In this document: piece by piece, positions 1 through 64,000 of the stretch
Numbering within the stretch: position 1 is the first letter of the stretch
How the letters are laid out: every line of letters starts with the position of its first letter
Virus record (IMG/VR): IMGVR_UViG_3300021438_000001
Location: 39,453 to 103,452 of that record
Source: a virus
Lineage: Duplodnaviria > Heunggongvirae > Uroviricota > Caudoviricetes
Strand: one strand, 5' to 3'
Length of the DNA stretch: 64,000 nt
Notes under the pieces: model-generated
What the model saw: only the letters and a program-made list of their open reading frames with translations
Told to the model about the DNA's origin: nothing
The model's database searches: none
Translations under genes and position numbers: made by a program

Positions 1-1371
1 AAATCAAAACCCGCACCCACACCCAAGCCGAGCGAGGAGGAAGAGGAGGAAGAAAAGACCCCTCCCAAGTCGAGCAAGAAACCTGAGCCTGAAGCCAAGT
101 CTGAGGAAGAAGAATCTGAAGACGAGAGCAAGGGCGGCAGCGGTAAGGGTGAAGAGGAAGAGAAAGAAGACGAGTCCGAGAAGGAGTCTGAAAAAGAACC
201 TGAAGCCGAGAAAGAACCTGAGCCGGAGTCCGAAGAGGAGCCTGAAGACGAGCCGGAAGACGAAACCGAAGCTGAGGCTGAACCCGAACCCGAACCCGAG
301 CCTGAAGAAGACGAAAGCGAAGCGGAGGCTGAGGTCAAAACCGACCCCAGTTCCTCTGAGGAGATCACGCTCGATGAATCGCAAGCCGTATGGGAGAAGC
401 TCGACAAGGACAGCGCGAACGACTTTGACGACGCCATGACCAAGATCATCTCCGACAACACTGCAAAAGTTGCGGAGAACGCCGAGTACCTGATCTTCAC
501 GAAGGACTATGACGTGATCGAGAAGCTGCCAATCGGTAGCGGCTACTCGCCCTCGATGACCAAGAGCCTGATCGAGAAGACGGAACACATGGTTGCGCCG
601 TTGCAGAAAGACCTTGAACGCGCCATCGCTGCCCGTTCAATGGCAACACGCTCTCACGGCCATCGTTCCGGTCGTCTGCATGCACCCAACCTGGCGCGTC
701 TGAAGTTCAATGACGACCGAGTGTTCAGCCGCAAGCAAGAGTCCACGAGCAAGGATGTGGCCGTCGAGCTGGTTGTTGACGCCTCTGGTTCGATGAGCGG
801 CTCCAAAATTCACACCGCAGCACAGGCTGCATTCGCGCTGTCGTCCGTACTGGATCGGATTGGCATCAAGAATGAAGTGATCTGCTTCACGACGAAGGAA
901 CTGGGCTGCTCGCCTCGTGAACTGAGTGACAGCGCCGCCAAGCTCGGGCGCAGCTACTCACGCATGGAAGGTATCTACATGCCAATTCTCAAGGGCTACG
1001 AGGAGCGCATGACCACTGACGTGAAGGAGCGTTTCGGTTGGTTGCCCAACACGCGCATCCTCCGCAGTAACGTGGACGGAGAGAGCGTGGAGATCGCAGC
1101 GCGACGACTGATGGCTCGCCGCGAGGCTGGCAAGATCATGCTGGTGCTGTCTGACGGCTACCCCGCAGCCGCAGGCAACAGCGCCGACCTGAATCGCCAC
1201 CTCAAGCAGAAGGTCAAGGAGATCGCTGCGTCTGGCGTCAACATCGTGGGCATCGGCATTCAATCGGATGCGGTGCGCCAGTTCTACCCCAAGAGTCTCG
1301 TCCTGAACACGGTCGATGACTTGCCGGCTGTGGTGATCAAGGAGCTGCGCCAGCTTCTCATCGCCCAATAA
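1..1371 (+). CDS. CobT-like von Willebrand A (vWA) domain protein, 5'-partial, with an acidic E/P/K-rich low-complexity N-region
   Basis: Frame 1 is open from nt 1 to the stop at 1369-1371; the track splits it into 149..439 (wrong frame) and 436..1371. MIDAS-like motif VVDASGSMSG is present. An (EP)n / E-K-rich tract spans nt 1-420. Sits directly upstream of a CobS-like AAA ATPase. Confidence 0.6.
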   Translation, partial: KSKPAPTPKPSEEEEEEEKTPPKSSKKPEPEAKSEEEESEDESKGGSGKGEEEEKEDESEKESEKEPEAEKEPEPESEEEPEDEPEDETEAEAEPEPEPEPEEDESEAEAEVKTDPSSSEEITLDESQAVWEKLDKDSANDFDDAMTKIISDNTAKVAENAEYLIFTKDYDVIEKLPIGSGYSPSMTKSLIEKTEHMVAPLQKDLERAIAARSMATRSHGHRSGRLHAPNLARLKFNDDRVFSRKQESTSKDVAVELVVDASGSMSGSKIHTAAQAAFALSSVLDRIGIKNEVICFTTKELGCSPRELSDSAAKLGRSYSRMEGIYMPILKGYEERMTTDVKERFGWLPNTRILRSNVDGESVEIAARRLMARREAGKIMLVLSDGYPAAAGNSADLNRHLKQKVKEIAASGVNIVGIGIQSDAVRQFYPKSLVLNTVDDLPAVVIKELRQLLIAQ

Positions 1372-1410
1372 CCAATCTCAGGCGACTTGCAAGGATAAGT
1401 CACAACTGAC

Positions 1411-1439
1411 TTGCAAGTCCTGGGGTCTGTGTCTATCAT
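1411..1439 (+). promoter_or_regulatory. sigma70-like promoter TTGCAA-N17-TATCAT, immediately 3' of the AAGTCAcaacTGACTT palindrome
   Basis: TTGCAA at 1411-1416, 17-nt spacer, TATCAT at 1434-1439; AAGGAG RBS at 1478 and ATG at 1490 follow. Confidence 0.5.
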
Positions 1440-1489
1440 TCAAACCATCGTAATCAAGTCAATTTTTGACGCTTTTAAGGAGAACCTCT

Positions 1490-2698
1490 ATGTCCGACGA
1501 CAGCAAGATCGTGTGCCAACTGTGCGGTGCTGAAACGCATGCCATCCAACTGCACATCAAGAACGATCACCCCGAAATGACCATCGAGGAGTACACGACG
1601 CGCTACCCTGACGCGCCGCTGCTCTCGAACCTTGCCAAGCGCAAGCTGGAGGAACGCGAAGCTGCAAAAGCTGCCGCCGCACCCGAAACCACCAAGGTCG
1701 AAATGGCCGGCACCGCCGCTGCGGCTGCTGCGCCCGCCAACGTCGCCGCGCTGACTGCGAAGGGCGGCGTGATGAAGAAGGCGTTCAATGAAGTGTTCAA
1801 CCTCGGTCGCCTCAAAGCTGCGCTGTCTTCGAAGGGCGAACCCATTCCGATCACGGTGCTTGCTGCCGGCGATCACGGAAGCATGGTGCCGACTCCTTCG
1901 GACAACTATGTCTACGATATTGACGAACTGAAGAACGTCATCCTGGCCCTCGAACTGAACATCCCCGCCTATGTGTGGGGCCACAAGGGTGCTGGCAAGA
2001 CTGAGCTGTTCGAGCAGATCGCCGCACGAACCAATCGCCCTGTGGTGCGTGTCCAGCACACCGTCAACACTGAAGAAAGCCACATCGTCGGTCAGTGGAC
2101 TGTGAAGGGTGGTCAGACTGAGTTCGAGCTTGGCCCGTTGCCGCTTGCGATGCAGAACGGTTGGATGTACGTGGCTGACGAATATGACTTCGCGCTGCCT
2201 TCGGTTCTCTCGGTCTATCAGGCGGTGCTTGAGGGTAAGTCACTGATGATTAAAGAGGCTGACGCCGCGAATCGTCTGATCAAGCCGCACCCGAACTTCC
2301 GCTTCTGCGCGACTGGCAACACCAACGGCTCTGGCGACGAGACTGGTCTGTATCAAGGCACCAACCTTCAGAACAGCGCCAACTACGACCGCTTCGGCAT
2401 GGTGATCCACAAGCAGTACATGAAGAAGACGGACGAAAGCAAGATTCTCCAGAACCAAGTGGGCCTCACCAAAGAGGACGCTGACAAGCTGGTGGAGTTC
2501 GCAGGACTGGTGCGCGATGCGTATGACGGAGCCAAGATCAGCGATGTGATTTCGCCTCGTACTCTGATCTATGCAGCCAAGATCGGTGTCAAGCGCGGCT
2601 CGTTCCGACAAGGCTTGACGCTCTCGTTCACCAACAAACTGTCCAAGATCGACCGCGAGGTTGTGGACGGACTGGCTCAACGCATCTTCGGCGCGTAA
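1490..2698 (+). CDS. CobS-like AAA+ (MoxR-family) ATPase
   Basis: Walker A GHKGAGKTE. N-terminal C-x2-C...H-x5-H motif (KIVCQLCGAETHAIQLHIKNDHP) typical of phage CobS homologues. AAGGAG RBS 1478-1483; start trimmed from the track start at 1466. Confidence 0.7.
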   Translation: MSDDSKIVCQLCGAETHAIQLHIKNDHPEMTIEEYTTRYPDAPLLSNLAKRKLEEREAAKAAAAPETTKVEMAGTAAAAAAPANVAALTAKGGVMKKAFNEVFNLGRLKAALSSKGEPIPITVLAAGDHGSMVPTPSDNYVYDIDELKNVILALELNIPAYVWGHKGAGKTELFEQIAARTNRPVVRVQHTVNTEESHIVGQWTVKGGQTEFELGPLPLAMQNGWMYVADEYDFALPSVLSVYQAVLEGKSLMIKEADAANRLIKPHPNFRFCATGNTNGSGDETGLYQGTNLQNSANYDRFGMVIHKQYMKKTDESKILQNQVGLTKEDADKLVEFAGLVRDAYDGAKISDVISPRTLIYAAKIGVKRGSFRQGLTLSFTNKLSKIDREVVDGLAQRIFGA

Positions 2699-2701
2699 GC
2701 C

Positions 2702-3352
2702 ATGAACGTCGCCCAGTATTACAACGAGAACGTGGGCCTCGTCCACGCCGTCACGAAGAAGGGCTTCGCTCGTCTTCAGAAGGCGGGCGTGGCGATGGAC
2801 TATGAAGACGTGTTTCAGGAGATGTCTGTCGTCTTCGTGAAAGCGTGTGAGGGCTTTCAAGCCGACAAAGGCTTTAAGTTCAGCACGTACTTCTTCATTG
2901 CCGCGCAGAACAAGTTGGCGAGCTGGACGAAGAAGATCATCGAGGAGCGCCTTGTCCACAAGGTTGTGAGCATCGAGGAGATGAACCACAACCACGGTGG
3001 CGAGGAGCTTGACCTCGAAAGCATCCTTCCAGGCGACCGCACAACGCCGGAAGACATTGCAAGCGCCAAGCAGTGTGTCGCAGACCTGGCGAAGTCACTC
3101 TCGCCAGTCGCGGCGCAGATCATCGAGTGGATGGTCGAACCCCCGCAAGCTCTGCTGGATGAGTTCAACCGACTGGAAGCTCACGCTGCGTTCGCCCGAA
3201 GCATTGGCTTCGAGCAGCGGTTCAGCGCCCAACTGTCACCGCGCTATGTGGGGCAGTTCTTGGTTCTGTTGGGTGTCAGTGACACTCAAGTCAAATCTGC
3301 CTTGCGTGAGATCAAGTCCTACGCGCAGAACCAAATTGGCAAGTTTTTCTGA
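2702..3352 (+). CDS. sigma-factor-like protein (region-2-like segment)
   Basis: Segment FKFSTYFFIAAQNKLASW resembles sigma70 region 2.2-2.3; translationally coupled to the CobS-like stop. Confidence 0.35.
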   Translation: MNVAQYYNENVGLVHAVTKKGFARLQKAGVAMDYEDVFQEMSVVFVKACEGFQADKGFKFSTYFFIAAQNKLASWTKKIIEERLVHKVVSIEEMNHNHGGEELDLESILPGDRTTPEDIASAKQCVADLAKSLSPVAAQIIEWMVEPPQALLDEFNRLEAHAAFARSIGFEQRFSAQLSPRYVGQFLVLLGVSDTQVKSALREIKSYAQNQIGKFF

Positions 3353-3361
3353 AAGGTAAGT

Positions 3362-4048
3362 ATGGAACTGTTTGAAGGCACACGCGCACCTGAGAACGCA
3401 CCGGCATGTTTCGCCGCACCGAGCATCTTCAGCCGTGATTCGCACGTCTGTCAGGGATGCCCAACCTTCACCCAATGCGCTGACGCTTCGGTGGCTGCGC
3501 TACAAGAACTGCGCAAGATGATTGACGTGAGCGACCTGATGGTTCGCCACTCACGAGCGCGAGAAGTCGCATTGGGGCCAAGCATCAACAAAGCGGCAGA
3601 GACGCCTTCGAATCTGAAGTTTCTCCCCTCGCTCAAGCCGCCTTCGTCGCCCATCACGCGCAAGGTACGCGAGGAGAAGTCGGCATTTGCCATCGACGCC
3701 GACATCCAGACGGTGATCGACGGATTGAACAAGAACCCCGCCACGCTGGTCAAGCGTCTCGCCAAAGCTGGTGTCATCGGACTGGTGCGCGAAGAACTCG
3801 CCGCTGGTCGCAACCCGCTCCAATACGACAAGTGGACTTGGGTAAGCATCGCTTGCGAGAAGCTGACGCAAGGCGGGTTCACAAAACAATCGCTGGTCAT
3901 GGCTTATATGACTAAGCTCGGTTGGAAAGAATCGACCGCCCAATCGCACTTCGTCATCATCACGCCCGCCTTCAAAGCGTTGGGAATCATTGAGGAGACT
4001 GAAGGTAAGTGTGTTGTGAATCCTGCATTGCGTCACGACAATGTATGA
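3362..4048 (+). CDS. hypothetical protein (Cys cluster HVCQGCPTFTQC)
   Basis: 228-aa ORF; RBS AAAGGTAAG before the ATG. Confidence 0.5.
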   Translation: MELFEGTRAPENAPACFAAPSIFSRDSHVCQGCPTFTQCADASVAALQELRKMIDVSDLMVRHSRAREVALGPSINKAAETPSNLKFLPSLKPPSSPITRKVREEKSAFAIDADIQTVIDGLNKNPATLVKRLAKAGVIGLVREELAAGRNPLQYDKWTWVSIACEKLTQGGFTKQSLVMAYMTKLGWKESTAQSHFVIITPAFKALGIIEETEGKCVVNPALRHDNV

Positions 4049-4310
4049 GTACCGCACAACAACCTATTGGAGCGCGACGCTGCCCGATCCACTCACGCCA
4101 CCGGCCCCTGGCTTTCGATTGCGTGATTTTAAGGCGGTAACAACCTCTGAATCGGAATCGCACACGGTAGTGGATAGGATCAGCTCAATTGCCAATTCAA
4201 GTGGCGTCTATTCGGGCATCAATATCCCCTACACGCAAAGCGTCATGAAGAGCAAGACGATTCAGTGGGTGGTCTTGTGGGAAAAATATGTAGAACAGGA
4301 GAATGAATGA
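4041..4310 (+). CDS. hypothetical small protein
   Basis: 89-aa ORF; ATGA overlap with the dnaE start. Confidence 0.25.
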   Translation: MYEYRTTTYWSATLPDPLTPPAPGFRLRDFKAVTTSESESHTVVDRISSIANSSGVYSGINIPYTQSVMKSKTIQWVVLWEKYVEQENE

Positions 4311-7300
4311 ACTTGAATCACATGATGGCAGCGAGGTCTGACTTCAGCATTGGCGAATCAATGCTCCAGATCGAACACCTCGTTGCCGACGCAAAGGAGA
4401 AGGGCTATGAGTCCATCACGCTGATGGATACAATGTCACTGCACGGCATGGTGGACTTCACCAACCGCTGCAAGAAAGCAGGCATCAAGCCGATTATCGG
4501 CTGCCGCATTCGTGTCTACGAAGACCCCACCTACCGCAAGCCGAGCAAGGCAAGCGGTGAGCGCGAGAAGCCCAACCCGAGCTTTGGACTGAAGGTCTAC
4601 ATCAAGACTGAAGCCGGCGTCCACGCGCTGATGAAGCTGCTGTCCAAAGGCTTCACCAACGAGTACTTCTACTATCACGCCAGGGTAGGGCTGGCAGATG
4701 TGCTGACGCTCGGCGCTGATGATGTGGCGGTTTCGACTGGCGACCTGTTCAGCATCTGGCACCTCGAACCGACAGTCGTCCAGAACACCATTGAACAGCT
4801 TCAGAGCCACTTCGGTGCGGCCAACGTCTTCGCTGAGTTGTCCCCGATCAACACGCCCCTGTTCGACACGCTCAACGCAAAGGCGATCACCGCAGCTCGT
4901 GCGAACGCCATGCCGCTGCTGGTGACTTACCCCACCTTCTACCGCGATGCAGATGCTGCGGATAGCCTTGAGGTGCTGAACTGCATTACCTCGAACACCA
5001 AAATGGAAGCCGCCTGGCGCCCCATTCAATTCGTCAAAGACTTCTACATTCACGAGCCGAACAAGCTGGTGGAGCGCATCAAGGGCGCAAGCAAGCGGCT
5101 CGCTGAGTTCTCCGCCACCGCAGATGCAAAGGCGTGGGTTGAAGGGCTGTCCAATGTCGAGAAGCTGGTTGAAGACTGCTCGTTCCAGTTTGCCAAGCTG
5201 CCGGTGTCGCTGCCCAAGATGGCCGACAACGAGTTCTTGGCGCTCGGTAAGAAGTGCATCGAGGGCTGGAAGCGCCGCTTCGAGAACCCCGTTCTCGGTC
5301 ACAAGCCCAATGCGGCTGAACTGAAGGTCTACCAAGAGCGGCTGAACTACGAGCTTGGCGTTCTTAAGAAGATGGGCTTCGCAGGCTACTTCTTGCTCGT
5401 GGAAGACCTCGTGATGTGGGCAAAGAAGAACAACATCATCGTTGGCCCAGGTCGTGGTTCGGTGGGTGGTTCGCTGGTCGCCTACCTGATCGGCATCACA
5501 GACGTTGACCCCATCCGATTCGACCTCCTGTTCGAGCGTTTTATCAACCCCGAACGTCTTGACTTGCCAGATGCTGACTTGGACTTCATGTCTTCGAAGC
5601 GCCATCTGGTGATCGAGTACTTGACGGCAAAGTACGGTCTGGATCGCGTTGCAGGCATTTCGAACTACTCGACGCTTGCGAGTGCCTCCGCGCTGCGTGA
5701 CAGTGGTCGCATGTACGGTCTGAATGGCATCGAGCTGACCGCTACCAAACTTGTCCCCAAAGAACACGGTCAATCGTTTTCACTGACCGATGCAGCGAAG
5801 GCTGTACCTGAGATCGACCTGTTCAGGAACGAACATCCGGAAATCTGGAAGCATGCCTTGAACCTCGAAGGGGCAATGCGAGCGTTCGGTCGCCACGCCG
5901 CTGGCGTGGTCGTCGCTGGTGAGCCGCTGGTCAACCGTGCCGTCGTGGAGACGCGAGGGGATGACGCATCGCCAATCGTGTCTTGGGACAAGCGAGTGGT
6001 TGAAGACTGGGGCTTGGTCAAGATGGATATTCTGGGCCTCTCCACGCTCGACGTGCTGGAGATCGCCCGTCAGTACATCAACGACCGTCACGGCGTTGCC
6101 ATTGACTACATGCAACTGCCGCTTGAAGAGACGGACATTATGGAAGCCTTCGGTCGTGGTGACACAACCGGCGTCTTCCAGTTCGAATCGCCAGGCATGA
6201 AGAAGCTGCTCCGTGACCTTGCTGTCGGCGGTACGCTGACCTTCGAGGACATTACCGCTGCGACTGCTCTGTATCGTCCAGGCCCGATGGACTCAGGTCT
6301 GATGGACGACTACGTTGCGATCAAGCAAGGGGTGAAGTCGCCGTACTACGACCACCCCAACATGGAACCCGCGCTTCGCTCCACCAACGGCGTGATCGTC
6401 TATCAGGAGCAGGTGATGCAGGTGGCGGTCGATCTTGCTGGCTTCACTCGCGCAGAAGCCGACCATCTGCGTAAAGCGATGGGCAAGAAAGACAAAGACA
6501 AGATGGCGGAAATGCGCCAGAAGTGGATCGACGGCTGTCTCGCCACGTCCGGACTCGATGACCGCACCGCCGGCAACATCTTCGATAAGATCGAAGCCTT
6601 CGCAGGTTACGGTTTCAACAGAAGCCACGCCGTTGAGTATTCCATCATCAGCTACTGGACGATGTGGGTGCGAGTGCGCTACCCCGCCGAGTACTTCGCC
6701 GCCTGTATGTCGATTGTGGACGAAGAGAAGCTGCCAGGGCTGGTGTCGGACGCTCGGGAGTACAAGATTCAGGTGATGCCACCTGATCTGAACACGTCCT
6801 CGCATCGGTACACCATCCCAGACGACAAGACCATCTTGGCACCGTTCTCTGCGGTCAAGGGCATCAGCGAGAACACCGCCTTGCGTATCGTTGAACTGCG
6901 AGAGCGCAACCGCACTTGGAAGCTGGAGCGCGTGAAGAAGAAGCGTGACGGCACGACGGAGAACATCTACGAGCTGGATGAGACTTCGCCGGTCAAGGGG
7001 CGCTTCGACTCGCCTGATGAGTTCGTGATGGCTGCCGCGCAGCCAGGCTCGAAGGTGAACAGCAAGGTGGTGGAGAACCTGCGTCTCGTGGGTGCGTTTG
7101 CAGCCATTGACCCCGCAGAGCTGTCACCGCTGCACTTCAGCCGCCGCAAAGCCCAGATGGAGCTTCTGCCTGGACTGATCATTGACGATGTGAAGGCTGA
7201 CCGCACGACCGATCTGAGCGCCGGCTTCGTCCGCACCAAGATCATCGAGGTGGTTCAGGACTACAAGAAGTGCAGTGGCTGCACTCTGGCTGGCGAACCA

Positions 7301-7777
7301 CATCCGAGCATTCGCTGCAAGACGAACGTCCGCTTCATGGTGGTGTCCGACTGTCCGACCTGGCAGGAGGAGAAGAAAGACAAGCTGCTCGAAGGCGACT
7401 CGGCTCAGTACATCAAGCAGGCGATCAAAGACGCCGGCCTGTCAGTGACTGACGGCTACTACACCACGCTGGTCAAGGCGAAGAAGAGCGACAAGTTCTT
7501 GGCGAACGAACAGATCAACGGCTGTGCCAAGTTCATCGACCGCGAGCTGGAGCTGATCAAGCCTGCGATCATCGTTGCGCTCGGTTCGGCCACGATCAAG
7601 AAGTTCTTGCCGTCCATCAAGGGCGGAACCGCTGAGTTGGCCGGCAAGTCGTTCTACGACCCCAAGCTCGATGCCACGATTGTCTGTGGCATCAACGCGC
7701 AGCAGATTGGCTTCGATCCGACCAAGCAAGACGTTTTGGATGAGGTGTTCCGCAAAGTCGCCGACATTCTCGCCTAA
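4307..7777 (+). CDS. dnaE: DNA polymerase III alpha subunit (DnaE-type replicase) with a C-terminal family-4 UDG-like domain
   Basis: PHP domain at the N-terminus. Core motif GFAGYFLLVEDLVMWAKKNNIIVGPGRGSVGGSLVAYLIGITDVDPIRFDLLFERFINPER. The last ~170 aa (from CSGCTLAGEPHP ... KPAIIVALGSATIKKF) match the family-4 uracil-DNA glycosylase fold pattern. Confidence 0.9.
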   Translation: MNLNHMMAARSDFSIGESMLQIEHLVADAKEKGYESITLMDTMSLHGMVDFTNRCKKAGIKPIIGCRIRVYEDPTYRKPSKASGEREKPNPSFGLKVYIKTEAGVHALMKLLSKGFTNEYFYYHARVGLADVLTLGADDVAVSTGDLFSIWHLEPTVVQNTIEQLQSHFGAANVFAELSPINTPLFDTLNAKAITAARANAMPLLVTYPTFYRDADAADSLEVLNCITSNTKMEAAWRPIQFVKDFYIHEPNKLVERIKGASKRLAEFSATADAKAWVEGLSNVEKLVEDCSFQFAKLPVSLPKMADNEFLALGKKCIEGWKRRFENPVLGHKPNAAELKVYQERLNYELGVLKKMGFAGYFLLVEDLVMWAKKNNIIVGPGRGSVGGSLVAYLIGITDVDPIRFDLLFERFINPERLDLPDADLDFMSSKRHLVIEYLTAKYGLDRVAGISNYSTLASASALRDSGRMYGLNGIELTATKLVPKEHGQSFSLTDAAKAVPEIDLFRNEHPEIWKHALNLEGAMRAFGRHAAGVVVAGEPLVNRAVVETRGDDASPIVSWDKRVVEDWGLVKMDILGLSTLDVLEIARQYINDRHGVAIDYMQLPLEETDIMEAFGRGDTTGVFQFESPGMKKLLRDLAVGGTLTFEDITAATALYRPGPMDSGLMDDYVAIKQGVKSPYYDHPNMEPALRSTNGVIVYQEQVMQVAVDLAGFTRAEADHLRKAMGKKDKDKMAEMRQKWIDGCLATSGLDDRTAGNIFDKIEAFAGYGFNRSHAVEYSIISYWTMWVRVRYPAEYFAACMSIVDEEKLPGLVSDAREYKIQVMPPDLNTSSHRYTIPDDKTILAPFSAVKGISENTALRIVELRERNRTWKLERVKKKRDGTTENIYELDETSPVKGRFDSPDEFVMAAAQPGSKVNSKVVENLRLVGAFAAIDPAELSPLHFSRRKAQMELLPGLIIDDVKADRTTDLSAGFVRTKIIEVVQDYKKCSGCTLAGEPHPSIRCKTNVRFMVVSDCPTWQEEKKDKLLEGDSAQYIKQAIKDAGLSVTDGYYTTLVKAKKSDKFLANEQINGCAKFIDRELELIKPAIIVALGSATIKKFLPSIKGGTAELAGKSFYDPKLDATIVCGINAQQIGFDPTKQDVLDEVFRKVADILA

Positions 7778-7796
7778 CGAATAAGTCATAACTGAC

Positions 7797-7825
7797 TTGT
7801 AACCCCTGTTTCACGACACTAACAT
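7797..7825 (+). promoter_or_regulatory. sigma70-like promoter TTGTAA-N17-TAACAT, 3' of the AAGTCAtaacTGACTT palindrome
   Basis: Same architecture as the promoter at 1411; GAAGGAG RBS at 7847 and ATG at 7861 follow. Confidence 0.45.
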
Positions 7826-7860
7826 CAACACGTACACCGAATTTTTTGAAGGAGAAATCA

Positions 7861-8694
7861 ATGTCGAACCCTGAGATCGCAGTTGAAGACGCGGAACTTG
7901 CCGCGCTGATGGACGAGCTGGAGGCAGAGAACGAGAAGATCGTTGCTGCCGCCAAGACTGCCGAACCTGAAGCGCCTGTCGCGGTCGCTGCTGCCGAACC
8001 CGAACCCGAACCCGAACCCGAACCGGAACCCGAACCTGAGCCTGAGCCTGTCGCGGTCGCCGAGAAGCTGCCAGACCCTGCGCCCGAACCCGCAAAGGTC
8101 GCCGCCAGCAAGCCGCGCCCCACGCCTGAAGTGGTGCAAGAACCGTCTGACGAGACTGAAGCCATCAGCTTCTCGGCCGATGTGCCCACGACCACGAAAG
8201 CCAAGCTGAACTTCTCCATCGACGTGGTGCAGTTCAACAAGGACACCAAGCTGACCGAAGCCACGCTCGACGCTTGCATGATCGAGCAATCCGGTCTGCG
8301 AGCCTATTACGGTGCCCAGGCTGCGAACGCTGAAGCCCAACACGCTCGTCTGAAGGCGCGTTTTGAGGTTCTCGAAGCCAAGCTCTACGACGAGGCTCGC
8401 AAGTCTCTGGCTGCATCCGGCGAGAAGACCACCGAGAAGATGGTGGAGAACGCTGTGAAGCTGAACCCGCGCTGGATCGCTGGCAAGAATGCCGTGATCG
8501 AAGCCGAAACCATCGCAGCCGTCAACAAGTCGTTGGTTGCCTCTCTGGGCGACCGCCGCGACATGATGATTCAGCTCGGTGCCGACCGCCGCGAAGAGTA
8601 CAAGGGCGCTGCTCGTGTGCTGGCGGAAAAAGACGCTGCCGCATCCCTGAAAGACCGCGCACAGGCGGCCTTCCAGAATCGCAGCGTTCAATGA
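7861..8694 (+). CDS. acidic (EP)n-repeat protein, hypothetical
   Basis: 11 consecutive Glu-Pro repeats (nt ~7996-8061), pI-acidic N half, coiled-coil-like C half; start trimmed to the ATG with RBS GAAGGAG. Confidence 0.55.
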   Translation: MSNPEIAVEDAELAALMDELEAENEKIVAAAKTAEPEAPVAVAAAEPEPEPEPEPEPEPEPEPVAVAEKLPDPAPEPAKVAASKPRPTPEVVQEPSDETEAISFSADVPTTTKAKLNFSIDVVQFNKDTKLTEATLDACMIEQSGLRAYYGAQAANAEAQHARLKARFEVLEAKLYDEARKSLAASGEKTTEKMVENAVKLNPRWIAGKNAVIEAETIAAVNKSLVASLGDRRDMMIQLGADRREEYKGAARVLAEKDAAASLKDRAQAAFQNRSVQ

Positions 8695-8705
8695 TACGAA
8701 CGGGA

Positions 8706-8735
8706 ATGACAGATAAGTCATTCCTGACGTATAAT
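8706..8735 (+). promoter_or_regulatory. sigma70-like promoter ATGACA-N18-TATAAT whose spacer contains ATAAGTCAttccTGAC
   Basis: -35 at 8706-8711, -10 TATAAT at 8730-8735; upstream of the gp32-like gene. Confidence 0.5.
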
Positions 8736-8797
8736 GATTGTGCTGAACGACGAAAGTCTAAAGGCACTTACTAACTCAAACCTCGAAGGAAACCTAA

Positions 8798-9616
8798 ATG
8801 GATACCGCAAAACTTCTCGAACTCATGAAGAACAAAAAGGCCGCGCTCAAGCCGAAAGACAAGACGATCAAGCCGTCCCCTGGCACCAATCGCTACGTCA
8901 TTCTCCCTGGCTGGCGCAAAGGCGAAGAGCATGTGTGGTATCACGACTTCGGCCAGCACTTCATCAAGAATGCCGCTGACGAAATTCAAGCCGTGTACCC
9001 CTGCAATGAAGCGATCTACGGCAAACCCTGCCCGATCTGCGAAAGTCTGAACCGCGCTATGCACGCCGCTTCGGACGACGAAACCACCGAACTGCTCAAG
9101 AAGGCAAAAGCTGGTCGCAGCTTCTTGCTGAACGTGCTGGCTCTGGATTCGGAAGACCCCAACACCCCTCAGATTCTCGAAGTCCGCACTACGGTCTTCG
9201 CGCAACTCGTGGACGCTGTTGAAAACTGGGCCGCGACGATCTTCGACCCCGAAGGCGCTCAAGTCGTGACTGTCGAACGTACTGGCAAGGGTTTGAACAC
9301 CAAGTACGCCGTGCAAGTCAGCCCCAAGAAGCAAGCTGTGCCCAAGTCGGCATACGAGAAGCTCCCCAACCTGGACGAGTACGTGCAGATGGAGAGCGAC
9401 GAACAAAAGCGCAAAGCTCTGTCCGCGATCTCGACTGTCGCCGGCATCCTGCCTGCACCGACCGCCGCTTCGAAGAACCCCGACCGCCCCTCGACGGCCG
9501 ATGTGAGCGATGCCACCCCTGGCACTGCCGCCTCGTTCAACGAGCGCGAAGACGCCAAGCCTACGGTGGCGCTCGACACCGAGCTTGACGATCTGTTGGG
9601 CGAGCTGGCCGAGTAA
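8798..9616 (+). CDS. T4 gp32-like single-stranded DNA-binding protein
   Basis: NRYVILPGW...HVWYHDFGQHFIK parallels the gp32 AVIRFLP...HGFKK core. Putative Zn ligands H..C..C-x2-C (CPICES). Acidic C-terminal tail. Confidence 0.6.
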   Translation: MDTAKLLELMKNKKAALKPKDKTIKPSPGTNRYVILPGWRKGEEHVWYHDFGQHFIKNAADEIQAVYPCNEAIYGKPCPICESLNRAMHAASDDETTELLKKAKAGRSFLLNVLALDSEDPNTPQILEVRTTVFAQLVDAVENWAATIFDPEGAQVVTVERTGKGLNTKYAVQVSPKKQAVPKSAYEKLPNLDEYVQMESDEQKRKALSAISTVAGILPAPTAASKNPDRPSTADVSDATPGTAASFNEREDAKPTVALDTELDDLLGELAE

Positions 9617-9631
9617 TTCAGTAGTGAAGGA

Positions 9632-10588
9632 ATGCACAGTCTGGGTATGAAAGTACCCAGATTGGGCTTCTTTACCTCTATGAATCCCAAGACAACGATC
9701 CTCATTGATGGCAACAGCGTCGGCTATGCCATGCACTACGGAACCAAGCTGACCGCTGGCGGCATTCAAACGCAAGCGGTCTTCGGCTTTGTAAAGGCGA
9801 TGCGCGAAATCCGTGTCGGTCGCCCACACGCTACGCCGCTGGTTCTTTGGGACGGTCGCGCTCAGTGGCGCTTCGACCTGAACCCCGACTACAAGAGCAA
9901 CCGCGACGACGACCCCAAGAAGGTCGCCATCAAGCAAGCCTACACCGAGCAAAAGCCGTACATCCAGGCTGCGCTTCAGCATCTTGGCATTCGTCAGATG
10001 CAGGCGGCAACGCACGAAGCTGACGATATGGCTGGCTATCTGACTCCCATGCTGGCTGAGAAGCCAGACACTGAGATCGAGCTGCTTTCAGGCGACCACG
10101 ACTGGATTCAACTCGTGCGCAGCAATGTCGTTTGGCGTGACCACCGCAACGAAACCAACGTCATCACGTTGGGCAACCTGTACGACAAGACTGGCTATAA
10201 GACGCCGCTGGCGTTCTTGGAGGGCAAGTGTCTCCAGGGTGACTCGTCTGACGTGATCAGCGGCGTGGGTGGCATCGGTGAGAAGGGCGCACCTGAGTTC
10301 TTGGCCGAGTTCGGCAGCGTTCGCAACTTCTGGGCGAAGTGCGACAGCGGCGAGTTCGTTCCCAAGAAGAAAGCTCACATCAAGCTGGCAAGCCCCGAAG
10401 GTCGCGCCATCTTTGGTCGCAACTTGCGCCTCATGCAGCTCATGAAGGTGCCCAAGCCTGCCAAAGAAGCGATCACGCTGACGCCAGGCAAGTTCGACAA
10501 GGACAAATTTGCTGACGTGTGCGGCGAGTTGGCCTTTGCGAGCATCCTCAAAAACTTGGACGTGTTCACCAAACCGTTCGAAAACTGA
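9632..10588 (+). CDS. RNase H / 5'-3' flap exonuclease (T4 rnh / FEN family)
   Basis: ILIDGNSV N-terminal motif and LSGDHDWIQL (compare T4 ISSDGDFTQL), H3TH-like region; start uncertain between 9632 and 9680. Confidence 0.7.
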   Translation: MHSLGMKVPRLGFFTSMNPKTTILIDGNSVGYAMHYGTKLTAGGIQTQAVFGFVKAMREIRVGRPHATPLVLWDGRAQWRFDLNPDYKSNRDDDPKKVAIKQAYTEQKPYIQAALQHLGIRQMQAATHEADDMAGYLTPMLAEKPDTEIELLSGDHDWIQLVRSNVVWRDHRNETNVITLGNLYDKTGYKTPLAFLEGKCLQGDSSDVISGVGGIGEKGAPEFLAEFGSVRNFWAKCDSGEFVPKKKAHIKLASPEGRAIFGRNLRLMQLMKVPKPAKEAITLTPGKFDKDKFADVCGELAFASILKNLDVFTKPFEN

Positions 10589-10597
10589 AAGAAAACA

Positions 10598-11605
10598 ATG
10601 TCCGCACTTACAGACCTCATCTCCACACTCGACAAAGAGATCGGCGCGAACGCCGGCAATCAACAAGTCTCCCGCTTCATTGACACTGGGTTTCCTCCGC
10701 TGAACAAGATCATGTCCGGTCGCTACGACGGCGGTCTGCCTTGCGGTCGCATGGTGGAAATGTTCGGTGACTCCTCGACTGGTAAGACGGCTCTGGCGAC
10801 TCAGTGGATGGTGCAAGCTCAGAAGATGGGCGGCGTTGCCGGCTTCATCGACTGGGAGCGTTCCTTCGACGTGAGCCTTGCTGAAGGCTTCGGTCTGAAC
10901 GCCGAGCGTCCCTACTGGCTCTACTTCAAGCCGAAGACTTGGGAAGAGGGCAACGTGGTCGCTGCGAAAGCCTGCAAGCTCATTCGTGAGAGCAAGGCTG
11001 TCAAAGAAGACGCGCCCATCCTGTTCGTGTTCGACTCCATCGCCGCTGCTTTGCCCAAGTCACAAGCGGAGAAGGAGATTGACGAGTACACGATGAACGA
11101 CACCACCGCGCTGGCTCGCGTTACCTCGACCACGCTCAAGGCGATGGCGCAGCACTGCGAGGAGTACAACGCGACTTTCCTGTACCTCAATCAGATGCGT
11201 CTGAAGCCTGGCGTCGTCTACGGCGACCCCCGTACAACCCCTGGCGGTCGTGCGATGGAGTACTACGCTACCTGCCGCCTGGCGCTCGGTCGTCAGAAGA
11301 TCATGGAGCAGCGTGATGGCGACAAAGAGTTCATTGGACAGAACATTTCGATCCAATGCACCAAGTCGAAAATGACCAAGCCGTTCCAAGAGACTTCGCT
11401 TCGCATGACTTTCGACGATGCGGGCGTGGCCCACTTCGACACGATCATTTCGCTGCTGGAGTATCTGATCGCCAACAAGCTGATTACATACAGCAAGCCT
11501 CGTGCAACGTGGACAGACGGTAAGCAATACTTCGTCAAGGCACTCGCTGAGAAAATCCGCGACGAAGGTAAGTTCGCCGAACTGGTCGCAATGTTGCCAA
11601 CCTGA
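10598..11605 (+). CDS. UvsX/RecA-family recombinase
   Basis: IDTGFPPLNKIMSG..GLPCGRMVEMFGDSSTGKTALA parallels the RecA ISTGSLSLDIALGAGGLP.GRIVEIYGPESSGKTT region. Confidence 0.75.
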   Translation: MSALTDLISTLDKEIGANAGNQQVSRFIDTGFPPLNKIMSGRYDGGLPCGRMVEMFGDSSTGKTALATQWMVQAQKMGGVAGFIDWERSFDVSLAEGFGLNAERPYWLYFKPKTWEEGNVVAAKACKLIRESKAVKEDAPILFVFDSIAAALPKSQAEKEIDEYTMNDTTALARVTSTTLKAMAQHCEEYNATFLYLNQMRLKPGVVYGDPRTTPGGRAMEYYATCRLALGRQKIMEQRDGDKEFIGQNISIQCTKSKMTKPFQETSLRMTFDDAGVAHFDTIISLLEYLIANKLITYSKPRATWTDGKQYFVKALAEKIRDEGKFAELVAMLPT

Positions 11606-11653
11606 CCATTTCAAAACCAGCTCTATACTTGGGGTAACTCAAGTAGGAGCTGC

Positions 11654-12001
11654 ATGGAAATTCAGGTCATCGGTTTTATCCCACCGATCAAGGGGATTGA
11701 TGGAGACTTCAATACCTTCAGAATGGGTCGCAGGCTTGCAAAGCTGCCCGAAGGTATTGAAGTGTTCCTGATGGATGAGAAAAGAAAGGTCGTCATCGGC
11801 AAGGCGAAAGTTCTGTCGGTAACGGTCGGAAGTTTGGATGAGTTGTGCGTTCTATATGGAGCGCAGAACCACACAGAGATTGGGCAAGGCTCTGAGAATC
11901 CGGCACAGAGTTTGTATCGGACGATTCTCAGAATCTATGGGCCACATTTGGTCAACCCCAAGAAGGTTTTTACTGTCATCAGTCTTAGGAGAATCGAGTA
12001 G
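11654..12001 (+). CDS. hypothetical protein (possible ASCH/PUA-like beta-barrel)
   Basis: 115-aa ORF; RBS GTAGGAG; locally lower GC. Confidence 0.4.
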   Translation: MEIQVIGFIPPIKGIDGDFNTFRMGRRLAKLPEGIEVFLMDEKRKVVIGKAKVLSVTVGSLDELCVLYGAQNHTEIGQGSENPAQSLYRTILRIYGPHLVNPKKVFTVISLRRIE

Positions 12002-12363
12002 TGAAATTTCAGCCACACAAAGTCAACTTCAAACACTGTGGCTGCTACTACGAACTCGATGATGGCAGAGGCGTGTACTTGGCTCACCGCCGGTACAGCG
12101 CCGTATATCGCAAGCGCAACGCATGGTGTGTGGAGCGCATTGCTTTGGAAGAGGCGAGAAGTCGCGGTTATCTGGCAGCCGGTGTAGCGGTTCGTGATGG
12201 AAAGAAGACGTACTACTTCCTCACGAACATTGAGGATTGGTTTGGAGAACACTCGTTCGTCAACCCTGACAACATCCTTCAGCGCGGTCTGCCGCTGAAC
12301 CGCTTTCTGATTACGCCATCTTCGAGCAGGGAGAATGTAGATGCAGCGATGCGTCTCCGGTGA
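12001..12363 (+). CDS. hypothetical protein
   Basis: 120-aa ORF starting at GTG; weak support. Confidence 0.3.
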   Translation: MKFQPHKVNFKHCGCYYELDDGRGVYLAHRRYSAVYRKRNAWCVERIALEEARSRGYLAAGVAVRDGKKTYYFLTNIEDWFGEHSFVNPDNILQRGLPLNRFLITPSSSRENVDAAMRLR

Positions 12364-12422
12364 AAACGCTTCAATGCCCTGGGGTAGCGCAGTACGATAA
12401 GAACAACAACGAAAGGTAAGAA

Positions 12423-12833
12423 ATGATTTTAGAGTCCGCTTTGCTATGTATGGCCCTGAACATTTATCACGAAGCTCGTGGTGAAATGATTCCAGGGCAA
12501 TACGCTGTCGCCCAAGTGACGATGAATCGAGCTGGCAACAGTGAGAACGTCTGCAAGACCGTTACCGCCAAGAATCAATTTTCTTGGACGAAGACGATGG
12601 TGCAGAAGAAGAGCGGACGCTTTTACCTGAAAGACAACGGACTGCCGTTCGATGACTACGCCTGGCAGAAGGCAACACGAATCGCGCAAGTGGTTCTAAC
12701 TCAGCGCGTTGGAGACTTCACGCACGGTGGCGCGACTGCATACCACGCGACCAACGTGTATCCAATTTGGCGTCACAGTTATGTGAAGACCGCAACAATC
12801 GGTCGCCACATTTTTTATCGTGAAAAGACATAA
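12423..12833 (+). CDS. SleB-like cell-wall hydrolase (Hydrolase_2 family)
   Basis: ALNIYHEARGE ... AVAQVTMNR signature; RBS AAAGGTAAG. Confidence 0.7.
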   Translation: MILESALLCMALNIYHEARGEMIPGQYAVAQVTMNRAGNSENVCKTVTAKNQFSWTKTMVQKKSGRFYLKDNGLPFDDYAWQKATRIAQVVLTQRVGDFTHGGATAYHATNVYPIWRHSYVKTATIGRHIFYREKT

Positions 12834-12854
12834 GTCATTACTGACAGGAGAAAC

Positions 12855-13910
12855 ATGAAACCCTTTGGACTCATTTCGGACACGCACCACCACAACTGGT
12901 CGTCGTTCGCCACAACCCTCGCATCAGGCGTCAACAGTCGCCTTCAACAAATCTTGGACGAGACGCAACGCTGCGCAACGGAGGTCGGTGCTGCTGGCGG
13001 TGACACGATCATTCATGCCGGCGATCTCTTTCACGTTCGCGGCAGCGTTGCGCCTTCGGTGCTGAACCCCACGCTGGCTCTCTACAAGAAGCTCGTGGAA
13101 GAGGGCTTCAAGATCATCATCAACGCTGGCAACCATGACCTCGAAGGCAAGGACGCAAGTGACCTCGGTTCAGCCATTACCGCGCTCAAGGAAGTCGGCT
13201 GTCAGGTGATCAACAAGCCGACCGCAATCCCAGGCAGCAATCTGTTTCTCGTTCCGTACATTGCAAACAATGAGCAACTGAAAGCGACGCTGGAGAAGCT
13301 GCAAGACGAAACCGATGCGCCAAACTGCGATCTCGTGATCCATGCCGGCATCGACGGTGTGATCAAGGGTCTTCCGAACCACGGTCTTGACGCTGGCTAC
13401 CTGTCCAAGCTCAAGTTCAATCGCATCTTCGCGGGTCACTACCACCACCACAAGAAGCTGGCAGATCGCGTCTGGAGCATCGGCGCTCTGACGCACCAGA
13501 CTTGGGGCGACATTGGCACCAAAGCTGGTTTTGTGATCGTCAATGGAAGCGACGTGACCTGGCGCTCCACACGCGCACCCCAGTTCGTTGAGGTGGACGG
13601 CACGATGTCGCCTGAAGACATTGCGCTGGTCGTGGATGGCAACTACGTCCGAGCCAAGACCTACTCAGGCAAAGGCGCGGAGCTGGAGAAGCTGCGCAAG
13701 TTCCTCGAAGACAGCGGCGCGAAGGGCGTCACCGTCATCGCTCAACCGGACACAGGCGTGACTCGCATTGCGTCCAGCGTCAAGGCTGGCGCATCACTGG
13801 AAGTCAGCGTCTCTGACTTCATCAAGGCATCTGATTTCGAAGGTAAGGAGGAGCTTGACCGCATGTGCCAAGCAATTCTTGCCGAAGCACGTATGGAGGA
13901 AGCGGCATGA
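12855..13910 (+). CDS. Mre11/SbcD-like nuclease (T4 gp47-like)
   Basis: Metallophosphoesterase motifs DTHHH, HAGDLFH, GNHD; followed by a Rad50-like gene. Confidence 0.8.
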   Translation: MKPFGLISDTHHHNWSSFATTLASGVNSRLQQILDETQRCATEVGAAGGDTIIHAGDLFHVRGSVAPSVLNPTLALYKKLVEEGFKIIINAGNHDLEGKDASDLGSAITALKEVGCQVINKPTAIPGSNLFLVPYIANNEQLKATLEKLQDETDAPNCDLVIHAGIDGVIKGLPNHGLDAGYLSKLKFNRIFAGHYHHHKKLADRVWSIGALTHQTWGDIGTKAGFVIVNGSDVTWRSTRAPQFVEVDGTMSPEDIALVVDGNYVRAKTYSGKGAELEKLRKFLEDSGAKGVTVIAQPDTGVTRIASSVKAGASLEVSVSDFIKASDFEGKEELDRMCQAILAEARMEEAA

Positions 13911-15856
13911 ACATCACCAAGGTCGTCATCGACAATTTCCTGACACTGAAGTCAGCCACCATCGAACTGTCTGATCGCGGCTTGCTGCTGATTCAGGGGG
14001 CGAACAAAGACGATTCGTCCGCCGATTCGAACGGCGCAGGCAAGTCGTCCATCGCTGACGCAATCTGTTGGGGTATCTTTGGTGTCACGGCTCGCGGCGT
14101 CGCCACAGATGCGGTGGTCAACAAGCTGGCGAAGAAAGACTGCGCAGTGGAGGTCTACTTGCAGGACGGCACGGATGAGTACCGCATCACGCGCTACCGC
14201 AAGCACTCAGTCCACAAGAATCAGACCTTTGTCCACAAGAAAGACCCGTCGCCTGGCACCGTGCCAATCGACATGCACAAGGGCACCGAGAAGGAAACTC
14301 AAGAGGTGATCAACCGCCTGATCGGTTGCACTCTCGAAGTCTTCCAAGCTGCGGTGTATGCCGGTCAAGAGAAGATGCCTGATCTGCCAGCGATGACGGA
14401 CAAACAACTGAAGCTCATGATCGAGGAGGCTGCCGGCGTCGAGGTGCTGTCACGAGCGCACACAAAGGCGCGTGAAAAGCTCAACGAAGCCACTCGCACC
14501 CAGGCTGAGATCAAGACCGCCATGTCTGTCAAAGAGTCCTTGCGCGACTCGTTGGCCGTAGAGTTCAAGAATGCCACTGATGAAGCGGCCAATTTCGAAG
14601 CGCAGCGCAAGCCCAACGCAAAGGCGGAGCTTGCGAAGGCAGTGCCGTTGCAGGCCACGCTGAACGAGGTGGAAGAGAAGATCAAGACTGAACTGGCGGT
14701 TGATCGCGGCGCGGAGCTGCTGACCATTGCCAAGACGTTCGCTGACCTCAAGCACGAGCGCGACAAGCTGGACACGCTCAACGCCGAAGCTGTCGTCAAG
14801 TCCAAAGCTCTGGCAACTGCGGAGTCGGTGGCTCGCTTGCTCAAGACAGCCCACACCAGCGCGGTAGAGGCTCTGCGAACCGTCGATGACAAAGTTGGCC
14901 AGCCTTGCGGTGAGTGCGGCAAAGCATACTGCGAACACGACATTGAAGCGGCCAAGAAGCTGCGCGAGGCTGACCTTGCCGATGCAACTGCGAAGCTGCG
15001 GGCCGCTGCTACGCAATTGAAGAACGCGAAAACCGAATCAGATGCAGCTCAGAACGCTGCCACTGCGTATAAGTCAACAATGACTGATGTAACCGTACTG
15101 GCTGCGCGTCAAGCGGTTTTGCAGCGTGAGCTGGACGAGATCAAGACCATGCAGACCCAGGCGGCAACCCTTCAGACGCAGATTGACAAGATCAAGGCGA
15201 ACGCGAAGGTGTTCCTGACACGCGAGAACACCTACAACAAGGTGCGCGAGTCCATCGAAGCGCGTCACAAAGCGGCAGCTCAAGAGGTTTCGGATATGGC
15301 TGCAAAGCTGATTGACGCTGAGAAGGCGGTTGCGCTTGCGGACAACGTGGTCAAGGTCTTCGGCCCAAGCGGTGTACGGGCGCACGTCCTCGACACTGTG
15401 ACGCCATACCTGAACGACCGGACGAGCCACTACCTGTCGTCGCTGGCTGACGGCAACATCAAGGCGGTCTGGAACACGCTGACCAAGAACGCGAAGGGCG
15501 AGCTGAAGGAGAAGTTCAGCATCGAAGTCGTGAACGAGAAGGGTGCCGAATCGTTCGAGGGTCTATCAGGCGGTGAGAAGCGCAAGGTGCGCCTGTCTAC
15601 CGCGATGGCGCTGCAAGACATGGTTGCCTCTCGCGCTACCAAGCCGATCAACATCTTCGTCGCCGACGAGGTGGATCACGCCCTCGATGAGTCCGGTCTT
15701 GAGCGCCTGATGACGGTGCTGAACGACAAGGCAAAAGAGCGCGGTACGGTGCTGGTGATCAGCCACAACTCTCTGTCTGATTGGATCGACAACGTGATCA
15801 CGGTGACGAAGGAAAGCGGCTATGGAACGGTTTCAGGAGCCACCAGTGCCAGCTAA
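13907..15856 (+). CDS. Rad50/SbcC-like ATPase (T4 gp46-like)
   Basis: Walker A GANKDDSSADSNGAGKSS, CxxC zinc hook (QPCGECGKAYCEHD) in the coiled coil, ABC signature LSGGEKRKV, Walker B IFVADEVD; ATGA-coupled start. Confidence 0.85.
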   Translation: MNITKVVIDNFLTLKSATIELSDRGLLLIQGANKDDSSADSNGAGKSSIADAICWGIFGVTARGVATDAVVNKLAKKDCAVEVYLQDGTDEYRITRYRKHSVHKNQTFVHKKDPSPGTVPIDMHKGTEKETQEVINRLIGCTLEVFQAAVYAGQEKMPDLPAMTDKQLKLMIEEAAGVEVLSRAHTKAREKLNEATRTQAEIKTAMSVKESLRDSLAVEFKNATDEAANFEAQRKPNAKAELAKAVPLQATLNEVEEKIKTELAVDRGAELLTIAKTFADLKHERDKLDTLNAEAVVKSKALATAESVARLLKTAHTSAVEALRTVDDKVGQPCGECGKAYCEHDIEAAKKLREADLADATAKLRAAATQLKNAKTESDAAQNAATAYKSTMTDVTVLAARQAVLQRELDEIKTMQTQAATLQTQIDKIKANAKVFLTRENTYNKVRESIEARHKAAAQEVSDMAAKLIDAEKAVALADNVVKVFGPSGVRAHVLDTVTPYLNDRTSHYLSSLADGNIKAVWNTLTKNAKGELKEKFSIEVVNEKGAESFEGLSGGEKRKVRLSTAMALQDMVASRATKPINIFVADEVDHALDESGLERLMTVLNDKAKERGTVLVISHNSLSDWIDNVITVTKESGYGTVSGATSAS

Positions 15857-16436
15857 GTCGTTTGCGGAACTTGTCAAAGAGTTCCTCAATTCACCAGGGT
15901 ATAGTACGTCAGAAGTGACTAAGTACGGTGGGCATGACGAATACATGAAAGAGCTGTCCACTCGCAACATTGAAAGCAAAACAACGATGCCACCAACCGA
16001 ACCAAAGATTGAGGCGACAGACGCCGCACCATCTGAGATCGACACCATCGCGGCCGAGTACACCGCCGCCTTCGAGAAGTCCGACGAAACCTTCATGCTC
16101 GGCGAGCCGCTGACGCTCACGGTGCTGAAGGACAAGGGCTACTCGAAGGCGCCGCACGTCGGCTCCGAAGACTTCAAGCCTGTGCGCGCCTACATGGGCA
16201 AGCGCGGCAAGATGATCTTTGTGTTCAAGCCTGTGATGGTGACGAACTACAAAGAAATGGAGATGGAGGAGAGTCAGGCGCTCAAGAGCCTGCTCGGCTT
16301 CAAAGAGTTCCTGAACGAACACCTCAAGTCTGTGGTCGAGCGCCTGAAAGAGACTCGCATCGAACTGGCGGCAGAAGCGGAGCGCAAGAGCCTCGCTGAC
16401 CGATACGAAACCTATGAAGGCTTCGGATCGTGGTAG
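15822..16436 (+). CDS. hypothetical acidic protein
   Basis: 204-aa ORF; RBS GAAGGAAAG before the ATG. Confidence 0.4.
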   Translation: MERFQEPPVPAKSFAELVKEFLNSPGYSTSEVTKYGGHDEYMKELSTRNIESKTTMPPTEPKIEATDAAPSEIDTIAAEYTAAFEKSDETFMLGEPLTLTVLKDKGYSKAPHVGSEDFKPVRAYMGKRGKMIFVFKPVMVTNYKEMEMEESQALKSLLGFKEFLNEHLKSVVERLKETRIELAAEAERKSLADRYETYEGFGSW

Positions 16437-16651
16437 TCGAAGCCGCATTTGAGCAGGCCAAGTATCAAACAGGCGGCAGCCGTCACCGCGATTGGGAAGT
16501 AGTACTCACGCTGCGCATGTCGCCAGACGAAGCGCAGAAGTTCCAGAACGCCCTGATGAACCGAACCAGCCACCTGATACACCTCAACATCCAGTCAGCT
16601 CTTTCAGAAGAGGACACCCCAACAACACCAACAGAAAAGGATCATTGGTAA
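16430..16651 (+). CDS. hypothetical small protein
   Basis: GTG start overlapping the previous stop; fills the gap to the RuvC-like gene. Confidence 0.2.
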   Translation: MVVEAAFEQAKYQTGGSRHRDWEVVLTLRMSPDEAQKFQNALMNRTSHLIHLNIQSALSEEDTPTTPTEKDHW

Positions 16652-17220
16652 TGAGAATTATTGGCATCGACCCATCGCTGCGAAACTTCGGCATCGTTCA
16701 AGCCGAGCTGGACCCGCAGACTCTGGACTTCAAGATCGGCGAAATGCGCCTGGTTGAGTCCGAGGACAACGCGACCAAGGCGAAGACGGTTCGCAAGAAC
16801 TCCGACGACCTTCGACGCGCTTCCATCCTCTTCGAAGGCATGGTTGAAGCAGTGAAGGGTGCTTCCTTTGCGTTCGTTGAGGTGCCTGTCGGCTCTCAAA
16901 GCGCACGAGCTATGGCGTCATACGGCATTTGTATCGGTGTGTTGGCTGCTTGCCCCATTCCGATCATTCAAGTCACGCCAGGCGAGGTCAAACAGGCTGC
17001 CACCGGCTACAAGACCGCTGAGAAGTCGGAGATGATCGCTGCTGCCGTCAAAGAGTTCCCCGAAGCCAAGTGGCTGACTCGCAAGGTCAAAGGCGAAGTC
17101 AAGCTGGTCAACGACAACGAACACTTGGCTGACGCCTGTTACGCAATCAAGGCCGGTCTGCGCTCGGCCGAGTTCAAGTCGGCGCTGGCAATGTTTCGAG
17201 CTGCTCATTCTGCCGCCTGA
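16651..17220 (+). CDS. RuvC-like Holliday junction resolvase
   Basis: N-terminus MRIIGIDPSLRNFGIV is RuvC-like (MIILGIDPG...GYGV). Start trimmed from the track start (16492) to the ATG with RBS AAAGGA. Confidence 0.55.
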   Translation: MRIIGIDPSLRNFGIVQAELDPQTLDFKIGEMRLVESEDNATKAKTVRKNSDDLRRASILFEGMVEAVKGASFAFVEVPVGSQSARAMASYGICIGVLAACPIPIIQVTPGEVKQAATGYKTAEKSEMIAAAVKEFPEAKWLTRKVKGEVKLVNDNEHLADACYAIKAGLRSAEFKSALAMFRAAHSAA

Positions 17221-17250
17221 CAGTCAGTCACCCGTGACTAGACTATAAGC

Positions 17251-17739
17251 ATGATTGACCCAAATGACTCCGCAGTAGTGATCGAGGAAAGGTGGCGTGT
17301 GCAACCAACAATGGCAAGCAACACGCTGCAAATCTCCATCGACAAGATCGACCTGTACCGCGCCGCTGACGCGCAAATGGCTAACGAAGCGGCGATGCGC
17401 AAGTTGCATCACGCCATTCTGAGAGATACGCCTGGCTGTGCCGGCTGCCAAAACCTGAAGGTCGAACGCACGGAAGACCTGATGCGTATGGCAGACAGGA
17501 TCGTCGTGCGCTGCAAGCACTACGGCATGGTCAACATTCGCTGTCCAGATGGCACAACCTTGGCGCGACGAGGTGACGAGTACGGCGTCCTGAGCTTCGA
17601 AGCAACAGGGCCGGCAACGATGCCTCCAGGCAATGAGAGTTGGCTCGACATCATCCCTGAACGCCAGGTGATCGTGAAGCGGCCAAACCTTATACAGCGC
17701 AGCCCAGATCAGCCTACGACCGCCTCAGACGCTTGGTAG
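17251..17739 (+). CDS. hypothetical protein
   Basis: 162-aa ORF. Confidence 0.4.
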   Translation: MIDPNDSAVVIEERWRVQPTMASNTLQISIDKIDLYRAADAQMANEAAMRKLHHAILRDTPGCAGCQNLKVERTEDLMRMADRIVVRCKHYGMVNIRCPDGTTLARRGDEYGVLSFEATGPATMPPGNESWLDIIPERQVIVKRPNLIQRSPDQPTTASDAW

Positions 17740-17818
17740 CGTCCTTATATGGTAAGTCACGACTGACTGCCGTAGAATCACCGTCCCCCGATTTCTAAAC
17801 AACAACAAAAGGAGTTCT

Positions 17819-20239
17819 ATGAACGATAGTTTTCAAACACCCGCACGGACTTACGCCAAAGGTATTGGTGATGCCGTTGCTGACCGGACAGTGAATCGCA
17901 AGATCACTCGTCCTGTCGAGCCTTATACAAAGACGATTGACCTTCCTCGCCGTGATGACATGGCGCTGGATCATGAAGTTGATGAGTGGTGTAAGTCCAA
18001 TAACCTCGTGATCGAGTCCTATCACGTCAGCTATGGCGACGAGCTGATCGTCCGCTGTGACCTGAAGGTGATCGGCCACGTCGAGGTGGAGAAGTGGGAA
18101 GACGTTGCTCGTCGTGTGGCGACAGGTAACGTGATGCTGCATCCAGAGACTGCCGAGCGTGAGTTCGAGTTCCACGCGATGCACCATCACCTGCGCCAAG
18201 CGTCGATTCTCATGTCCGGTCGCCACCTGCAACACGGTGATGAGAATCAAGCGAGCCGCAACATGGAGGTGTTCACGAACTGCTCGACCGCAGCCTCGAC
18301 CTTCCTGACGTTCTATCTGCTGCTCAACGGCTCCGGTGTCGGTCGCTCCTACGACAACGAAATGATTCGCGCCGACCTGAACAGCTTGCCAATCACGGTT
18401 TGCACCATCGACATGATGCACCCTGATGTGCAGTCAGGCGAGATCGCCGCACTTGACCTGCGTACAGCAAAGCATCTGTATGGCAGCCGCTTCATCGAAG
18501 TGTTCGAAGTGCCTGACAGCCGCGAAGGTTGGGCAAAAGCTATCGAAAAGATGGAAGTTGCCGCATTCAAAGGTCGTCGCAATGAAGTTCTGATTTTGGA
18601 CTTCAGCAAGGTTCGCCATCGCGGTTCGCCAATCGCCGGTATGCAAAACCGTCCTGCGTCTGGCCCTGGCCCAATGATGACTGCCTTGAACAACGTCGCC
18701 AAACTGCGTGACGCCGGTATGGCTCCCTGGCGCGCCGCCATGTACGCCGACCACTACATCGCCGAATGTGTGCTGGTTGGTGGCGCTCGTCGCGCAGCTC
18801 GCATGGCAACGAAGACTTGGAAAGACAAGAACGTGCTGGACTTCATTCATGTCAAGCGCGGTGGCTTCCTCTGGTCTTCGAACAACTCGGTCACTGTGGA
18901 CTCTGAGTTCTGGGCATACGTGAAGGGCGATTTGACTGCGATCAAGGGTGACTACGACCCAGAGGTGCAAGCGCACGCCAAAGCCGTGTTCGACGCATTG
19001 ACTGAAGCTGCCTACTATGACGGTACTGGCGAGCCAGGCATCATTACCGTGGACAAGCTGACTTGGAACGACGAAGGCACTGAGGTGCTGCTTGATGGCA
19101 ATTTCGCTGAGTCCGAGCGTTACAAGCTGGACACCGAAACCCTTGAGCTGACTGCGGTTCTGGCGAAAGCCTGGCTCAACAGCGAATACAAGGTCATCAC
19201 CAACCCATGTGGCGAGATCGTTCTCGGCGCTCTGGGTGGCTACTGCGTGATCGCTGACGTGGTTCCGTTCCACGCTGGCTACCGAGGTGATGGCGCGACC
19301 GCGATCCTGAAGTCCGAATGGGATGACGACGCAGAAGACGCCTTCCGCACCGCGACCCGCGCCTTGATTCGCACTAACCTGATGGACAGCCTGTACTCGA
19401 AAGAGGTCAAGCGAACCAACCGCATCGGCGTTGGCATCACCGGCCTGCATGAGTACGCTTGGGCACGTTTCGGTTACGGCTGGAAGGACATTGTGGATGA
19501 AGTCAAGTCTTTGGACTTCTGGCTCACTCTGTCGCGCTTCAAGCGCGCCGTTCAAGCTGAAGCTGAGAGCTACGCAAAGAGCTTGGGCGTGACGGTTCCG
19601 CACACCAACACTACGATCAAGCCTGCTGGCACCACATCCAAGCTCTTCGGTCTGACTGAAGGCGCTCACCTGGCGTCCATGCGCGAGTTCTTGCGTTGGG
19701 TTCAGTTCCGCAACGACGATCCTCTCATCGACCAGTACCGCGAGTTGGGCTATCCAGTGAAGAAGCTCAAGACCTACTCTGGCACGACCATCGTTGGCTT
19801 CCCCACTGTGCCGACCATCTGCACTCTGGGCATGGGCGACAAGCTGGTCACGGCTGCTGAAGCAACACCGGAAGAGCAATACCAGTACCTGCGCCTGCTT
19901 GAGAAGTATTGGATCACTGGCGTCGAAGAAGACGGCGTGACTCCGCTTCCTGAGCGTGGCAACCAAGTGAGCTACACCCTGAAGTACAACCCCAAGAAGG
20001 TCAGCTTCGAGGAGTTCAAGCGCACTCTGCTGGACGGTCAATCGACTATCCGCTGCTGCTCGGTGATGCCACAAGCTGACACCACAGCCTACGAGTACCA
20101 GCCGGAACAGCCTGTCACCAAGCATGAGTTCGAAATGATCGTGGAAGCGATCAAGGACTCGGAAGAGGTCAAGCAGGACGTGGACTTCGCTCACATCGAC
20201 TGCTCGTCTGGCGCATGTCCGGTGGACTTCAATAAGTGA
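17819..20239 (+). CDS. nrdJ: class II (adenosylcobalamin-dependent) ribonucleotide reductase
   Basis: Active-site NPCGEIVLGALGGYCV motif; C-terminal redox Cys pair CSSGACP; RBS AAAGGAG. Confidence 0.8.
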   Translation: MNDSFQTPARTYAKGIGDAVADRTVNRKITRPVEPYTKTIDLPRRDDMALDHEVDEWCKSNNLVIESYHVSYGDELIVRCDLKVIGHVEVEKWEDVARRVATGNVMLHPETAEREFEFHAMHHHLRQASILMSGRHLQHGDENQASRNMEVFTNCSTAASTFLTFYLLLNGSGVGRSYDNEMIRADLNSLPITVCTIDMMHPDVQSGEIAALDLRTAKHLYGSRFIEVFEVPDSREGWAKAIEKMEVAAFKGRRNEVLILDFSKVRHRGSPIAGMQNRPASGPGPMMTALNNVAKLRDAGMAPWRAAMYADHYIAECVLVGGARRAARMATKTWKDKNVLDFIHVKRGGFLWSSNNSVTVDSEFWAYVKGDLTAIKGDYDPEVQAHAKAVFDALTEAAYYDGTGEPGIITVDKLTWNDEGTEVLLDGNFAESERYKLDTETLELTAVLAKAWLNSEYKVITNPCGEIVLGALGGYCVIADVVPFHAGYRGDGATAILKSEWDDDAEDAFRTATRALIRTNLMDSLYSKEVKRTNRIGVGITGLHEYAWARFGYGWKDIVDEVKSLDFWLTLSRFKRAVQAEAESYAKSLGVTVPHTNTTIKPAGTTSKLFGLTEGAHLASMREFLRWVQFRNDDPLIDQYRELGYPVKKLKTYSGTTIVGFPTVPTICTLGMGDKLVTAAEATPEEQYQYLRLLEKYWITGVEEDGVTPLPERGNQVSYTLKYNPKKVSFEEFKRTLLDGQSTIRCCSVMPQADTTAYEYQPEQPVTKHEFEMIVEAIKDSEEVKQDVDFAHIDCSSGACPVDFNK

Positions 20240-20349
20240 AACGATGGCGTGATCGCTTCAACACCCTGAAAGGGGTGTTGGAGTTCACCACCTGTCTGTT
20301 CATCATTGCCGGAGTGATCCGGCATTGGTGATTCAACAAGGGGAAAGCA

Positions 20350-20475
20350 ATGAACGAAGATGGTTTGGACGTACCGACACCTGAACAAGAAGCTGCACAA
20401 GAGCGCCAATCGCACGATGCGTTCGACGACATTGCACAGCAATTGGCTCGCTACGGGGCAGCAATGACGCGCTGA
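20350..20475 (+). CDS. hypothetical small acidic protein (41 aa)
   Basis: ATG preceded by AAGGGGAAAG; not in the track (<60 aa). Confidence 0.3.
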   Translation: MNEDGLDVPTPEQEAAQERQSHDAFDDIAQQLARYGAAMTR

Positions 20476-20567
20476 CAAGCGGTCGAACAGGCAAGTTGAG
20501 CGGATAAGTCATGAGTGACTTGCATTCCCGTCAAAACTTATATAAGATTACGACATTGAAAGATTGA

Positions 20568-20644
20568 AGCGGGTTAGCTCAGTTGGTTAGAGCGCCGGAT
20601 TCATAATCCGGAGGCCGCAGGTTCGAGTCCTGTGCCCGCAACCA
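20568..20644 (+). tRNA. tRNA-Met (anticodon CAT; could be Ile-lysidine type)
   Basis: Cloverleaf read by hand: D arm GCTCAGTTGGTTAGAGC, anticodon loop TTCATAA, T arm GCAGGTTCGAGTCCTGT, 3' ACCA; position 1:72 is an A-A mismatch. Confidence 0.7.
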
Positions 20645-20645
20645 T

Positions 20646-20721
20646 TCCCTAGTAGCTCAGTTGGTAGAGCAATGGACTGTTAATCCATGTGTCGGTGGTT
20701 CGAACCCACCCTGGGGAGCCA
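20646..20721 (+). tRNA. tRNA-Asn (GTT)
   Basis: Acceptor TCCCTAG/CTGGGGA, anticodon loop CTGTTAA, T loop GGTTCGAAC, 3' GCCA. Confidence 0.8.
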
Positions 20722-20816
20722 TCAAGACTGTTCTCTCTAAGAGGCAACCGTCCCGCAGCGCGAGTCGTACCGTGCCGCATCGACTAACGCCCACCAGAGA
20801 ACAGCCTTGATGGAAC
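20722..20816 (+). ncRNA. structured spacer element A (candidate stable sRNA)
   Basis: 13-bp closing stem CAAGACTGTTCTC / GAGAACAGCCTTG (one mismatch); internal conserved boxes TCTAAGAGGCAAC and GCCCACCAG shared with element B. Confidence 0.35.
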
Positions 20817-20891
20817 GCTCGGTTCGTCTATCGGTAAGGACACTGGCCTTTCACGTCAGTAAGGCGGGTTCGATTCCCGCACCGAGTACCA
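20817..20891 (+). tRNA. tRNA-Glu (TTC)
   Basis: Acceptor GCTCGGT/ACCGAGT (G1-U72), anticodon loop CTTTCAC, T arm GCGGGTTCGATTCCCGC, 3' ACCA. Confidence 0.75.
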
Positions 20892-20894
20892 GTT

Positions 20895-20971
20895 CGGAGA
20901 TTAGCGCAGTCTGGTAGCGCATCTGCTTTGGGAGCAGAGGGTCGTAGGTTCGAATCCTACATCTCCGACCA
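20895..20971 (+). tRNA. tRNA-Pro (TGG)
   Basis: Acceptor CGGAGAT/ATCTCCG, D arm GCGCAGTCTGGTAGCGC, anticodon loop TTTGGGA, 3' ACCA. Confidence 0.8.
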
Positions 20972-21063
20972 TGAAGTTTGGTCACTCTAAGAGGCAACGG
21001 CTAGGTTCCCTGATTCTGATTCGGGGAGGCGATGTTAAGCCCACCAGTGACCAAACTTGATGG
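20972..21063 (+). ncRNA. structured spacer element B (paralog of A; candidate stable sRNA)
   Basis: Perfect 12-bp closing stem AAGTTTGGTCAC / GTGACCAAACTT; same CTCTAAGAGGCAAC and GCCCACCAG boxes as A; ends ...CTTGATGG like A. Confidence 0.35.
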
Positions 21064-21150
21064 GTAGATAGACTTGTAGGGGGCAAGAGCGGACTGTAAA
21101 TCCGTTGTTCTGCGGAACCCCACTGGCTCGACTCCAGTTCTGCCCACCAC
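21063..21150 (+). tRNA. tRNA-Tyr-like (GTA) with long variable arm, irregular 5' half; possible pseudogene
   Basis: Clean anticodon arm GCGGA-CTGTAAA-TCCGT, variable hairpin GTTCtgcgGAAC, T arm ACTGGctcgactCCAGT and 3' TCTGCCC-A-CCA. No 5' strand pairs with the 3' acceptor: GGGCAGA is needed but GGTAGAT/GGGCAAG is found. Confidence 0.3.
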
Positions 21151-21226
21151 GCCACCTTAGCTCAGTTGGTAGAGCAGCTGCCTTGTAAGCAGAAGGTCTG
21201 GGGTTCGATTCCTCAAGGTGGCACCA
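21151..21226 (+). tRNA. tRNA-Thr (TGT)
   Basis: Acceptor GCCACCT/AGGTGGC, anticodon loop CTTGTAA, T arm TGGGGTTCGATTCCTCA, 3' ACCA. Confidence 0.8.
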
Positions 21227-21328
21227 TCATGAGTGAAGACTTCTGGGTTCGATTCCCAGGGGACGGGTGAAACTAAAACGGCTAACTACCGACCTATCCC
21301 GAGCTGGACGAAAGTCTTCACCCATGAT
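21227..21328 (+). ncRNA. structured spacer element C (candidate sRNA or tRNA-derived remnant)
   Basis: 15-bp closing stem CATGAGTGAAGACTT / AAGTCTTCACCCATG (one mismatch); contains a perfect tRNA T-arm-like hairpin CTGGGTTCGATTCCCAG; ends ...CATGATGG. Confidence 0.3.
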
Positions 21329-21404
<76 letters not shown>

Positions 21405-21405
21405 A

Positions 21406-21490
21406 GCCCAGGTGGTGAAATTGGTAGACGCAACAGCTTCAGGTGCTGTCGCCGCAAGGCGTGCCGGTTCGAGTCCGGCTCTGGGCACCA
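21406..21490 (+). tRNA. tRNA-Leu (CAG), type II
   Basis: Acceptor GCCCAGG/TCTGGGC, anticodon arm ACAGC-TTCAGGT-GCTGT, long variable arm, discriminator A, CCA. Confidence 0.8.
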
Positions 21491-21491
21491 C

Positions 21492-21576
21492 GCGCTCGTG
21501 GTGGAATTGGTAGACACGCTGTCTTGAGGTGGCAGTGCCGAAAGGTGTGGGAGTTCGAGTCTCCCCGAGCGCACCA
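21492..21576 (+). tRNA. tRNA-Leu (GAG), type II
   Basis: Acceptor GCGCTCG/CGAGCGC, anticodon arm CTGTC-TTGAGGT-GGCAG (anticodon GAG), long variable arm, discriminator A, CCA. Confidence 0.7.
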
Positions 21577-21670
21577 AATTTTGAAGCAATGCCGTTGCGT
21601 TGCCTGCTGATTTAGCAGAGTCCATCGCTACAATGTATAAGTCACGAGTGACATTCAAGAAGGAGAAACT

Positions 21671-22084
21671 ATGACAAACCCCAACCCAAGCCACCCGCAA
21701 GCGGTCGCAGCTTTGGCTCGCGCCAAGCAACGCGATCTTGAGCGCCGCGCTGAACGCGCAACCATCGAGGAGGCCCGCGAAGCTGGCATTCGATTCGTGG
21801 AGGTGACTCCGCAGAGCTTCAGCTTCTCTGACACCGGCCCCATCAAGGCTGGTCGCATGACCATCGCCTACCGCGAACGTGGTCGCAACATCGTGGAAGT
21901 GTCCACGTCGATCTGCCACCGCGCAGACGAGTTTAACAAGTCCACTGGTCGCGCTCTCGCTGGCTTGGGTCTGCTGAATGGTCAGTCGATTCTGCTCCGC
22001 AAGCCGCGCTTCGACCCGAACCGCCACATCACCACGAAGAACTGGCTGATCGGCACGTTCACCTTCACGGCGGACGAGCAATGA
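21671..22084 (+). CDS. hypothetical protein
   Basis: 137-aa ORF; RBS AAGGAGAAA; follows an ATAAGTCAcgagTGAC box. Confidence 0.45.
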   Translation: MTNPNPSHPQAVAALARAKQRDLERRAERATIEEAREAGIRFVEVTPQSFSFSDTGPIKAGRMTIAYRERGRNIVEVSTSICHRADEFNKSTGRALAGLGLLNGQSILLRKPRFDPNRHITTKNWLIGTFTFTADEQ

Positions 22085-22569
22085 ATAGCATCCGCATCAC
22101 GGCAGCAGCCGTCATTGCCCTGAGCCTCGCTGCTTGCAGCGATCACAAAGAGCGCGAAGCTCTGCCTCAACAGCAGTACGCGCCTCAACAGCAAGCACCC
22201 GTTGCCGCAGCTCCTGCGCCAGCCCCTCAACAGGTGGTCGTGCAGCAAGCCCCGCAGCAAGACAACAGCGCCACCAACATGCTCATTGGCGGCATGGTGG
22301 GCTACATGATGGGTCGTTCGAACTCGCCTTCGACGCCTTCATACCAGTCGGCCCCTCAGCAAGTGGTCGTCCACAAAACCATCGTCAACAAGACGGTGGT
22401 TCAAGAGGCTCCGAAGCCAGCTCCGGCACCTGTCACCGCACCTGCGCCAGCTCCCAAGCCCGCACCTGCACCCGCGCCGGCACCGAGCTTCAAGCCTGCA
22501 AACACGGGGTATAGCCACTCGTCTATGTCCTCGTCTCGTCCATCCCCGTCCTCTTACGGACGCAAATAA
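22081..22569 (+). CDS. putative lipoprotein with Pro/Ala-rich (PAPAP) repeats
   Basis: Signal peptide with lipobox LSLAAC; Q/P/A-rich low complexity. Confidence 0.5.
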   Translation: MNSIRITAAAVIALSLAACSDHKEREALPQQQYAPQQQAPVAAAPAPAPQQVVVQQAPQQDNSATNMLIGGMVGYMMGRSNSPSTPSYQSAPQQVVVHKTIVNKTVVQEAPKPAPAPVTAPAPAPKPAPAPAPAPSFKPANTGYSHSSMSSSRPSPSSYGRK

Positions 22570-22578
22570 GGAGAACCT

Positions 22579-23064
22579 ATGAGTGAAATCAAACTGGGTT
22601 GTATCGCCATTGACCAGGCTTCGGGCTTCGAAGGCACGGTCATTTCCAAGCTCGAAGCGTTCAATGGCAACGTGCAGTACGGTCTTCAGCCCAAAGCTGC
22701 AAAGAGTGCCGACAAGCTGCCGGAAGCGTGGAACTTCGATGCCGCACTGGTGAAGTTCAAAGCAAAGGGCATCAGCGAGCAGGCGACAACGCCTCAAGCG
22801 ACCGACATCCAAATCGGCGATGAAGTCGAGGACATCATCAGCGGCCACAAGGGTATCGCGTCGAGCAAGACGACCTTCCTGAACGGCTGCGTTTACTTCG
22901 ATGTGGTCAAGCCCGCGAACGACGCCAAGAAGATCGAATCGACCGCGATGTTCATTTCCTGCGTCCGTCTGAAGAAGGTCAGCAAGACTCCGCTCAAGCC
23001 TCTCGTGCCCAAGAACGAGAAGCCCACTGGCGGCCCCGCAACCCGTGCGATGCGAGCCTGCTGA
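22579..23064 (+). CDS. hypothetical protein
   Basis: 161-aa ORF; RBS AAGGAGAAC. Confidence 0.45.
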   Translation: MSEIKLGCIAIDQASGFEGTVISKLEAFNGNVQYGLQPKAAKSADKLPEAWNFDAALVKFKAKGISEQATTPQATDIQIGDEVEDIISGHKGIASSKTTFLNGCVYFDVVKPANDAKKIESTAMFISCVRLKKVSKTPLKPLVPKNEKPTGGPATRAMRAC

Positions 23065-23894
23065 TGACGATCATTACTGCCAAGGTCATCGAAGATTCGG
23101 TCGCGGCAGATACCGGAGTTCGCCTCACCACGATGCAGCTCCAGTACCCGCGCTTCGTTCACGCTGAGTTCATGACCCATCGTGTGTTCAGCCGCAACGC
23201 CAGCTCCAGTCGAGCCATCCCTGTCTCCAAGGTGATTGAGCAGGTTCGCAACGATCCGGCAATGCCTGTTCACTGGGGTAAGAACCAGCCAGGCATGCAG
23301 GCTCGTGAGGAGTTGGACCATGATGATCAGCAAAAGGCCGTGACTCTGTGGCGACGCGCCGCGAACGAAGCTGCCGACACTGCGGAAATGATGATGAACC
23401 TCGGCCTGCACAAGCAGGTTGCCAACCGCATTCTGGAACCCTTCCAGTACATGCACGTCATCATGTCCAGCACTGAATGGGACAACTTCTACGAGCTGCG
23501 TGACCACGAGGACGCTGACCCCAACATCTTTGCGCTGGCGAAGGTGATGCGTGTCGCCCAAGAGCGTTCTGAGCCGTCGATTCGCTTCGAAAACGACTGG
23601 CATCTGCCTTACGTCTCTCGCGCCGAACGCCTGGAACACTACGGCAACTTCGAGTTGCTCCTGAAGCTCTCGGCTGCTCGTTGCGCTCGTGTGTCTTACC
23701 TGACCCATGACGGTAAAGAGCCAGAGATCGAGAAGGACATTGCGCTCTATGAACGCCTCGTCGGTGGCCGTCCGCTCCATGCGTCGCCCATCGAACATCA
23801 AGCCACTCCGCTTCTGTCTGCCGACCAGTGGTCAGGCAACTTCAGAGGCTGGATGCAGAACCGTCAAATTGTGGAATCAGGAATGAAGCAATGA
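23064..23894 (+). CDS. thyX: flavin-dependent thymidylate synthase (ThyX-like)
   Basis: HAEFMTHRVFSRNASSSRA resembles the ThyX RHR-x7-S signature block; sits in a nucleotide-metabolism context. Confidence 0.55.
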   Translation: MTIITAKVIEDSVAADTGVRLTTMQLQYPRFVHAEFMTHRVFSRNASSSRAIPVSKVIEQVRNDPAMPVHWGKNQPGMQAREELDHDDQQKAVTLWRRAANEAADTAEMMMNLGLHKQVANRILEPFQYMHVIMSSTEWDNFYELRDHEDADPNIFALAKVMRVAQERSEPSIRFENDWHLPYVSRAERLEHYGNFELLLKLSAARCARVSYLTHDGKEPEIEKDIALYERLVGGRPLHASPIEHQATPLLSADQWSGNFRGWMQNRQIVESGMKQ

Positions 23895-24076
23895 ACTTTA
23901 GAACCATCTTCGCACTCGCTTGGCTCGCCATCATCATCACTGGTGCTGTGGGCTGGTGTTTCAACATCGGCGCAATCATCGCTGCCGACTTCTCACACGT
24001 CACGGGACTGATCGTCCTTCGACTGATCGGCGTGTTCGTCGCGCCACTCGGGGCTTTCTTGGGTCTGTTCATCTGA
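23891..24076 (+). CDS. small membrane protein (2 TM)
   Basis: ATGA-coupled to thyX; hydrophobic 61-aa product. Confidence 0.35.
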   Translation: MNFRTIFALAWLAIIITGAVGWCFNIGAIIAADFSHVTGLIVLRLIGVFVAPLGAFLGLFI

Positions 24077-24127
24077 CCCAGATTTCCATCGCTAAACTGC
24101 ATAAGTCATCACTGACATAAAGGAGAA

Positions 24128-24382
24128 ATGATGCTTTCACTCTTGAACCCCAAACGCACAGTCGCAGACGTGATGAGCGCCTTCACACAGGCAATCGCCG
24201 ATCTGCAAACCGTGGCTGACAACCAGACCGCCGAAGCCGAGCGCCAGGGCGAGATCGCTGCACAAGCTACTCGCGCCCAAGTCGAGGCTGCTTCGGAAGC
24301 TGAGAAAGCCCGCAACGTCAAAGCCAAGCTCGACGCAATCGTCAACCCCGCTGCGGCAGACAAGTTCGCCCCAGTCGAATAA
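24128..24382 (+). CDS. hypothetical protein (Ala/Gln-rich, coiled-coil)
   Basis: RBS AAAGGAGAAATG; preceded by an ATAAGTCAtcacTGACA box. Confidence 0.5.
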   Translation: MMLSLLNPKRTVADVMSAFTQAIADLQTVADNQTAEAERQGEIAAQATRAQVEAASEAEKARNVKAKLDAIVNPAAADKFAPVE

Positions 24383-24389
24383 AGAACCT

Positions 24390-25004
24390 ATGGACTCCCT
24401 CGAATACAACCGCCGCGCTCTCCTGACCGAGAGCAAGCCGACCGAACTCAACTTCGGTGAGATCGGCCTGCACATCCTTCTGAACGCCGCAATCAACATG
24501 GGCGAGATCATGAACATCGCCAAGCGCACCATGTTCTACGGCAAGGAGTTCGATGCTGTGAAGGTGCGTACTCTGGCCGAAGCTCAAGCTGGCTATGCCC
24601 AATTGATCTACGAACTGTCGGACAAGCTGGCTCAGAAGAACGACAAGGGCGACTACGACGCGCTGCCTGATGAGGCTCGCAACATCGACGCCAAGAACGT
24701 GAACATGCGCCTGCTGCACTGCTCTGTCGGCATCAACACCGAGTCCACCGAGCTGCTGGAAGCAATGCGCGATCAGCTTGAGGGCAAGCCTTTCGACAAG
24801 GTGAACTTCGCTGAAGAACTGGGTGATGTGGATTGGTACAAGCAGGTGGGTCACGCCGAGACTGGCGTTCCTGAGTCCGAGACTCGCGCCAAGAACGTCG
24901 CCAAGCTGGAGCTGCGCAACAAGGGTCAGACCTTCAACGCCGAAGCCACGATCAACCGCGATCACGCTGCCGAACGTGCAGTGCTGGAAGGCAAGACTGA
25001 ATGA
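24390..25004 (+). CDS. MazG-like nucleoside triphosphate pyrophosphohydrolase
   Basis: All-alpha NTP-PPase motifs: E..ELLEAM and EELGDVDWY. Confidence 0.55.
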   Translation: MDSLEYNRRALLTESKPTELNFGEIGLHILLNAAINMGEIMNIAKRTMFYGKEFDAVKVRTLAEAQAGYAQLIYELSDKLAQKNDKGDYDALPDEARNIDAKNVNMRLLHCSVGINTESTELLEAMRDQLEGKPFDKVNFAEELGDVDWYKQVGHAETGVPESETRAKNVAKLELRNKGQTFNAEATINRDHAAERAVLEGKTE

Positions 25005-25636
25005 AGTTTGGCCGTCTGACTGTGTTGGGCGAATTGCCCAACCGATCTAAAGATGGCCGAATTATGTGGCGCTGTCTTTGCGAGTGTGGAGCAACCATTG
25101 AGCGCACAGCAAAGACAGTCCGCACAGGTAACACGAAGTCCTGCGGCTGCATCAACAAGGAGCGCCTGACGCTTCGGAACAAGGCTGGTGCGAAGCATGG
25201 GATGAGCAACACGCCAACCTTCAATGTCTGGACGAATATGAAGGAGCGATGCCTCAACCCAAACCACAATTCCTACCACCGCTACGGCGGTCGCGGAATC
25301 ACCATCTGCGACAGGTGGCTAGAGTCCTTTCAGAACTTCTACGACGACATGGGGCCGATGCCCGAAGGCATGTCCATTGATCGCGTGGATGTCGATGGCG
25401 ACTACGAACCTTCCAACTGCCGTTGGGCAACGTCGGAAGAACAGTCGAATAACAGAGCGAACAATCGCGTTCTGGAGTTCAAAGGGCGAAAACAAACAAT
25501 CGCACAGTGGGCAAGAGAAGTTGGGGTATCGAAAGAGGCTCTGCGCTACCGCTTGAACGCTGGCTGGAGTGCAGAGGAGGCACTGACAATGAAGATCGAC
25601 TACGCCAACAACAACCACTGGAAGGCCGCAGCATGA
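25001..25636 (+). mobile_element. free-standing HNH-type homing-endonuclease-like gene
   Basis: Characteristic phage HNH block KERCLNPNHNSYHRYGGRGITICDRW..F..DMGP.P.G.SIDRVDVDGDYEPSNCRWAT..EQ..N; Cys cluster CLCECG...KSCGC; inserted between MazG and a P-loop kinase. Confidence 0.5.
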
Positions 25637-26265
25637 TCGGTCTTTGCGGCGCGCACAGATGTGGCAAGACAACGCTGGCTCGTGAGTATGCAGACCGCAA
25701 TCACGTTCCTTTTGTCGAGACTTCGGTAAGCGCCATCTTTCGAGAGCTTGGCTACGACCCTGCTGTCACCTACGACTTCGAGACACGGATGACGATCCAA
25801 GAGGAAATCTTGGTTCGCATCGACAAGCGTCTTGGAGAGTTCGCAGGGACTGAGTTCATCACTGACCGGACGCCGATTGATATGGCTGCATATCTGTTGG
25901 CAGAAGCGGTGGGTGACTCGGTTCCTGACCATGTGCAGTATCGGGTCGAACGCTACGTCGCAGCCTGCTTCGGTGTCACGAATCGACGCTTCGGCGTCAT
26001 CGTGCTGGTTCAGCCTGGTATCCAGCTCGTGCATGAAGAGGGCAAGGCCGCGATGAACACCGCCTACATCGAGCATCTGAACTCCTTGATGCTCGGTCTG
26101 TCATGCGACGAACGCCTGCACAGCGCCAATTTCTATCTGCCTCGCGCAACGACTGATCTTGGCCGACGCATCAAGGCGCTCGAAGCATCGGTTGCTCGCT
26201 CCAAGCAAGCCGTGTCGAACGACTACGAGAACCGCAAAGCGCAGGGAGATTTCAATCTGCACTAG
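25633..26265 (+). CDS. P-loop NTPase, probable (deoxy)nucleotide kinase
   Basis: Walker A GAHRCGKTTLA near the N-terminus; ATGA-coupled; track start at 25507 over-extended. Confidence 0.45.
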   Translation: MIGLCGAHRCGKTTLAREYADRNHVPFVETSVSAIFRELGYDPAVTYDFETRMTIQEEILVRIDKRLGEFAGTEFITDRTPIDMAAYLLAEAVGDSVPDHVQYRVERYVAACFGVTNRRFGVIVLVQPGIQLVHEEGKAAMNTAYIEHLNSLMLGLSCDERLHSANFYLPRATTDLGRRIKALEASVARSKQAVSNDYENRKAQGDFNLH

Positions 26266-26341
26266 GGAATAAGTCACGGGTGATAAAAAGCCCGTGACTT
26301 TCTCGCTATGATAAGAGCAAGAGTTATTCAGTGAGGAGATT

Positions 26342-26623
26342 ATGTCCGCTCTACCAACGCTTCAAGAAGAAGTAAACCGCAAAGCCTTCGAAACGATTAC
26401 ATGGCTGACGTTGGCGGTGACACAAAAGAAAATCACACCCGAACAATTCTCCACTGGGATTGATTCGCTGTTCATGGCGGTGTCGGGACTGGTGACGGAC
26501 AAAGACTTCATCATCATCATCACTGAGGCGCAACGCCTTTGTGACGCCGCTAAGACCGCCAAGCCGAAAGAGACGGTCATCCCAGAACAAACAGAAGAAC
26601 CAGCCGACGCAGTGGTTTGGTAG
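26342..26623 (+). CDS. hypothetical protein
   Basis: 93-aa ORF; RBS GAGGAG. Confidence 0.4.
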   Translation: MSALPTLQEEVNRKAFETITWLTLAVTQKKITPEQFSTGIDSLFMAVSGLVTDKDFIIIITEAQRLCDAAKTAKPKETVIPEQTEEPADAVVW

Positions 26624-26633
26624 GAGTAGAAAA

Positions 26634-26798
26634 GTGAAAATCCCGCGCCAAATTTTTTACTCGATTTTAGCCACCCTTATACTTCTCACCATTGAGTTGT
26701 CCAGTCTGGCTCTCGCAATCGGAATTGCAATCGCGTCATCAGGCAAGTCCTTCGGAACAGGTCTGCTCGATTTGTGGAATCCTCGTCACTGGAGCTGA
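26634..26798 (+). CDS. small membrane protein
   Basis: GTG start after an AGGAG RBS; one strong TM helix. Confidence 0.25.
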   Translation: MKIPRQIFYSILATLILLTIELSSLALAIGIAIASSGKSFGTGLLDLWNPRHWS

Positions 26799-26801
26799 GA
26801 T

Positions 26802-27014
26802 ATGGATCAAGGACTGATTAGAAGCCTTCTGGCAGCGAAACCCGAACACGAGCGCACGAGTTGCAGCGACGACCGTCCTGTGAACTGGTACACAACGCCA
26901 GGTAGAGGAGGGTATCCACGCTGCAATCGCTGCGCCTTGCTCAAGGCGATGGTGGATGAGGAGTTCTCGGCAACCCTGACTCTCGACTTCAACGTGACGA
27001 TGCCACCAGAATGA
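26802..27014 (+). CDS. hypothetical Cys-containing small protein
   Basis: 70-aa ORF. Confidence 0.3.
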   Translation: MDQGLIRSLLAAKPEHERTSCSDDRPVNWYTTPGRGGYPRCNRCALLKAMVDEEFSATLTLDFNVTMPPE

Positions 27015-27232
27015 GTCACGCAGTCCTCAAGCGCGTTGGCACGATCTTGTGCATCGTCGGCATGTTCCTGACGGCCTTCAACGTCTACCCCATCAACATC
27101 GTCTTCAGCGGCATCGGCTCGTCCATGTGGGCTGCTGTAGGCTTCGGCACCCGAGACAAGGACTTGTTCGTAGTGGAGATCACAGCAGTGGCGTTTGCGA
27201 TCAGTGGATTAGCGTGGTGGTTCTTCCGCTAA
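27011..27232 (+). CDS. small membrane protein (2-3 TM)
   Basis: ATGA-coupled; hydrophobic. Confidence 0.4.
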   Translation: MSHAVLKRVGTILCIVGMFLTAFNVYPINIVFSGIGSSMWAAVGFGTRDKDLFVVEITAVAFAISGLAWWFFR

Positions 27233-27259
27233 CGATTCGGCGAGTACAATAAGTCACCA

Positions 27260-27442
27260 GTGACAATGCAGGAGCCGACTTTGGACTTCGACCACGTAGA
27301 GATCAAGACCCACGCCCAAGCCGTCGCCGATAGAGGCGGCTTTTCCAGCGAGTGCCCATACGACCAGGGTATCGCCTATGACCTGTGGATGAACTACTTC
27401 TACAACCGAATCATGTGGCTGATGGGAGAGTCGTCGGAGTGA
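27260..27442 (+). CDS. hypothetical small protein
   Basis: ATG immediately after an ATAAGTCAccagTGACA box. Confidence 0.3.
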   Translation: MTMQEPTLDFDHVEIKTHAQAVADRGGFSSECPYDQGIAYDLWMNYFYNRIMWLMGESSE

Positions 27443-27527
27443 TGCAAGTCTCCTGCGGGAATGATTGTTTCCCCGTTGCTTGCATTGAATAATTACATCA
27501 GTCGCTTATGACTGAAAGGAAGTAGAA

Positions 27528-28049
27528 ATGAAGCTCACCAAGATTCACCGCCAGGCGTTCGTCCGTGCGGTTATGCAAGACGTTCCAACCGTCAACTTCG
27601 ATGACCAAATTCACAAGTTTGTGAAGGAGCGCGCCATCGAATACCTCCCACCCCAACTGCGTCCAGTTGCGCTCGACAAAGACCTGTCCGGCTTTCTGTC
27701 GATGGACACGATGTGGTTTGAGCAGCACCGTACTGGCGTCGGTGCCGTTCGTGTCTTCGCCGCTCGTAGCGGTGGCTTTCGTTTGAACGACAAAGATCAG
27801 GCGCACATCAGCAAGCTCATGAATGAAGCCGAGCGCCAGATCGAAGACCGCAAAAACCTTCAAGAGCGTATCGAAGGGGTCATCGCATCCTGCACCACGC
27901 TGCGCCAGGCGACCGAGCGTCTGCCTGAGTTCGTGAAGTACCTGCCAGCAGAGCAAGAGAAGACGAACAATCTGCCTGCAATCGCCAACATCGTGGCTGA
28001 CCTCGCAAAGCGTGGCTGGCCCAAGTCTGCAACTCCGGCGGCAGCATGA
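27528..28049 (+). CDS. hypothetical protein
   Basis: RBS GAAAGGAAG; 173 aa. Confidence 0.5.
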   Translation: MKLTKIHRQAFVRAVMQDVPTVNFDDQIHKFVKERAIEYLPPQLRPVALDKDLSGFLSMDTMWFEQHRTGVGAVRVFAARSGGFRLNDKDQAHISKLMNEAERQIEDRKNLQERIEGVIASCTTLRQATERLPEFVKYLPAEQEKTNNLPAIANIVADLAKRGWPKSATPAAA

Positions 28050-28441
28050 CACTCGAAGTCGTCCACACAACGCACAACTTCGCGCCCATTCCGGTGCGAG
28101 CTGGCGACACGTTGACCGTCCACTACACCGACAGTAATGGTGAGACGCAAAAAGTTGCCCAACACGACTTCACCGAGTCCATGACGATTGATCGCGCTGT
28201 GATTGCCAAGATCGAGAACGAGCATGGCTTCAAGAAGGCAATTGGTGCCTTTCTGGGCCAAACAGCAATCGTCAAAGGCGCTCGTGTTCGCGTGAAGATG
28301 ACAGCGGGCTTCCACAAGGGAGCTGTCGGCACTGTGGAGTTCGTTGAACCGGCATCAGGCAAAGTCTGGGTGATTCGTGATCACGCCGGTAGTGCCTTGT
28401 GGTGGCATGAAGATGAGCTTGAAGTGATTCAGGACGCTTGA
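28046..28441 (+). CDS. hypothetical protein
   Basis: ATGA-coupled; 131 aa. Confidence 0.45.
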   Translation: MTLEVVHTTHNFAPIPVRAGDTLTVHYTDSNGETQKVAQHDFTESMTIDRAVIAKIENEHGFKKAIGAFLGQTAIVKGARVRVKMTAGFHKGAVGTVEFVEPASGKVWVIRDHAGSALWWHEDELEVIQDA

Positions 28442-28532
28442 GCGTTCCTGTGCAAGTCCCCTGTGTTTTCAGTTGAGTGTCCTGTACTGACACTCGAAAA
28501 TTCAATTATCGACAAACAACCAAAGGAGTTAT

Positions 28533-29453
28533 ATGAGCCACTTCACCGTTATGGTCATCGGCGAGAACCACGAAAAGCAACTCGCCCCGTTCCATGAGTT
28601 CGAATGTACCGGCAACAACGACGAGTACGTTCAGGATGAGGATGTCACGGAAGAGATTCAAGCGCGTATTGACGACAAAGAAGACCCCGAGTCCATCGAA
28701 GAAGCTCTTGGCTACTACGGTCTGGAAGACAAGATCGTGGATGACGAGTCCAAGGTCGAGAAAGTCGGCGACGAGTGCGTCCACAAGTACGGTTACGCCA
28801 TCGTCAAGGACGGCAAGCTGATCAAGGCGGTGAACCGCACCAACCCGAACCGTAAGTGGGACTGGTGGCAGATGGGTGGTCGCTGGTCTGGCTTCCTCAA
28901 GCTGAAAGAGGGCGCTGAAGGCGAATGCGGTCAACGCTCGTGGATGAACCGTGGTGAGCCGCAAGATGCCGGCTTCTGCGACAGCGCACTGAAGGGCGCT
29001 ATCGACTTCGAAGGAATGCGCAACGATGCCGGCGAACGCGCTGGTGATCAGTGGGACAAGGTTCACGAAATCTTGGCTGACCGCAGCTTCCGCACTTGGG
29101 ACCAAGTGAAAGAAGACTGCACTGTCGATGGCAGTACCGACTTCGACAAGGCTCGCCAGGTCTACAACGCGCAACCTCCTGTCGCTGACTTCCGCAAGGG
29201 CGACTTCGGCTTCTTCAGCTCACCGGACGAATACCTCATCACCCGCGATCAGTACGTCGCCAACGCTCGTGCAAGCGCCATCAGCACCTACGCAGTCCTC
29301 AAAGACGGCGAGTGGTACGAGAAGGGCGAAATGGGCTGGTTTGGCATGTCGTCCGACAAAATGACCGACCAAGAGTGGGCGATCAAAGTTGGCGAGCTGC
29401 TCGACGGCCTGAGCGACGACACGCGCATCACCGTGGTGGATTGCCATATCTAA
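28533..29453 (+). CDS. hypothetical protein with WDWWQMGGRW motif
   Basis: RBS AAAGGAG; acidic N-terminal region. Confidence 0.5.
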   Translation: MSHFTVMVIGENHEKQLAPFHEFECTGNNDEYVQDEDVTEEIQARIDDKEDPESIEEALGYYGLEDKIVDDESKVEKVGDECVHKYGYAIVKDGKLIKAVNRTNPNRKWDWWQMGGRWSGFLKLKEGAEGECGQRSWMNRGEPQDAGFCDSALKGAIDFEGMRNDAGERAGDQWDKVHEILADRSFRTWDQVKEDCTVDGSTDFDKARQVYNAQPPVADFRKGDFGFFSSPDEYLITRDQYVANARASAISTYAVLKDGEWYEKGEMGWFGMSSDKMTDQEWAIKVGELLDGLSDDTRITVVDCHI

Positions 29454-29485
29454 GCACATCAGTCATTACTGACAGAAAGGAACGT

Positions 29486-29794
29486 ATGCCATCAGTTTCA
29501 ACCTCCAGAGCTGCATTGCACTCAGTCAGCACGCCACACCTTGAGTTGGAAGTGCTTCGGGTCATCGAGAGCTTCGGCGCTCGTGGCTGTATCTCAGACG
29601 AAGTGCGGGAGCAGTTCCCCAACCTCGCGTACTCGTCCGTGACGGCGCGCTATGCAGCTTTGGAGAAGAAGAAGCTGATCGTGCGTTCCGGTCGTCGCCC
29701 TGGCGACTCTGGTCGCCAGCAAGCAGTGATGTTCGCCGCGACTGTCGCGCCAGCGACCGCCTTCACTGCGTCCGCCGTGCCGGAGGTCGCATGA
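29486..29794 (+). CDS. winged-helix DNA-binding protein (MarR-like fold)
   Basis: LEVLRVIESFGARGCISDEVREQFPNLAYSSVTARYAALEKKKLIVRSG; RBS AAAGGAA; track start at 29312 over-extended. Confidence 0.45.
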   Translation: MPSVSTSRAALHSVSTPHLELEVLRVIESFGARGCISDEVREQFPNLAYSSVTARYAALEKKKLIVRSGRRPGDSGRQQAVMFAATVAPATAFTASAVPEVA

Positions 29795-29940
29795 AGGGTG
29801 CGATTTTGTTCCAGGGCATCTACCTGATGCCTGGATCACAAGCTCACAAGCTCCACACCGAGAAGAAGTGGGCCGAACTCACTGCTCACATGAAGGAGCT
29901 GGATGACAAGAAAAAGAAGTTGGAAGGAACAACGAAATGA
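29791..29940 (+). CDS. hypothetical 49-aa protein
   Basis: ATGA-coupled on both sides. Confidence 0.25.
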   Translation: MKGAILFQGIYLMPGSQAHKLHTEKKWAELTAHMKELDDKKKKLEGTTK

Positions 29941-31094
29941 GTACCTTTGCCTGTCCAGTGGTTCGCATCAAGATCGAGCCGCATCCGAACGCTGACGCCA
30001 TCGAGATCGCTCGTGTCGGCGACTACCAGTCCATCGTCAAGAAGGGCCAATTCAACGAAGGCGACCTGGCGGTCTACATCCCCGAGCAAGCGGTGCTGCC
30101 GCAGTGGTTGCTGGAGCTGATGGGTTTCTGGGACGCGATCAAGGTCAAAGGCAGCCTCTCTGGTTCGCTCGGCAATCGTGTCAAGGCGATCAAGCTGCGC
30201 CAAGTGCTGTCGCAGGGCCTGATTCTCGGCATCGAGGTCGCTGAAGACCGTATCGGCAACCCGCTGCGCCAGCTCCAAGAGGGTGAGGACGTGTCTTCGT
30301 ACCTTGAGATCGTCAAGTACGAGCCTCCCATCCCCTCGCACATGGCTGGTCGCATCGTTGGCGTCGATCTGGCTGCCACCCTGAACTACGACTTTGAGAA
30401 CCTGAAGAAGAACCCCGAACTGTTCGAGGACGGCGAGGAGGTTGTCATCACGGAGAAGATTCACGGCACCTTCATGCAAATCGGCGTCGTGCCTTCGGAG
30501 ATGGCGAACGAACGCTACTACAAGGGTCGCGTCATCGTGTCCAGCAAGGGTATGGGTGCGAAGGGCTACATCCTCGACCACACCGACGAGACGAACCTCT
30601 ACGTCCAAACAGCCAAGAAGTACGGTCTATTGGACTCGACGCTCGAATACTTCGGTGACGCTGCCGACGATGTGGGCAAGCCTTACTTCATCTGCGGCGA
30701 AGTGTTCGGCAAGACACCTGAAGGCAAGGGTGTTCAGGATTTGGTCTACAACGGCGAGGTCTTGGGCTTTCGCATGTTCGACGTGTGCTGTGGCACTCGC
30801 GGTCAGCAGGAGTTCTTCGACTTCGAGTCCTTCTGCGATGCCGCCATGTCGCTGAATGCTCCGATTGCGCCGGTTCTCTATGTTGGGCCGTACAGCAAAG
30901 AGGTCGTCCTTCACCACACAGATGGCAACACTGTGGTGCAGCCAGAGGTCACGCGCAACTACATCGCGCAGATTCGTGAAGGCGTCGTTGTGAAGTCGAT
31001 TAGCGAGCTTCCTCACAAGCGTTACGGTCGCAAGATCGCTAAGAGCGTGAGCGAAGCGTACCTCCTGCGCAAGAACGCCACTGAGTTCAACTGA
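29937..31094 (+). CDS. RNA ligase-family nucleotidyltransferase fused to an N-terminal tRNA-binding (Myf/EMAP-like OB) domain
   Basis: N-terminus VVRIKIEPHPNADAIEIARVGDYQSIVKKGQFNEGDLAVYIPEQAVLP matches the PheT/CsaA tRNA_bind pattern (hPNADkL...Vd.G...iV.GA.N). Covalent nucleotidyltransferase motif I is present as TEKIHGT (KxHG). Confidence 0.55.
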   Translation: MSTFACPVVRIKIEPHPNADAIEIARVGDYQSIVKKGQFNEGDLAVYIPEQAVLPQWLLELMGFWDAIKVKGSLSGSLGNRVKAIKLRQVLSQGLILGIEVAEDRIGNPLRQLQEGEDVSSYLEIVKYEPPIPSHMAGRIVGVDLAATLNYDFENLKKNPELFEDGEEVVITEKIHGTFMQIGVVPSEMANERYYKGRVIVSSKGMGAKGYILDHTDETNLYVQTAKKYGLLDSTLEYFGDAADDVGKPYFICGEVFGKTPEGKGVQDLVYNGEVLGFRMFDVCCGTRGQQEFFDFESFCDAAMSLNAPIAPVLYVGPYSKEVVLHHTDGNTVVQPEVTRNYIAQIREGVVVKSISELPHKRYGRKIAKSVSEAYLLRKNATEFN

Positions 31095-31270
31095 TGTTGC
31101 CTGAAGGATTCACTTGCGAGTGCGGCACTAAGCACGAGTTCTCGTCCTATGTGTACGCACATTGGGACGTTCCGCTGGTTCACACCTGCCCTGAGTGCGG
31201 TCGCAAGCATGACGTGTTCAGAGGCAAAGCCACGCTGTCCGGCTCTGAGGACGGAAAGAAAGGAGATTGA
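31094..31270 (+). CDS. zinc-ribbon protein (58 aa)
   Basis: CECG...CPECGRKHD; TGATG coupling; not in the track. Confidence 0.3.
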   Translation: MLPEGFTCECGTKHEFSSYVYAHWDVPLVHTCPECGRKHDVFRGKATLSGSEDGKKGD

Positions 31271-31432
31271 ATGTTGAACTTCTTCGCCAAGCGGCGATTC
31301 AACTATATCGACGTGATGACAATGAGCCTGGCTTCAGGCTTCTTCTCGCAAGGTCATTGGAGTCAAGGCATCGCCGTGATGATCGTCGGCTTCCTGTTCT
31401 CGCTCAAATGCGAAGACTGGAGTGCCAAATGA
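31271..31432 (+). CDS. small membrane protein (53 aa)
   Basis: AAGGAG RBS 5 nt upstream of the ATG; the track instead shows a TTG-started frame-1 ORF at 31267. Confidence 0.4.
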   Translation: MLNFFAKRRFNYIDVMTMSLASGFFSQGHWSQGIAVMIVGFLFSLKCEDWSAK

Positions 31433-31629
31433 TTGCTCGTGTCCTGCTTGGTCTGGGCCTGCCTCTGTTCGCTCTGTGGCTGTGGATCATCTACCGCACC
31501 TACACCAACCCAACACAGACGCTGGAGGCTGCACCCAAGGTCGGCCGCTGGTTCCTGTTCACCGTCATTGCCGTGCTTCTGACCGTCGCGGTACTTGGCT
31601 TCCTCTATACGGTCGAGCATCAAATCTAA
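31429..31629 (+). CDS. small membrane protein (66 aa, 2 TM)
   Basis: ATGA-coupled; MIARVLLGLGLPLFALWLWIIY... Confidence 0.4.
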   Translation: MIARVLLGLGLPLFALWLWIIYRTYTNPTQTLEAAPKVGRWFLFTVIAVLLTVAVLGFLYTVEHQI

Positions 31630-31639
31630 GGAGAGTCCA

Positions 31640-32422
31640 ATGAAACGAATTTGGATGTTTGTCGCAATTGCCTGCATGACGCTGCTGACCGCCTGCGGTC
31701 GCATCGAGACTGGAAACGTCGGTATCCGTACCGACTTCAATGGCGAGGTGAACTCGAAGGTGGAGGGGTCTGGCTTCTACACCGCCGTGTTCGGTCACGT
31801 CGATGAGTACTCGGCGAAAGAGATTCCAGTGATCCTCAATGACATGAAGCCCAAAGCGCATGACAACCTGTCGCTGGCAGAGCTGGACATGACGGTCTAC
31901 TACACCGTCGAGCCACAGCAAGTCCGCAACCTCGTGGTCAAGCGAACCGGCAGCTCTTCCAACAACGGTCACGGCCTTTGGTTTCCCGCCTACAACCTTG
32001 TCAGAGGCATCTCCGAGAGTGAGATCGCAGATGCTGTTTCGACAATGGACAGCCTGGTCGTCCACACACAGCGCGACAAGCTGGCGAATCTGGCTCAGGC
32101 GTCGATTCAGAAGAAGCTGGACTCGTCTGACCCTGGCGTCTTCAAGATCACTCGGGTCGTCGTTCGCCAAGTCAAGACGGACGAAACCATCGAGCAATCC
32201 ATTCGCAATGTCGTGGCGAAAGAAAAAGAGCTTGAGGCTGCGAAGCTGAACGTGGCGGTCGCCGAAGCTAACGCTCGTGCCACCCAACAAACGGCTCAGA
32301 CCCTGACACCTGCGTTCCTCCAGCACGAGTACAACCAAGTCCTCATGAAGTTTGCGGAGAAGGGCGGCACCGTGATTCTCGATGGGTCGTCGTCAGGGAA
32401 GATGCTCAATATCCAGCGATAA
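31640..32422 (+). CDS. SPFH/band-7-like lipoprotein
   Basis: Lipobox LLTAC; GNVGIRTDFNGEV...LSLAELDMTVYYTV resembles the SPFH core; AAGGAG RBS. Confidence 0.5.
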   Translation: MKRIWMFVAIACMTLLTACGRIETGNVGIRTDFNGEVNSKVEGSGFYTAVFGHVDEYSAKEIPVILNDMKPKAHDNLSLAELDMTVYYTVEPQQVRNLVVKRTGSSSNNGHGLWFPAYNLVRGISESEIADAVSTMDSLVVHTQRDKLANLAQASIQKKLDSSDPGVFKITRVVVRQVKTDETIEQSIRNVVAKEKELEAAKLNVAVAEANARATQQTAQTLTPAFLQHEYNQVLMKFAEKGGTVILDGSSSGKMLNIQR

Positions 32423-32514
32423 CGCTTGAAGTCCCTGGACTGAGTTCTTACCATTGCAGTCAGTCAGTAATGAACTACTGGCAGACTGCAAGAGCAAGCA
32501 CTAAGGAGTTTTTC

Positions 32515-32721
32515 ATGCCCGATATAAGCATGTGCCACGACAAGACCTGCACTAAGCGCAAGGACTGCTATCGCTACCGCGCTCAGGCAAACCCATACCG
32601 ACAGTCGTATTTCGTGGGTTCGCCCAAGAACGAAGACGGCAGTTGTGACCACCACTGGCCGGTGGAAGCCGGCGACCGATTGACACCTCTGGAGGAACTT
32701 GATGCGCGTAGTTGGACTTGA
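32515..32721 (+). CDS. Cys/His-rich small protein
   Basis: MPDISMCHDKTCTKRKDCYRY...; AAGGAG RBS. Confidence 0.4.
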   Translation: MPDISMCHDKTCTKRKDCYRYRAQANPYRQSYFVGSPKNEDGSCDHHWPVEAGDRLTPLEELDARSWT

Positions 32722-33238
32722 CCTTGAAACAACCGGACTCGAAGTGGAGAAGGGCCATCGCATCTGCGAAGCCGCTCTGCTGACCTACGAGGACGGCAAG
32801 CTGGTGGAACGATGGGTTCACCGCTTCAACCCCGAGCGACCCGTTGATCCAGACGCCTCTCGCGTTCACGGCATCTACTTCGAGGACGTAGCTGAGTGCC
32901 CTAAGTTCAGCGAGTACGCCAGTGAGGTTCGCCAGCGTCTTGAACAGGCTGACGTTGTGGTGATCCACAACGCCCAGTTCGACGCGCCCTTTGTCGGCAC
33001 TGAGCTGATGATGGCTGGAGAAACGCTCCCTGAAATGAACATCTTCTGCACATTGGAGAACGGTCGATGGGCTACACCGAACGGCAAGGCACCCAAATTG
33101 GGCGAACTGTGCTTCGCGCTTGGAATCCCCTACGACGAGACATCCGCTCACTCTGCCGATTACGACACTGAAGTGATGATGAATTGCTTCTTCCAAGGTT
33201 TGAAGCGCGGCTTCTTCGCACCGAAAGGACTGCAATGA
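32702..33238 (+). CDS. DnaQ-like DEDDh 3'-5' exonuclease (probable proofreading subunit)
   Basis: Exo I GLDLETTGL, Exo II HNAQFDAPF, Exo III HSADYD; GGAGGAA RBS. Confidence 0.75.
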   Translation: MRVVGLDLETTGLEVEKGHRICEAALLTYEDGKLVERWVHRFNPERPVDPDASRVHGIYFEDVAECPKFSEYASEVRQRLEQADVVVIHNAQFDAPFVGTELMMAGETLPEMNIFCTLENGRWATPNGKAPKLGELCFALGIPYDETSAHSADYDTEVMMNCFFQGLKRGFFAPKGLQ

Positions 33239-33378
33239 TTCGCGCACTTGCATGGATTGGTGGGTTGACGCTCGCCTTCTGGATTGCCGGCATGTTCGGC
33301 TGGATGGACTACAAGGTCTGTGTGTCTGCGCCTGGCGAATGCGCCATCTACATCAAAGGCGAAAGGGTTGATCAGTGA
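33235..33378 (+). CDS. small membrane protein (47 aa)
   Basis: ATGA-coupled. Confidence 0.25.
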   Translation: MIRALAWIGGLTLAFWIAGMFGWMDYKVCVSAPGECAIYIKGERVDQ

Positions 33379-33746
33379 CTGCCGGTCTATACATCCCAGG
33401 ACTCGATTGGCCTGACGACACGCTCGAAGTCGAGTGCGTTGGCTTCAGCGAAGGGATTCTCTACAACCTGATCGTCGCCATCGACCATGATCGAGTGGAG
33501 GTCGTCAGCAATAGCGAGAACGGCTGGAGTCGAGAGTGGACGTTCGACTATCTCGGCTTTCGATACAGGCTAGAGGCTGAGATCAAAGAGGACGCCTCTG
33601 GCATCTTGCACATCGCTCCGTATCGCATGACCAAGATCGCCAAGATGGGCGTCGATGATGATGGGGAACCAGTTGTGGTGGAGAGCTACCCGCTCACCAA
33701 AGCAATCATGAAGCATAAGTATGAAGGCACATGGGGTAGTTTCTAA
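33375..33746 (+). CDS. hypothetical protein
   Basis: GTGA-coupled GTG start; 123 aa. Confidence 0.35.
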   Translation: MTAGLYIPGLDWPDDTLEVECVGFSEGILYNLIVAIDHDRVEVVSNSENGWSREWTFDYLGFRYRLEAEIKEDASGILHIAPYRMTKIAKMGVDDDGEPVVVESYPLTKAIMKHKYEGTWGSF

Positions 33747-34300
33747 TGGCAACTTTTTTCACATCTGACACCCACTTCGGTCACGAAGGCATCATCAAGC
33801 ACTCCAGCCGTAAGTTCGCTGATTCGTTTGAAATGGACGGCGAGCTGGTTCGACGCTGGAACAGCGTGGTTCGCCCTGACGATACCGTCTATCACTTGGG
33901 CGACCTGTCGTTCAAGGGCTTGGCGTACACGATGCACATCCTTGAATCGCTCAATGGACGCATTCACTGGGTCTTGGGCAACCATGACAAGGCGCTGAAA
34001 AGCAAGTCGCCGATGGTGTCGCGCATGGAGTCCATCCAGTCGTTGCTGGAGGTCAACATCGACGGCCAACACATCGTCATGTGCCATTTCCCGATGCTGA
34101 CGTGGAACAAGGCGCACTACGGCTCTTGGATGCTGCACGGTCACTCGCACGGCACTCTGAAGCACCCCTACGAAGGTATGCGACTGCTGGATGTCGGCGT
34201 CGATACCAACAATCTCACCCCCTATTCACTCGATGAAGTCAGGGAATACATGCAGGGTCGAAGCCACACGGCTGTAGACCACCACACTACAAAGGAGTGA
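33746..34300 (+). CDS. calcineurin-like metallophosphoesterase
   Basis: Motifs SDTHFGH, HLGDL, GNHD, MCHFP. Confidence 0.65.
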   Translation: MATFFTSDTHFGHEGIIKHSSRKFADSFEMDGELVRRWNSVVRPDDTVYHLGDLSFKGLAYTMHILESLNGRIHWVLGNHDKALKSKSPMVSRMESIQSLLEVNIDGQHIVMCHFPMLTWNKAHYGSWMLHGHSHGTLKHPYEGMRLLDVGVDTNNLTPYSLDEVREYMQGRSHTAVDHHTTKE

Positions 34301-34301
34301 T

Positions 34302-34607
34302 ATGGCAACAGGAGACTACAAAATCCCGTTTGACAGCGCCGGCAACCAGTTGGACTACGCAGGTTATGGCTGCGCGGAGATGCGGGAGAATTTCGAGTTC
34401 AACGACACCCTGACGTTCCAGTCATACGGCAGAGGTCGCTCGTCCGTGACCTTCACGATGAAGCGATTTGGCACCAACACCAATGTGTCCATGTTCGTCT
34501 CGGACTTCTCCGACATCGTGAACAAGATGAACCACGGCGCGATCACTGGAACCTTCACGTTCGTCAAGAAGGGCCAAAACTACGGATGCAAGCTGGTGGC
34601 GTCATGA
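34302..34607 (+). CDS. hypothetical protein
   Basis: RBS AAAGGAG. Confidence 0.45.
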   Translation: MATGDYKIPFDSAGNQLDYAGYGCAEMRENFEFNDTLTFQSYGRGRSSVTFTMKRFGTNTNVSMFVSDFSDIVNKMNHGAITGTFTFVKKGQNYGCKLVAS

Positions 34608-34662
34608 CGATCAGAAGCCGCCACATCAACGAGGTCGATCATCACACTACTAAGGAGAACCC

Positions 34663-35067
34663 ATGATCAAACGCTTCAAATACGTCTTCGCTCCAACATG
34701 GCTGCCTGAGCCTCGCAACCTGCGACTGGGTGAGCGCAATCCCAACTACCTGAAGTCGCTGGCGGCAGGCGTGATCTCGCCGTTCTTCCATCTGCCCTGG
34801 ATCATCTTCTACACGTTCCTGCAACCGCTGTTCGAGGCGCTGTTCAAGACCGTCCTGTTCTTCATCGTGTCGATTTGGTTCGGCATCACTGGTCGAGCAG
34901 CCGGCGTGCGCCTGGTGGACGTGCAGGTTGAGCAACCAAGCGAAGAAGAAGTCCAGGCGTACATCAAGTCGATCTTCGAGGGTACTGGCGTGAGTCCAGA
35001 GGTGTTCGACAGCACTCATCGGAAGGTTGCAGAAGACGACACTAAGCGATCAGTCACGCCTGAATAA
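34663..35067 (+). CDS. membrane protein, hypothetical
   Basis: RBS AAGGAGAAC; 2 TM. Confidence 0.45.
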   Translation: MIKRFKYVFAPTWLPEPRNLRLGERNPNYLKSLAAGVISPFFHLPWIIFYTFLQPLFEALFKTVLFFIVSIWFGITGRAAGVRLVDVQVEQPSEEEVQAYIKSIFEGTGVSPEVFDSTHRKVAEDDTKRSVTPE

Positions 35068-35221
35068 TCAGACGCGCTAGAACGCGCTCAGAGCGCGCCA
35101 TTAGGTTTCAGCTATCGGTTTTGACGTAGCACTTAATGGCGCGTTTTTACGTCTAGGGAATCTCTCAGGATGGTATTGCAACCCCTGTATTCGGTTTCTA
35201 AGATTAAGTCATCAGCAAGTT

Positions 35222-35602
35222 ATGAAAGGCAGTTATGCAATGTCAAAGATGCGGAAAATCAATACTGGGGTTGTCTCATTTGGGGTTCATGCCAGACATC
35301 CAGTGGTTTCACTTGTGCGCGCCGCCCTCACCAGCGAACGACGAGAAGTGGAGCCAGAAGTGAAGGCGCATCCAGTACCGAAAGTCGGCGATACGGTTGT
35401 CCTCAATGACGAGGGCTTGGAGCAGGTGTACGGCCGTAAGGCTGGTCTGAACCACATGAAAACCCTGCGCATGAAGATCACGCATGTGGATGCGGAGTCG
35501 CTCACGTTCCCCGAGCCAACCTATCCGGTGGAAGTGGACAACCCCGAGATCAACATCTTCCTGATCGACCACAACTGTTTCGACATTGTGGAGCGAGCAT
35601 GA
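35222..35602 (+). CDS. hypothetical protein
   Basis: Alternative start at 35240 has a better RBS (GAAAGG). Confidence 0.4.
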   Translation: MKGSYAMSKMRKINTGVVSFGVHARHPVVSLVRAALTSERREVEPEVKAHPVPKVGDTVVLNDEGLEQVYGRKAGLNHMKTLRMKITHVDAESLTFPEPTYPVEVDNPEINIFLIDHNCFDIVERA

Positions 35603-35760
35603 GCCAAGAAGAACTGATCGCCTTCCTGCGTGAGAACTTGAGGCTGGATGTGAAAACCACCAGCGAATACACAGGCGGTATGGAAGGCCCGCTCTATGTT
35701 GATCGCCACACCGTTCAGCTCTTGCTGGACGATGAAGTTATCTCGGAGGTGTCGTTGTGA
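35599..35760 (+). CDS. hypothetical 53-aa protein
   Basis: ATGA-coupled. Confidence 0.3.
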   Translation: MSQEELIAFLRENLRLDVKTTSEYTGGMEGPLYVDRHTVQLLLDDEVISEVSL

Positions 35761-35890
35761 AGCGCAAGAAGAAAAAGGCACCCAAGCAGCGGAACCCAGT
35801 GGTACGTGAAATGGTACGCAATCCAAATCGCAGCGCCGGCCGTCACAAAGCCAAGAAGCAAACCAAGCGCGATGACAGGAGGTTAGAGGA

Positions 35891-36376
35891 ATGAACATCT
35901 TCGTCCTTCACCGCAACCCCACTGTGGCCGCGCAAATGGCCTGCGACAAGCATGTGGTCAAGATGATCTTGGAGACGTGCCAGATGCTGTCTGCCGTGCG
36001 GCTCCAGAACGGTCGTGAGGCGCCTTACAAGCTGACCCACGAGCATCACCCCTGCACGATCTGGGCAGGAACCTCGATGCACAACTACGCATGGCTCTGG
36101 AAGCATGGATGCGCCCTGAGCGATGAGTACACCTACCGATACGGAAAGGTTCACGCCTGCGATCAGTACCTGCAAGGGTCGCTGAAATGGGCGCCAGAGC
36201 TGCCACGTATCGGCCTCACGCCATTTGCGCTTGCGATGCCGGAGGAGTTTCGAGACTCCGATCCAGTCATCGCCTATCGCAAGTTCTATCTCGCAACCAA
36301 AGCGCGATTCGCCACCTGGCGCGAACGTGCCGAACCGCTGTGGTTCACCCTGCAAAACCCAGAATTGGAGGTCTAA
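35891..36376 (+). CDS. hypothetical protein; weak resemblance to the pyrimidine-dimer DNA glycosylase (DenV) N-terminus
   Basis: MNIFVLHRNPTVAAQMACDKHVVKMILE... loosely parallels [27 protein letters not shown]. Confidence 0.3.
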   Translation: MNIFVLHRNPTVAAQMACDKHVVKMILETCQMLSAVRLQNGREAPYKLTHEHHPCTIWAGTSMHNYAWLWKHGCALSDEYTYRYGKVHACDQYLQGSLKWAPELPRIGLTPFALAMPEEFRDSDPVIAYRKFYLATKARFATWRERAEPLWFTLQNPELEV

Positions 36377-36378
36377 AT

Positions 36379-36936
36379 ATGGCAGAAGTTATCCGCGACA
36401 TGATGTGTTCATTCCTGAAAGACAACAGCTACGGCCACATCCATAACTACATCGTTCCAGGGCTGACTAGCATGATGCTGGCCGAAGACCCCAACCATGA
36501 CGGTCAGAAGGTACGGCTCTTCCACAGTGCTCGAAACCATCAGGAACACATCACGCCGCACAGTCATCGGTTCGATCTCGCCTGCTGCGTTCTGGCAGGC
36601 AGCGTGACGAACTCGATCTGGTGTAAGAGGACAGGCCCGACTGGAGCTGATGAGTTTCAGGCCACTTCGCTCACGTACAAGGGCGAGCCAGGCCAATACG
36701 ACCGAGCCGATGCCGGTCGTGCCTTCTGGGGAAAGAAGGAGACAACCTATCATCCTTCGGACTGGTACTTTATGCGCCACTCGGACGTTCACTCCATTCA
36801 GTTCTCCCGTGACGCGCTCGTCCTCATCATCGAAGGCCCAAGCCTGACCGACACGACGACCATCATTGAGCCTGTGGTGAATGATGTAGTTGTGCCAACC
36901 TTCAAGGTTGAAGATTGGATGTTTCAGAAAGGCTGA
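36379..36936 (+). CDS. hypothetical protein (His-cluster, cupin-like?)
   Basis: GGAGG RBS; NHQEHITPHSHRFD; track start at 36187 over-extended. Confidence 0.4.
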   Translation: MAEVIRDMMCSFLKDNSYGHIHNYIVPGLTSMMLAEDPNHDGQKVRLFHSARNHQEHITPHSHRFDLACCVLAGSVTNSIWCKRTGPTGADEFQATSLTYKGEPGQYDRADAGRAFWGKKETTYHPSDWYFMRHSDVHSIQFSRDALVLIIEGPSLTDTTTIIEPVVNDVVVPTFKVEDWMFQKG

Positions 36937-36939
36937 CCG

Positions 36940-37380
36940 ATGATCTACTTGGACAAAACAGGGCTTCGCATCGACAAGGCGAAGTGGACTGAGCTGAAGA
37001 AGGACGAGAGCTACTCCGTCATCCGCGAATACGACAACGGCAAGGTTCGTGTTCGCCTGACCTGGCAGGGCAACCTGACACCGCAGCAGGCGTCTTCCTT
37101 CCGCGATACGTGGCCTGTCTTCTGCATCGGCGTGTGGAACTACCGCGCCGATGGCACGATGGTTCCAGACCCCGTGATCAACGGACAGACGTTCGCCACC
37201 ATTGACGAGGCGCTGAACACCTACGAGGAGTTCCTCATCACTTGGGCAGACGCCGAACTGAATGACGATGGCGATCTGATCGAGAAGGACAACTTGCTTG
37301 CGCCACCACCGCCACCTGACCCGAACAAGCCAGCGGATGTGGAGATCGAGGGTCTGACCGACTCGTTTGGCGCTTGGTAG
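36940..37380 (+). CDS. hypothetical protein
   Basis: 146-aa ORF. Confidence 0.45.
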   Translation: MIYLDKTGLRIDKAKWTELKKDESYSVIREYDNGKVRVRLTWQGNLTPQQASSFRDTWPVFCIGVWNYRADGTMVPDPVINGQTFATIDEALNTYEEFLITWADAELNDDGDLIEKDNLLAPPPPPDPNKPADVEIEGLTDSFGAW

Positions 37381-37837
37381 GGCGGCGGAGTACGGCAGCT
37401 AGGCTGAATAGTGACGTAGGCTTTTAATTCACTTTGCTATTCATCTTGGAGGCGGGGATTACCCGCCTTTCCAGTATCCATGCGGGTTCCAAGGCGGTTG
37501 CCTCGGCAAATTTATTATTCATGTTTCCATTCATGTCGCCTGTGGAACGCGTTGACTCTCCTGCCGGCGGCGACTATTCGCGCACACGCGCACGTATATT
37601 TAATTAGTTCCTACTGGCTAATGTCTCCTGTTGGATCGCCTGTGGTTTCGCTTGTTTGTCCTGTATCGGCGCATCACAATTCAAATATCGCAAAACGGTA
37701 TGACAATTTGATCAGCGAAGGCAATCTGAAAAGTCCCCAAGCAAAATGCTTGTAACTCCATGATTCGCTCGATACAGTTCAAATATCGCAAATGCGATGC
37801 CGTTCCACACTGTTCAATTTTTCAAGGAGTATTTTCC

Positions 37838-38596
37838 ATGACCAAAGCAAAGAAAACCACCAAAGCCGAAACCACCTTTCACATGGCCGGCACCCAGTCG
37901 AATATCGGTGACGCTATCGTGAACGATGGCATCCTCGCCGAAGCTCTGCTCGATGAGTTGGCGCTCGAAGACGCCGAGATCGTAGAGAGCCATGAAGTCG
38001 AAGACGCCATCGAAGCTGTCGCTGCCAAAGCTGACGTTGCTGACGCTGACGCCGAAGTGACCGCAGCGCCCAAGAAAGAGAAGAAGGCGAAAGCTCCGAA
38101 AGAGCCGAAAGAACCGAAAGCTCCTCGCATCACCAGCATCACGCACAAGCCTGGCGACCGTCTGGTGGCGCTGCTCGGTGACAAGTCGCACCTCCACTTC
38201 TTCATGTCGGACTCTGCCGAAGCGAACGAGGTGCGCGTCAACTCCTTCGTGGACGCCATGAACACTCGTGATGCCATCGCTGACAAGGTGAAGGACAAAG
38301 CGATCATGCTGTTCACTTGGCTCAAGTCGGAGAAGGGCGCTGACAGCCTCAACGAAGTCATGAAGCGCGCCTTCGAAGTTCTCAAGAAGGATGGCGAGCT
38401 GACTTCGGGCAAGAACGGCAACCTTCAGAGCAATCTGCTCGCCAAGCCGTACAGCCCAGGCACCGCAGCGTCTCAGGCGAATCAGATGTTCATGCTGTTC
38501 CCTCTGCTCGGCATCACGCAGCGCGAGAAGGGCAAGATGGTCGCTAACCCTGACAGCACCGTCCTGACTGTGGTCAACGCTCGTTTGGGCCTGTAA
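37838..38596 (+). CDS. hypothetical protein with acidic N half and K/E/P-rich linker (KKEKKAKAPKEPKEPKAPR)
   Basis: AAGGAG RBS. 460-nt regulatory leader with repeats upstream and a strong terminator downstream suggest high expression. Confidence 0.5.
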   Translation: MTKAKKTTKAETTFHMAGTQSNIGDAIVNDGILAEALLDELALEDAEIVESHEVEDAIEAVAAKADVADADAEVTAAPKKEKKAKAPKEPKEPKAPRITSITHKPGDRLVALLGDKSHLHFFMSDSAEANEVRVNSFVDAMNTRDAIADKVKDKAIMLFTWLKSEKGADSLNEVMKRAFEVLKKDGELTSGKNGNLQSNLLAKPYSPGTAASQANQMFMLFPLLGITQREKGKMVANPDSTVLTVVNARLGL

Positions 38597-38602
38597 GTCA
38601 CG

Positions 38603-38632
38603 ACTGAAGGAGGGCGCCTCGCGCCCCTCTTT
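38603..38632 (+). terminator. rho-independent terminator
   Basis: GGAGGGCGCCTCGCGCCCCTC hairpin followed by TTTCATTC. Confidence 0.55.
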
Positions 38633-38663
38633 CATTCAAGCGTCTTGGTTTTAGGGCGCTTCA

Positions 38664-38870
38664 ATGAAAGGCTTTTCACCGATGCACAGTTTTCAATATG
38701 CGGAGCAGGCAAAGATGCTCCAGATGATGCGTGAACGCGCTACGTATAAGGATATGGCGTTCAAGATGCAAGAGGCGTTAAAGGCTATTGCTGATGGTGG
38801 CGATGCCAAAATTATTGCTCAACAAACTTTGGATGAACTTCAAAAGGAGTATGGAAATGGACCTCAGTAA
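38664..38870 (+). CDS. hypothetical small protein
   Basis: 68-aa ORF. Confidence 0.3.
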   Translation: MKGFSPMHSFQYAEQAKMLQMMRERATYKDMAFKMQEALKAIADGGDAKIIAQQTLDELQKEYGNGPQ

Positions 38871-39240
38871 GCTAGAAGCTCTGAGTTCGGAAACCCTGCA
38901 AGCGGTCAGGGACAAGTGCATCGAAGTCCTGAAGGTGCGTGTCGGTGCCGCGATTCGTGTAGGAGCTATTGCATGGTTCAACGACAGCGCAGGCAAAAAG
39001 CGTTACATCAAGATCAAGCGAGTCAATGGAAAAACCATCAGCGGCGTCGAGTGGGATAACGAGTACAGCAAGGAATTGCCGATGCGCTGGAAGGTGTCGC
39101 CAATGATGCTGAACGTGGTGCTGGAGAAGAAGCGCGAACTGACCACGTTGGCAGCGCAGCGCCTGGCGCAAGAGCGAGAAGCCGCTGAACGAGCGGCAGC
39201 GGACAGACCAAAGGATGACGCATACGATTCGGCGTGGTAG
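38857..39240 (+). CDS. hypothetical protein
   Basis: AAGGAG RBS 7 nt before the ATG at 38857; track start at 38788 over-extended. Confidence 0.45.
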   Translation: MDLSKLEALSSETLQAVRDKCIEVLKVRVGAAIRVGAIAWFNDSAGKKRYIKIKRVNGKTISGVEWDNEYSKELPMRWKVSPMMLNVVLEKKRELTTLAAQRLAQEREAAERAAADRPKDDAYDSAW

Positions 39241-39248
39241 GCGCCAGA

Positions 39249-39278
39249 GGGGTTCGCCCCTCTTTTATTTGTGCGGAA
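39249..39278 (+). terminator. rho-independent terminator
   Basis: GAGGGGttcgCCCCTC followed by TTTTATTT. Confidence 0.65.
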
Positions 39279-39571
39279 ATGTCCTCGGCATAAGGGGTCG
39301 AATTGTGCCTCTTAACCCCTGAAACGCATCATAAAACGCGCATTACAACCCTTTAGGCATCATTTATGAGACGCGCTAGAACACGTTGGCCTTCGATTTC
39401 CACAGTGAGGTGCTACCTCGGTATCAACCGCACTGGAGGCGCGCTCTAATCGCTTCGACGCCGAAGGGTGTTGGCGAGATGAGTGGGGACGTGTGTGGGG
39501 CGGCTCAATGTCCTGGGGTCAGCGTTTACAGTTCAACTATCGAAGCAAGACAAGAAAGGAGCGACGATGAA

Positions 39572-40231
39572 ATGACCCCTGAAAGATTAGATCACATGAC
39601 CGTCCAGTACATCTGGGCATTGGAGAACGACCATGCGTTCATGGTGAAAGCCAGGCACGAGGTTGACCGAGGAAACTTCTCTCAGTTTCGGCGTTACGTG
39701 GGTGGGCACATTATGCCCATTCGCAGAGAGTTGGGTGAAGCTCATGCTCACGCGCTGTCAGGCGTCGAATGGTCGTATCTTTACCTTGAACTGTGGAACC
39801 GATTGGGTGGCAGTTGTTCGCCATACGGCTTCTCCAGCGAAAGCAATATGTCCGAGTTCCGCTATCAGTTGGACCGCCTCAATGAAGCGGACTACACCTA
39901 CACAACAAGCGGCGTTCAGAAATCGGCGCTCAAGCCTGTTGGAACTAACCCCTGTGCCGAGATTGCTCTCGGCGAATCACAACCCTGCATTTTGCAACCT
40001 CAAGAGGAACAAACCATGTCCATTATCAAAATCACCCACGTCACTTACATCAACGGCACTCCTGTCGAGAATATCAAGGACGACGAACTGATCGAAATCA
40101 TCAAGAAGGCGGAAGAGAATGTCGCCGAACTGAAGAAGGTGAAAGCCAAGAGCGAGAAGATCAAGACCAAGATCGCCGAACTGGAAGCTGGCATTGGCGA
40201 AGTGGTCGCAATTTTGGACGCTCGCGTCTAA
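39572..40231 (+). CDS. hypothetical protein (possibly two fused genes; internal candidate start at the MSIIKITHV segment)
   Basis: AAGGAG RBS upstream of the ATG at 39572; the track start at 39386 runs through an intergenic promoter region. Confidence 0.4.
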   Translation: MTPERLDHMTVQYIWALENDHAFMVKARHEVDRGNFSQFRRYVGGHIMPIRRELGEAHAHALSGVEWSYLYLELWNRLGGSCSPYGFSSESNMSEFRYQLDRLNEADYTYTTSGVQKSALKPVGTNPCAEIALGESQPCILQPQEEQTMSIIKITHVTYINGTPVENIKDDELIEIIKKAEENVAELKKVKAKSEKIKTKIAELEAGIGEVVAILDARV

Positions 40232-40329
40232 TTGGCGATCTGCGTGGGTAAGTCACTGCTGAGTATTGCATGTCCAATACTCGGTGGTGAAAATTCAATT
40301 GTCGATTTTGACTTAACCGGAGAACGAAT

Positions 40330-40740
40330 ATGGGACTCGATATGTATGCCTACACCGCACCTGTGGAGCTGGTGGGCGATCAACAAGTGGACGTAAATGA
40401 CAAGCTGTTCAAGGACGGCAACGCTGTCGAAGGCGTCGATACCGACTTCGCTTACTGGCGCAAGTTCAACAACCTGCACGGCTGGATGGAGTCGCTCTAT
40501 CGCAGCAAGGGCGGCACAGGCGCTGACTTCAACTGCAACACAGTGCGGCTGATGCCTGAAGACCTCGACCGGCTGGAGTCGCTTGCGTCACTGAAAGCTC
40601 TGCCACCGACTGAAGGTTTCTTCTTTGGCGGCCAGGAAGAGTTTGATGACGATGACAAGGCGAATGTCTTGGAGTTCGTCAAGAAAGCACGCCAAGCGAT
40701 CAGCGAAGGCAAGGCTGTTTTCTACGATTCGTGGTGGTAA
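40330..40740 (+). CDS. hypothetical protein
   Basis: 136-aa ORF. Confidence 0.45.
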   Translation: MGLDMYAYTAPVELVGDQQVDVNDKLFKDGNAVEGVDTDFAYWRKFNNLHGWMESLYRSKGGTGADFNCNTVRLMPEDLDRLESLASLKALPPTEGFFFGGQEEFDDDDKANVLEFVKKARQAISEGKAVFYDSWW

Positions 40741-40742
40741 GT

Positions 40743-41468
40743 ATGAAGGTCGTCCACATTGATTCTGTCTCCAACGTCGAGACATTCAACGTCACTGCCG
40801 GCGCCCTGCGCGTCACCGACCCCTGCTACGACATGGCGACATGGTGTGCGGGTACGTTGGACAAGGTGCGTAACGGCACTTGGGACGCTCACGTCGGCTA
40901 CCACAAGGACAAGCTCGACATGGAGATGAGCGCCAAGTGGCGCCAGAAGACCGCCGAGAAGATGGAAGCGGCGAAAGCGAATGGCAATGAGGCGTTGGCG
41001 GCAATGTACGCCTCTGATGTTGCGCGGTACGACGAAGGTGCTGCCGCCTACATCGGTCGGGTTGCCTACATCCACATCGTCGCTCAAGGCTTCGAGAAGG
41101 AGTTCGACCCCACAACGGAGCTGAACTTCAATTGGGAACGCTCCGACATTGATGTTGGCGTGGACTCGGGTCAGGCGGGGTTCTTCGACGTTGCCAAGTA
41201 CGCGCTGTCGGTCGCAGACAAGGACGACAGCCGATCACGACGAGACTCGCAGGACTCGACGTTCGAAGCCTTTTATGACTCCGTGTGCAACCTGACGCTG
41301 GAGGATAAGAGTTTTGGCGTCGTTGAGTTCGGAGCAGTGTCGAGTTCAGGCTACGGCGATGGCGGCTACACCTGCTACTTCCGGCGCAACAGCTTGGGCG
41401 AAGTCATCGAGGCGATGATCACCTTCCTCGAAGACTGCGAAGACGAAGACACGGAACAGGCTGATTGA
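40743..41468 (+). CDS. hypothetical protein
   Basis: ATG at 40743; the track's GTG start at 40731 overlaps the previous stop. Confidence 0.45.
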   Translation: MKVVHIDSVSNVETFNVTAGALRVTDPCYDMATWCAGTLDKVRNGTWDAHVGYHKDKLDMEMSAKWRQKTAEKMEAAKANGNEALAAMYASDVARYDEGAAAYIGRVAYIHIVAQGFEKEFDPTTELNFNWERSDIDVGVDSGQAGFFDVAKYALSVADKDDSRSRRDSQDSTFEAFYDSVCNLTLEDKSFGVVEFGAVSSSGYGDGGYTCYFRRNSLGEVIEAMITFLEDCEDEDTEQAD

Positions 41469-41551
41469 TTGGGTAAGTCACAAGTGACGTTGCAAGTCCA
41501 ATAGTCACTTGTGACAATTAACTCATCAGCAACAAAGACAAGGAGAACGCG

Positions 41552-41761
41552 ATGTTCAACATAGGCACACGAATCAAGGTGAACGATCACCACTGGATCA
41601 CTGGCACCGTGGTCGGGTTCGCCACCTACCAAAGCGCCCACTACGCAACGATGCACCCCGCCTACTGTGTGCGTCTTGACAAGGGGCATTGGGTGGACGA
41701 CAACAAAGCCTTCATTGACACCGTTCTCGTGTCCGCAGATCGCGCAGAGGAGATCGAGTGA
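41552..41761 (+). CDS. hypothetical small protein
   Basis: AAGGAGAAC RBS. Confidence 0.4.
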   Translation: MFNIGTRIKVNDHHWITGTVVGFATYQSAHYATMHPAYCVRLDKGHWVDDNKAFIDTVLVSADRAEEIE

Positions 41762-41967
41762 TGAGACTTCTCATGATTCAGGGCGATCACGTCGGCGTCT
41801 ACGAAGCCGGCACAACTGACCGCCGATACATCAAGCAGTTGGCGATCTTTGCTGGCGCAGATCAATTGGATGCTGAGTCTGCCGAGCAGCTTCGCCTGAC
41901 ACCCAAGCGCAAGCTCGAAGCAGCCCCTTTGGAGAAAGAAGGACTCAATGGCAGTAGCGAAGTGTGA
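41758..41967 (+). CDS. hypothetical small protein
   Basis: ATGA-coupled. Confidence 0.35.
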   Translation: MMRLLMIQGDHVGVYEAGTTDRRYIKQLAIFAGADQLDAESAEQLRLTPKRKLEAAPLEKEGLNGSSEV

Positions 41968-42646
41968 GTTCATCTGGGGAGAGGATAAAGAGTACGGTAG
42001 CGATGGCTGGATTCCCAAAGCCATGCCTACTTTCAACGCGATGCGCGGCTTAGGCGTGGCGCATGACGTGATGGAGCATTCCGAGATCACGGCTGGGACG
42101 CTGGAAGAGGAAGTCATGGCGTTTGGCGCGATGATCTACGTGCGAATGGATGGCGGTTACTTCCACTACAAGCCAACCATGTATCACCGCCCATCCGAAA
42201 TCATGCCTTCGGATTTGGCGCAGTTCACGCAAGAACGCTTTTGGAACAAGAGCAAAGTATTGGCCGACATGCCCTGGCGCCCTCGTCACATCGACGGTTG
42301 GGAAGAGGAGCTGGTTGAGGTCGTCAACAAGACGATGAAGGCGCTGCGTGAGGAGTTCTTCAGCGCAGAGCAGATGCTGGATTTTCGCATCGCCAACCCT
42401 CGGTTCAAGGAGCTGCTGCTGCGCTGGATGCGAAAGGGGTATTGGCGTGCCCGCAAGAGATACCGCCGCACTGCGTCCTACAACCTCAGTCACACGTTCC
42501 ACGAGATCGAGCAGGTGGTGGATCGCTACTCCAACGGTGCTGAGATTGGCGATCTACTCACGGTGTCCGTCAGTGTCGCGGCAAGTGGACGCACCGATCA
42601 CAAAGTCATCCACACACCAGTTTGGGAGACTTATGAAGACTACTAA
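41948..42646 (+). CDS. hypothetical protein
   Basis: 232-aa ORF. Confidence 0.45.
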   Translation: MAVAKCEFIWGEDKEYGSDGWIPKAMPTFNAMRGLGVAHDVMEHSEITAGTLEEEVMAFGAMIYVRMDGGYFHYKPTMYHRPSEIMPSDLAQFTQERFWNKSKVLADMPWRPRHIDGWEEELVEVVNKTMKALREEFFSAEQMLDFRIANPRFKELLLRWMRKGYWRARKRYRRTASYNLSHTFHEIEQVVDRYSNGAEIGDLLTVSVSVAASGRTDHKVIHTPVWETYEDY

Positions 42647-42724
42647 GTCGCCTGCGTTTTCGGTTGTTTGTCCATAAGTCAGTGGTGACAATAGATATAA
42701 GACAAACAAACGAAGGAGCGATTC

Positions 42725-42952
42725 ATGTCTTACAACTTCACCCTAACGAAGAAGGTTGGTAAATGGGAAGTGAATATCGACCCTGAAGCCATGTACGGAT
42801 ACTTCGAACACGATGATTTTGGCGAGGGTGGTGGCCTGTGGTTCAACGAAGCGAAAGAGCTTGTGGACTATGACGGCGTGATGATCTTGCCCAAGAACGT
42901 CGAGCAGGCAATTCATGAAGCCGGTTACAAGCTGGAGGATGACGATGCCTAA
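42725..42952 (+). CDS. hypothetical small protein
   Basis: GAAGGAG RBS. Confidence 0.45.
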   Translation: MSYNFTLTKKVGKWEVNIDPEAMYGYFEHDDFGEGGGLWFNEAKELVDYDGVMILPKNVEQAIHEAGYKLEDDDA

Positions 42953-43121
42953 GTACATCCGAATCGACTTGCTCGAAATGCCGCCTGGCTGTCACCCGAT
43001 GGGCGAGCCGGATGATTGGCTCGAAGACTTCAAGCGGCAACTGGAGCGCACGTTGGAGAACCAAGGTGCATCAGCCATCGTAACCATCAAAGAGGAGAAC
43101 GACGATGTTCCGAATGAGTAA
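42945..43121 (+). CDS. hypothetical small protein
   Basis: Start overlaps the previous stop. Confidence 0.35.
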   Translation: MPKYIRIDLLEMPPGCHPMGEPDDWLEDFKRQLERTLENQGASAIVTIKEENDDVPNE

Positions 43122-43275
43122 CGCCCGACCCGCCACCTGCAAGGTGATCGAAAAGATGGAGCAGGGTCTGCTTGACCCCATGACCGTCGCAAAAGCCTGT
43201 CTCGACTACATGAGCGAAGACGATGTGAAGGACATGGCTGAGTCCGAAGAATTTATTGACACTGAGGAGGAATGA
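43105..43275 (+). CDS. hypothetical acidic small protein
   Basis: AGAGGAGAA RBS; 56 aa. Confidence 0.3.
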   Translation: MFRMSNARPATCKVIEKMEQGLLDPMTVAKACLDYMSEDDVKDMAESEEFIDTEEE

Positions 43276-43276
43276 A

Positions 43277-43630
43277 ATGCTCGAACGCCGATTCAACAAG
43301 TGCCTGAAGACACTGCTACGCACAGGCCCCGCGCCTGACGATCAGAAGACTTTCGTTATCCCCTACGAGGGCAACCTGACCGCACCCAAGTTCGAGACGT
43401 TGGCCGACAAGTTCGCCCAAGTCATCGCCCCCTTCTATACCAACAAGCATGGCGTCACTTTTGAGCATGTTCGGGAGCAAGCACTGAAGCGCCTCAAGAG
43501 CGAGTGGTACACCGGACGCGAGAAGAACGTGACCCTGTGCCAAAGCAGCACGACAGGCAACTACAAGCTCGAAGGGGGGGGCTGGTGGATGTCCAACTAT
43601 CCCCGCGATCACTTCGTCATCGTGGAGTAA
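43277..43630 (+). CDS. hypothetical protein
   Basis: GAGGAGGAA RBS. Confidence 0.45.
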   Translation: MLERRFNKCLKTLLRTGPAPDDQKTFVIPYEGNLTAPKFETLADKFAQVIAPFYTNKHGVTFEHVREQALKRLKSEWYTGREKNVTLCQSSTTGNYKLEGGGWWMSNYPRDHFVIVE

Positions 43631-43633
43631 GCC

Positions 43634-43816
43634 ATGAGTTACGCCGAAGCAATTAACCAAGCACTTCAGGAACGCGCCGACCAGCTCCGCGACTACGGTG
43701 GACTCTTGGCGCAGGCCGGCATTCCCCTGGCAGAAGCCGAAGTCCAATCGTTCGAAGATTGGAAGTTGGTGAAGCAGGGGCACGAGCGTCAACGCTTCGA
43801 TTACCCCAATGGTTGA
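43634..43816 (+). CDS. hypothetical small protein
   Basis: 60-aa ORF. Confidence 0.35.
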   Translation: MSYAEAINQALQERADQLRDYGGLLAQAGIPLAEAEVQSFEDWKLVKQGHERQRFDYPNG

Positions 43817-43901
43817 CGCAAGATCGCCTGCATTTTCTGTTGTAGGCGCTTAAGTCACTGGTGACAATACAAATACCGCAACACGTTTTGAAAGGATCGT
43901 T

Positions 43902-44246
43902 ATGACACCCCAAGAGCTTCGCTCCAACCTACGCATGTTCACAGGCTGCGAACAACCGTTCAAGCACGCCATTTCCAAGATGCTCTACACCGATGGCGTC
44001 CAGTATTTCGCCAAGAACGCCGGCGCCTACTGGTTTCTCGACATTGTTGGCACCGAGGTGCTGCCTCAAGGTCATGAGTTCGCCGTTGTGAAGCTCGTGT
44101 CCAAAGACAGCAAGGGCACAGTCGTTGTGGAAGACGGCAAAGACAACTTCATTTGGCAGAAGGCCATCGACTACACCGATGCGCCTGTAGGCGTGTGGAG
44201 CTTCTACCTCATCAATGGCATGTTGCTGCTGCCTTCGGAGTACTGA
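43902..44246 (+). CDS. hypothetical protein
   Basis: RBS AAAGGA. Confidence 0.45.
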   Translation: MTPQELRSNLRMFTGCEQPFKHAISKMLYTDGVQYFAKNAGAYWFLDIVGTEVLPQGHEFAVVKLVSKDSKGTVVVEDGKDNFIWQKAIDYTDAPVGVWSFYLINGMLLLPSEY

Positions 44247-44248
44247 TC

Positions 44249-44473
44249 ATGAGCAAAATCAAAGTAGGCGATTTCGTCATTTGGCGCGGTGCGTTTGGCT
44301 CTGACCCCGCCAAGCCCGCAAAGATCGAGTCCATGCAGCTGACTGAGCATCCGCGCTCCAAGTACGGTGAGGATGTCGAAGAGGCAGATTGGGCGCAGAA
44401 GAACTACCTCATCGTCACCCTGACCAACGGTCATTGGGCCTACGGTGAGCAGCTCCAGCCGATGCAGTCATGA
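44249..44473 (+). CDS. hypothetical small protein
   Basis: ATG at 44249; the track's longer version starts inside the previous gene. Confidence 0.4.
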   Translation: MSKIKVGDFVIWRGAFGSDPAKPAKIESMQLTEHPRSKYGEDVEEADWAQKNYLIVTLTNGHWAYGEQLQPMQS

Positions 44474-44823
44474 AGAAGCGCCGCAACCCAACCAAAGCTG
44501 AACGCGAGGCGATGGAAGCGTTCGACGCTATGCAGCGCAAGTGGGCGAATGTACCCAAGTTCTCGCGTTCTAACATTGGCAGTGTTAGATGCAGCGCCGA
44601 TGTTACAAGCGGACTGCCCAAGCTCACGACACCGCCTGGGCGCAGCGCCGGACGAGAGTTCAAGTCGCTCGACACAGGCGGGTCAGGCGGCACCAAACCT
44701 GTGATCGGCAGACGCTACACAGGAACCAAGATGATTGGCATTGGCACACTCCATAAGAGCAATGCCGTGCCTGTGTTCAGTACTGACGAGGCGACCGAAA
44801 TGGCGCGCATGAGGAGAGGATGA
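44470..44823 (+). CDS. hypothetical basic protein
   Basis: ATGA-coupled. Confidence 0.4.
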   Translation: MKKRRNPTKAEREAMEAFDAMQRKWANVPKFSRSNIGSVRCSADVTSGLPKLTTPPGRSAGREFKSLDTGGSGGTKPVIGRRYTGTKMIGIGTLHKSNAVPVFSTDEATEMARMRRG

Positions 44824-45032
44824 TGGGAATGTGCGACCCTAAAGCTATTCGCAATGGCAAAGCCTGGGCTGACGTGGTGAACGAGCCAGGCTTCATCACT
44901 CAAGCGATGAAAGACCTCCACGTCGAGCGGCATGGGATTGTGAAAGGCGTAGTGATTGGCACCATTTCAAGTCCATCGCTTGCAAGTTACAGTAAGTCAT
45001 CGGTGAATGAAACAGAAAGGACTACACCATGA
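44820..45032 (+). CDS. hypothetical small protein
   Basis: ATGA-coupled. Confidence 0.3.
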   Translation: MMGMCDPKAIRNGKAWADVVNEPGFITQAMKDLHVERHGIVKGVVIGTISSPSLASYSKSSVNETERTTP

Positions 45033-45217
45033 CTCCCAAGCAACGCGCAGAACTGGCAATGGCCGCACTCGACGCAGCTTGCCTACACATTCAAGAGCAA
45101 TTGGGCCAAGACGATGGCGGTGTCGCCGGCATCTTCTTTTCTGGGCCGGAAGGCGAACAGATCGTCCGGACTTTCGACCAGTACATCCAGCTCGAACTAA
45201 GCATGAAGGAGAGCTGA
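45029..45217 (+). CDS. hypothetical small protein
   Basis: 62-aa ORF. Confidence 0.35.
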   Translation: MTPKQRAELAMAALDAACLHIQEQLGQDDGGVAGIFFSGPEGEQIVRTFDQYIQLELSMKES

Positions 45218-45441
45218 TGGCTGGAAGATTACCCAAACGACTAGTCGAGGCATTTCGCCTTTATGCACGAGAAGGGTTCACGGTCAAAGCCTGTGAACGA
45301 GCATCAAAACACTGGCGTGTCCATTTCAATGAGTTCCCTGAGACGCAGTTTCTAACCGCCAATCAGGTTGACCAGCACGCCATCAAGAACAACTTGGCAA
45401 GGTTCAGACGCCTGGCCGCAGCAAAGGAGAAAACCGAATGA
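45217..45441 (+). CDS. hypothetical small protein
   Basis: ATGA-coupled. Confidence 0.35.
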   Translation: MAGRLPKRLVEAFRLYAREGFTVKACERASKHWRVHFNEFPETQFLTANQVDQHAIKNNLARFRRLAAAKEKTE

Positions 45442-45761
45442 AACTCAGCGAAGTCTTCCGCGAAGCCAAGACCGACCTTTGGAATGGTCGCGGACAGCAA
45501 TGTCAGGCTCGATTCATCTGCCACGCAATAAATCGGCAGTTCGTCCGGCATCCGCTACATGACGAAAGCATCTATGAAGCCAAGCAAGTGATCGCCCAAC
45601 TGCTCGAAGGTCACGTCACGCTGGATGACTGGCTCATGGCTAAAGGGCATGCCAAGCCCCACGAGATCATCACAAAGAAAGGACGAGACGAAAAGCTCCA
45701 AGCGACAAGACACGCTTGGCTCGACCACCTCATCCAGCACTACGAATCTATCGGCAACTAA
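45438..45761 (+). CDS. hypothetical protein
   Basis: ATGA-coupled. Confidence 0.4.
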   Translation: MKLSEVFREAKTDLWNGRGQQCQARFICHAINRQFVRHPLHDESIYEAKQVIAQLLEGHVTLDDWLMAKGHAKPHEIITKKGRDEKLQATRHAWLDHLIQHYESIGN

Positions 45762-45784
45762 GTAGCACCAAAGGAGTACCCATC

Positions 45785-46198
45785 ATGCAAATCATCAACG
45801 GAGTCGAATGCCGAACACGCGAAGAAAGCCTGCGACACATCGCTCAACAGGCAAAGCTGAAAAAGGTCGGCCCTAAAACCGAACGCGAAGCCTGCGGATG
45901 CGAGTATCAATACCCGTCAGGCAATAATTGCGCGGTAGGCTCGCTATTCAACAAAGCCCAACTGAAGACGATCAAGAAGGCCGGCCTCAACGAAATGGCC
46001 ATCGACTATGTGGCGAGAGATTATGTAGGCCAGAAGAACATCGAAACAGTCACAGGTATGGAGATGAAGGAGCTGAAAAAGCTCCAAGAACTTCATGACG
46101 GAGTTGTCCAAGATCGGTCGCCTCAAGCAGCTCGTGATGCGCTCATCCGGTACTGCGAAACGGAGCTTGAAAAGCTCCAAAAAGGTGTAAGCCAATAG
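45785..46198 (+). CDS. hypothetical protein
   Basis: AAAGGAG RBS; last gene of the + block; followed by two hairpins. Confidence 0.5.
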   Translation: MQIINGVECRTREESLRHIAQQAKLKKVGPKTEREACGCEYQYPSGNNCAVGSLFNKAQLKTIKKAGLNEMAIDYVARDYVGQKNIETVTGMEMKELKKLQELHDGVVQDRSPQAARDALIRYCETELEKLQKGVSQ

Positions 46199-46204
46199 TG
46201 CTCA

Positions 46205-46266
46205 TTTAGGGGCTGAAAAACAGCCTCAAAAACGCACCGAAACCCTGCGAAAAGCAGGGTTCTAAA
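46205..46266 (+). terminator. tandem terminator hairpins
   Basis: GGCTGaaaaaCAGCC and CCCTGCgaaaaGCAGGG followed by TTCT. Confidence 0.5.
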
Positions 46267-46369
46267 CCATTACATTAACTCCAAGGCGTAAGTCCCCGTC
46301 AGCATTGAAGAAAACGCCATTTCACGTCATGACATTTGGACACAGATGTAGTATGAGTATTGTCAGGAA

Positions 46370-47230
46370 ATGACTGTTTTTCGATGCAACAAACGACAAG
46401 CAAAAACATACCTTGGCCAGACCTCAAAACGACCGCTAAAACGAAGCCAAAAAGCAATCAATATCACCGACCTCAGACAAGCAGGAAAAGAGCTTAAAAA
46501 CGATTCTATAAGGTCGGCCTGTAAGCGCGAACCTCAAGGCCAGAACCCTAAGCAACCAGACGCAGGCCACCGAAACCTAAAGCTACCGGAGCAGGCCAGG
46601 AACCGGAACCTAGAACTCCCAAAATCCCCGCGACAATTCAATCTATAAGCCTAAGAACAATACATAAGTAATTAACGCCAGAGAAGAAATCCCCAAAGCC
46701 CCAAAGCTCGGTCCCGAACAGAATCAGGAACCGGCACGGAGTACGGCAGCAAGGCTGAATAGAGCTTCATGGCACCGAGCAACCCAGACGACCAAAAGCT
46801 GCAAGGCATAGGAAACGCTCAAAGCCGAACTCCTAAGGAACCAGAGTCAAAACCCAATCAAGAAACGCTAAGGAATAAACCAAAGCGAATCCAGCCCCAA
46901 AAGCAACATCGGCAACCAGAACAGCTATAGGAAAACACCAAACGCAACCAGACCGGAATCAGGCAACAGCTACAGGAAAAACAATCTCGTCACACAACAG
47001 GAGAACAACGACACGGAACCGGACAACGACCACAAAGCGCATAGACACAAGGAACAGGAAGATCAATCACACATAGGGAATGAATTAAGAGAGGATCAAG
47101 AAACATAGATAGGAGAGAACAATGAATGAACGGAAAACGCACCAAAGATGCACCAAATAGGGGTGAAGTAATCCCTCGACGAAAAACGCTTCGAAATGCC
47201 AAACCTTACACATAAAAAATTCGCCCGCGA
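46370..47230 (+). other. A+C-rich, T-depleted non-coding tract with GGAACC(G/A)G-like periodic motifs
   Basis: Read directly: long runs such as caaccagaacagctataggaaaacaccaaacgcaaccagaccggaatcaggcaacagctacagg; no credible ORF. Confidence 0.5.
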
Positions 47231-47584
47231 ATCGCCTAGGCATCCCACAACGCCTAGGAACCATGCGGGTTTGCGGGGCAGGGTACGGCTCCAAGGCTGA
47301 GTACGGCCGACCGGCTGAATAACGTCCTAGGAGGTTGAGATACGGCTCCAAGGCTGAATGTTGGACGTTGGCGGTATAAGAGTGCATCGCCCTATGTATA
47401 AGTTCCCCTATAAGCTCCTAGGCATCCCTAGGCGTCGCCCTATAAGAGTCCCTATAAGGTTTTGGCGTTCGCCCTATAAGGTTAGGCAACTTGCATGGAG
47501 ACTTTGTATAAGGTTGATTAGGAACGATCTTTTTCGCTTACAGTAAAAGCACTGAGATTTTTCAGTTCAACGAAAGACGTTCCT

Positions 47585-47854
47585 ATGAACATACTCGACG
47601 CCTGCAACCTAACCGACGAAGAAGCAGACACCGCTGTCCTACTCGTCAACACCTTCGGTCACTGCGTACAGGAAGCGAACGAAGAAAACATTTATTACTT
47701 CACACCAGACTTCATGTTGGAAACCATCGCAAATGCGTTGGCCGCACAACACGCTGCAAAGAACCTTCGACCTGAGTTCTACCGACGAACCGCAAACCTC
47801 CAAGTCAAGCTGCTACGTCATCAGGCCGATTGGGGAAAGCTCAAATCCGCCTAA
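47585..47854 (+). CDS. hypothetical protein
   Basis: The only clean ORF in the gene-poor region; CTTGCAtggagacTTTGTATAAGG promoter-like motif ~90 nt upstream. Confidence 0.35.
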   Translation: MNILDACNLTDEEADTAVLLVNTFGHCVQEANEENIYYFTPDFMLETIANALAAQHAAKNLRPEFYRRTANLQVKLLRHQADWGKLKSA

Positions 47855-48080
47855 GACCATGAACCGAGCAGGCCACGCTCGGTTTTTCGTATCCAAACAC
47901 TCCCTAGGCATCCCTAGGCCAGACATGACCTTCACGCCTAGGCCGTAAGCATCGGTTCCTAGGCCGTAAAGCTTCGTCATCAGGCCATCTCATTGGAGAC
48001 TTGCCAGGCCACATGAAAAACAATCAAAAGTCGTGTTACATTGCAATCACTCGATTTTGAGTGATCAAAGAAAGCGTACT

Positions 48081-48332
48081 ATGAACTTCCGCCAATCAAC
48101 CTTCGTCTACACCATAGCAACAACCATCATTGGATTCGTTCTCGCAGCGTTGTGTGCGTTCGCACTCAGCTCGGAGACTGGTGGTGGTTACTTGCACATC
48201 TTCGGATTGTTCTTCTCAGGTGGACTGGTCATCGGTTCCTGGGTAAATGCTTTGCACGTTCTCGGTATGAGTGACTTCGCCGAAACCGACGAGTTCGGCA
48301 TGACGTACCCCAAAGTCGGTGAAACCGCATAA
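48081..48332 (+). CDS. small membrane protein
   Basis: 3 TM segments. Confidence 0.4.
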   Translation: MNFRQSTFVYTIATTIIGFVLAALCAFALSSETGGGYLHIFGLFFSGGLVIGSWVNALHVLGMSDFAETDEFGMTYPKVGETA

Positions 48333-48357
48333 GTCATCAATGACATAGGAGAACATC

Positions 48358-48546
48358 ATGAGCATGATTCAACCAGCACAACCAACCCCAACGAACCGCA
48401 TTCCTGAAGACAAGCGATTCGACTTCGCTGACACCTTCGAGGATCAGGAAGCGTACTACGACGAGATGCAGGAAGAGGTTGAGCTTCACATGCTTCGTCA
48501 GGGGCACGGAGTTCGGCGATCTCCCCGTCTGTACGACGAACGATGA
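48358..48546 (+). CDS. hypothetical small acidic protein
   Basis: TAGGAGAAC RBS after an ATAAGTCAtcaaTGACA box. Confidence 0.4.
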   Translation: MSMIQPAQPTPTNRIPEDKRFDFADTFEDQEAYYDEMQEEVELHMLRQGHGVRRSPRLYDER

Positions 48547-48821
48547 TCGAAGACAGCAGGGTGTGAGGAGAACTCACACCCTTTGTTCGTTGAAGACGCT
48601 GCCTAGGGATGCCTAGGAGTACGGCAAGACGGCTGAACAGAACCGCCTAGGAAGAGTGATCGACAGCCTCGGAGTACGGCTGGACGGCTGAATGAAATCG
48701 CCTAGGAGTACGGCTGGGTGGCTGAGTAGAGCAGCGTAGGAGGTCGGGGAGGTCAGGGCGGTCGGTGACGTTGGAGTCGCCGAAACGCGGATGAGAATCG
48801 TCCTCATCCAACTCTCCTATA

Positions 48822-48950
48822 AGACCCAAGACCAGTCTCCTAGGAGAGTAGTCTCCTATAAGACATAAGAGAAGTCTCCTAGGAGAGTAGTCTCCTGTCT
48901 CCTAGGAGAGTAGTCTCCTGTCTCCTATAAGACTTGATTGCCTGCCCGTG
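48822..48950 (+). repeat. iteron-like cluster: 3x palindrome TCTCCTAGGAGAGTAG interleaved with 3x TCTCCTATAAGAC
   Basis: Direct reading of 48,822-48,950; adjacent to an AT-rich stretch. Confidence 0.6.
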
Positions 48951-48984
48951 CGTTTACCATACAATCAAAACCCCTGCAAGCATT

Positions 48985-49035
48985 TGACGATTGAAAAAAT
49001 CAATCAGCACGATTGAAAAAATCAATCACAAAATG
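48985..49035 (+). promoter_or_regulatory. tandem palindromic operator-like sites GATTGAAAAAATCAATC (x2)
   Basis: Two identical 17-bp palindromes 20 bp apart in the AT-rich leader of the 49120 gene. Confidence 0.5.
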
Positions 49036-49119
49036 ATTGTTTTCTGGTTTGATTGTGTTATAGTTCAGTCATCGGTTGATTTTGACCGATACAACAAACC
49101 AACTTTTAAGAGGTACAAC

Positions 49120-49761
49120 ATGAGCAAAGCAAACGCAAACACTAGCAAAGCGAAGCAAGGTAAAAACGCAGTAGCAGCAAAGACCGACTATCAAGCGTTG
49201 ATCTTAGCAGCTATTCAAAAGCGAATCGACAATGCGGACAATGACAATCAACGCGACACGCTGCAAGCTGAATACAAGTTTTTCAATGACGCAAACGGTG
49301 CAGCTATTCTAAGCAAGTGCAGCGAAATTCAAGGTTTGAACCTTGCAGCATTGGTGCAACAAATTGCAGTTCTCAAGACAGAATCAAAGAGTGATTTTCT
49401 CGCAGTGTATGCACTGCAAAAGGTACGCAAAGCACTGTATGCACTCGCAAACAATGCGCGTTCATCGTTTGATGGTTATTCTAACTCTATCATGTTCAAT
49501 CTGGTGAAGCTGCAAACGGTGAACACCAAAGAGACGCGCATGAGCATTTGCAAAGCTATCGAATATAGCGAAACCGAACAAGTGCAAGCACTCAAACGCT
49601 TGCACAATTGCAGCGAATCGACCGCAAGCACTCAAGCAAGTAGCACGCGAATGATGCTCAAAGCGTTGAACCTTGCAAACGTGATCAAGTCAAAAAACAA
49701 TGACGCTATCACGCTTCAAGACAATGACGCAGCGCGCATGATTGTGACAATGTACGCTTAA
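49120..49761 (+). CDS. hypothetical protein encoded in a low-GC island (Ala/Asn/Lys-rich, alpha-helical)
   Basis: RBS AAGAGG; base composition markedly AT-richer than the rest of the window. Confidence 0.45.
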   Translation: MSKANANTSKAKQGKNAVAAKTDYQALILAAIQKRIDNADNDNQRDTLQAEYKFFNDANGAAILSKCSEIQGLNLAALVQQIAVLKTESKSDFLAVYALQKVRKALYALANNARSSFDGYSNSIMFNLVKLQTVNTKETRMSICKAIEYSETEQVQALKRLHNCSESTASTQASSTRMMLKALNLANVIKSKNNDAITLQDNDAARMIVTMYA

Positions 49762-50242
49762 CAGTGAAACCGATAGAGCGTGACACAATCACGCTCTATC
49801 AATGAAACCTATTGGAGATTGATAATGATTGATTTTATTGATTGTGCAGTAATTGCAATCGGTGCAGTGTACGTGATAGCGTGTCTCTATCGACCAGATG
49901 TGATGCTGTAATGTGAAAAAGAATACCGAAGTCCTAGAGATTTTCGGTTGCCTAGGAGGCGACCCCTTCCTCGTTCCGACCTCTCCCGAGCGCCCCTTAT
50001 ACAGCCAGGCAGACCCCTGAGATCACATCCTTATACAGCCGGCACACATAATGTAAAACGTACTTTGCAAAAGCGCCCCCAAGTGACAAATACGCTTTAC
50101 GTTAGTTCAGAATCCGTAAGACCGAGCGGAAAATGACCCGATGGGGACATTTCAGGCCCAAATCCCCACGTTCGCACCGAAAATGACCCGATGAGGACAT
50201 TTGCTTATCCTTATACAAGCAAAAAATTTCGAGGCGAGTGGG

Positions 50243-50614
50243 TCAAGATGGGAAATGAGAGCGCAACTTCTCGGCAAACAGGACTTTGACTCCGGCGGCT
50301 GTCGCCGCAGTCGTCATGTCCCGTGTGCCAGCACCGCCTTCGAAAGCGATGACGAGATCAGGTTTGCCAAGCTCCAGCATCAGCCTGTTGCGAATGGGGC
50401 CAGCGCGTGACCCGTGCTTCTTCCAGTCCGCAGGTACGCCAAAGCTCGTGCAACCGTCTTTCTGAGCTGCCCATTGCTCTGCGATGCTGTCAGCACCCGA
50501 CGCACAACCGTGGATGATCAGATTGATTGATTTTTTTGCGTGAATTGCGTCCAGAACGAAACTAATGAAATTTTTTTCGTTGTTGTCACGACCACCGCAG
50601 ACGAGGACTCTCAC
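50243..50614 (-). CDS. SLOG-superfamily protein (DUF2493/YspA-like, LOG-related Rossmann)
   Basis: VLVCGGRD...HGCASGADSIAEQWA...ADW.KHG.RAGPIRNRLML...PDLVIAFEGGAGTRDM matches the DUF2493 pattern. Confidence 0.55.
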   Translation of the reverse strand: MRVLVCGGRDNNEKNFISFVLDAIHAKKSINLIIHGCASGADSIAEQWAAQKDGCTSFGVPADWKKHGSRAGPIRNRLMLELGKPDLVIAFEGGAGTRDMTTAATAAGVKVLFAEKLRSHFPS

Positions 50615-50817
50615 CAGACCTCCCCGTAGCGTTCCTTGTACTGGCGCTCTGTCTCCATCTGCTGCTTGTGTTGAGCGGCACCCCTGCGCATCTGCGCCAC
50701 CATGCTCATCTGCGACTCCCGATCACAGGCGTTCCAAACCGCTGGCTTGATCTCGTGACCGGCGTCGAAGCCACACTCCAAGCGAAGCTGGCAGTACTCA
50801 TCGTAGAGGGTAGTCAT
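50611..50817 (-). CDS. hypothetical small protein
   Basis: ATGA-coupled chain on the - strand. Confidence 0.4.
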   Translation of the reverse strand: MTTLYDEYCQLRLECGFDAGHEIKPAVWNACDRESQMSMVAQMRRGAAQHKQQMETERQYKERYGEVW

Positions 50818-51026
50818 TTGTACCTCGCCATGTTGAGCTTGATGCGTTCTTCGTGAACCTCGATGCAGGCATTGCGAAGCTGTTGCAGCCTGGCTTTCTG
50901 CTCAGGTGTCTTGTCCTTGTCTGGCGTCTGGTGGATGTCGCAGATCGCACGGTTGTAGGCTGCCAGAACCCACTCCGAGACTGTCCACTCATCGACGGTG
51001 ATGGTGCAGATTGACGACGCCATCAT
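50814..51026 (-). CDS. hypothetical small protein
   Basis: Start trimmed to the ATGATG overlapping the upstream stop. Confidence 0.35.
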   Translation of the reverse strand: MMASSICTITVDEWTVSEWVLAAYNRAICDIHQTPDKDKTPEQKARLQQLRNACIEVHEERIKLNMARYK

Positions 51027-51226
51027 GCGTACCTGTCGTTCTTGAAGTCTTCGTCGGAAATGGCAAAGGTGCAATGCTGCGCCAGCGCATCTGCCGCCTC
51101 TTCCAGAAGGTCTGCGAGGCGGTCTGGTTTGCCTTCCTGCACCGACTTGCGCCCAGGAATTTGCCGACGAATCTCAGCCCGCTTGCGCAGCCGATACACG
51201 AGGTCTTCGATCTTGTTGGTCATCAC
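51023..51226 (-). CDS. hypothetical small protein
   Basis: GGAGG RBS before the ATG at 51226 (start MTNKIEDL...). Confidence 0.35.
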   Translation of the reverse strand: MMTNKIEDLVYRLRKRAEIRRQIPGRKSVQEGKPDRLADLLEEAADALAQHCTFAISDEDFKNDRYA

Positions 51227-51471
51227 GCCTCCAGTCGATACAGTTTGAATGGACGGCTCTTGTCGAGTCCGGCACTGCTTCGCACCCACTTGATCACGTC
51301 AGCACGGTCTTGGCTGGTCATCGTCATGGGGAAATTGCAGCCTTCGGTCATGTAGATCGCGACGTAGATGAATCGCTGGTTGGACGTGACCAGTTGCGGC
51401 TTGGGCGCGGCCAGCTCTTCGAGGTCGGCTTCCGTGAGGTCGCCCCAGTCGTTTGCCAGCTCATCCATCAC
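51223..51471 (-). CDS. hypothetical small protein
   Basis: Coupled chain. Confidence 0.4.
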   Translation of the reverse strand: MMDELANDWGDLTEADLEELAAPKPQLVTSNQRFIYVAIYMTEGCNFPMTMTSQDRADVIKWVRSSAGLDKSRPFKLYRLEA

Positions 51472-51710
51472 TTGCCTTCCAGGGCGATCTGGTGCATCAG
51501 CTCCAGCGTCTCGTTCTCGTCAGGCGTCATCGCATCCATGATCGCTTGGGCGTTGTCATGGTGGTCGAGGAACAAGAACTGCGCGGTCATCGCCTTCTCG
51601 TACTCACCCTCACTGATTCGCTGCCACATGAGCGCCAGCATGTAGACCGCCGACCACGCTTGGATCAGGTAATTCATCGGCTTGTTGATGTGGTGGGTCT
51701 TCTCCGTCAT
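51468..51710 (-). CDS. hypothetical small protein
   Basis: Coupled chain. Confidence 0.4.
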   Translation of the reverse strand: MTEKTHHINKPMNYLIQAWSAVYMLALMWQRISEGEYEKAMTAQFLFLDHHDNAQAIMDAMTPDENETLELMHQIALEGK

Positions 51711-52105
51711 TTCTTCTCCCAGAATGATTCGGCTTTTCCATAAAACGGAAAGGCTGCTTGTTTTTGTCCGTTATCCAGCGCCAGGCGGCCGCACTTCGGT
51801 GTGCGGCAGCGATGGTTCGGCCGGCAGCCAGGGCAGGGGTCGTCAGGTGGTGCGCCAGCCGCGACTTGCAGTTGTTCATTCGTGACTGATGTGTTGTCTG
51901 CCATAGCTGGCGGGTTGATGCGAACAGGTGGATGCGGTTGATTCCACCACAGCACCTTGCCACCCTCGGTGATAGCACCGTGGCGCGTCACGCCGTCTTC
52001 GCCAGGCATCGAAAAGCACACTCCGTTGATCTGCCAACCGGCGTTCTGAAGGTCATCGAGCTTGCGCTTGGCGACCCCTTGAAATTCGAGACAGACTGTG
52101 GTCAT
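51707..52105 (-). CDS. hypothetical protein with C-terminal Cys cluster
   Basis: DPCPGCRPNHRCRTPKCG. Confidence 0.45.
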   Translation of the reverse strand: MTTVCLEFQGVAKRKLDDLQNAGWQINGVCFSMPGEDGVTRHGAITEGGKVLWWNQPHPPVRINPPAMADNTSVTNEQLQVAAGAPPDDPCPGCRPNHRCRTPKCGRLALDNGQKQAAFPFYGKAESFWEKK

Positions 52106-52362
52106 GTCAGCTCCTTAAAGAAGAACCGAAACTTCTTGCCGCACTTGGGACATTGCTCGACCGTCTCGTTGCTTGTGACTTGCTCCAACCGCTCGGTCTT
52201 CGTGTCGTCATAGGGGCACAGAGCCTCCATCTGAGGGCTGATGTCGAACATTGGCAAGAACGGCTGCTTCTCGCGCCTGGGGAACGTGTTCTGCCAGGCG
52301 GTAGTGAACTGATCGACAGGCACCACGAATGGACGTGGTGCGCTGCCCTTGCCGCCGCTCAT
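52102..52362 (-). CDS. zinc-ribbon small protein
   Basis: EALCPYDD...EQCPKCGKKF. Confidence 0.45.
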   Translation of the reverse strand: MSGGKGSAPRPFVVPVDQFTTAWQNTFPRREKQPFLPMFDISPQMEALCPYDDTKTERLEQVTSNETVEQCPKCGKKFRFFFKELT

Positions 52363-52658
52363 GTCTCGTCTTTCGGCAGTTGGGCTGCCAGGGCTTCGAG
52401 CTGCTCGGGGGTGAGCTTGCTCAGACGCTTCAGAATGGCGGTCTTGCCGGTGCGACCAGCTACCTTGGCCTCACGACGAGCCTTGAACGCTTCTTCCAGC
52501 TTGCCCATGTCGGCGCTGTCCATGAGCGTCTCAACGACCGCACCTTGAGAAATCTTGTAGGTCTTGGCGATCTTGGCGAGCTTCTCCTGCACGGTCTGCT
52601 CGACCACGATGGCGTAACGCTTGCCCTTCTCTTCGGCAACGTGGGTTTCCGTAGTCAT
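52359..52658 (-). CDS. small DNA-binding regulator, ribbon-helix-helix-like
   Basis: GGAGAAA RBS before the ATG at 52658; KRYAIVVEQTVQEKLAKIAKTYKISQGAVVETLMD; first gene downstream of the - strand promoter and operator. Confidence 0.4.
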   Translation of the reverse strand: MTTETHVAEEKGKRYAIVVEQTVQEKLAKIAKTYKISQGAVVETLMDSADMGKLEEAFKARREAKVAGRTGKTAILKRLSKLTPEQLEALAAQLPKDET

Positions 52659-52679
52659 GTGTTTCTCCGTTGAAAAATG

Positions 52680-52725
52680 ATTGTGTTTGCTAAGTATACA
52701 ACAGCAAACCTTATACAAGCAAAAC
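52680..52725 (-). promoter_or_regulatory. promoter-like TTGCTTGTATAAGG motif plus TTTGCTgttgtatacttAGCAAA palindromic operator (- strand)
   Basis: Reverse-complement reading of 52,680-52,725; lies directly 5' of the RHH-like gene. Confidence 0.45.
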
Positions 52726-52798
52726 GATGGGCAAAAAAATAGCCCCGTAGATGGGGCTAGAGGTTAGGAGGTAAAAACTGATTATACCGTCGATTCGC

Positions 52799-52990
52799 TT
52801 ATTTCTCTTCGTGGTGAACAAATCCGATGGGATTTCCCTGTTCTTCTTCGTCCTGATCGGCAAGCATAAGACCAAACGGCATTTCCTTGAGGAACATCAG
52901 GGCAAATAGCGCGAGGGGATTACTTGTCAGAATGATGGTCAGAACGATAGCGCCGATGATTGCGAGGTTGATGAGGAGTGCGTGGAGCAT
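52799..52990 (-). CDS. small membrane protein
   Basis: 63 aa, 2 TM. Confidence 0.35.
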   Translation of the reverse strand: MLHALLINLAIIGAIVLTIILTSNPLALFALMFLKEMPFGLMLADQDEEEQGNPIGFVHHEEK

Positions 52991-53056
52991 AGCCTGCCTT
53001 TCTAGTTATGTCATGACTGAGTGACATTCTAGGACAGTCAGGCAAGATTGCAAGAC

Positions 53057-54598
53057 TTAGGCGGTAGCGGCGCTGAAGATTCCGTAGTCGAAGTCAGCCT
53101 CATCCGGAAGCACGTTCTCCCCGAAACCCTCGGTATCGGTGACGATCTGGCGGCGCTGCTGCGCGTGAGACTTCAGGTAGGTGTTGAAGTCGTCTTGGAA
53201 GTCGAGAATGAACGCGCAGTTCGGCCCTTTCTTCTTGGCTCGAAGACCGCGACCGATGCGCTGGCGCAGCGCAACCTCGGCCTTACCACCGCCACCCAGA
53301 ATCACCATGCCGACTGCGGGAACGTCTACACCAACGTCCAGAATGGTCGAACCGATCAGAACGTCAATTGCACCAGTGGCGAGCTGTGAGAGTGCTTGCT
53401 TGCGCTCCGCTTGGTCATTGTCACCGTCGATGAACCGCGCACGTACACCTGCTTCGAGGAGCATGTCGCGCAGAAGGTGTCCATGCGCTTTCTGCTGGAT
53501 CAGAATCATGGTCGAGAGCTTGTGGCGAGCTGCTCGGGTCGCTTCGGCAATCATGATTGCGTTGCGCTCGACGTTCTGGACGATACCCAGACGGTAGGCA
53601 GCCTGCCAGGGCGTGCCGCGCAGCAGATGCTGAGGCTTTTGCTTGAGCTTGGCGTACTTGAAGATCGGACGAGCAAGAATGCCTCGGTCGATGAGCATCT
53701 TCTCGGTCACTTTGATGCCGATTGAGCCAAACGCAGCCATCAGACGCATGTTGGACTCTTCGTTGTCCTTCATGAATGGCGTGGCGGTCAGCGCCAGGCG
53801 GTAATGAGCATTCTTGCAGTGGCGAAGAATCTCGTAGTAGCTGTTGCCGGATGCCTCGTGCGCTTCCTCACCGATCACGAACTCGAATTTGCCCAGAAGG
53901 TCGATGGTTTGCTGACGGATCGCAGCCTGCTTGTTCTGCTGCTCGATGGTGTCGTCGGGGTTGGGTTCCTGAAGACGTGAAACGAGCGTCTGAACCATGC
54001 CAACCGACATTTTCTTGATGTACTGGCGTCCGTCCGCACCCGTGAAGCCGAATTGACCGTCGCCCAGTACCGAGCAGGGGATGCCGAGATCGTTCTCGAA
54101 CGTGTCCTTCATTTGGTACATCAGAATGCCGCGAGTGGTCAAAAACAGAGTAGGGCGGTTGATTCGCATGAACGCCAGGCGCGCAATGCGTGACTTGCCA
54201 CCGCCTGTGGCGACCTGAGCAATCATGGAGCCGTGCTTGCACAGCCGGTTCACCACTTCCATCTGATAGTCGTAGCGCGGGTCTTCGGGGAATGCGTCAA
54301 CCTTGGGGTTCTCGGGGCCTGTTGGCAGCGGCAAAGGCTTGCGAACGCGATTGACCTTGTAGCCCTCTCGCGTGAGCTGCGCCGCCACGTAGTTGACGAA
54401 GCCAGCAGGGAAGGTGCCGGTGCGGAAGTCAAAGAAGGACGACCGACCGTCCCAGTTGCCTGTTTTGAACGCCCCAGTATGTTCCGCACCCTCGACTCGG
54501 TAAGAAACATACTTCTGGACGGCCAATTTTGCTTGACGTGTCGGCTCATGCAGCTTGGCTGTCGTGGCGTTGTAGGCAATCGTTACGATTTCAGTCAT
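53057..54598 (-). CDS. SF2 DEAH-box DNA helicase
   Basis: Walker A VATGGGKSRIA, DEAH box IGEEAHEA, motif III LTATPF, arginine finger QRIGRGLR; AAAGGAA RBS; track start at 54625 over-extended. Confidence 0.8.
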   Translation of the reverse strand: MTEIVTIAYNATTAKLHEPTRQAKLAVQKYVSYRVEGAEHTGAFKTGNWDGRSSFFDFRTGTFPAGFVNYVAAQLTREGYKVNRVRKPLPLPTGPENPKVDAFPEDPRYDYQMEVVNRLCKHGSMIAQVATGGGKSRIARLAFMRINRPTLFLTTRGILMYQMKDTFENDLGIPCSVLGDGQFGFTGADGRQYIKKMSVGMVQTLVSRLQEPNPDDTIEQQNKQAAIRQQTIDLLGKFEFVIGEEAHEASGNSYYEILRHCKNAHYRLALTATPFMKDNEESNMRLMAAFGSIGIKVTEKMLIDRGILARPIFKYAKLKQKPQHLLRGTPWQAAYRLGIVQNVERNAIMIAEATRAARHKLSTMILIQQKAHGHLLRDMLLEAGVRARFIDGDNDQAERKQALSQLATGAIDVLIGSTILDVGVDVPAVGMVILGGGGKAEVALRQRIGRGLRAKKKGPNCAFILDFQDDFNTYLKSHAQQRRQIVTDTEGFGENVLPDEADFDYGIFSAATA

Positions 54599-54604
54599 CA
54601 AATT

Positions 54605-54640
54605 CCTTTTGTGTAAGGCTTGCAAAGTCTTTGTATAAGG
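54605..54640 (+). promoter_or_regulatory. promoter-like CTTGCAaagtcTTTGTATAAGG motif in a divergent intergenic region
   Basis: Same composite motif as at 47492; followed by a GTCAgcaaTGAC palindrome. Confidence 0.4.
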
Positions 54641-54716
54641 ATTATAGTTCAGTCAGCAATGACTAACAAATCCATTAGGCCCGTCCGTGAGTAATTCCAA
54701 AAACATCAAGGTGGAG

Positions 54717-55346
54717 ATGATTGACCCAGGGCGGCTTTCGCCAAACCCCTGGAACACCAACATCGTTTCACCCGAAAACATGGCGAAGCTCGATGCCAGC
54801 ATCGAACGACTTGGCCTGTTCAAACCAATCGTCGTCCGAGAACTCAAAGACGGCTCTCTCGAAATCCTCGGTGGCGAACACCGATGGGAGTCGGCAAAGC
54901 GCCTGGGCCACCAGAGTGTGCCTATCGTCAACCTCGGTAGCGTCACAGACAAGCGAGCCAAAGAGATTGGCCTTGTCGATAACGGTCGCTACGGGGCCGA
55001 CGACACGCTTCAGCTTGCAGGCTTGCTCGATGACCTTGGTCTGAGTCCAGAGGAGCTGTCGAGCTTCATGCCTTATTCCGAGAGCGACTTCGCGTCGATC
55101 TTCTCAAGCGTGAATATAGAGCTGGATGACCTTGACCTCGATGACGGGGATAGCGAACCCCAACTGCCGGCAACCAAACCCACCCAGACGCATCAAATTA
55201 TGCGTTTCAAAGTCCCAGTCGAGGACGCAGGAGCCATCTCCGAGCTGATCGAGAAAACCATGAAGGAGCAACGCTTTGTCGATGAAGATTCACTTTCTAA
55301 TGCCGGCAATGCCCTTGTTTTCCTCATCGGAGCCACAGGAAAGTGA
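54717..55346 (+). CDS. ParB-like nuclease domain protein (paralog 1)
   Basis: ParB N-terminal domain pattern: LEILGGEHRWESAKRLG ... VPIV; GGTGGAG RBS. Confidence 0.55.
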   Translation: MIDPGRLSPNPWNTNIVSPENMAKLDASIERLGLFKPIVVRELKDGSLEILGGEHRWESAKRLGHQSVPIVNLGSVTDKRAKEIGLVDNGRYGADDTLQLAGLLDDLGLSPEELSSFMPYSESDFASIFSSVNIELDDLDLDDGDSEPQLPATKPTQTHQIMRFKVPVEDAGAISELIEKTMKEQRFVDEDSLSNAGNALVFLIGATGK

Positions 55347-55353
55347 GTCGGAT

Positions 55354-55542
55354 GTGACCAAGTGTGCCTACCGCTACCCAGAGTGCGAAACGTGCGTCAA
55401 CCACGTCTACGACCCCGATATGTGTGATGAGTGCGAAGACGCCGACTGCTATGAGGAAGGCGACACGGAAGAGGACTTCTTCGACCGCCCAGAGGACATG
55501 ACTATTCAAGAATTTAAGGACTTCCTCAACGGAAGCTCCTGA
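55354..55542 (+). CDS. Cys-rich acidic small protein
   Basis: GTG start; YRYPECETCVNHVYDPDMCDECEDADC. Confidence 0.25.
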   Translation: MTKCAYRYPECETCVNHVYDPDMCDECEDADCYEEGDTEEDFFDRPEDMTIQEFKDFLNGSS

Positions 55543-55556
55543 AGCGAGGAGATGTA

Positions 55557-56213
55557 ATGAGCAAGACAACCCTGCCAGGCCAAATCACGGTCTGGGACAT
55601 TGAGAAAATCAAACCCTATGACCTGAACGTCAAGAACCACGACGCCAGCCAAGTCGAACGCATCGCCAAGTCGATTCAAGAGTTTGGTTGGGACCAGCCT
55701 ATCGTCGTTGACAAGGACGGCGTGATCATCAAGGGTCATGGTCGCCGCCTGGCTTCTATCAAGCTCGGTCTGAAGCAAGTGCCGGTCTGGGTGCGTGACG
55801 ATCTCACCCCAGAGCAGGTTCGCGCCTCGCGCCTGGCAGACAATCGCGTTGCGATCTCTGACATCGACAGCGCCATGCTCCAGAAAGAGCTGGAATCGCT
55901 CAATTTCGACCTCGAAGGCATCTTCGACAAAAAGGAGCTGAACTTCCTCGAAGCGGACCTCGGCTCTGTTAATACCGACGCCTTCGTTGACGACATCGAG
56001 GTGGAGGTGGCTCGCCAGGCTGAGGACAGCACACGCACGGTCGAGAAGGTCGATTCCCGTGATGTGAAGATCGACAAGGCACTGGGCTTCAAGAGCATCC
56101 AGGGCAAAGACGAACGTCACGTCGCTGCGTTCATGGCGCAGGTTGAGAGTGAGACAGGCAAGGAGGGCGCTGAGGCGTTCGTTACCTTTGTCAAAACGCT
56201 GTTGGAGGGCTAA
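55557..56213 (+). CDS. ParB-like nuclease domain protein (paralog 2)
   Basis: VIIKGHGRRLASIKLGLKQVPVWV; GAGGAG RBS. Confidence 0.55.
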   Translation: MSKTTLPGQITVWDIEKIKPYDLNVKNHDASQVERIAKSIQEFGWDQPIVVDKDGVIIKGHGRRLASIKLGLKQVPVWVRDDLTPEQVRASRLADNRVAISDIDSAMLQKELESLNFDLEGIFDKKELNFLEADLGSVNTDAFVDDIEVEVARQAEDSTRTVEKVDSRDVKIDKALGFKSIQGKDERHVAAFMAQVESETGKEGAEAFVTFVKTLLEG

Positions 56214-56216
56214 GTC

Positions 56217-56585
56217 ATGAGTGAGGTATATCTCGGCTTGCCCCGCAAAGTGAAGATCGGTCAGTACACCTTCCGCATCTTCATCACCACCCCCGACAAG
56301 CACGAAATTCTTGAAGGCTGTGACGGCATCACGGACTTCGAGACGTTCCGCATCTATCTCCACGAAACGCTTGCGCGACAGCGCGCCATCAACGTGGTGC
56401 AGCACGAGATCACCCACGCGATCAACTGGGTCTATGGGATTGACGACGGCGCTCAGGAAGAGGCCATCACCACCCAACACACCAACGGACTCATCGAAAT
56501 GTGGATTAGCAATCCGAAAGTATTCAACTGGTTCGCCAAGACATTGCGCTCGATGAAGCGCGAGGCGAAGAAAGACGACGAATGA
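56217..56585 (+). CDS. HExxH-motif mini-protein (putative zinc metallopeptidase-like)
   Basis: VVQHEITHAINW; 122 aa. Confidence 0.4.
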   Translation: MSEVYLGLPRKVKIGQYTFRIFITTPDKHEILEGCDGITDFETFRIYLHETLARQRAINVVQHEITHAINWVYGIDDGAQEEAITTQHTNGLIEMWISNPKVFNWFAKTLRSMKREAKKDDE

Positions 56586-57244
56586 GTTCCTACACCCTCG
56601 ACAAACGCTTCACTTCCGCAGTGGAGCGCACCGACCGAGTTCTGGAGATCGCTGAGGCGTTCGGTCTGGGCTTGGACGATAAAGAGTTCGTGATCTTCGA
56701 CCAGCAAGAAATCGTGGTGGAGCAAGGCGATGTGGTCTACATCACCGGCCAATCCGGTTCAGGCAAATCGCTGGCTCTGCGCGAGCTGAAGAAGCAGATG
56801 TCCGAAAAACATATACAAGTTTCGGACATTGATGAGGTTCCGCTCGACAACACGAAGCCACTGATCGACCAGATCGGCAAGAACACGACGGAGGCGCTGA
56901 CGCTGCTTTCCATCGCCGGCTTGAACGACGCCTACCTGTTCGTTCGCAAGCCAAACGAGTTGTCTGACGGTCAACGCTACCGCTTCCGTCTTGCCAAGAT
57001 CATCGAGTCTGGCGCGAAGGTATGGGTCGCTGACGAGTTCCTCGCAGTGCTGGATCGCGTCACTGCCAAGGTGATCGCGTTCAACCTGCAAAAGATCGCC
57101 CGCAAGATGGGCGCAACCCTCATGGTTGCCACAACTCACACCGACATGGTGGAAGACCTGGCGCCGAACCTCTACATCGAAAAACGCTATCGGGAAAAGA
57201 TCAAGATCGTTCGCTCTCCTGATGGATACAAGGAGAAAGAATGA
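56582..57244 (+). CDS. small ABC-type ATPase
   Basis: Walker A GQSGSGKS, ABC signature LSDGQRYR, Walker B VWVADEF, H-loop ATTH. Confidence 0.6.
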   Translation: MSSYTLDKRFTSAVERTDRVLEIAEAFGLGLDDKEFVIFDQQEIVVEQGDVVYITGQSGSGKSLALRELKKQMSEKHIQVSDIDEVPLDNTKPLIDQIGKNTTEALTLLSIAGLNDAYLFVRKPNELSDGQRYRFRLAKIIESGAKVWVADEFLAVLDRVTAKVIAFNLQKIARKMGATLMVATTHTDMVEDLAPNLYIEKRYREKIKIVRSPDGYKEKE

Positions 57245-57552
57245 CCGACCAAGAAACCTTCGAACAAGCAATTCTCAAGTCTTGGGCTGAGGAGAGCGGC
57301 GCCAAGTCGTTCGTGCTGTTCAGCTCGCCGACATGCGGCCCTTGCAAGGGCGTCAAGCTGACCCTGGAGAAGCTCGAAGCTGAACTCGGCGTGCAAGTGT
57401 CCTATGTGAACGTGTTCCACGCTCAGGCGGCTGCGCAATCCAATGGCATCCGTGCTGTTCCGACCCTCATCAAGTTCGAAAAGAGTGTGGCAACTGCTCG
57501 GATCGTCGGTGCGGAGTCTGAAACAAAGATGCGCGAGTTCCTGAATGCCTGA
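57241..57552 (+). CDS. thioredoxin
   Basis: CGPC active site (SPTCGPCKG). Confidence 0.75.
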   Translation: MTDQETFEQAILKSWAEESGAKSFVLFSSPTCGPCKGVKLTLEKLEAELGVQVSYVNVFHAQAAAQSNGIRAVPTLIKFEKSVATARIVGAESETKMREFLNA

Positions 57553-57826
57553 CATGAGCGTTGCCGACTTCCTGCTGGTCTTCCTCGGTAACTTCACCGT
57601 GGTGTTCCTGCTTGGCATCCAGTCGCGCAATGTGCAGCACGGCCGTTACCTTGCGGCCGTCCTGACATCGGCCGGCATCAACATCTCCAACTTCATCTTC
57701 GTCAAGTACGCCAGCAACGGCGCACTGGCGGTTCTTGGCGTCTCGACGCTTGGTGGCTGCATGGGCATTGCCACCGCAATCTGGTTCTACAAACACATCA
57801 TCGAAAGGAAGAGCAATGGCAACTAA
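57545..57826 (+). CDS. membrane protein (3 TM; holin-like size)
   Basis: Hydrophobic 93-aa product. Confidence 0.4.
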   Translation: MPDMSVADFLLVFLGNFTVVFLLGIQSRNVQHGRYLAAVLTSAGINISNFIFVKYASNGALAVLGVSTLGGCMGIATAIWFYKHIIERKSNGN

Positions 57827-57959
57827 GAAGCCTCTTGGCCCCAACCCGAAGGAAGTGACTGAGAAGGTCAGCAAGACCAACGGCCACACCGACATCTCCA
57901 AGAAAGCCGATCTGCGTGACTCTGGCAAGACGCCAGCAACGAAGAAGGCCAAGAAGTAA
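57816..57959 (+). CDS. small basic protein (47 aa)
   Basis: GAAAGGAAG RBS; Lys-rich. Confidence 0.3.
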   Translation: MATKKPLGPNPKEVTEKVSKTNGHTDISKKADLRDSGKTPATKKAKK

Positions 57960-58318
57960 TGAGCGGCTCTGGCTGGATCGGTGTCGATCTCGACGGCACC
58001 CTGGCGCGCTACGACGGCTGGAAGAGCGAAACGCACATCGGAGAGCCGGTGCGTGAAATGGTTTCGCACGTCCAACAATGGCTGTCTGAGGGGCGCACGG
58101 TCAAGGTCTTCACGGCTCGCGTGTACGAAGGCGCTCGCAATCTTGATGGATCGCTGCGCGACATCTCTCACGTTCGCAAGGCCATCGAAGATTGGTGCGA
58201 GCAGCACATCGGACAGCGCATGGAGGTCACGAACGTCAAAGACTACGGAATGATTGCCCTGTACGACGACCGCGCCTTTCACGTCCGTCCCAACACCGGA
58301 GAGATCGTGCATGGTTGA
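57959..58318 (+). CDS. HAD-superfamily-like small phosphatase
   Basis: Motif I IGVDLDGTLA; ATGA-coupled. Confidence 0.45.
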   Translation: MSGSGWIGVDLDGTLARYDGWKSETHIGEPVREMVSHVQQWLSEGRTVKVFTARVYEGARNLDGSLRDISHVRKAIEDWCEQHIGQRMEVTNVKDYGMIALYDDRAFHVRPNTGEIVHG

Positions 58319-59234
58319 AACCAACAACGCCGACATTCTGATCGAGCGCCGGCAGCCGCCGGCTAACCATGCTCTGTCGCTGCTGGACGAGTGCTACGTC
58401 GAGCGTGGCGACATTGACGATTGGAACCTGCTGCACGAGCTGCATTACAAAGCAGAGAGCCTGGGCATCGGCCCTCGCATCTACCGCTGTGTGCTGCGCG
58501 GACAGACCATCGGCGTTGGCGTCATGACAGTGCCCAAAATTCTGCTTTCCGGCCGCAATGAGGTTTTCGAACACCTCAAGCCCAACACGGGAGGCATGGA
58601 CAGCCGACTGATTAACCGTCATCGAGCAATGTGGATCAACGATCACGCCTGCACGAACAGTCGGCTGGTCTTGGACACCATGTATCGCGGTGCCGGCATT
58701 GCCTACCGCATGCAGAACCTCATGATGCGAATGACAGGCTGCCAAGTCGTTGAGTTCCAGTCATCCATGTCCAAGTTCAACCCCTTCGCGGGCAAGGCAG
58801 GTATTCGGTTCACCAAACCGCGCCGCTCTGCCAAGTTCGAGAAGGGTGTCGAGTTCTTCCGTCGCTGGTTCGAATCGAACCCTTCGGATTACGTCGGCAT
58901 CATGAAAGAGATTGAGGACATGCCCAAGGCGGTGCGCGAGAAGTGCGTCGCCGAAATGCGAAAGTTCTACTACGCATCGTCCGCGCTGGAAAAGACAGGC
59001 AACGCCCGTATGCGCGGCGTTGAACGGTCGGAGACGATGGAGGTTGGACACCTTCTGAAATCGCTCCAGCAGTTGACGTTGGCTAGTCCGCTGTACGGGG
59101 TTTATCTGAACCCCGATGCAAGCCCTGAAAAAGCCAAGTCGATGCTCCCACCTCGACTGCCCCTGTTGGCATTCGATTATCAGCCTACGGACGCGCCGCT
59201 CGACCTGTCGAAGCTGCCGCAACAGTACCGCTGA
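58311..59234 (+). CDS. hypothetical protein (possible GNAT-like fold)
   Basis: 307 aa; ATG overlaps the previous stop; RGQTIGVGV segment. Confidence 0.45.
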   Translation: MVETNNADILIERRQPPANHALSLLDECYVERGDIDDWNLLHELHYKAESLGIGPRIYRCVLRGQTIGVGVMTVPKILLSGRNEVFEHLKPNTGGMDSRLINRHRAMWINDHACTNSRLVLDTMYRGAGIAYRMQNLMMRMTGCQVVEFQSSMSKFNPFAGKAGIRFTKPRRSAKFEKGVEFFRRWFESNPSDYVGIMKEIEDMPKAVREKCVAEMRKFYYASSALEKTGNARMRGVERSETMEVGHLLKSLQQLTLASPLYGVYLNPDASPEKAKSMLPPRLPLLAFDYQPTDAPLDLSKLPQQYR

Positions 59235-59252
59235 CACGCAAAGGTTGAAGCC

Positions 59253-59585
59253 ATGCACCTTACATACAAACAAATTGAACTTCTGAAGGTGGTGAACGCC
59301 GGCAACCCCGACGGCACCCCAACCGATCTGGACGAACTGATCGAGCGCGTTTCGTACAAGCCGACCAAGCAGTCCATCCAATTCTCCATCCGAGCTTTGA
59401 TTGCTCACGGCTTGATTGAGAAGGGAACCACTGAGAAACGACGGGGCCGAATGCGGGCGATCATCAAGATCACACCTGCCGGCGCCACCATGATGGGCGA
59501 AACAACTTCATCGGGGCCGAGCTTCGTCACCAGCGTGGAAGAAGATGAGACTTTTCAAGAGCTTGAAGAGTTTCTGGAGCCGTGA
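59253..59585 (+). CDS. winged-helix DNA-binding protein
   Basis: QSIQFSIRALIAHGLIEKG...RGRMRAIIKITPAG. Confidence 0.4.
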   Translation: MHLTYKQIELLKVVNAGNPDGTPTDLDELIERVSYKPTKQSIQFSIRALIAHGLIEKGTTEKRRGRMRAIIKITPAGATMMGETTSSGPSFVTSVEEDETFQELEEFLEP

Positions 59586-59649
59586 CGTTGCTTTCGGGAC
59601 CGTCACGGGGAAAACGACTCCCACGTTAATATAGATAGATAAATAAAGA

Positions 59650-60027
59650 ATGAATCAATGTAATGATGTAAATGTCGCGGGACAAAAATTCCCCCAGAAC
59701 GGGGAAGACCTCGACACGCGCATCGCTCGGCTCCTGGGGCTGCGGGCGGAAGTGCAGGACGAGATCATGAAGGTCTGGCCCTGGGACGTGGCGCCTGACG
59801 AGTCCAATTGGTCTGTCGGTACTCGATATACCAAGGAACCAGCAAAGACGGCTGAACTGCTCGCAGAACGCGGCATTCAGCACTTCATTCGCAACAAGGG
59901 TCCGGTGGTCTTCTGCGTCTTCGGCGCAGGAGGGTGGCTGGACGAGACTCCGCTATTCGAGAACGAAGATGACGCGCTCGCCGCAGCTCTTTGGATGGTT
60001 CTCGTAAATAAGTCACGAATGACTTGA
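59650..60027 (+). CDS. hypothetical protein
   Basis: AT-rich leader; 125 aa. Confidence 0.4.
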   Translation: MNQCNDVNVAGQKFPQNGEDLDTRIARLLGLRAEVQDEIMKVWPWDVAPDESNWSVGTRYTKEPAKTAELLAERGIQHFIRNKGPVVFCVFGAGGWLDETPLFENEDDALAAALWMVLVNKSRMT

Positions 60028-60124
60028 ATATGCGAAGTCTTTCCACTACACTTGGCGCCAATCGAGCTTTCTCCTCGGGGCGTCTTCTCCAACGCCCTTT
60101 TTTTTCGACCGCGAAAGGCTCGAA

Positions 60125-60787
60125 ATGACAGAAGAAGTAATCAAAAAGAAAAAGCCGAAGCCTCGTAAGAACTCGCCCCGCATGTCTGCTCGCAAGTGGG
60201 CGGAAGCCGAAGCTCTGTGGGAGGCCGGCGAGATCACAGTTAATGAATTGGCGACCAAGTTCGGTTTGAGTCGCCAGGCGTTTCAACGCCACTTCAAAGC
60301 CCACGGTGTCGTGTTCGGCTCTAAGAAGGTCGAGCTGAAGAAAGCCGTTTCTGAAGGCGTGACGAAAGCAGTTCAAGAGGACGCACAAATCCTCGCAGCT
60401 CGCATTAAAGAGACGAAGGAAGAGCATTACAAGATGGCTTCCGGTCTGGCGAAGCTGACTTGGGCGGAGATTCTCAAAGCGAAGCAAGACAGCGTGCCTG
60501 TGGGCACCGCGATCATGAACCTGAAGGCGCTGGACACAGCGGCATCGGTTCTGAAGAAGACACGCGAGGAGCGTTACGCAGTCCTGGGTCTGGACAAAGA
60601 CGCAGTGGACGAAAACGACGTGCCGGAACTGGTGATCTCGGAACTGACCGCAGATCAGATCGAGGCATTGCGCAACCGCAGCTTCCAAGAGATTGACGAG
60701 ATCGACGTTGAAGTCGATGAAGACACCAGCAACAGCCTGGCCGACCCAGATGAGGACGGCGAAGACGATGTTGTCGAGGAGAAGTAA
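60125..60787 (+). CDS. terminase small subunit (HTH DNA-binding, acidic C-tail)
   Basis: Basic N-terminus, HTH ITVNELATKFGLSRQAFQRH; directly upstream of and ATGG-coupled to the large terminase. Confidence 0.5.
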   Translation: MTEEVIKKKKPKPRKNSPRMSARKWAEAEALWEAGEITVNELATKFGLSRQAFQRHFKAHGVVFGSKKVELKKAVSEGVTKAVQEDAQILAARIKETKEEHYKMASGLAKLTWAEILKAKQDSVPVGTAIMNLKALDTAASVLKKTREERYAVLGLDKDAVDENDVPELVISELTADQIEALRNRSFQEIDEIDVEVDEDTSNSLADPDEDGEDDVVEEK

Positions 60788-62034
60788 TGGCTCGACAGCG
60801 CGTCAATCTCTCACTTCACACCAAGCAGATGGAGGTCTTTCGCTCCACCTGCCGCTATCGCGTCGTTGTCGCGGGGCGTCGTTGGGGTAAGACCGCGCTG
60901 TCTCGCGTTCTGATCATCAAGAAGGCACAGAAAGCCAAGCAAAAAATCTGGTACGTGGCACCCACGTACAAGATGGCAAAGCAAATTATGTGGGTTGACC
61001 TGATGGATGCGATTCCGCGCAAGTGGATTCGCAAGGTCAACGAAACCAGCCTGACGATCACGCTGATCAACGGCACTCGCATCGAGCTGAAGGGCGCCGA
61101 CAAGCCGGACTCGCTTCGTGGCGTGGGTATCCACTTCCTTGTGCTGGACGAGTTTCAGGACATGGCGGAAGAGGTCTGGACGCTGGTTCTGCGACCCACT
61201 CTTGCTGACACAGGCGGCCATGCGATCTTCATCGGCACCCCAAAGGCGTACAACTACCTCTACGAGCTTTACAAGAAGGGCCAGAACAAGCGCCTGACGG
61301 CGACAAAGCAGTGGGAGAGCTGGCAGTTCCCCACGATCACTTCGCCGTTCATCCCGCTCGATGAGATTGAGGCGGCTCGGTCCGACATGGACGAGAAGAG
61401 CTTCCGACAAGAATTCGAAGCCAGCTTCGAAACCATGTCTGGGCGCGTCTACTACCCGTTCGACCGCAAGACCCACATCGGCAAGTACGAGTTCAATCCA
61501 AAGCTGCCCATCTGGGTGGGTATGGACTTCAACATCGACCCGATGTCCACGGTGATCTACCAACCGCAGCCCAGTGGCGAGCTGTGGGCGGTGGATGAGA
61601 TTGTGCTATTCGGCTCAAACACGGAAGAGGTCTGCGAGGAGCTGGAGAAGCGGTACTGGCGCCACCAGGCGCAGATCACCGTCTACCCTGACCCTGCCGG
61701 CGGACAGCGCCAGCACGCTCGTGGTGAAACCGACATGGACATTCTTCGAGAGAAGGGGTTCAAACGCATCAAGTACCGTCGCAAGCACCCGATGGTGGCT
61801 GATCGCGTCAACGCAGTGAATCGAATGCTGCGCGATGCCAACGGCAAAGTGCGCTTGAAGATTGACGAAAAGTGCAAGCACTTCATCAACGCGATGGAAC
61901 AAACCATCTACAAGAAGGGAACCCGAGAGGTCGATAAATCGGCCGGCGTGGAACACTCGGCTGACGCGGGTGGCTACTGCATCGAGCTGGAATTCCCAGT
62001 CCGCAAGATCGAGGTTGGTGGCATCTCGATTTAA
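60787..62034 (+). CDS. terminase large subunit
   Basis: Walker A VVVAGRRWGKT; Walker B/adjacent LVLDEFQD; C-terminal RNase-H-like nuclease region (VYPDPAGGQ). Confidence 0.85.
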   Translation: MARQRVNLSLHTKQMEVFRSTCRYRVVVAGRRWGKTALSRVLIIKKAQKAKQKIWYVAPTYKMAKQIMWVDLMDAIPRKWIRKVNETSLTITLINGTRIELKGADKPDSLRGVGIHFLVLDEFQDMAEEVWTLVLRPTLADTGGHAIFIGTPKAYNYLYELYKKGQNKRLTATKQWESWQFPTITSPFIPLDEIEAARSDMDEKSFRQEFEASFETMSGRVYYPFDRKTHIGKYEFNPKLPIWVGMDFNIDPMSTVIYQPQPSGELWAVDEIVLFGSNTEEVCEELEKRYWRHQAQITVYPDPAGGQRQHARGETDMDILREKGFKRIKYRRKHPMVADRVNAVNRMLRDANGKVRLKIDEKCKHFINAMEQTIYKKGTREVDKSAGVEHSADAGGYCIELEFPVRKIEVGGISI

Positions 62035-62077
62035 TCCTTGACATCAGTCACCAGTGACGTATAAGATAGGCGCCCAA

Positions 62078-63724
62078 ATGAGCAACTTCCAACTTAAACC
62101 CAACGAGAGCATGTCGGTTGACCCGAAGAGTCCGCTTGCAGGCGCAGGCACGGCTCCGACCACTGACGAGCAAAAGAAGCTGAAGGCTCTGATCGAACGC
62201 CGCCACCCCGAATATGTGGAGAACGTCGATCACTGGGAGTTTCTGGAAGAAACCTACGAAGGTGGGCGCGAGTGGTTCAAGGAGAACATCTTCCGCTACA
62301 TCAAGGAAGGTGACACTGAGTTTGCCGACCGCCTGGCTCGCGCATATCGCTTCAACCACAGCCGCGAGGTTGTGGACCTTCTGAACAAGTACCTGTTCAA
62401 ACAAAACATCCAGCGCAACGACGCCGATGCACCCGAGTCGGTGAAACGCTTTTGGAAACGCGCAACGCTCAACGGGTTGGGCATCAAAGACCTGGCACGC
62501 CAAATCTCGAAGAAGGCTTCGATCTCTGGTCGCGTCGGCATTGTGATCGACAACACAACCCAAGGTCAGTTGGTCGTGTCGAAGGCGGATGAGAAGAAGT
62601 CCGGCGTTCGCACTTACGCCTACATCGTCGGCCCAGAACAGCTTCTGGACTACGCCTTCGATGACACTGGCGACCTGACATGGGCGCTGATTCAAGAGTG
62701 TGTCCGTGACGACGCTGACCCACTCACATCGTCTGGTGAAGAGGAAGAACGCTTCCGTCTGTGGACGAAGAACGAATGGAAGCTGTACCAAGAGGTGAAA
62801 GAGGGCCGCAAAAAGGTCATCAAGCTCATCGACAGCGGCGAGCATAACCTCGGCATGGTTCCGGTCGTCCTGGCGGACAACATCATCTCCGACGAGGAGT
62901 ACTGCGCTCCATCGCTGATCGGCGACATCGCCTATCTCGACCGCGCAGTGGCAAACTACCTGTCGAACTTGGATGCAATCATCCAAGACCAAACCTTCTC
63001 GCAACTGGCAATGCCGGCTCAGAACGTGCTGCCAGGCGAGGACAACTACACCAAACTCACAGAGATGGGCACGAAGCGCATCTTCCTCTATGACGGGGAA
63101 GGTGGCGCAGCGCCGTTCTATCTTTCGCCTGACCCAAAGCAGGCACGAATGATCATCGAGACGGTCAACAAGATCATCTCGGAGATTTACCACACGGTCG
63201 GCCTGGCTGGTGAACGCACCAAGCAGGACAACGCGATGGGTATCGACAACTCCAGTGGCGTTGCTAAAGCCTTCGACTTCGAGCGAGTGAATGCTCTGTT
63301 GGCGGCGAAAGCAGACAGTCTTGAAGTGGTCGAGAACAAGATCGTGACCATTGTGGCAGCGTGGAACGGTGAAGAGTCCAAGGTTCAGGACAAGGAACTT
63401 GTCTCTTACCCCGACGACTTCGACACCCGTGGCTTGTACGACGAGTTCGACATCGCCGCACGCCTGATGCTCATCGACGCTCCTGACGAGGTGCGCCAAG
63501 AGCAGATGAAGTCGGTGCTGGACAAGCTGTTCCCGCAAATTGGAGAGGCTGTTCGAGGAAAGCTCGATAAGGCTCTCAAAGATTGGCCTGTCGATCCATT
63601 GTCTTTGGTTCCCCCAGTGCAAACCGTGGGTGAATCGAACAAGGACGGCAACGTCAAAAGCGGTCTGACGGTCAAGAAAGACCCGAAAGACAACAAGCAA
63701 GGGCAGAACAACTCTGCTCCTTAA
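62078..63724 (+). CDS. portal protein (by position and size)
   Basis: 548-aa ORF immediately 3' of the large terminase; start ambiguous (GTG 62054 vs ATG 62078). Confidence 0.5.
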   Translation: MSNFQLKPNESMSVDPKSPLAGAGTAPTTDEQKKLKALIERRHPEYVENVDHWEFLEETYEGGREWFKENIFRYIKEGDTEFADRLARAYRFNHSREVVDLLNKYLFKQNIQRNDADAPESVKRFWKRATLNGLGIKDLARQISKKASISGRVGIVIDNTTQGQLVVSKADEKKSGVRTYAYIVGPEQLLDYAFDDTGDLTWALIQECVRDDADPLTSSGEEEERFRLWTKNEWKLYQEVKEGRKKVIKLIDSGEHNLGMVPVVLADNIISDEEYCAPSLIGDIAYLDRAVANYLSNLDAIIQDQTFSQLAMPAQNVLPGEDNYTKLTEMGTKRIFLYDGEGGAAPFYLSPDPKQARMIIETVNKIISEIYHTVGLAGERTKQDNAMGIDNSSGVAKAFDFERVNALLAAKADSLEVVENKIVTIVAAWNGEESKVQDKELVSYPDDFDTRGLYDEFDIAARLMLIDAPDEVRQEQMKSVLDKLFPQIGEAVRGKLDKALKDWPVDPLSLVPPVQTVGESNKDGNVKSGLTVKKDPKDNKQGQNNSAP

Positions 63725-63800
63725 AACCCAAAGCCGACATAGCGACTTGTCGGCTCGTTAGTAACTCAACGACCAAGCGAACGGTCTGAAAGGCAAAAAA

Positions 63801-64000
63801 ATGTTTGTAACCCGAAATGTGTTCCGCAAGTACATGGCTCCTCAAAACGGCGATGGCGGTGACGGTGGCGGCGGTAGCGGTGGCTCTGCTGGTGGAGATG
63901 GCGGCGCAGGTGGCGACGGTGGTGCTGGTGACGGCAACAACGGTGGCGGCCAGAGCAATGCCGGTGGTTCCAATGATGGCGGCAACAAAGGCGACAACAG
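63801..64000 (+). CDS. Gly/Asp/Asn-rich structural protein (scaffold/decoration-like), 3'-partial
   Basis: AAAGG RBS; (GGDG)n low-complexity region; runs off the window. Confidence 0.35.
   Translation, partial: MFVTRNVFRKYMAPQNGDGGDGGGGSGGSAGGDGGAGGDGGAGDGNNGGGQSNAGGSNDGGNKGDN

Follow-up and report, generated by a model that had tools for sequence, protein, structure and literature searches.

A conserved, strand-asymmetric non-coding tract of low folding propensity beside the early control region of ~105 kb siphophages

The replication origins oriF and oriG of phage T4 are primed by R-loops, which are reversed by UvsW, and consist of a promoter and a downstream unwinding element of about 50-100 bp that is simply A+T-rich. 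This element can be replaced by heterologous ones (PMC3016281). In iteron plasmids and in lambda ori, helically phased direct repeats adjoin a low-GC, A/T-rich segment of about 40-100 bp; lambda ori lies within the initiator gene. The A/T-rich segment of lambda ori is strand-asymmetric, and the origin requires transcriptional activation. Among regulatory RNAs, the sponges CsrB, RsmY and RsmZ (for CsrA) and CrcZ (for Hfq) are non-coding molecules of 100-400 nt which expose many short single-stranded motifs, the number of which varies among relatives. The CsrB type presents GGA in hairpin loops and CrcZ carries AANAANAA. The rut regions that load Rho are untranslated, unstructured and contain more C than G. 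They measure about 80 nt and use UC as well as CC dimers. The injection stop region (iss) of T5 is a large conserved untranslated region with direct and inverted repeats and palindromes, situated beside early genes in a phage of the ~105-120 kb class. It has paired DnaA boxes in inverted repeats and is located in the terminal repeat, immediately to the left of the first-step-transfer stop.

The tract described here occupies positions 46370-47230 of a 64-kb stretch of phage DNA (64,000 nt, referred to below as the window) and shares features with each of these systems. Its + strand contains A 0.415, C 0.268, G 0.203 and T 0.114, compared with 0.248, 0.275, 0.278 and 0.199 for the window overall. 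Composition and skew scans identified it as the most A-rich and T-poor stretch of the 64 kb: the 800 nt from 46386 have both the highest A (0.42, >5 sd over the mean) and the lowest T (0.10), the AT skew within the tract reaches 0.56-0.70, and the limits judged by skew are about 46339-47278. The compositional asymmetry claimed in the initial annotation is thus real, but its wording needs correction. "A+C-rich, T-depleted" is right for the scarcity of T and the abundance of A and inexact for C, which is average (it is G that is low). T amounts to 11%, which is not "almost devoid of T", and the GC content of the window is 55% rather than 58%. The tract is composed of two near two-letter alphabets in succession, A+C and then A+G, with T/U scarce all along. 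C/G is about 1.5-2 in the A+C-rich part of the relatives' tracts, and the purine content of the A+G-rich part is up to 0.76 in the window copy and 0.71-0.83 in the corresponding half of the relatives' tracts. With a GC content of 0.46-0.53 the tract is not an easily melted element. An assembly artefact as its source is ruled out by two independent assemblies that do not differ at any position over 6.4 kb and 4.3 kb, and near-identical strains show no length variation in the tract.

An open reading frame of 92 codons (46370..46648) exists in the tract; it had been considered probably not coding, and in agreement with this relatives do not share it. No gene is predicted in the gap by gene callers, and no reading frame is conserved across the relatives' tracts. 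That the tract might be the remnant of a decayed protein-coding gene, as was also suggested, is hardly conceivable. Several relatives do contain long stop-free frames of up to 141 codons, and stops are rarer in the tracts than expected (z = -2 to -3). Such open frames, however, are found because T is scarce; they are present in all three frames, and the frame differs among relatives. The comparison with related phages that had been proposed as a check showed that no intact protein is encoded at the locus: the tract is ORF-less in 11 relatives whose flanking proteins range from ~45 to 99% identity. Between close pairs the tract has frame-breaking indels of 1-2 nt and substitutions without codon phase or third-position bias, unlike the flanking gene. 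Fourier analysis of the window copy gave no significant periodicity of 3 nt, nor of 10-11 nt. Neither of the marks of a pseudogene, a homologous intact ORF in relatives or residual codon structure, was found.

Table 1. Features in and around the tract (positions refer to the window)
Feature	Position	Strand	Remarks
Two hairpins closing the upstream operon	46209..46263	+	GGCTG-AAAAA-CAGCC; CCCTGC-GAAAA-GCAGGG then TTCT
Operator-like box CCAAGG-CGTAAGT	46281..46293	+	Motif recurrence and conservation
Conserved 5' module	46288..46518	+	Near-constant length; ends in block B
Putative start of tract transcription unit	46349..46381	+	-10-like TAGTAT, hairpin GTCA-GGAAA-TGAC, T5 run
A+C-rich, G-/T-poor part	46385..46990	+	7 GSAACCRG copies; window-specific duplications (28-29-nt units)
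GGAGTACGGC-N6-GGCTGAATA box	46737..46762	+	Inside tract
A+G-rich (purine-rich) part	46990..47165	+	TAGG(G/A) motifs; GC skew turns positive
3' module GGGGTGAAGTAATCCCTCGA, consensus GGGnGAAGTATTCCCTCGA	47160..47179	+	Small hairpin or DNA palindrome GGAA-GTA-TTCC
Inverted iteron copy AAACCTTACAC	47201..47211	+	Copy of relative L003 is a perfect AACCTTATAGGG
Repeat array	47215..47515	+	CCTAGG x5, TACGGC-N6-GGCTGA x3, CCCTATAAG(G) or TGTATAAGG iterons x6
First small early gene (89 aa)	47533..47854	+	-10-like TTACAGT, 5'UTR hairpin, GATTTT loop

A tract of this type is located directly after a homologous gene in 11 distinct uncultured relatives (phages of ~105 kb). Their tracts measure 430-650 nt, with A 0.37-0.47 and T 0.08-0.15; across relatives and window the length is 0.45-0.9 kb. 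The order of the elements in Table 1 is conserved: terminator hairpin, operator-like box, 5' module, variable core and short palindromic 3' module, followed by the inverted iteron, the arrays of iterons and CCTAGG, and small early genes. The core varies between 220 and 680 nt with its composition kept. The 5' module measures about 205-215 nt, and CGTAAGT and block B are 195-217 nt apart in 10 relatives. Block B has the consensus GGAAAnCGCTCAAAACGCGTTTAA..TCGA and contains the palindrome AAACGCGTTT; the copy in the window is the most diverged one. In sliding-window comparisons of distant pairs the 5' module reaches identities of 0.74-0.78, no lower than those of the flanking genes. One pair, L005 and L018, seemed to have a tract more conserved than the flanking gene, which turned out to be an artefact of mosaic divergence. 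In L024 and L012 the flanking gene occurs in unrelated contexts and the tract is absent. In L003 and L017 a conserved 330-nt segment follows the tract; it is not a structured RNA (z = 0.7). No match was obtained in DNA searches of cultured phages and plasmids with the tract and its surroundings of 6-15 kb, in tblastn searches with the flanking proteins or in a scan of genome contigs, and a scan of IMG/VR with the block B pattern gave chance matches only, apart from the known loci.

Since the asymmetry is real, extreme for the genome and conserved, the tract is very probably functional. Its retention beside the early control region in relatives makes it probable that the tract is a functional RNA or an origin-like element of a hitherto undescribed kind. 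With high confidence it can be regarded as a non-coding, strand-asymmetric spacer which is an ancient and integral part of the early control region in this clade of ~105 kb siphophages.

Terminators had been noted after 46198, and terminator-like hairpins are indeed present at 46209-46227 and 46243-46263. All relatives have a GC-rich hairpin with a T-rich tail at this position; the stems differ and show compensatory changes, and the copy of L010 was detected by a terminator scan. The sequence CCWWGG(N0-3)CGTAA of the operator-like box has only three occurrences in the window, one here at 46281 and the others at 47937 and 47958 upstream of the early gene at 48033. Nine of the 11 aligned relatives have the box in the form CCWWGG/CCACGG + (N0-2) + CGTAAGT/CCTAAGT; in L003 and L017 the box is kept and GTAAAT is located further downstream. 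At the putative transcription start, the TAGTAT/hairpin/T5 element is kept in L001, L014 and L020, and other relatives have TATAAG, a hairpin and CCTATAAGG. A -10-like element with a hairpin 4-7 nt on is a geometry that the tract shares with the three neighbouring early genes. A sigma-70 scan gave no consensus promoter for the tract. From the covarying upstream terminator, the shared operator box and the early-gene geometry of -10 element and hairpin we infer that a promoter may be located at the start of the tract and that the tract would form a separate transcription unit.

The loose repeats reported for the tract could be defined more precisely as GSAACCRG, which is present 7 times at 46552-47022, always on the + strand and spaced 32-128 nt, with only 4 copies in the rest of the window. 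Pooled over 10 tracts, GAACC occurs 39 times (14 expected) and TAGG 37 times (10.7 expected). A relation of TAGG in the tract to the operator type (CCTAGG versus CCATGG) was considered and rejected as the two do not co-vary; T7-type primase sites were likewise rejected, GAC being depleted (z = -3.5) rather than enriched. TACGGC-N6-GGCTGA exists in 8 copies, all on the + strand, compared with 0.06 expected. The box inside the tract is 96% identical to a copy at 37386-37411, and (G)AGTACGG is kept at the aligned position in relatives. The 3' module forms a small hairpin only, without covariation, and a U-tail is not conserved: a T-rich run follows the module in 6 of 10 folded relatives and is absent in the window, L001, L010 and L020. 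Its spacing to the inverted iteron is constant at 35-37 nt.

Further downstream, the CCCTATAAG(G) repeats at 47407-47515, spaced 12-34 nt, constitute an array as in iteron-type origins, and the iterons of L005 have an 11-nt phasing. The inverted iteron, the iterons, the TACGGC-N6-GGCTGA boxes and the palindromes AAACGCGTTT and GGAAGTATTCC, all found in or around the tract, are candidate sites for assembly at the DNA level. Genes beside the iterons gave nothing over the Pfam cut-off, and no cognate initiator was recognised among them. The proteins neighbouring the tract had no NCBIfam or PDB match and matched only PHROGs of unknown function. DnaA boxes (<=1 mismatch) and IHF consensus sites are absent from 45.5-50.5 kb. 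Homologues of the 89-aa early gene are located 3' of the tract in L001 and L005.

A structured non-coding RNA, one of the earlier proposals, is not supported, the + strand being unusually unstructured. The fold of the + strand amounts to -0.159 kcal/mol/nt, compared with -0.33 to -0.40 for 12 control segments. There is almost nothing to pair with in a strand of the two-letter type, and therefore the + strand and its RNA cannot fold. Moreover, the strand folds more poorly than its dinucleotide shuffles (z = +2.4, with 0/100 shuffles as unstructured, and z = +3.8 in a separate run), which argues for selection beyond composition. The relatives' tracts mostly gave z of +0.3 to +2.1, and RNAalifold found 0 conserved pairs in the 5' module. 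The signature of a CsrA/Hfq sponge, another proposal, was not recovered either. In the window's tract copy none of the relevant motifs is above the level given by composition: GGA occurs 21 times (16.5 expected), ANGGA 7 times (6.8 expected) and AANAANAA twice (4.8 expected), and neither (AAN)>=4 nor (ARN)>=5 covers a single nucleotide (13 nt expected for the latter). As regards GGA in predicted loops, the suggested check, the tract forms almost no hairpins. Among the relatives GGA and ANGGA are mixed (z -1.2 to 2.4), and when these are pooled there is a mild excess of (AAN)>=3 (z = 3.6) and (ARN)>=5 (z = 3.2). No Rfam family reached the gathering threshold in the window and 9 relatives, the CsrB, CsrC, RsmY, PrrB_RsmZ and RsmX models being unmatched; at E <= 10 there were only three chance-level matches (E > 8, far under the gathering score), none of them credible. 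In the search for antisense targets inside the window, the tract gave matches no better than those of shuffles.

The best explanation for these observations, still a tentative one, may lie in an untranslated, unfoldable early transcription unit which opens the DNA in cis by R-loop formation beside the iteron arrays. A regulated early promoter just 3' of the upstream terminator, behind the CCWWGG-CGTAA operator common to early genes, would transcribe the tract. The transcript, being untranslated, unfoldable and U-poor, would be free to re-anneal to the T/C-rich template, and the hybrid of RNA and DNA would exceed the DNA duplex in stability in the purine-rich 3' part of the tract. The R-loop or open complex would expose a structure-free displaced strand beside the iteron and palindrome arrays. 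In this way the tract might be the arm of a replication-origin or control complex that is unwound upon transcription, as in the T4 origins, and the UvsW-like helicase of the phage might serve as the R-loop remover. Transcription, R-loop and any origin function are predicted here on sequence grounds.

The idea of an R-loop-prone origin had been raised before and gains moderate support from the energy of hybrid versus duplex and from the adjacent iteron arrays. According to the nearest-neighbour tables of Sugimoto and SantaLucia, the most hybrid-favourable 800-nt stretch of the window on either strand starts at 46534, inside the tract, and in L001 and L005 the A+G-rich part is the locus-wide minimum of hybrid-versus-duplex energy. 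The advantage is modest (about -0.11 vs -0.04 kcal/mol/nt) and almost nil in the C/A-rich 5' half. Genes for a UvsW-like helicase, a DNA polymerase and SbcC are present in the phage. As in oriF and oriG, a regulated phage promoter (putative here) would lead into a non-coding element in which composition counts more than sequence, a UvsW-type helicase is present, and the displaced strand would be the loading site. The variation in core length with composition kept is consistent with the swappable unwinding element of T4 (PMC3016281). In contrast to the T4 element, the tract is far longer, strand-asymmetric and of 46-50% GC, it contains no easily unwound A+T-rich segment of ~50-100 bp, and it is flanked by iteron arrays, which T4 origins lack. 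Direct repeats with helical phasing are reminiscent of lambda ori and iteron plasmids, whose DnaA/IHF sites and initiator have no counterpart in the neighbourhood of the tract. Some observations count against R-loop formation. The tract is 5-10x longer than the unwinding regions of T4 or lambda, host Rho should abort the synthesis of an RNA that is not translated and has more C than G, and neither a strand switch nor a turn in GC skew coincides with the tract. The unique blocks of the 5' module and the GAACC/TAGG motifs would be superfluous for an R-loop and suit a protein-binding RNA at least equally.

The main rival to the R-loop reading is that of a decoy or sponge acting in trans, which is itself doubtful. 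Here the tract would give rise to an abundant early ncRNA, single-stranded and with many short motifs (GAACC / GSAACCRG, TAGGR, purine-rich SD-like runs), sequestering a host or phage ssRNA-binding factor such as Rho, 30S / S1, Hfq, CsrA or another protein. Like the known sponges, the tract is non-coding, its RNA is structure-free, and its repeated, orientation-specific motifs vary in copy number. It also expands by local duplication, as sponge RNAs do, and is a discrete unit with a 5' hairpin after a terminator, and the mild enrichment of (AAN)>=3 and (ARN)>=5 in pooled relatives points in the same direction. On the other hand, the tract is longer than these RNAs, the sponge signatures of CsrA and Hfq fail in the window's copy, and no covariance model matches. 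A conserved 3' terminator is lacking, with no U-rich tail in the window and three relatives; GAACC and TAGG are without a known partner protein; the palindromes and inverted iteron within the tract suggest DNA binding; and the search for antisense targets in the window was negative. An unlikely alternative would be a Rho-dependent insulator or attenuator, in which host Rho is loaded onto a long leader that is neither translated nor structured and has more C than G. Before transcription gets to the operator and iteron arrays, such an element would block read-through from the long upstream replication/nucleotide-metabolism operon or act as a gate on its own promoter. The 5' half of the tract does have the three computable properties of a rut site (untranslated, unstructured, C > G), C/G being 1.5-2 over 300-500 nt in all relatives, and the tract lies directly 3' of a terminator with a short T tail only. 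However, it is ten-fold longer than a rut region, which would need neither 0.45-0.9 kb nor an A+G-rich half, and it avoids U, unlike rut sites. GC skew of equal size is found elsewhere in the window, and the conserved unique blocks and the operator between terminator and tract would be unexplained.

Two further alternatives place the function at the level of DNA. It is quite unlikely that the tract is a passive spacer which sets the distance between protein-binding sites, or low-complexity DNA grown by slippage. Such filler would be free of promoters, palindromes and restriction sites and could permit looping, for example between the iteron copies at the ends. Iteron copies in opposite orientation do flank the tract, its core length varies 3-fold, the window copy has local duplications, and a strand asymmetry as extreme as this leaves no room for palindromes and sigma-70 hexamers (there is, for instance, no GATC in 46200-47060). 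Against mere filler stand the composition kept in every relative, including Stenotrophomonas phages without alignable sequence, a 5' module conserved as well as genes, a fold poorer than that of dinucleotide shuffles and the constant length among near-identical strains. A cis-acting site for genome entry or packaging, comparable to the T5 injection stop and located at or near the physical genome end, is very unlikely. There is a general resemblance, both being untranslated regions of 1.2-1.6 kb with repeats and palindromes which exceed the adjacent ORFs in conservation (bioRxiv 10.1101/866236). Small early genes come after the tract, and several metagenome contigs break in or near it. The breakpoints differ, however, and in long contigs the tract is 4 to 40 kb from the end. 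Furthermore, the T5 iss region is without A/T strand asymmetry (absolute AT skew < 0.18), and its hallmark, the paired DnaA boxes, is absent here.

Almost all recognised non-coding elements of phages are found by conserved structure or sequence. The tract is conserved mainly in composition and unfoldedness and is therefore missed by standard RNA-family searches. Possibly, though we suggest this with reserve, it represents a new class of long phage ncRNA defined by a designed inability to fold (A+C then A+G, U excluded), an early-made single-stranded platform that would serve as a decoy for host machinery (Rho, 30S/S1, Hfq-like) or as an R-loop-origin primer, conserved from uncultured freshwater phages to those of Stenotrophomonas. 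If it is the arm of an origin, it would explain how replication starts in a widespread group of ~105-110 kb siphophages, which includes phages of the pathogen Stenotrophomonas maltophilia under therapy testing; as a decoy RNA it would represent a new strategy of host takeover. The cultured Stenotrophomonas phages BUCTxx99 and ANB28 possess a miniature tract at the syntenic position (records OR529408.1, 19240-19930, and PQ434692.1, 1916-2611), with the composition kept and no alignable sequence, which makes its role directly testable in cultured phages. In BUCTxx99 the homologue of the DNA polymerase is annotated as Pol III alpha, and the fold of the miniature tract amounts to -0.068 kcal/mol/nt.

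The tract is rich in A and poor in T between 46370 and 47230 (A 0.415, C 0.268, G 0.203, T 0.114, compared with 0.248, 0.275, 0.278 and 0.199 in the whole window). The 800-nt window from 46386 is the A maximum of the 64 kb, more than 5 sd over the mean, and also the T minimum, and the AT skew reaches 0.56-0.70. The initial annotation described an A+C-rich tract almost devoid of T in a 58% GC phage. The A excess and T deficit are real, but C is average and G is also in deficit; T is scarce (11%) rather than absent, and the GC content of the window is 55%. The loose repeats that it mentioned were recovered as GSAACCRG. Two independent assemblies agree completely on this DNA, so the tract is not an assembly artefact.

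The view that the tract is probably not coding held up. Its longest ORF (92 aa) is the one already noted from the sequence, gene callers left the 1.39 kb gap holding the tract empty, and no significant 3-nt periodicity was detected in it. Related loci were gathered from IMG/VR and JGI/ENA metagenomes with the upstream gene as handle, and 11 distinct relatives, with a flanking protein 46-99% identical to that of the window, carried an A-rich, T-poor tract directly 3' of the homologous gene (A 0.37-0.47, T 0.08-0.15, length 430-650 nt). Long stop-free frames occur in some of them, as expected because T is scarce; all three frames are represented and none is common to them. Tracts of close pairs are separated by frame-breaking 1- and 2-nt indels, and their substitutions lack the third-position excess of the flanking gene. 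An intact protein at this place was found in none of the 11 relatives, and the indels, the substitution pattern and the lack of a common frame make the suggested degenerated gene scarcely credible.

Alignment of the relatives revealed a fixed order of parts: terminator, box, -10-like element with hairpin, 5' module, core, 3' module and arrays. The stop codon is followed after 15-70 nt by a GC-rich hairpin that has a T-rich tail; because its stem sequence varies between phages while the hairpin persists, it is a genuine terminator of the upstream operon. CCWWGG followed by CGTAAGT comes next, and then a -10-like TAGTAT or TATAAG with a small hairpin a few bases on, a geometry also seen in the three neighbouring early genes. 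The 5' module has a near-constant length of 195-217 nt and ends in the block GGAAAnCGCTCAAAACGCGTTTAA..TCGA with the palindrome AAACGCGTTT. In the core (220-680 nt), which carries a conserved (G)AGTACGG box, an A+C-rich first part (C/G 1.5-2) precedes an A+G-rich second part (purines 0.71-0.83). The 3' module GGGnGAAGTATTCCCTCGA is followed at a fixed 35-37 nt by an inverted iteron copy, AAACCTTAYAGG, and the arrays of CCTAGG palindromes, TACGGC-N6-GGCTGA boxes and CCCTATAAGG iterons lead to the first small early gene. Identity in distant pairs is 0.74-0.78 for the 5' module, which matches or exceeds that of the flanking genes, and 0.6-0.7 for the core; much higher tract conservation in one pair was rejected as an artefact of mosaicism. 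The tract of the window is the longest of those compared, enlarged through local duplication of A+C-rich units.

By its helicase the phage stands close to the siphophages RHEph10 (Rhizobium), BUCTxx99 and ANB28 (Stenotrophomonas) and JGB6 (Xanthomonas), of about 105-117 kb, and also to SSU5-like elements. BUCTxx99 possesses an unannotated 690-nt gap in syntenic position. It comprises, in order, a terminator hairpin, the perfect palindrome GTTCCACGTGGAAC, a hairpin, GGTATAAAG, an A/C-rich, T-poor tract of about 170-250 nt (A 0.45-0.46, C 0.27-0.29, G 0.13, T 0.13-0.14; folding energy -0.068 kcal/mol/nt), the sole CCTATAAGG of the genome and a promoter-like element, TATATAAT, ahead of a gene. 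BLAST gives 87% identity between this gap and the ANB28 region, and in the pairwise alignment the mean column identity is 91%. The similarity begins exactly at the terminator, and the end of the upstream gene in ANB28 is unrelated. This miniature layout in two cultured phages implies that the non-coding arrangement predates the uncultured clade, and it makes the tract open to experimental test.

The specific motif signatures of the proposed CsrA or Hfq sponge failed. GGA, ANGGA and CANGGA occur at the level set by composition in the tract of the window, and AANAANAA and (ARN)n at or below expectation, with mild enrichment of the latter two on pooling of relatives. An unbiased k-mer test on 10 pooled tracts, with dinucleotide shuffles as expectation, showed enrichment of GAAC (108 observed, 54 expected), GAACC (39 and 14), TAGG (37 and 10.7) and TAGGA (21 and 5), and depletion of AAAA(A) runs and GAC. 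Thus the rare T's lie in particular contexts and the A's are interspersed instead of standing in runs. TAGG did not co-vary with the CCTAGG or CCATGG operator type of the phage, no antisense target of the tract was found within the 64-kb window, and Rfam gave no credible match for the tract and nine relatives (gathering threshold and E <= 10).

Nor was a structured RNA, one of the earlier suggestions, supported. The + strand from 46370 to 47200 folds at -0.159 kcal/mol/nt, compared with -0.33 to -0.40 for 12 + strand control segments of equal length. Against dinucleotide shuffles its z was +2.4, none of 100 shuffles being as unstructured (+3.8 in a separate run), while the controls ranged from -3.3 to +0.6; z was at least +0.3 in 8 of 9 orthologous tracts. 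RNAalifold found no conserved base pair in the 5' module, and the 3' module forms a single small hairpin without covariation. The explanation lies in the composition: with U scarce, A has no partner, and G-C pairing is unavailable within each part because G is scarce in the first and C in the second. Nearest-neighbour parameters were also used to compare the stability of the RNA-DNA hybrid with that of the DNA duplex. Over both strands of the 64 kb, the 800-nt window that most favours the hybrid starts inside the tract, at 46534, and the A+G-rich part is the locus-wide hybrid-energy minimum in two relatives. The advantage is modest (about -0.11 versus -0.04 kcal/mol/nt).

The persistence of strand asymmetry over 0.2-0.9 kb, taken with the selection against folding, argues that the tract would act as a single strand, either RNA or DNA displaced by RNA. 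It is probably transcribed. We think that it forms an early, untranslated transcription unit of its own, since it shares the orientation of all flanking genes, follows a real terminator and has an operator of the early-gene type. The palindromes, inverted iteron and repeat boxes that lie within the tract and near it point to an assembly of proteins on the DNA as well. The reading that covers most of the facts, possible but still doubtful, is that of an unwinding arm activated by transcription. An untranslated, unfoldable, U-poor RNA would be most apt to re-invade its own template; the stability of the hybrid exceeds that of the duplex in the purine-rich part, and the displaced strand, likewise free of structure, would adjoin the iteron arrays. 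The phage also has a replisome of its own and a UvsW-type helicase. The T4 origins oriF and oriG are transcription-activated unwinding origins (PMC3016281) and the proposed mechanism is of the same kind, but the T4 elements have a tenth of the length and are just A+T-rich.

A decoy RNA acting in trans, which we consider only slightly less likely, would better account for the repeated GAACC and TAGG motifs and for copy-number variation; it has no known partner and explains the DNA palindromes less well than the unwinding arm. A Rho-dependent insulator is unlikely; the tract has the computable features of a rut site in its 5' half only. The variable length would suit a passive spacer, a quite improbable reading given the conserved composition and 5' module. 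Very improbable is an entry or packaging site like iss of T5, which lacks the A/T asymmetry and has DnaA boxes that are absent here. We found no literature description of such a tract, and it corresponds neither to an Rfam family nor to a feature annotated in cultured relatives. It is best filed as akin to an unwinding element of an origin or control region or to a sponge-type RNA, with a predicted function; what distinguishes it is that composition and non-structure, rather than a fold, are conserved.

Upstream on the same strand lie genes for DNA polymerase (annotated as Pol III alpha in BUCTxx99), SbcC, ribonucleotide reductase, nine tRNAs, thymidylate synthase and RNA ligase, and numerous small genes without known function. 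Downstream comes a control region of 2.7 kb that holds several small early genes; beyond it the coding strand switches, and a UvsW-like helicase gene (on the opposite strand), ParB-like genes, terminase and portal follow. The segment at 45.5-50.5 kb of the window lacks DnaA boxes and IHF sites, and GC skew does not turn at the tract. The CCTAGG sites, 17 in the window (4.5 expected), are all confined to one segment, and relatives use CCTAGG, CCATGG or, as in locus L027, both, which points to an operator palindrome that has changed in sequence between phages and is avoided elsewhere in the genome. TACGGC-N6-GGCTGA(A/G)T occurs eight times (0.06 expected), once inside the tract.

Features of the tract, its surroundings and related loci
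Feature	Sequence	Position	Strand	Remark
T-poor stretch	window	1-800	+	second T-poorest (T 0.133); purine 0.80 at 85-223; overlaps listed ORFs; most hybrid-favourable 300-nt window, second among 200-nt windows
Upstream gene (handle)	window	45785-46198		
Tract	window	about 46339-47278	+	limits from skew
CCWWGG, CGTAAGT	window	46281-46293		elsewhere only twice, upstream of early gene 48033
GSAACCRG	window	46552-47022	+ only	7 copies; 4 in rest of window
CCTAGG	window	47235-49951		clustered 5' of each small early gene
TACGGC-N6-GGCTGA(A/G)T	window	37391, 46742, 47284, 47302, 47341, 48620, 48675, 48709	+	copy at 37386-37411 between gene end and terminator-like hairpin, 96% identical to in-tract copy
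100-aa ORF	window	47085-47387	-	in one metagenome annotation (L081); overlaps tract 3' end and repeat array
CCCTATAAG(G) iterons	window	47407-47515, 48816-48924	+ only	
Related TGTATAAGG copies	window	49996, 50030, 50210	-	
Iterons	relative L005	6440-6480		exact 11 nt spacing
5'UTR hairpins, GATTTT loop	window	47551-47566, 48046-48065, 49071-49090		three early genes
GATTGAAAAAATCAATC x2	window	48989-49027		lowest-GC stretch (0.38)
213-aa gene	window	49120-49761		PHROG 9272, no known function
28-aa hydrophobic ORF MIDFIDCAVIAIGAVYVIACLYRPDVML	window	49825-49911		GGAG ribosome-binding site
GAAAATGACCCGATGRGGACATTT x2	window	~50128-50152, ~50178-50203		direct repeats, convergent intergenic region
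CCAAGG-rich segment, ~330 nt	relative L003	7895-8235		between tract and iterons; also in L017, L022
Unannotated gap	BUCTxx99 (OR529408.1)	19240-19930		
Similar region	ANB28	1901-2596		

The 100-aa minus-strand ORF is almost certainly spurious, and a 50-aa minus-strand ORF annotated within the ANB28 region probably so. The CCAAGG-rich segment, a feature of one subclade, is 0.81-0.91 identical between L003 and L017; it lacks both a conserved ORF and a stable RNA fold (z = 0.7). The GATTTT-loop hairpins stand 3-6 nt after a -10-like TTACAGT, TTACATT or TTATAGT and precede a AAAGAAAG-type leader; in relatives L010 and L027 a similar hairpin lies at the tract head, directly past CGTAAGT. The two copies of the palindrome GATTGAAAAAATCAATC are located just 5' of the 213-aa gene. 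The 28-aa ORF, flanked by two terminator-like hairpins where the strands converge, could encode a small membrane peptide or toxin.

Follow-up and report, generated by a model that had tools for sequence, protein, structure and literature searches.

TATAAGG boxes as candidate operator- or iteron-like sites in a family of phage and phage-plasmid genomes

Short direct repeats that lie on one helical face and are bound cooperatively by a small protein are known from the ParR/parC system of plasmid R1 and from the omega-protein heptads of pSM19035; the R1 and pSM19035 repeats flank or overlap a promoter core, and act both as operator and as centromere. The C1 operators of phage P1 are asymmetric, single or paired, and dispersed, and they overlap promoters of genes for replication and maintenance, those of the ban helicase operon among them. 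The late promoters of T4 (TATAAATA, read by gp55) and the extended -10 middle/late promoters of Thermus phage P23-45 occur as single copies, genome-wide, before late genes.

The TATAAGG boxes described here come from a 64-kb stretch of DNA with 55% GC and phage-like gene content, the whole of which was analysed and is called the window below. Like the ParR/parC and omega sites they are short direct repeats on the same face at promoter cores (binding being predicted here), but the R1 and pSM19035 repeats are contiguous, in units of 11 bp or 7 bp, whereas the 7-bp boxes stand 12 to 34 bp apart and also occur as dispersed singles; no ParM or ParA partner was found. They resemble the P1 C1 operators in being asymmetric, dispersed over a phage-plasmid genome and laid over replication and maintenance promoters. 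However, the C1 operators are 17 bp long and form no phased arrays, while the boxes are of 7 bp and phased, lysogeny is only supposed, and no C1-like repressor was found in the window. As with theta-plasmid iterons (P1 incC-repA-incA, F, R6K), phased direct repeats flank a winged-helix gene, although typical iterons measure 17-22 bp and the boxes are shorter, with no Rep_3 homology and, on reading by eye, no unwinding element or DnaA boxes. With the T4 late and P23-45 promoters they share an A/T-rich, -10-like word, no -35, and a phage that has its own sigma-family protein; unlike those promoters, TATAAGG is regional, arrayed, phased and found antisense inside genes. The explanation that we tentatively prefer to a new kind of promoter is that the boxes are operator- or iteron-like sites for a putative phage DNA-binding protein, superimposed on ordinary promoters.

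From 1 to 47 kb every gene of the window is on the plus strand, including those for CobT/CobS-like proteins, a sigma-70-family protein, PolIII alpha, gp32, a 5'-3' exonuclease, an SbcCD-like pair, a RuvC-like resolvase and a class II ribonucleotide reductase, as well as nine tRNAs. The 3.6 kb between 46.65 and 50.24 kb are mostly non-coding and rich in repeats, with several other repeat families besides TATAAGG. Next after 50.24 kb comes a minus-strand block with a UvsW-type helicase and a small-gene operon, and from 54.7 kb there are two ParB-like genes, an ATPase, thioredoxin, terminase and portal. A near-identity search of GenBank phages with the 44-58 kb region gave no match, and the nearest cultured phages (Rhizobium RHEph10-like, Stenotrophomonas phages and SSU5-like phage-plasmids) reach only about 49% helicase identity. 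IMG/VR holds many relatives with 55-88% helicase identity, several of them on contigs of 105-114 kb, and the nearest matches from the plasmid collection, A. baumannii plasmids of about 107-114 kb, share 58% helicase identity with the window. In the genome collections scanned, a 213-aa protein of the window (discussed below) had no match and the helicase found one mis-binned MAG only; the literature on TGTATAAGG and TATAAGG yielded primers and unrelated work only. By sequence comparison, the TATAAGG box is conserved in a family of phage or phage-plasmid genomes of about 105-115 kb, the Acinetobacter relatives of which are plasmids.

The sequence-only reading of this DNA had proposed a repeated TATAAGG element that favours regulatory regions, and both points are borne out. 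The 9-mer TGTATAAGG occurs eight times on the two strands of the 64 kb, against 0.09 expected from shuffles, and the TATAAGG core 14 times against 0.89. With a gene map that covers 89% of the window and leaves 11% intergenic, six of the eight 9-mers and 11 of the 14 cores fall within that 11%. The word TATAA occurs 37 times in the window and is followed by G in 32 of these; TATAAT occurs three times and TATAAA never. In relatives of 46-61% GC, TATAAGG is about 20-fold above first-order Markov expectation, and there it is found at three kinds of site that match those of the window: the helicase/ParB intergenic region, the counterpart of cluster A, and the array at the conserved module (all described below). 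When 177 distinct TATAAGG copies are compared, the flanks are weakly biased (not-G, T and G/C on the 5' side; A and T on the 3' side), and no sequence information is conserved at -35 distance upstream of the box. Variant boxes in relatives (TATAAGGA, TCTAAGGA, ACAAGGA, GAAAGGGTG) all share an A followed by AGG, giving an invariant AAGG core; together with the A that precedes it, this core might be read as a -10-like element in a different register, an observation that counts against operators. Judged on its sequence record, the motif is real, conserved and functional. The box sites of the window are as follows.

17688-17696, minus strand: box H, TGTATAAGG, antisense near the 3' end of ORF 17251-17739
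17921-17929, minus strand: box G, TGTATAAGG, antisense in the class II ribonucleotide reductase gene
47375-47481, plus strand: upstream part of cluster A, made of (C)CCTATAAG(G/A/C) boxes
47375, 47397, 47409, 47441, 47453, 47475 and 47507, plus strand: TATAAG starts of cluster A
47505-47513, plus strand: box A, TGTATAAGG, last of seven same-strand boxes, 72 nt upstream of ORF 47585
48816-48931, plus strand: three CCTATAAGAC boxes, at 48816, 48855 and 48924, within tctcctaggagagtag repeats
49995-50037, minus strand: boxes E and F, GGCTGTATAAGG in tandem, 34 bp apart (9-mers at 50029-50037 and 49995-50003), with GGTC(T/G)G about 11-15 nt after each
50209-50217, minus strand: box D, TGTATAAGG, in the loop of the inverted repeat TTTGCTT/AAGCAAA, directly after the end of the small-gene operon
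52709-52717, minus strand: box C, TGTATAAGG, just past a minus-strand terminator (52759-52740) and 51 nt before the start of a 99-aa ORF (52658)
54632-54640, plus strand: box B, TGTATAAGG, within the ParB-side promoter's spacer and roughly at position +1 of the helicase-side promoter

All six copies listed in the sequence-only reading exist; its positions are 0-8 nt off (on the minus strand, those at 52722-52709 and 50222-50209 are exact and those of the two GGCTGTATAAGG copies are out by 1-4 nt), and the two minus-strand copies at 17.7 kb had been missed. The four extra CCCTATAAG boxes that it had noticed are found at 47407, 47439, 47451 and 47473. Its placement of the motif at operon heads is right for 47505, 54632 and 52709; no ORF follows the trio at 49995-50217, and the 17.7 kb pair lies antisense in genes. 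In most intergenic clusters the boxes share the direction of the gene that follows, as promoters would, and TATAAG is the sole -10-like sequence upstream of ORF 47585; these observations, too, count against operators.

Neighbouring TATAAG boxes in the same orientation show spacing peaks at 12, 22-24 and 32-34 bp, and no such peaks are seen for pairs in opposite orientation. In cluster A the offsets of 0, 22, 34, 66, 78, 100 and 132 fit a period of 11.0 bp with a resultant of 0.96, which was equalled by 6 of 20000 random sets; across genomes, counts of phased spacings are partly inflated by the common ancestry of the arrays. Triplets of cccTATAAGGTT that match cluster A (47407-47513), spaced by 32 and then 23-24 bp, are present in three relatives (L001, L005 and L008), and the equivalent site of L011 has a single cccTATAAGGTT box only. 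The boxes are thus direct repeats in one orientation, separated by integral helical turns, as is expected of operator and iteron sites.

Boxes also lie on or next to promoter cores, at three places in the window.

48938 (-35) and 48960 (-10), plus strand: promoter of the 213-aa gene, TTGCCT (48938)-N16-TACAAT (48960), with the last CCTATAAGAC box 7 bp upstream of the -35
52722-52693, minus strand: promoter of the small-gene operon, TTGCTT (52722-52717)-N18-TATACT (52698-52693), overlapping box C
54620-54648, plus strand: sigma-70-type promoter TTGCAA-N17-TATAGT, 9 of 12 consensus matches, toward the ParB-like gene at 54687
54641-54669, minus strand: sigma-70-type promoter TTGTTA-N17-TATAAT, 10 of 12 matches, toward the UvsW-type helicase (53057-54598)
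54652-54663: GTCA-N4-TGAC palindrome, located around +1 of the ParB promoter and belonging to another, genome-wide motif class

In a consensus scan the two promoters at 54.6 kb are divergent and overlapping, and the overlap of a promoter core that operators would be expected to show is found here and at the small-gene operon. The sequence-only reading had joined CTTGCA and TATAAGG into a composite, CTTGCA-N5-7-TTTGTATAAGG, and had taken it for one promoter with an abnormally short spacer. This composite is not general to the motif, being present in only two of the eight copies, the true extents of which are 47490-47513 and 54619-54640 rather than 47492-47516 and a start at 54611; in two minus-strand copies TTGC is part of TTTGCTTG, and the remaining four of the eight are without any TTGC. 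The spacer from TTGCA to TATAAG is 8-10 bp, outside the 16-18 bp of sigma-70 promoters. At 54.6 kb, however, CTTGCA supplies the -35 of the ParB-side promoter, with TTGCAA pairing instead with TATAGT at 17 bp, and because TATAAGG sits inside the spacer of this canonical promoter, the short spacing is not a real promoter feature. A false lead is removed in this way, as a seemingly impossible -35/-10 spacing is resolved into two overlapping signals that had been read as one. A sigma-54 reading of TTGCA was ruled out by inspection, there being no GG at the required distance.

The relatives point in the same direction. The ParB promoter, TTGC(A/C)A-N17-TATAGT, is conserved with its 17-bp spacing in L001-L009 and L011, and the helicase/ParB intergenic region of relatives reads CTTGC(A/C)A-N7-9-T(G/A)TATAAGGATTATAGT-N3-GTCA-N4-TGAC. 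In L027 the box has a slightly different position within the promoter spacer, and in L001 and L011 a second box, at a distance of 23 bp from the first, precedes the -35 by 2 nt. Distant relatives have TTGCCA-N17-TAAAGT or TAGTAT, followed by ATAAGTCA-N4-TGACTTA, with the box absent; since they keep the promoter without the box, CTTGCA is simply an ordinary promoter's -35, to which the box has been added as a separate signal. The arrangement at box C is repeated in L001, and the box is absent from L005, L007 and L008.

The copies within genes show that the word itself is under selection. Box G is written in rare codons (CCT, relative use 0.25; TAT, 0.19; ACA, 0.11) and is specific to the window phage; relatives have CCC-TAC-ATC or similar at this position, that is, the same or similar residues in common codons and no box. 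Box H likewise uses CTT (0.12) and ATA (0.01), and at the homologous site of relatives CCTTATA is kept in another reading frame; the site is doubled to the palindrome CCTTATATAAGG in L095, L104 and L108, and in L097 the box is on the other strand. From the rare codons, the change of frame, the doubling and the strand flip it follows that selection acts on the DNA word whatever its frame and, at the box H site, its orientation, and such selection suits a binding site better than a promoter. A further minus-strand TATAAGG, at 17743-17749, is probably not a true box, since relatives conserve CTTATATGG there, which reads as the plus-strand -10 region of the ribonucleotide reductase promoter.

Boxes E and F lie at a conserved module.

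49925-50001, minus strand: conserved module of about 75 bp, consisting of TATAAGG (50001-49995), N17, GGAACGAGGAAGG (49977-49965), a variable stretch and TCTCTAGGACTTCGG (49940-49926)

The module has a fixed length and three conserved blocks, and in the window it also bears a hairpin (ACCGAA/TTCGGT) followed by a T-run. In 23 relatives the distance between the box and CTAGGAC varies by no more than about 1 nt, and in relatives the last box of the array precedes GGAACGAGGAAGG by 17-18 nt and TTTCTAGGACTTCG by 64±1 nt. Most relatives that retain the module have an array of two to four boxes with a period of 33-34 bp; the module is still recognisable in relatives of about 40% GC (L023 and L041, 58% helicase identity to the window), and array and module together can be traced as far as the A. 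baumannii phage-plasmids. A structured small RNA downstream of the array was considered and rejected, as RNAalifold predicted 0 pairs on 22 sequences; the single-sequence fold there is unremarkable (z-score +1.2), Rfam gave no match at E<=1 for 46.3-50.4 kb and only tRNAs at gathering thresholds, and a hairpin around the conserved loop forms in only about half of the relatives, in a shifting register. We treat the module as a probable DNA-level element. TATAAG is also the sole -10-like sequence near the module, which is a further observation against operators.

We propose that TATAAGG(A) is a recognition box of 7-8 bp for a putative phage-encoded, sequence-specific DNA-binding protein, which would bind same-orientation boxes cooperatively on one helix face, with spacings that are multiples of about 11 bp. 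The array of two to four boxes at a fixed distance from the ~75 bp module would be the ancestral location, and the most widespread one, and there the protein may nucleate with high affinity. At three sites in the lineage of the window phage, boxes would then have been laid over the cores of ordinary sigma-70-type promoters: in the ParB promoter spacer (which is also roughly +1 for the helicase), over the -35 that serves the small-gene operon, and, at the 213-aa gene, a few bp ahead of the -35. Bound boxes could control the access of RNA polymerase, most simply by repression, to a block of early, replication or maintenance genes; both the binding and the sign of this regulation are what we infer. 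Both boxes of an array change in concert within one phage (TCTAAGGA in L010, ACAAGGA in L035, GAAAGGGTG in L055), which fits a trans-acting reader.

Candidate readers are encoded close to the boxes, among them a winged-helix protein.

49120-49761, plus strand: gene of the 213-aa winged-helix protein, flanked by TATAAG arrays

The 213-aa protein is not favoured as the reader, since its putative recognition helix (STASTQASSTR) is nearly invariant in the aligned family A2, one E. coli member included, while the box varies. The 99-aa protein encoded after box C, which has an RHH-like pattern by eye and no Pfam family match, is also an unlikely reader; its homologue is undetectable in L011, a relative with 17 boxes. 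Two ParB-like genes adjoin box B and both of their products are candidates. Neither co-variation nor presence/absence tied the box to the 213-aa or 99-aa candidate or to the ParB-like proteins.

The strongest competing explanation, which we nevertheless consider unlikely, takes TATAAGG for a -10-type element without a -35, read by host core RNA polymerase with the sigma factor of the phage.

2702-3352, plus strand: gene of a 216-aa sigma-70-family factor (Pfam Sigma70_r2, 27.7 bits; profile matches SigA/RpoD region 2)

That such a gene might exist had been anticipated by the sequence-only reading, which invoked a distinct holoenzyme or an activator; dependence on an extra factor would be compatible with operators as well, and it is the promoter class that is argued against below. 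The model of the phage sigma aligns with whole sigma28 and sigmaA chains and suggests a two-domain protein with a sigma4-like second domain, and its -10-reading region differs from that of housekeeping sigmas, with FSTYFFMAAYNRLN where these have FSTYATWWIRQAI. A Cys-rich ORF of 228 aa comes after the gene in every case; the gene itself occurs in all the relatives that CobS retrieved and, at 29% identity, in A. baumannii plasmids. To our knowledge the final position of the -10 is T in all known sigma-70-family promoters; it is G in all box copies, and this substitution would keep the host sigma off. The boxes at 52709, 47507 and 54632 come after a terminator and stand ahead of genes that run in their direction, and the last array box is at a fixed distance from a block that in the window ends in a minus-strand hairpin and T-run; on this explanation the arrays would be tandem promoters of a short, conserved non-coding transcript ending near 49925.

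Against such an AAGG/TATAAGG promoter class for a phage-family sigma, which on balance we judge improbable, stand the number and the location of the boxes. Seven boxes at intervals of 12-32 bp cannot all be promoters, and single, gene-oriented copies would be expected genome-wide, but arrays and antisense copies within genes are what is seen. The genes that such a sigma would be expected to serve, the structural and sigma-proximal ones, are nearly devoid of boxes: the CobS-sigma-PolIII loci of 29 of 30 relatives have 0-1 boxes per 13 kb (the exception, L084, has five), and 10 kb of structural genes examined have none. Structural genes carry promoters of the TTGACA-N17-TATAGT type instead; one precedes the capsid gene, with a GTCA-N4-TGAC palindrome centred near -41.5. 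Further, L010, L015, L016 and L045 have a proximal box in which the second base of TATAAG has become C or G, the TG before the hexamer is unconserved, orientation flips at the homologous in-gene site, the sigma4-like domain predicts a -35 element and none was found, and the downstream module has no conserved RNA fold. The E. coli phage Cyrano, in which the phage sigma is absent, has no genome-wide enrichment of the box (6 observed vs 8 expected), as would fit reading by that sigma; however, neither motif class is enriched there, so presence or absence of the sigma is uninformative as to which motif, if any, it reads. If true, this explanation would mean a new sigma/promoter pair common to many 105-115 kb phage-plasmids, those of clinical Acinetobacter baumannii included, and a transcript that would control plasmid-like maintenance or the lytic switch.

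Less likely again is a role for the boxes as iterons or centromere repeats, at a phage-plasmid origin or partition site, on the model of the P1 RepA iterons or R1 ParR/parC, with promoter overlap as secondary autoregulation. The setting is suggestive, in that phased direct repeats lie in a 3.6-kb, largely non-coding region together with other repeat families, arrays stand on both sides of the winged-helix gene, two ParB-like genes are beside box B, and the plasmid collection gave the A. baumannii plasmids of about 107-114 kb as nearest matches. Yet the 213-aa protein has no match to Rep_3 or another initiator, reading by eye shows no AT-rich unwinding element or DnaA boxes at 49.9-50.3 kb, GC skew is uninformative as an origin marker, and single boxes within genes and promoter spacers would be left unexplained. 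In the pABTJ2-type A. baumannii phage-like plasmids a Rep_3 initiator gene has been assigned by typing (PMC9927589); if the related plasmids are of this type, a conventional initiator is already there and the module does not have to serve as plasmid origin.

Ordinary or extended -10 promoters (TGnTATAAT type) for the host housekeeping sigma are very improbable, since, although TGTATAAG resembles TGnTATAAT and TTTACA-N16-TATAAG can be read at the 50029 box, the -10 ends in an invariant G instead of T, the TG of the window directly adjoins the hexamer rather than standing one base 5' of it and is replaced by CC, TC, AA, AG or GG in relatives, and the exact 7-mer is kept across relatives with genomic GC of 40 to 61%, while host promoters in the window phage are a degenerate TAnnnT.

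Conservation of the box and its ~75 bp module spans a large family of phage-plasmid-like genomes, most of them uncultured, and reaches to clinical A. baumannii plasmids. If the boxes are the operators of one regulator, as we tentatively propose, then the helicase, the ParB-like genes, the small-gene operon and the winged-helix protein would form a co-controlled set, and the box would offer a handle on the switch between maintenance and lytic growth in this family.

The 64-kb window contains 17 CCTAGG palindromes, every one of them in a 2.7-kb stretch (47235-49951), where many lie within CCTAGGAGTACGGCnnnnnGGCTGAAT units (seven copies) or tctCCTAGGagagtag units, the latter alternating with tctCCTATAAGAc and forming one repeat family with it. 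Directly 5′ of box cluster A, the seven same-strand TATAAG boxes, is a stretch of ~800 nt (46400-47200) that is T-poor on the + strand, with an AT skew of up to 0.44, and no convincing ORF was found on the + strand of this stretch. Further repeats and a small ORF were located around the gene for the 213-aa winged-helix protein and the conserved ~75-bp module:

48987-49028: two copies of ACGATTGAAAAAATCAATCA, upstream of the winged-helix gene
49826-49847: a partial, inverted copy of ACGATTGAAAAAATCAATCA, downstream of the winged-helix gene
49826-49912, + strand: a 28-aa hydrophobic ORF (MIDFIDCAVIAIGAVYVIACLYRPDVML), convergent with the conserved module, a hairpin being common to both
50111-50202, - strand: a 42-nt sequence, aaatgtcc(c/t)catcgggtcattttc..., in two direct copies, with the box at 50209 to one side and the tandem boxes to the other

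The ACGATTGAAAAAATCAATCA repeats may be the winged-helix protein's own operator. Text resembling the 42-nt repeats ('catcggg..attttc'-like) is also found 5′ of the arrays in two related loci, L001 and L007. These two loci and a third, L008, carry comparable small hydrophobic ORFs in the place equivalent to that of the 28-aa ORF, whose layout with the conserved module and the common hairpin resembles that of a type I toxin-antitoxin system.

In Cyrano, an E. coli phage, the - strand of OV696614 (100610-100920) has three TATAAGG boxes in 230 bp, then ttttatttCTAGGACTT, with a 219-aa ORF downstream; homology of this ORF to the 213-aa protein was not detectable. The three-box stretch may be a distant vestige of the window's module, or the resemblance may be due to chance.

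TATAAG also occurs within the two copies of TATAAGCATG (17244 and 32523); because the ATG is a candidate start codon in both, TATAAG cannot there be the -10 element of the next gene.

A second motif, the gene-oriented palindrome (A)TAAGTCA-N4-TGAC(TTA), is spread genome-wide, at about 20 sites in the window, for example:

1399, 7785, 12834, 21641, 24105, 42678, 48333 and 62047; also 13949 of the related locus L093

In several promoters, among them the TTGACA-N17-TATAGT of the capsid gene, its centre lies near -41.5, a position of the class II activator type; elsewhere it lies at +1, in the spacer or abutting the ribosome-binding site. TTG(C/A)AAGTCC recurs as a -35-region word (1420-1450, 27443, 28442, 32423, 40232, 41477), and its AAGTC core is also present in the palindrome half-site and, as the reverse complement, in the conserved TTTCTAGGACTTCG block.

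The ORF after the phage sigma-70-family gene is always one of 228 aa whose N-terminus carries a Cys cluster (CxxC...C). This pair (2702-4048 in the window) is missing in Cyrano and is kept in all relatives found; the 228-aa product is a candidate anti-sigma or partner protein.

Follow-up and report, generated by a model that had tools for sequence, protein, structure and literature searches.

A conserved palindrome array upstream of a winged-helix gene in a large siphophage: candidate operators of an early-region regulon

Results

Organization of the early segment

The window (the whole stretch of DNA analysed here, 64,000 nucleotides) belongs to a lineage of siphophages of about 105-120 kb, the RHEph10 / Nickievirus / Acinetobacter phage-plasmid group. 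It carries a low-coding early segment of about 3.7 kb, located at about 46.2-50.2 kb, with the following features:

46199..47230, plus strand: long non-coding leader, the upstream edge of the low-coding early segment
47231..47584, plus strand: repeat cluster 5' of the small open reading frame (ORF) 47585-47854
47855..48080, plus strand: terminator and then a repeat cluster, 5' of ORFs 48081-48332 and 48358-48546
48558..48582, plus strand: terminator-like hairpin that closes the preceding small-gene unit, kept in the relatives L001 and L003
48602..48727, plus strand: three tandem modules CCTAGG-A-GTACGGC-N5-GGCTGA(A/G), 55 and 34 bp apart
48789..48809, no strand: palindrome GGATGAG-AATCGTC-CTCATCC, present once or twice at the corresponding position in most close relatives
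48812..48933, no strand: 'iteron-like' array of six 14-bp palindromes and two lone half-sites, 122 bp
48938..48965, plus strand: sigma-70-like match TTGCCT-16-TACAAT, a consensus match adjoining the last palindrome
48989-49005 and 49011-49027, no strand: two GATTG-N7-CAATC palindromes, proposed operator sites
49056..49064, plus strand: match to an extended -10 element, TGtTATAGT, about 55 nt 5' of the ATG
49071..49090, plus strand: 5'-UTR stem-loop AUCGGU-UGAUUUUG-ACCGAU, with loop and position kept and stems differing in relatives
49120..49761, plus strand: gene for an uncharacterised 213-aa protein, directly 3' of the array and the AT-rich region
49940..50242, no strand: convergent intergenic region at the end of the segment, conserved in L001

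The leader contains a terminator-like hairpin at 46,240-46,262, and about 850 nt of it (46,400-47,230) contain little T and much A and C (A.41, C.29, G.20, T.10), a composition also present at the same place in L001, in the E. coli-type relative L013 and in RHph_N1_15. The first repeat cluster combines five CCTAGG, three TACGGC-N5-GGCTGA and four CCTATAAG copies, and a hairpin with a GAUUUU loop is located at 47,551-47,569. In the second, CAGGCC repeats occur with four CCTAGG(C), together with an extended -10 match (TGtTACATT, 48,034-48,042) and a 5'-UTR hairpin (48,046-48,067). The CCTAGG-A-GTACGGC-N5-GGCTGA module is the type most widely kept among relatives; its GTACGGC-N5-GGCTGA part was considered as a sigma-54 or ECF promoter and rejected on inspection, as spacing and consensus do not fit. 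In the convergent region that ends the segment, the last CCTAGG (49951) is accompanied by three CCTTATAC(A)G/AGC copies and by CGAAAATGACCCGATGRGGACATTT, which occurs twice.

The sequence-only reading had placed the array in the only long non-coding region of the window. The gap itself is real (573 bp, 48,547-49,119), but it is not unique, since 46,199-47,584 (1,386 bp) and the tRNA cluster are larger. ORFs 47585, 48081 and 48358, whose products were also considered as binders of the array, are confined to the lineage that has the GTCT array and gave no family matches. An Rfam search of 45.5-50.5 kb (E <= 1) returned no RNA family, and megablast of 47-50 kb against phages gave no match. The adjacent minus-strand block contains YAcAr/SLOG and Tad2-like genes, an anti-defence neighbourhood, and in the Acinetobacter relative an ArdA gene is located upstream of the module.

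The palindrome array

The repeat unit of the array is the 14-bp palindrome GTCTnnTAnnAGAC, with the degenerate form GTCT(C/T)(C/A)TA(G/T)(G/A)AGA(C/G), with a distance of about 10 bp between the half-sites GTCT and AGAC. The six palindromes start at 48812, 48835, 48851, 48874, 48897 and 48920, and there is a single GTCTCCT half-site at each of 48890 and 48913. From centre to centre, neighbouring palindromes are 23, 16, 23, 23 and 23 bp apart, in phase with the helix. All six matches to the palindrome in the 64-kb window fall inside the array, against a chance expectation of 1.2, and none of 100 shuffles reached six. The three-plus-three alternation of motifs described from the sequence alone was recovered, with TCTCCTAGGAGA at 48836, 48875 and 48898 and CTCCTATAAGAC at 48814, 48853 and 48922; the start of the cluster, given there as 48,822, moves upstream, as the first copy begins about 9 bp earlier. 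CCTAGG forms the core of just three of the six. The last palindrome ends 4 bp 5' of the -35-like hexamer TTGCCT, and repeats of at least five further families are interspersed with the array. This geometry suits a dimeric helix-turn-helix (HTH) protein; the 23-bp spacing of the centres is close to that of the lambda OR operators.

Equivalent arrays made from the same half-sites are present in L001, L002 and L003. In L005 and L009 other repeats (ATTGATTTATCTCATA and TCTGTATATTCAGCTT, respectively) occur in place of GTCT..AGAC, and the Acinetobacter relative has no array in front of its homologue of the 213-aa protein gene; the array is lineage-specific. An exact-pattern scan found the array in neither viral nor genome contigs (0 matches in each) and twice in metagenome contigs, where one of the matches is an unrelated high-GC bacterial palindrome (L022).

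The winged-helix gene and its link to CCTAGG

The predicted 213-aa protein consists, according to its model, of a helical N-terminal domain and a C-terminal, single ArsR/MarR-like winged helix-turn-helix. The putative recognition helix STASTQASSTRMML (TASTQASST) is nearly invariant among 39 homologues with identities down to 37%; identity to the Acinetobacter homologue is 29%. The protein has no match in Pfam and so matches none of the initiator families, such as two-winged-helix Rep, lambda O or RepB/RepC. A sequence search of the PDB found nothing, tblastn against phages gave no match, and Foldseek against the PDB returned no significant full-length match and no Rep structure among the top matches. 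Judged by these searches, the family appears to be new, uncharacterised and without a Pfam model.

All 17 copies of CCTAGG in the window lie within 2.7 kb (47,235-49,956; clustering P ~2e-21), and 36 of the 64 palindromic hexamers are missing from the window. The scatter of CCTAGG upstream of the array, pointed out previously, was found at 47235/47253, 47326, 47417/47427, 47903-47958 and 48602-48701. CCTAGG is the one motif common to all lineages compared, and in eight related lineages, among which are E. coli, Acinetobacter and Rhizobium elements, it clusters with homologues of the 49,120-49,761 gene. Near that gene are located 17/17 copies in the window, 11/11 in L025, 6/6 in L013, 7/7 in L009, 20/21 in L005, 2/2 in L007 and 9/10 in B1VFA; an A. 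baumannii phage-plasmid has 3/3 at the homologue and none in another 50 kb. Nican01 has no CCTAGG, and its homologue is missing at the syntenic position and elsewhere in the two loci read. RHph_N1_15 has no CCTAGG clusters, and the helix of its homologue is altered. CCTAGG-type sites are found 5' of three separate early transcription units, which is the pattern of a regulon and not that of an origin.

Other candidate binders are two ParB_N proteins, encoded at 54,717-55,346 and 55,557-56,213. The palindromes would then be parS-like or silencing sites on which these proteins nucleate, partitioning or condensing the DNA or silencing early genes. KorB at OB sites and N15 SopB at its dispersed centromeres are precedents. 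The clustering of 14-bp and CCTAGG palindromes within promoter regions is in line with such a role, as are the high conservation of the ParB_N genes, which exceeds that of the winged-helix gene (54-63% identity to Acinetobacter, compared to 29%), and the presence of ParA beside the module in some relatives. However, the scan of window ORFs, which covered only part of the small ones, turned up no ParA, and the ParB_N genes are 6 kb away. Their products are about 210 aa, with no HTH domain detected. Moreover, Nican01 and RHph_N1_15 keep both ParB_N genes in the absence of CCTAGG clusters, which argues against ParB as the CCTAGG binder. We consider a centromere-like or ParB-silencing function of the palindromes highly improbable.

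Promoter-like elements and a putative 5'-UTR in the AT-rich stretch

The earlier description of a very AT-rich stretch beside the array holds in relative terms: at 48,983-49,130 lie the 100-150 bp with the highest AT content and the weakest duplex in the window, with 67-70% AT compared to an average of 44% and a duplex stability at about +4 SD. As described, it carries two GATTGAAAAAATCAATC palindromes, at 48989 and 49011; each is part of an exact 20-nt direct repeat, 22 bp apart, and A-tracts are phased at 22 bp. In L001 and L002 the half-sites of GATTG-N7-CAATC are conserved and the centres variable. More GATTG copies are located at 49035-49058 and 49817-49850, flanking the 49,120-49,761 gene.

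The GATTG-N7-CAATC pair is positioned just 5' of the extended -10 match at 49,056-49,064. Relatives retain the -10 block (TATCACACAATCA / TACAATCA) and, 3' of it, CCTGCAAGCA, and a -10-like hexamer occurs about 50-60 nt 5' of the ATG in every relative read. Transcription is predicted to start near 48,972 and 49,072. The promoter calls are consensus matches, and the scan gave fewer of these than shuffles did. The 5'-UTR hairpin has the same design as those of the two upstream units. Its z-scores are individually weak (-0.4 to -2.5 for the window, L001, L002, L003, L007 and L009), so that its support comes from covariation; the 5'-UTRs were folded singly, and a MAFFT alignment misaligned distant sequences. 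The stretch also contains the ribosome-binding site, whose distance from the ATG is constant among the relatives read. Taken together, -10-like elements, 5'-UTR hairpin and ribosome-binding site largely account for the AT-rich bases.

Discussion

The array as a possible replication origin

The combination of repeats and AT-rich DNA led to the proposal that the locus is a replication origin. In an iteron-type origin, the winged-helix protein or some other phage protein would oligomerise on the six palindromes, melt the AT-rich 150 bp and load the replisome; in a variant of this model, transcription from the promoters would prime replication, as in T4 or T7. In iteron plasmids, iterons of 17-22 bp are combined with DnaA boxes and an AT-rich unwinding element, and in ori-lambda an AT-rich region comes after four iterons with dyad symmetry. 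The formal architecture of the locus agrees with these examples. Similar to ori-lambda and the Rep_3, RepA and pi plasmids, phased repeats (six with dyad symmetry) directly adjoin the 100-150 bp of highest AT content and lowest stability in the window, and an adjacent DNA-binding, winged-helix gene has inverted repeats in its promoter. A-tracts are phased at 22 bp. A UvsW-type helicase is encoded 4 kb away, and in T4 UvsW removes origin R-loops.

What the proposal lacks at this locus are a protein of an initiator family, DnaA boxes and a switch in skew. The 213-aa protein has a single winged helix, in contrast to the two of a Rep protein, and carries no initiator signature. The DnaA-box consensus TTWTNCACA has two matches in 64 kb and none in 46.2-49.9 kb, and the nearest, a weak minus-strand match, is at 49,912. 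Cumulative GC-skew, calculated for the 64-kb window, shows no extremum at 48.8-49.1 kb and has its minimum near 25 kb. Changes in GC-skew and AT-skew instead track the strand switches at ~50.0 kb (convergent) and 54.6 kb (divergent), and the array is located within a co-directional gene run and not at a divergence. The palindromes are of mixed type, unlike uniform asymmetric iterons, related sites occur in front of other genes, and the lineage-specific array is missing before the Acinetobacter homologue. The plasmid-replicating relative that was examined has its Rep gene next to those for DnaB and primase, far from the module and in a region outside the window. In pABTJ2, from the same lineage, the Rep_3 replicase adjoins its own four 22-bp iterons (PMC4411360). 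The AT-rich bases that would serve as unwinding element coincide with the -10-like elements, the 5'-UTR hairpin and the ribosome-binding site, and may be explained by these. We therefore regard an origin at this position as unlikely, and the case illustrates that an origin should not be called from repeats plus AT-rich DNA alone.

The early segment and the genome ends

A different question is whether the low-coding ~3.7 kb (46.2-50.0 kb) represents a collapsed long direct terminal repeat, or the first DNA to enter the cell. The arrays would in that case be signals for terminase recognition and cleavage or for the control of injection, like the repeat regions and 'iss' of T5. Relatives have long direct terminal repeats at fixed genome ends (3,605 bp in B1VFA and 3,939 bp in V1VFA-S; PMC12509600), Nican01 was scored 'DTR (long)' (PMC11256456), and the repeat sizes match the segment and its counterpart in B1VFA (~38.84-42.5 kb of the record). 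Also consistent are the distant similarity of TerL to T5-like terminases, the neighbouring anti-defence genes, which fit expression first after entry, and L010, a 107-kb scaffold whose first base lies 223 bp 5' of the homologue gene, immediately ahead of the tandem repeats there.

The position of the terminal repeat, however, is unpublished for all relatives, and the records of B1VFA, V1VFA-S and Nican01, read with their papers, have an arbitrary or terminase-based start and no repeat feature. Other complete contigs of 105-108 kb start elsewhere, and two Logan contigs (L004 and L026) share a start at ~45,812 of the window, ~3.46 kb upstream of the homologue gene and not at the array. A distance of 11-12 kb separates the terminase genes (TerS-like and TerL, 60,125-62,034) from the site, DnaA-box pairs like those that characterize the T5 'iss' are absent from the region, and the element persists once in circular phage-plasmids. 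Moreover, location in a terminal repeat would leave the link between array and promoter unexplained.

The T5 first-step-transfer region is among the closest known systems. T5-like phages have conserved, complex untranslated repeat regions among their small pre-early genes (bioRxiv 10.1101/866236). Both groups are large siphophages (~110-120 kb) in whose lineages long direct terminal repeats occur, and both have conserved, intricate direct and inverted repeats and palindromes between small early genes. The two share no homology in sequence or genes, however, and, unlike T5, the present segment has no paired DnaA boxes and links its array to a promoter and a regulator gene. A terminal or DNA-entry role of this segment, with a packaging or injection-control function of the array, is in our view quite unlikely; the early segment is nevertheless the first place to check when the long terminal repeats of these phages are mapped.

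A proposed operator array of an early regulon

The array most likely consists of protein-binding sites that switch phage early genes on or off, and is not clearly a replication origin. The cluster is real and conserved, and more specifically it may be the operator array of an early-region regulon that includes an autoregulating winged-helix gene, a reading that we put at about even odds (roughly 0.5). Dyad sites are located at core promoter elements, as recognized by consensus matches, a gene for a DNA-binding regulator follows immediately downstream, and the same family of sites is found 5' of several units and co-occurs with the homologue across genomes. From the observed repeats with their statistics and phasing, their conservation and turnover, the protein fold and the co-occurrence of motif and protein, we infer which protein pairs with which sites, where transcription would start and in which direction regulation would act.

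After DNA entry, host sigma-70 RNA polymerase would transcribe three short units, starting with ORFs 47585, 48081/48358 and 49120, from extended -10 promoters, and each mRNA would open with a small GAUUUU-loop hairpin. The 213-aa winged-helix protein, made from the third unit, would act as a dimer on CCTAGG-cored sites 5' of all three units and bind cooperatively to the six phased palindromes adjoining its own promoter region. Such binding would throttle or time early transcription, combining autoregulation with early shut-off. The GATTG-N7-CAATC pair, located between two promoter-like elements and with further GATTG copies flanking the gene, could be a second type of operator. The promoter-proximal repeats vary by lineage and the putative recognition helix does not, so the winged-helix protein may bind the CCTAGG core alone and a different protein may bind the array. 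A regulatory role may also be compatible with a second role as an origin.

Several known regulons offer a comparison. Lambda OR and OL each consist of three 17-bp dyad sites, P1 C1 acts at dispersed Op sites, and in RK2 the KorA/KorB system has OB palindromes near many promoters. By analogy, the array resembles these in having dyad sites of a size expected for an HTH dimer, about two helical turns apart, in the position of putative sites at or upstream of the promoters of several units, and in a regulator gene within the controlled region with apparent autoregulation. It differs in that the 213-aa protein has no sequence relation to CI, C1, KorA or KorB and no Pfam match, and in that six putative sites and lone half-sites are combined in one array. 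A literature search on early regulation, the lytic origin or the positions of the genome ends in this lineage found no reports.

On a broader scale, it is possible, although we lean against it, that the 213-aa family is the master regulator of a deeply conserved 'CCTAGG regulon', perhaps with site-shielding and a first-entry terminal repeat in addition. If so, the regulon would control the early anti-defence segment in a superfamily with Rhizobium, Acinetobacter, E. coli and freshwater hosts. CCTAGG is the only hexamer palindrome kept dense in otherwise purged genomes, and the bound protein might shield it from restriction. The 3.7-kb segment might also be a long terminal repeat that enters the cell first, as in the first-step transfer of T5.

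The RHEph10 / Nickievirus / Acinetobacter-AB / SSU5-related lineage comprises widespread phage-plasmids, some of which carry resistance genes. For this group the locus provides a testable handle: a conserved motif, an unannotated DNA-binding protein and a defined array of candidate operators.

A palindrome array upstream of a winged-helix gene

The clustering of palindromes and CCTAGG sites at this locus is real, highly non-random and conserved in evolution, and the array most likely represents a cooperative operator cluster inside an early-gene regulon. The repeat elements listed in the sequence-only reading, which had proposed a replication origin here, were all recovered at or within a few bases of where it had placed them. 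The repeat unit is better defined as a 14-bp palindrome, GTCTnnTAnnAGAC, with six copies in 48,812-48,933 and two lone GTCTCCT half-sites; the palindrome centres are 23, 16, 23, 23 and 23 bp apart. A scan of the window that tolerated one mismatch gave six matches, every one inside this 122-bp array, against 1.2 by chance, and six was reached in none of 100 shuffles.

Just three of the six palindromes contain the core CCTAGG, a hexamer whose 17 occurrences in the window all fall within 47,235-49,956 (clustering P about 2e-21). This clustering is remarkable because the genome shuns hexamer palindromes to an extreme degree: 36 of the 64 are missing from the window, compared to 100 of 4,032 non-palindromic hexamers, and palindromic hexamers total 301 against an expected number of about 1,020. 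Such avoidance suggests strong anti-restriction selection. Across the window (1-64000), CCTAGG is the striking exception to it.

Directly downstream of the array, the ORF at 49,120-49,761 (plus strand, 213 aa) has no Pfam match and matches only PHROGs of "unknown function"; its 136 homologues are likewise unannotated, many of them on contigs of 95-112 kb. AlphaFold gives a confident model (pLDDT 89), in which a helical N-domain is joined to a C-terminal winged helix-turn-helix. In an alignment of 39 sequences the block T-A-S-T-Q-A-S-S-T-R is invariant, and the model places it in the third helix of this fold, the putative recognition helix.

Organization of the low-coding segment

Plus-strand genes are continuous up to 46,198, followed by a low-coding segment that begins with a 1.39-kb non-coding stretch and ends at a convergent point at about 49.95-50.24 kb; the claim that the array lies in the only long non-coding region was overstated. 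Three transcription units, all short and on the plus strand, lie in the segment (ORF 47585; ORFs 48081 and 48358; ORF 49120), with a terminator-like hairpin after the first and second. Ahead of each unit stand repeat clusters in one orientation: CCTAGG(C), GTACGGC-N5-GGCTGA, CCTATAAG (seven copies on the plus strand, none on the minus strand) and CAGGCC. All eight copies of TACGGC-N5-GGCTGA are on the plus strand, often immediately preceded by CCTAGG-A-G.

Sequence features (window coordinates)
37391, 46742, 47284, 47302, 47341, 48620, 48675, 48709, plus strand: TACGGC-N5-GGCTGA
48,034: extended -10 of the second unit, TGtTACATT
49,056: extended -10 of the third unit, TGtTATAGT
47551-47569, 48046-48067, 49071-49090: 5'-UTR hairpins with a GAUUUU(G) loop, one per early unit
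48,938-48,965: sigma-70-like match adjoining the array
4,307-7,777: DnaE-type polymerase
2702-3352: phage-encoded sigma-70-family factor, 216 aa (Pfam Sigma70_r2, PHROG 351)
53,057-54,598, minus strand: UvsW-type helicase

The loop of the 5'-UTR hairpins is conserved while their stems vary from unit to unit and from relative to relative, a pattern that hints at an RNA-level signal, e.g., for stability, processing or protein binding. The plus strand of 46400-47230 is a T-poor, A/C-rich non-coding stretch of ~850 nt (A.41, C.29, G.20, T.10) with numerous GGA motifs. Its composition, not its sequence, is kept at the equivalent place in the related contigs L001 and L013 (the latter E. coli-type) and in Rhizobium phage RHph_N1_15. 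An Rfam search of this stretch gave no match; it may act as an unstructured leader, as an RNA for Rho loading or as a protein sponge. The convergent intergenic region (49990-50220) contains three copies of CCTTATAC(A)G/AGC, an inverted form of the TATAAGG motif at 47.4-47.5 kb, and two copies of CGAAAATGACCCGATGRGGACATTT; both motif types are conserved in L001.

Conservation among related phages

The window is phage DNA. Besides the DnaE-type polymerase it encodes SSB, an exonuclease, a UvsX-like recombinase, SbcCD and RuvC, as well as a class II ribonucleotide reductase, nine tRNAs, two ParB_N proteins, a TerS-like protein, TerL and a portal. The nearest named relatives are Rhizobium RHEph10-like phages, Pseudomonas Nickievirus and Stenotrophomonas phages, then SSU5-like and Acinetobacter phage-plasmids, all part of one loosely related phage / phage-plasmid assemblage (PMC7969092, PMC4447125); even the closest are distant (~43% DnaE identity). 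The C-terminal region of the polymerase resembles the uracil-DNA glycosylase superfamily (Pfam UDG, residues 1004-1105, E 4e-7), and the sigma-70-family factor matches Sigma70_r2 at 27.7 bits (cut-off 24).

All relatives fetched share the order of this module, which runs from a long non-coding stretch through small ORFs and their repeat clusters to the winged-helix gene and then a minus-strand block of small genes, some anti-defence, with UvsW last, followed by two ParB_N genes and an ABC-type ATPase. That the array itself forms a ParB centromere or silencing sites is highly improbable. Synteny extends to a circular 105-kb A. baumannii phage-plasmid, in which ArdA lies ahead of the non-coding stretch.

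The three closest contigs (L001-L003, 78-80% protein identity) have an array in the equivalent position, built from the same half-sites combined differently (GTCTCCT / AGGAGAC and GTCTTAT / ATAAGAC); their GATTG-N7-CAATC palindromes keep the half-sites with a changed centre. In more distant relatives other promoter-proximal repeats take the place of these, namely ATTGATTTATCTCATA in contig L005 (three copies), TCTGTATATTCAGCTT in contig L009 (about 2.5 copies) and a palindrome over the promoter in Acinetobacter, and what is kept is a -10-like hexamer, the hairpin position and the CCTAGG / GTACGGC modules. Of the GTACGGC-N5-GGCTGA motif, GTACGGC is retained and the second half altered, to CTGGT in L001 and GATGA in L005. 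L005 carries two winged-helix paralogues (2967-3569 and 6001-6594) about 3 kb apart, with about 60% identity to the window protein and CCTAGG / CCTATAAG clusters upstream of each.

CCTAGG sites in relatives (in or around the module / total in the locus)
L025: 11/11
L013 (E. coli type): 6/6
L009: 7/7
L005: 20/21
L007: 2/2
A. baumannii phage-plasmid: 3/3, and 0 in another 50 kb of that plasmid
Rhizobium phage B1VFA: 9/10, around B1VFA_058

B1VFA_058 is a homologue of the winged-helix protein with the helix NTASTQKSST (hhalign probability 96.6%). CCTAGG clusters near the homologue are a general feature. Two phages fit as negative controls for this co-occurrence: in the two Nican01 loci read (54 kb) we found neither CCTAGG nor a homologue, at the syntenic position or elsewhere, and RHph_N1_15, whose homologue is distant and differs in the helix (ATAGTQASST), lacks CCTAGG throughout the 23.6-kb locus read.

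A proposed operator array

Mainly from this co-occurrence and the invariant helix, we propose that the winged-helix protein recognises CCTAGG-cored sites. We put the probability that the array is a promoter-linked operator array of a winged-helix regulon at about 0.5. In support, the sites have a geometry that fits a dimeric HTH protein and a phasing of roughly two helical turns, the array adjoins promoter-like elements of the regulator's own gene, and related sites stand ahead of the other early units. Host polymerase would transcribe the three units first; the winged-helix protein would then build up and occupy the arrays, and early transcription would be shut off or timed. Which protein binds, where transcription starts and in which direction regulation acts are points that we only infer. 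Elements of this kind are already known; this family lacks any earlier description.

Across lineages the array sequence changes and the putative recognition helix does not. Such turnover beside a constant helix, with CCTAGG in only half of the palindromes, implies that a second protein may bind the array, for which small ORFs restricted to this lineage are candidates.

The neighbouring YAcAr/SLOG (window), Tad2-like (E. coli-type relative) and ArdA (Acinetobacter) genes point to an early host-takeover region. Between the winged-helix gene and UvsW, the minus-strand block at 50243-52990 holds many small genes including a YAcAr/SLOG-family protein, and its L013 counterpart (9482-16357) has Tad2-like (anti-Thoeris) genes; both are probably an anti-defence island.

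Replication origin and terminal-region readings

Compared to an operator array, a replication origin is the weaker reading and an unlikely one, even though origin and promoter roles may coincide at one site: the repeats stood up as non-random and conserved, but the tests specific to an origin were mostly negative. The stretch next to the array is indeed AT-rich: no other 100-150 bp of the window has a higher AT content (67-70%) or a less stable duplex (about +4 SD). However, besides the sigma-70-like match it holds two GATTG-N7-CAATC palindromes, the extended -10, the hairpin at 49,071-49,090, a ribosome-binding site and the ATG at 49,120, so that the supposed AT-rich unwinding element resolves into promoter-like and 5'-UTR parts that could suffice to explain these bases. 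Neither an initiator-type protein at the locus nor DnaA boxes in the region were found, the site has no GC-skew extremum and no divergent gene arrangement, and the array is conserved in a narrow lineage only.

Plasmid-replicating relatives, examined or described, also place their replicon elsewhere. The RepB-family gene of the Acinetobacter element immediately precedes a DnaB-like helicase and primase and is about 38 kb around the circle from the module; the phage's counterpart of this part falls beyond the 64-kb window. In pABTJ2 four 22-bp iterons adjoin a Rep_3 gene (PMC4411360), in IncpKPHS1 plasmids, which bear SSU5-like regions, repA is followed by four iterons (PMC6735626), and the RHEph10 group relies on RepC (PMC4447125, PMC12509600). 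UvsW and the first ParB_N gene diverge from a promoter region (54578-54717) that contains the second most AT-rich, unstable 100 bp of the window and, judged by gene orientation, is at least as good an origin candidate as the array site.

Slightly less probable is that the array or segment contains terminal-repeat or DNA-entry signals. In B1VFA and V1VFA-S the termini are fixed and the direct terminal repeats measure 3,605 and 3,939 bp, respectively (PMC12509600), Nican01 was scored "DTR (long)" (PMC11256456), and the low-coding segment is about 3.7-4.0 kb, with a B1VFA counterpart of similar size. T5-like phages have similarly intricate, conserved untranslated repeat regions interspersed with their pre-early genes (bioRxiv 10.1101/866236). 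Against this, contig ends across relatives gave no consistent signal, and a terminal-repeat position was located in none of the relatives searched. Two related contigs from different sequencing runs, L004 and L026, start at the identical base, at about window position 45,812, which is 3,462 bp upstream of the homologue gene and 27 nt inside the last gene before the non-coding stretch; this shared start may reflect either a breakpoint due to strain variation or a physical end.
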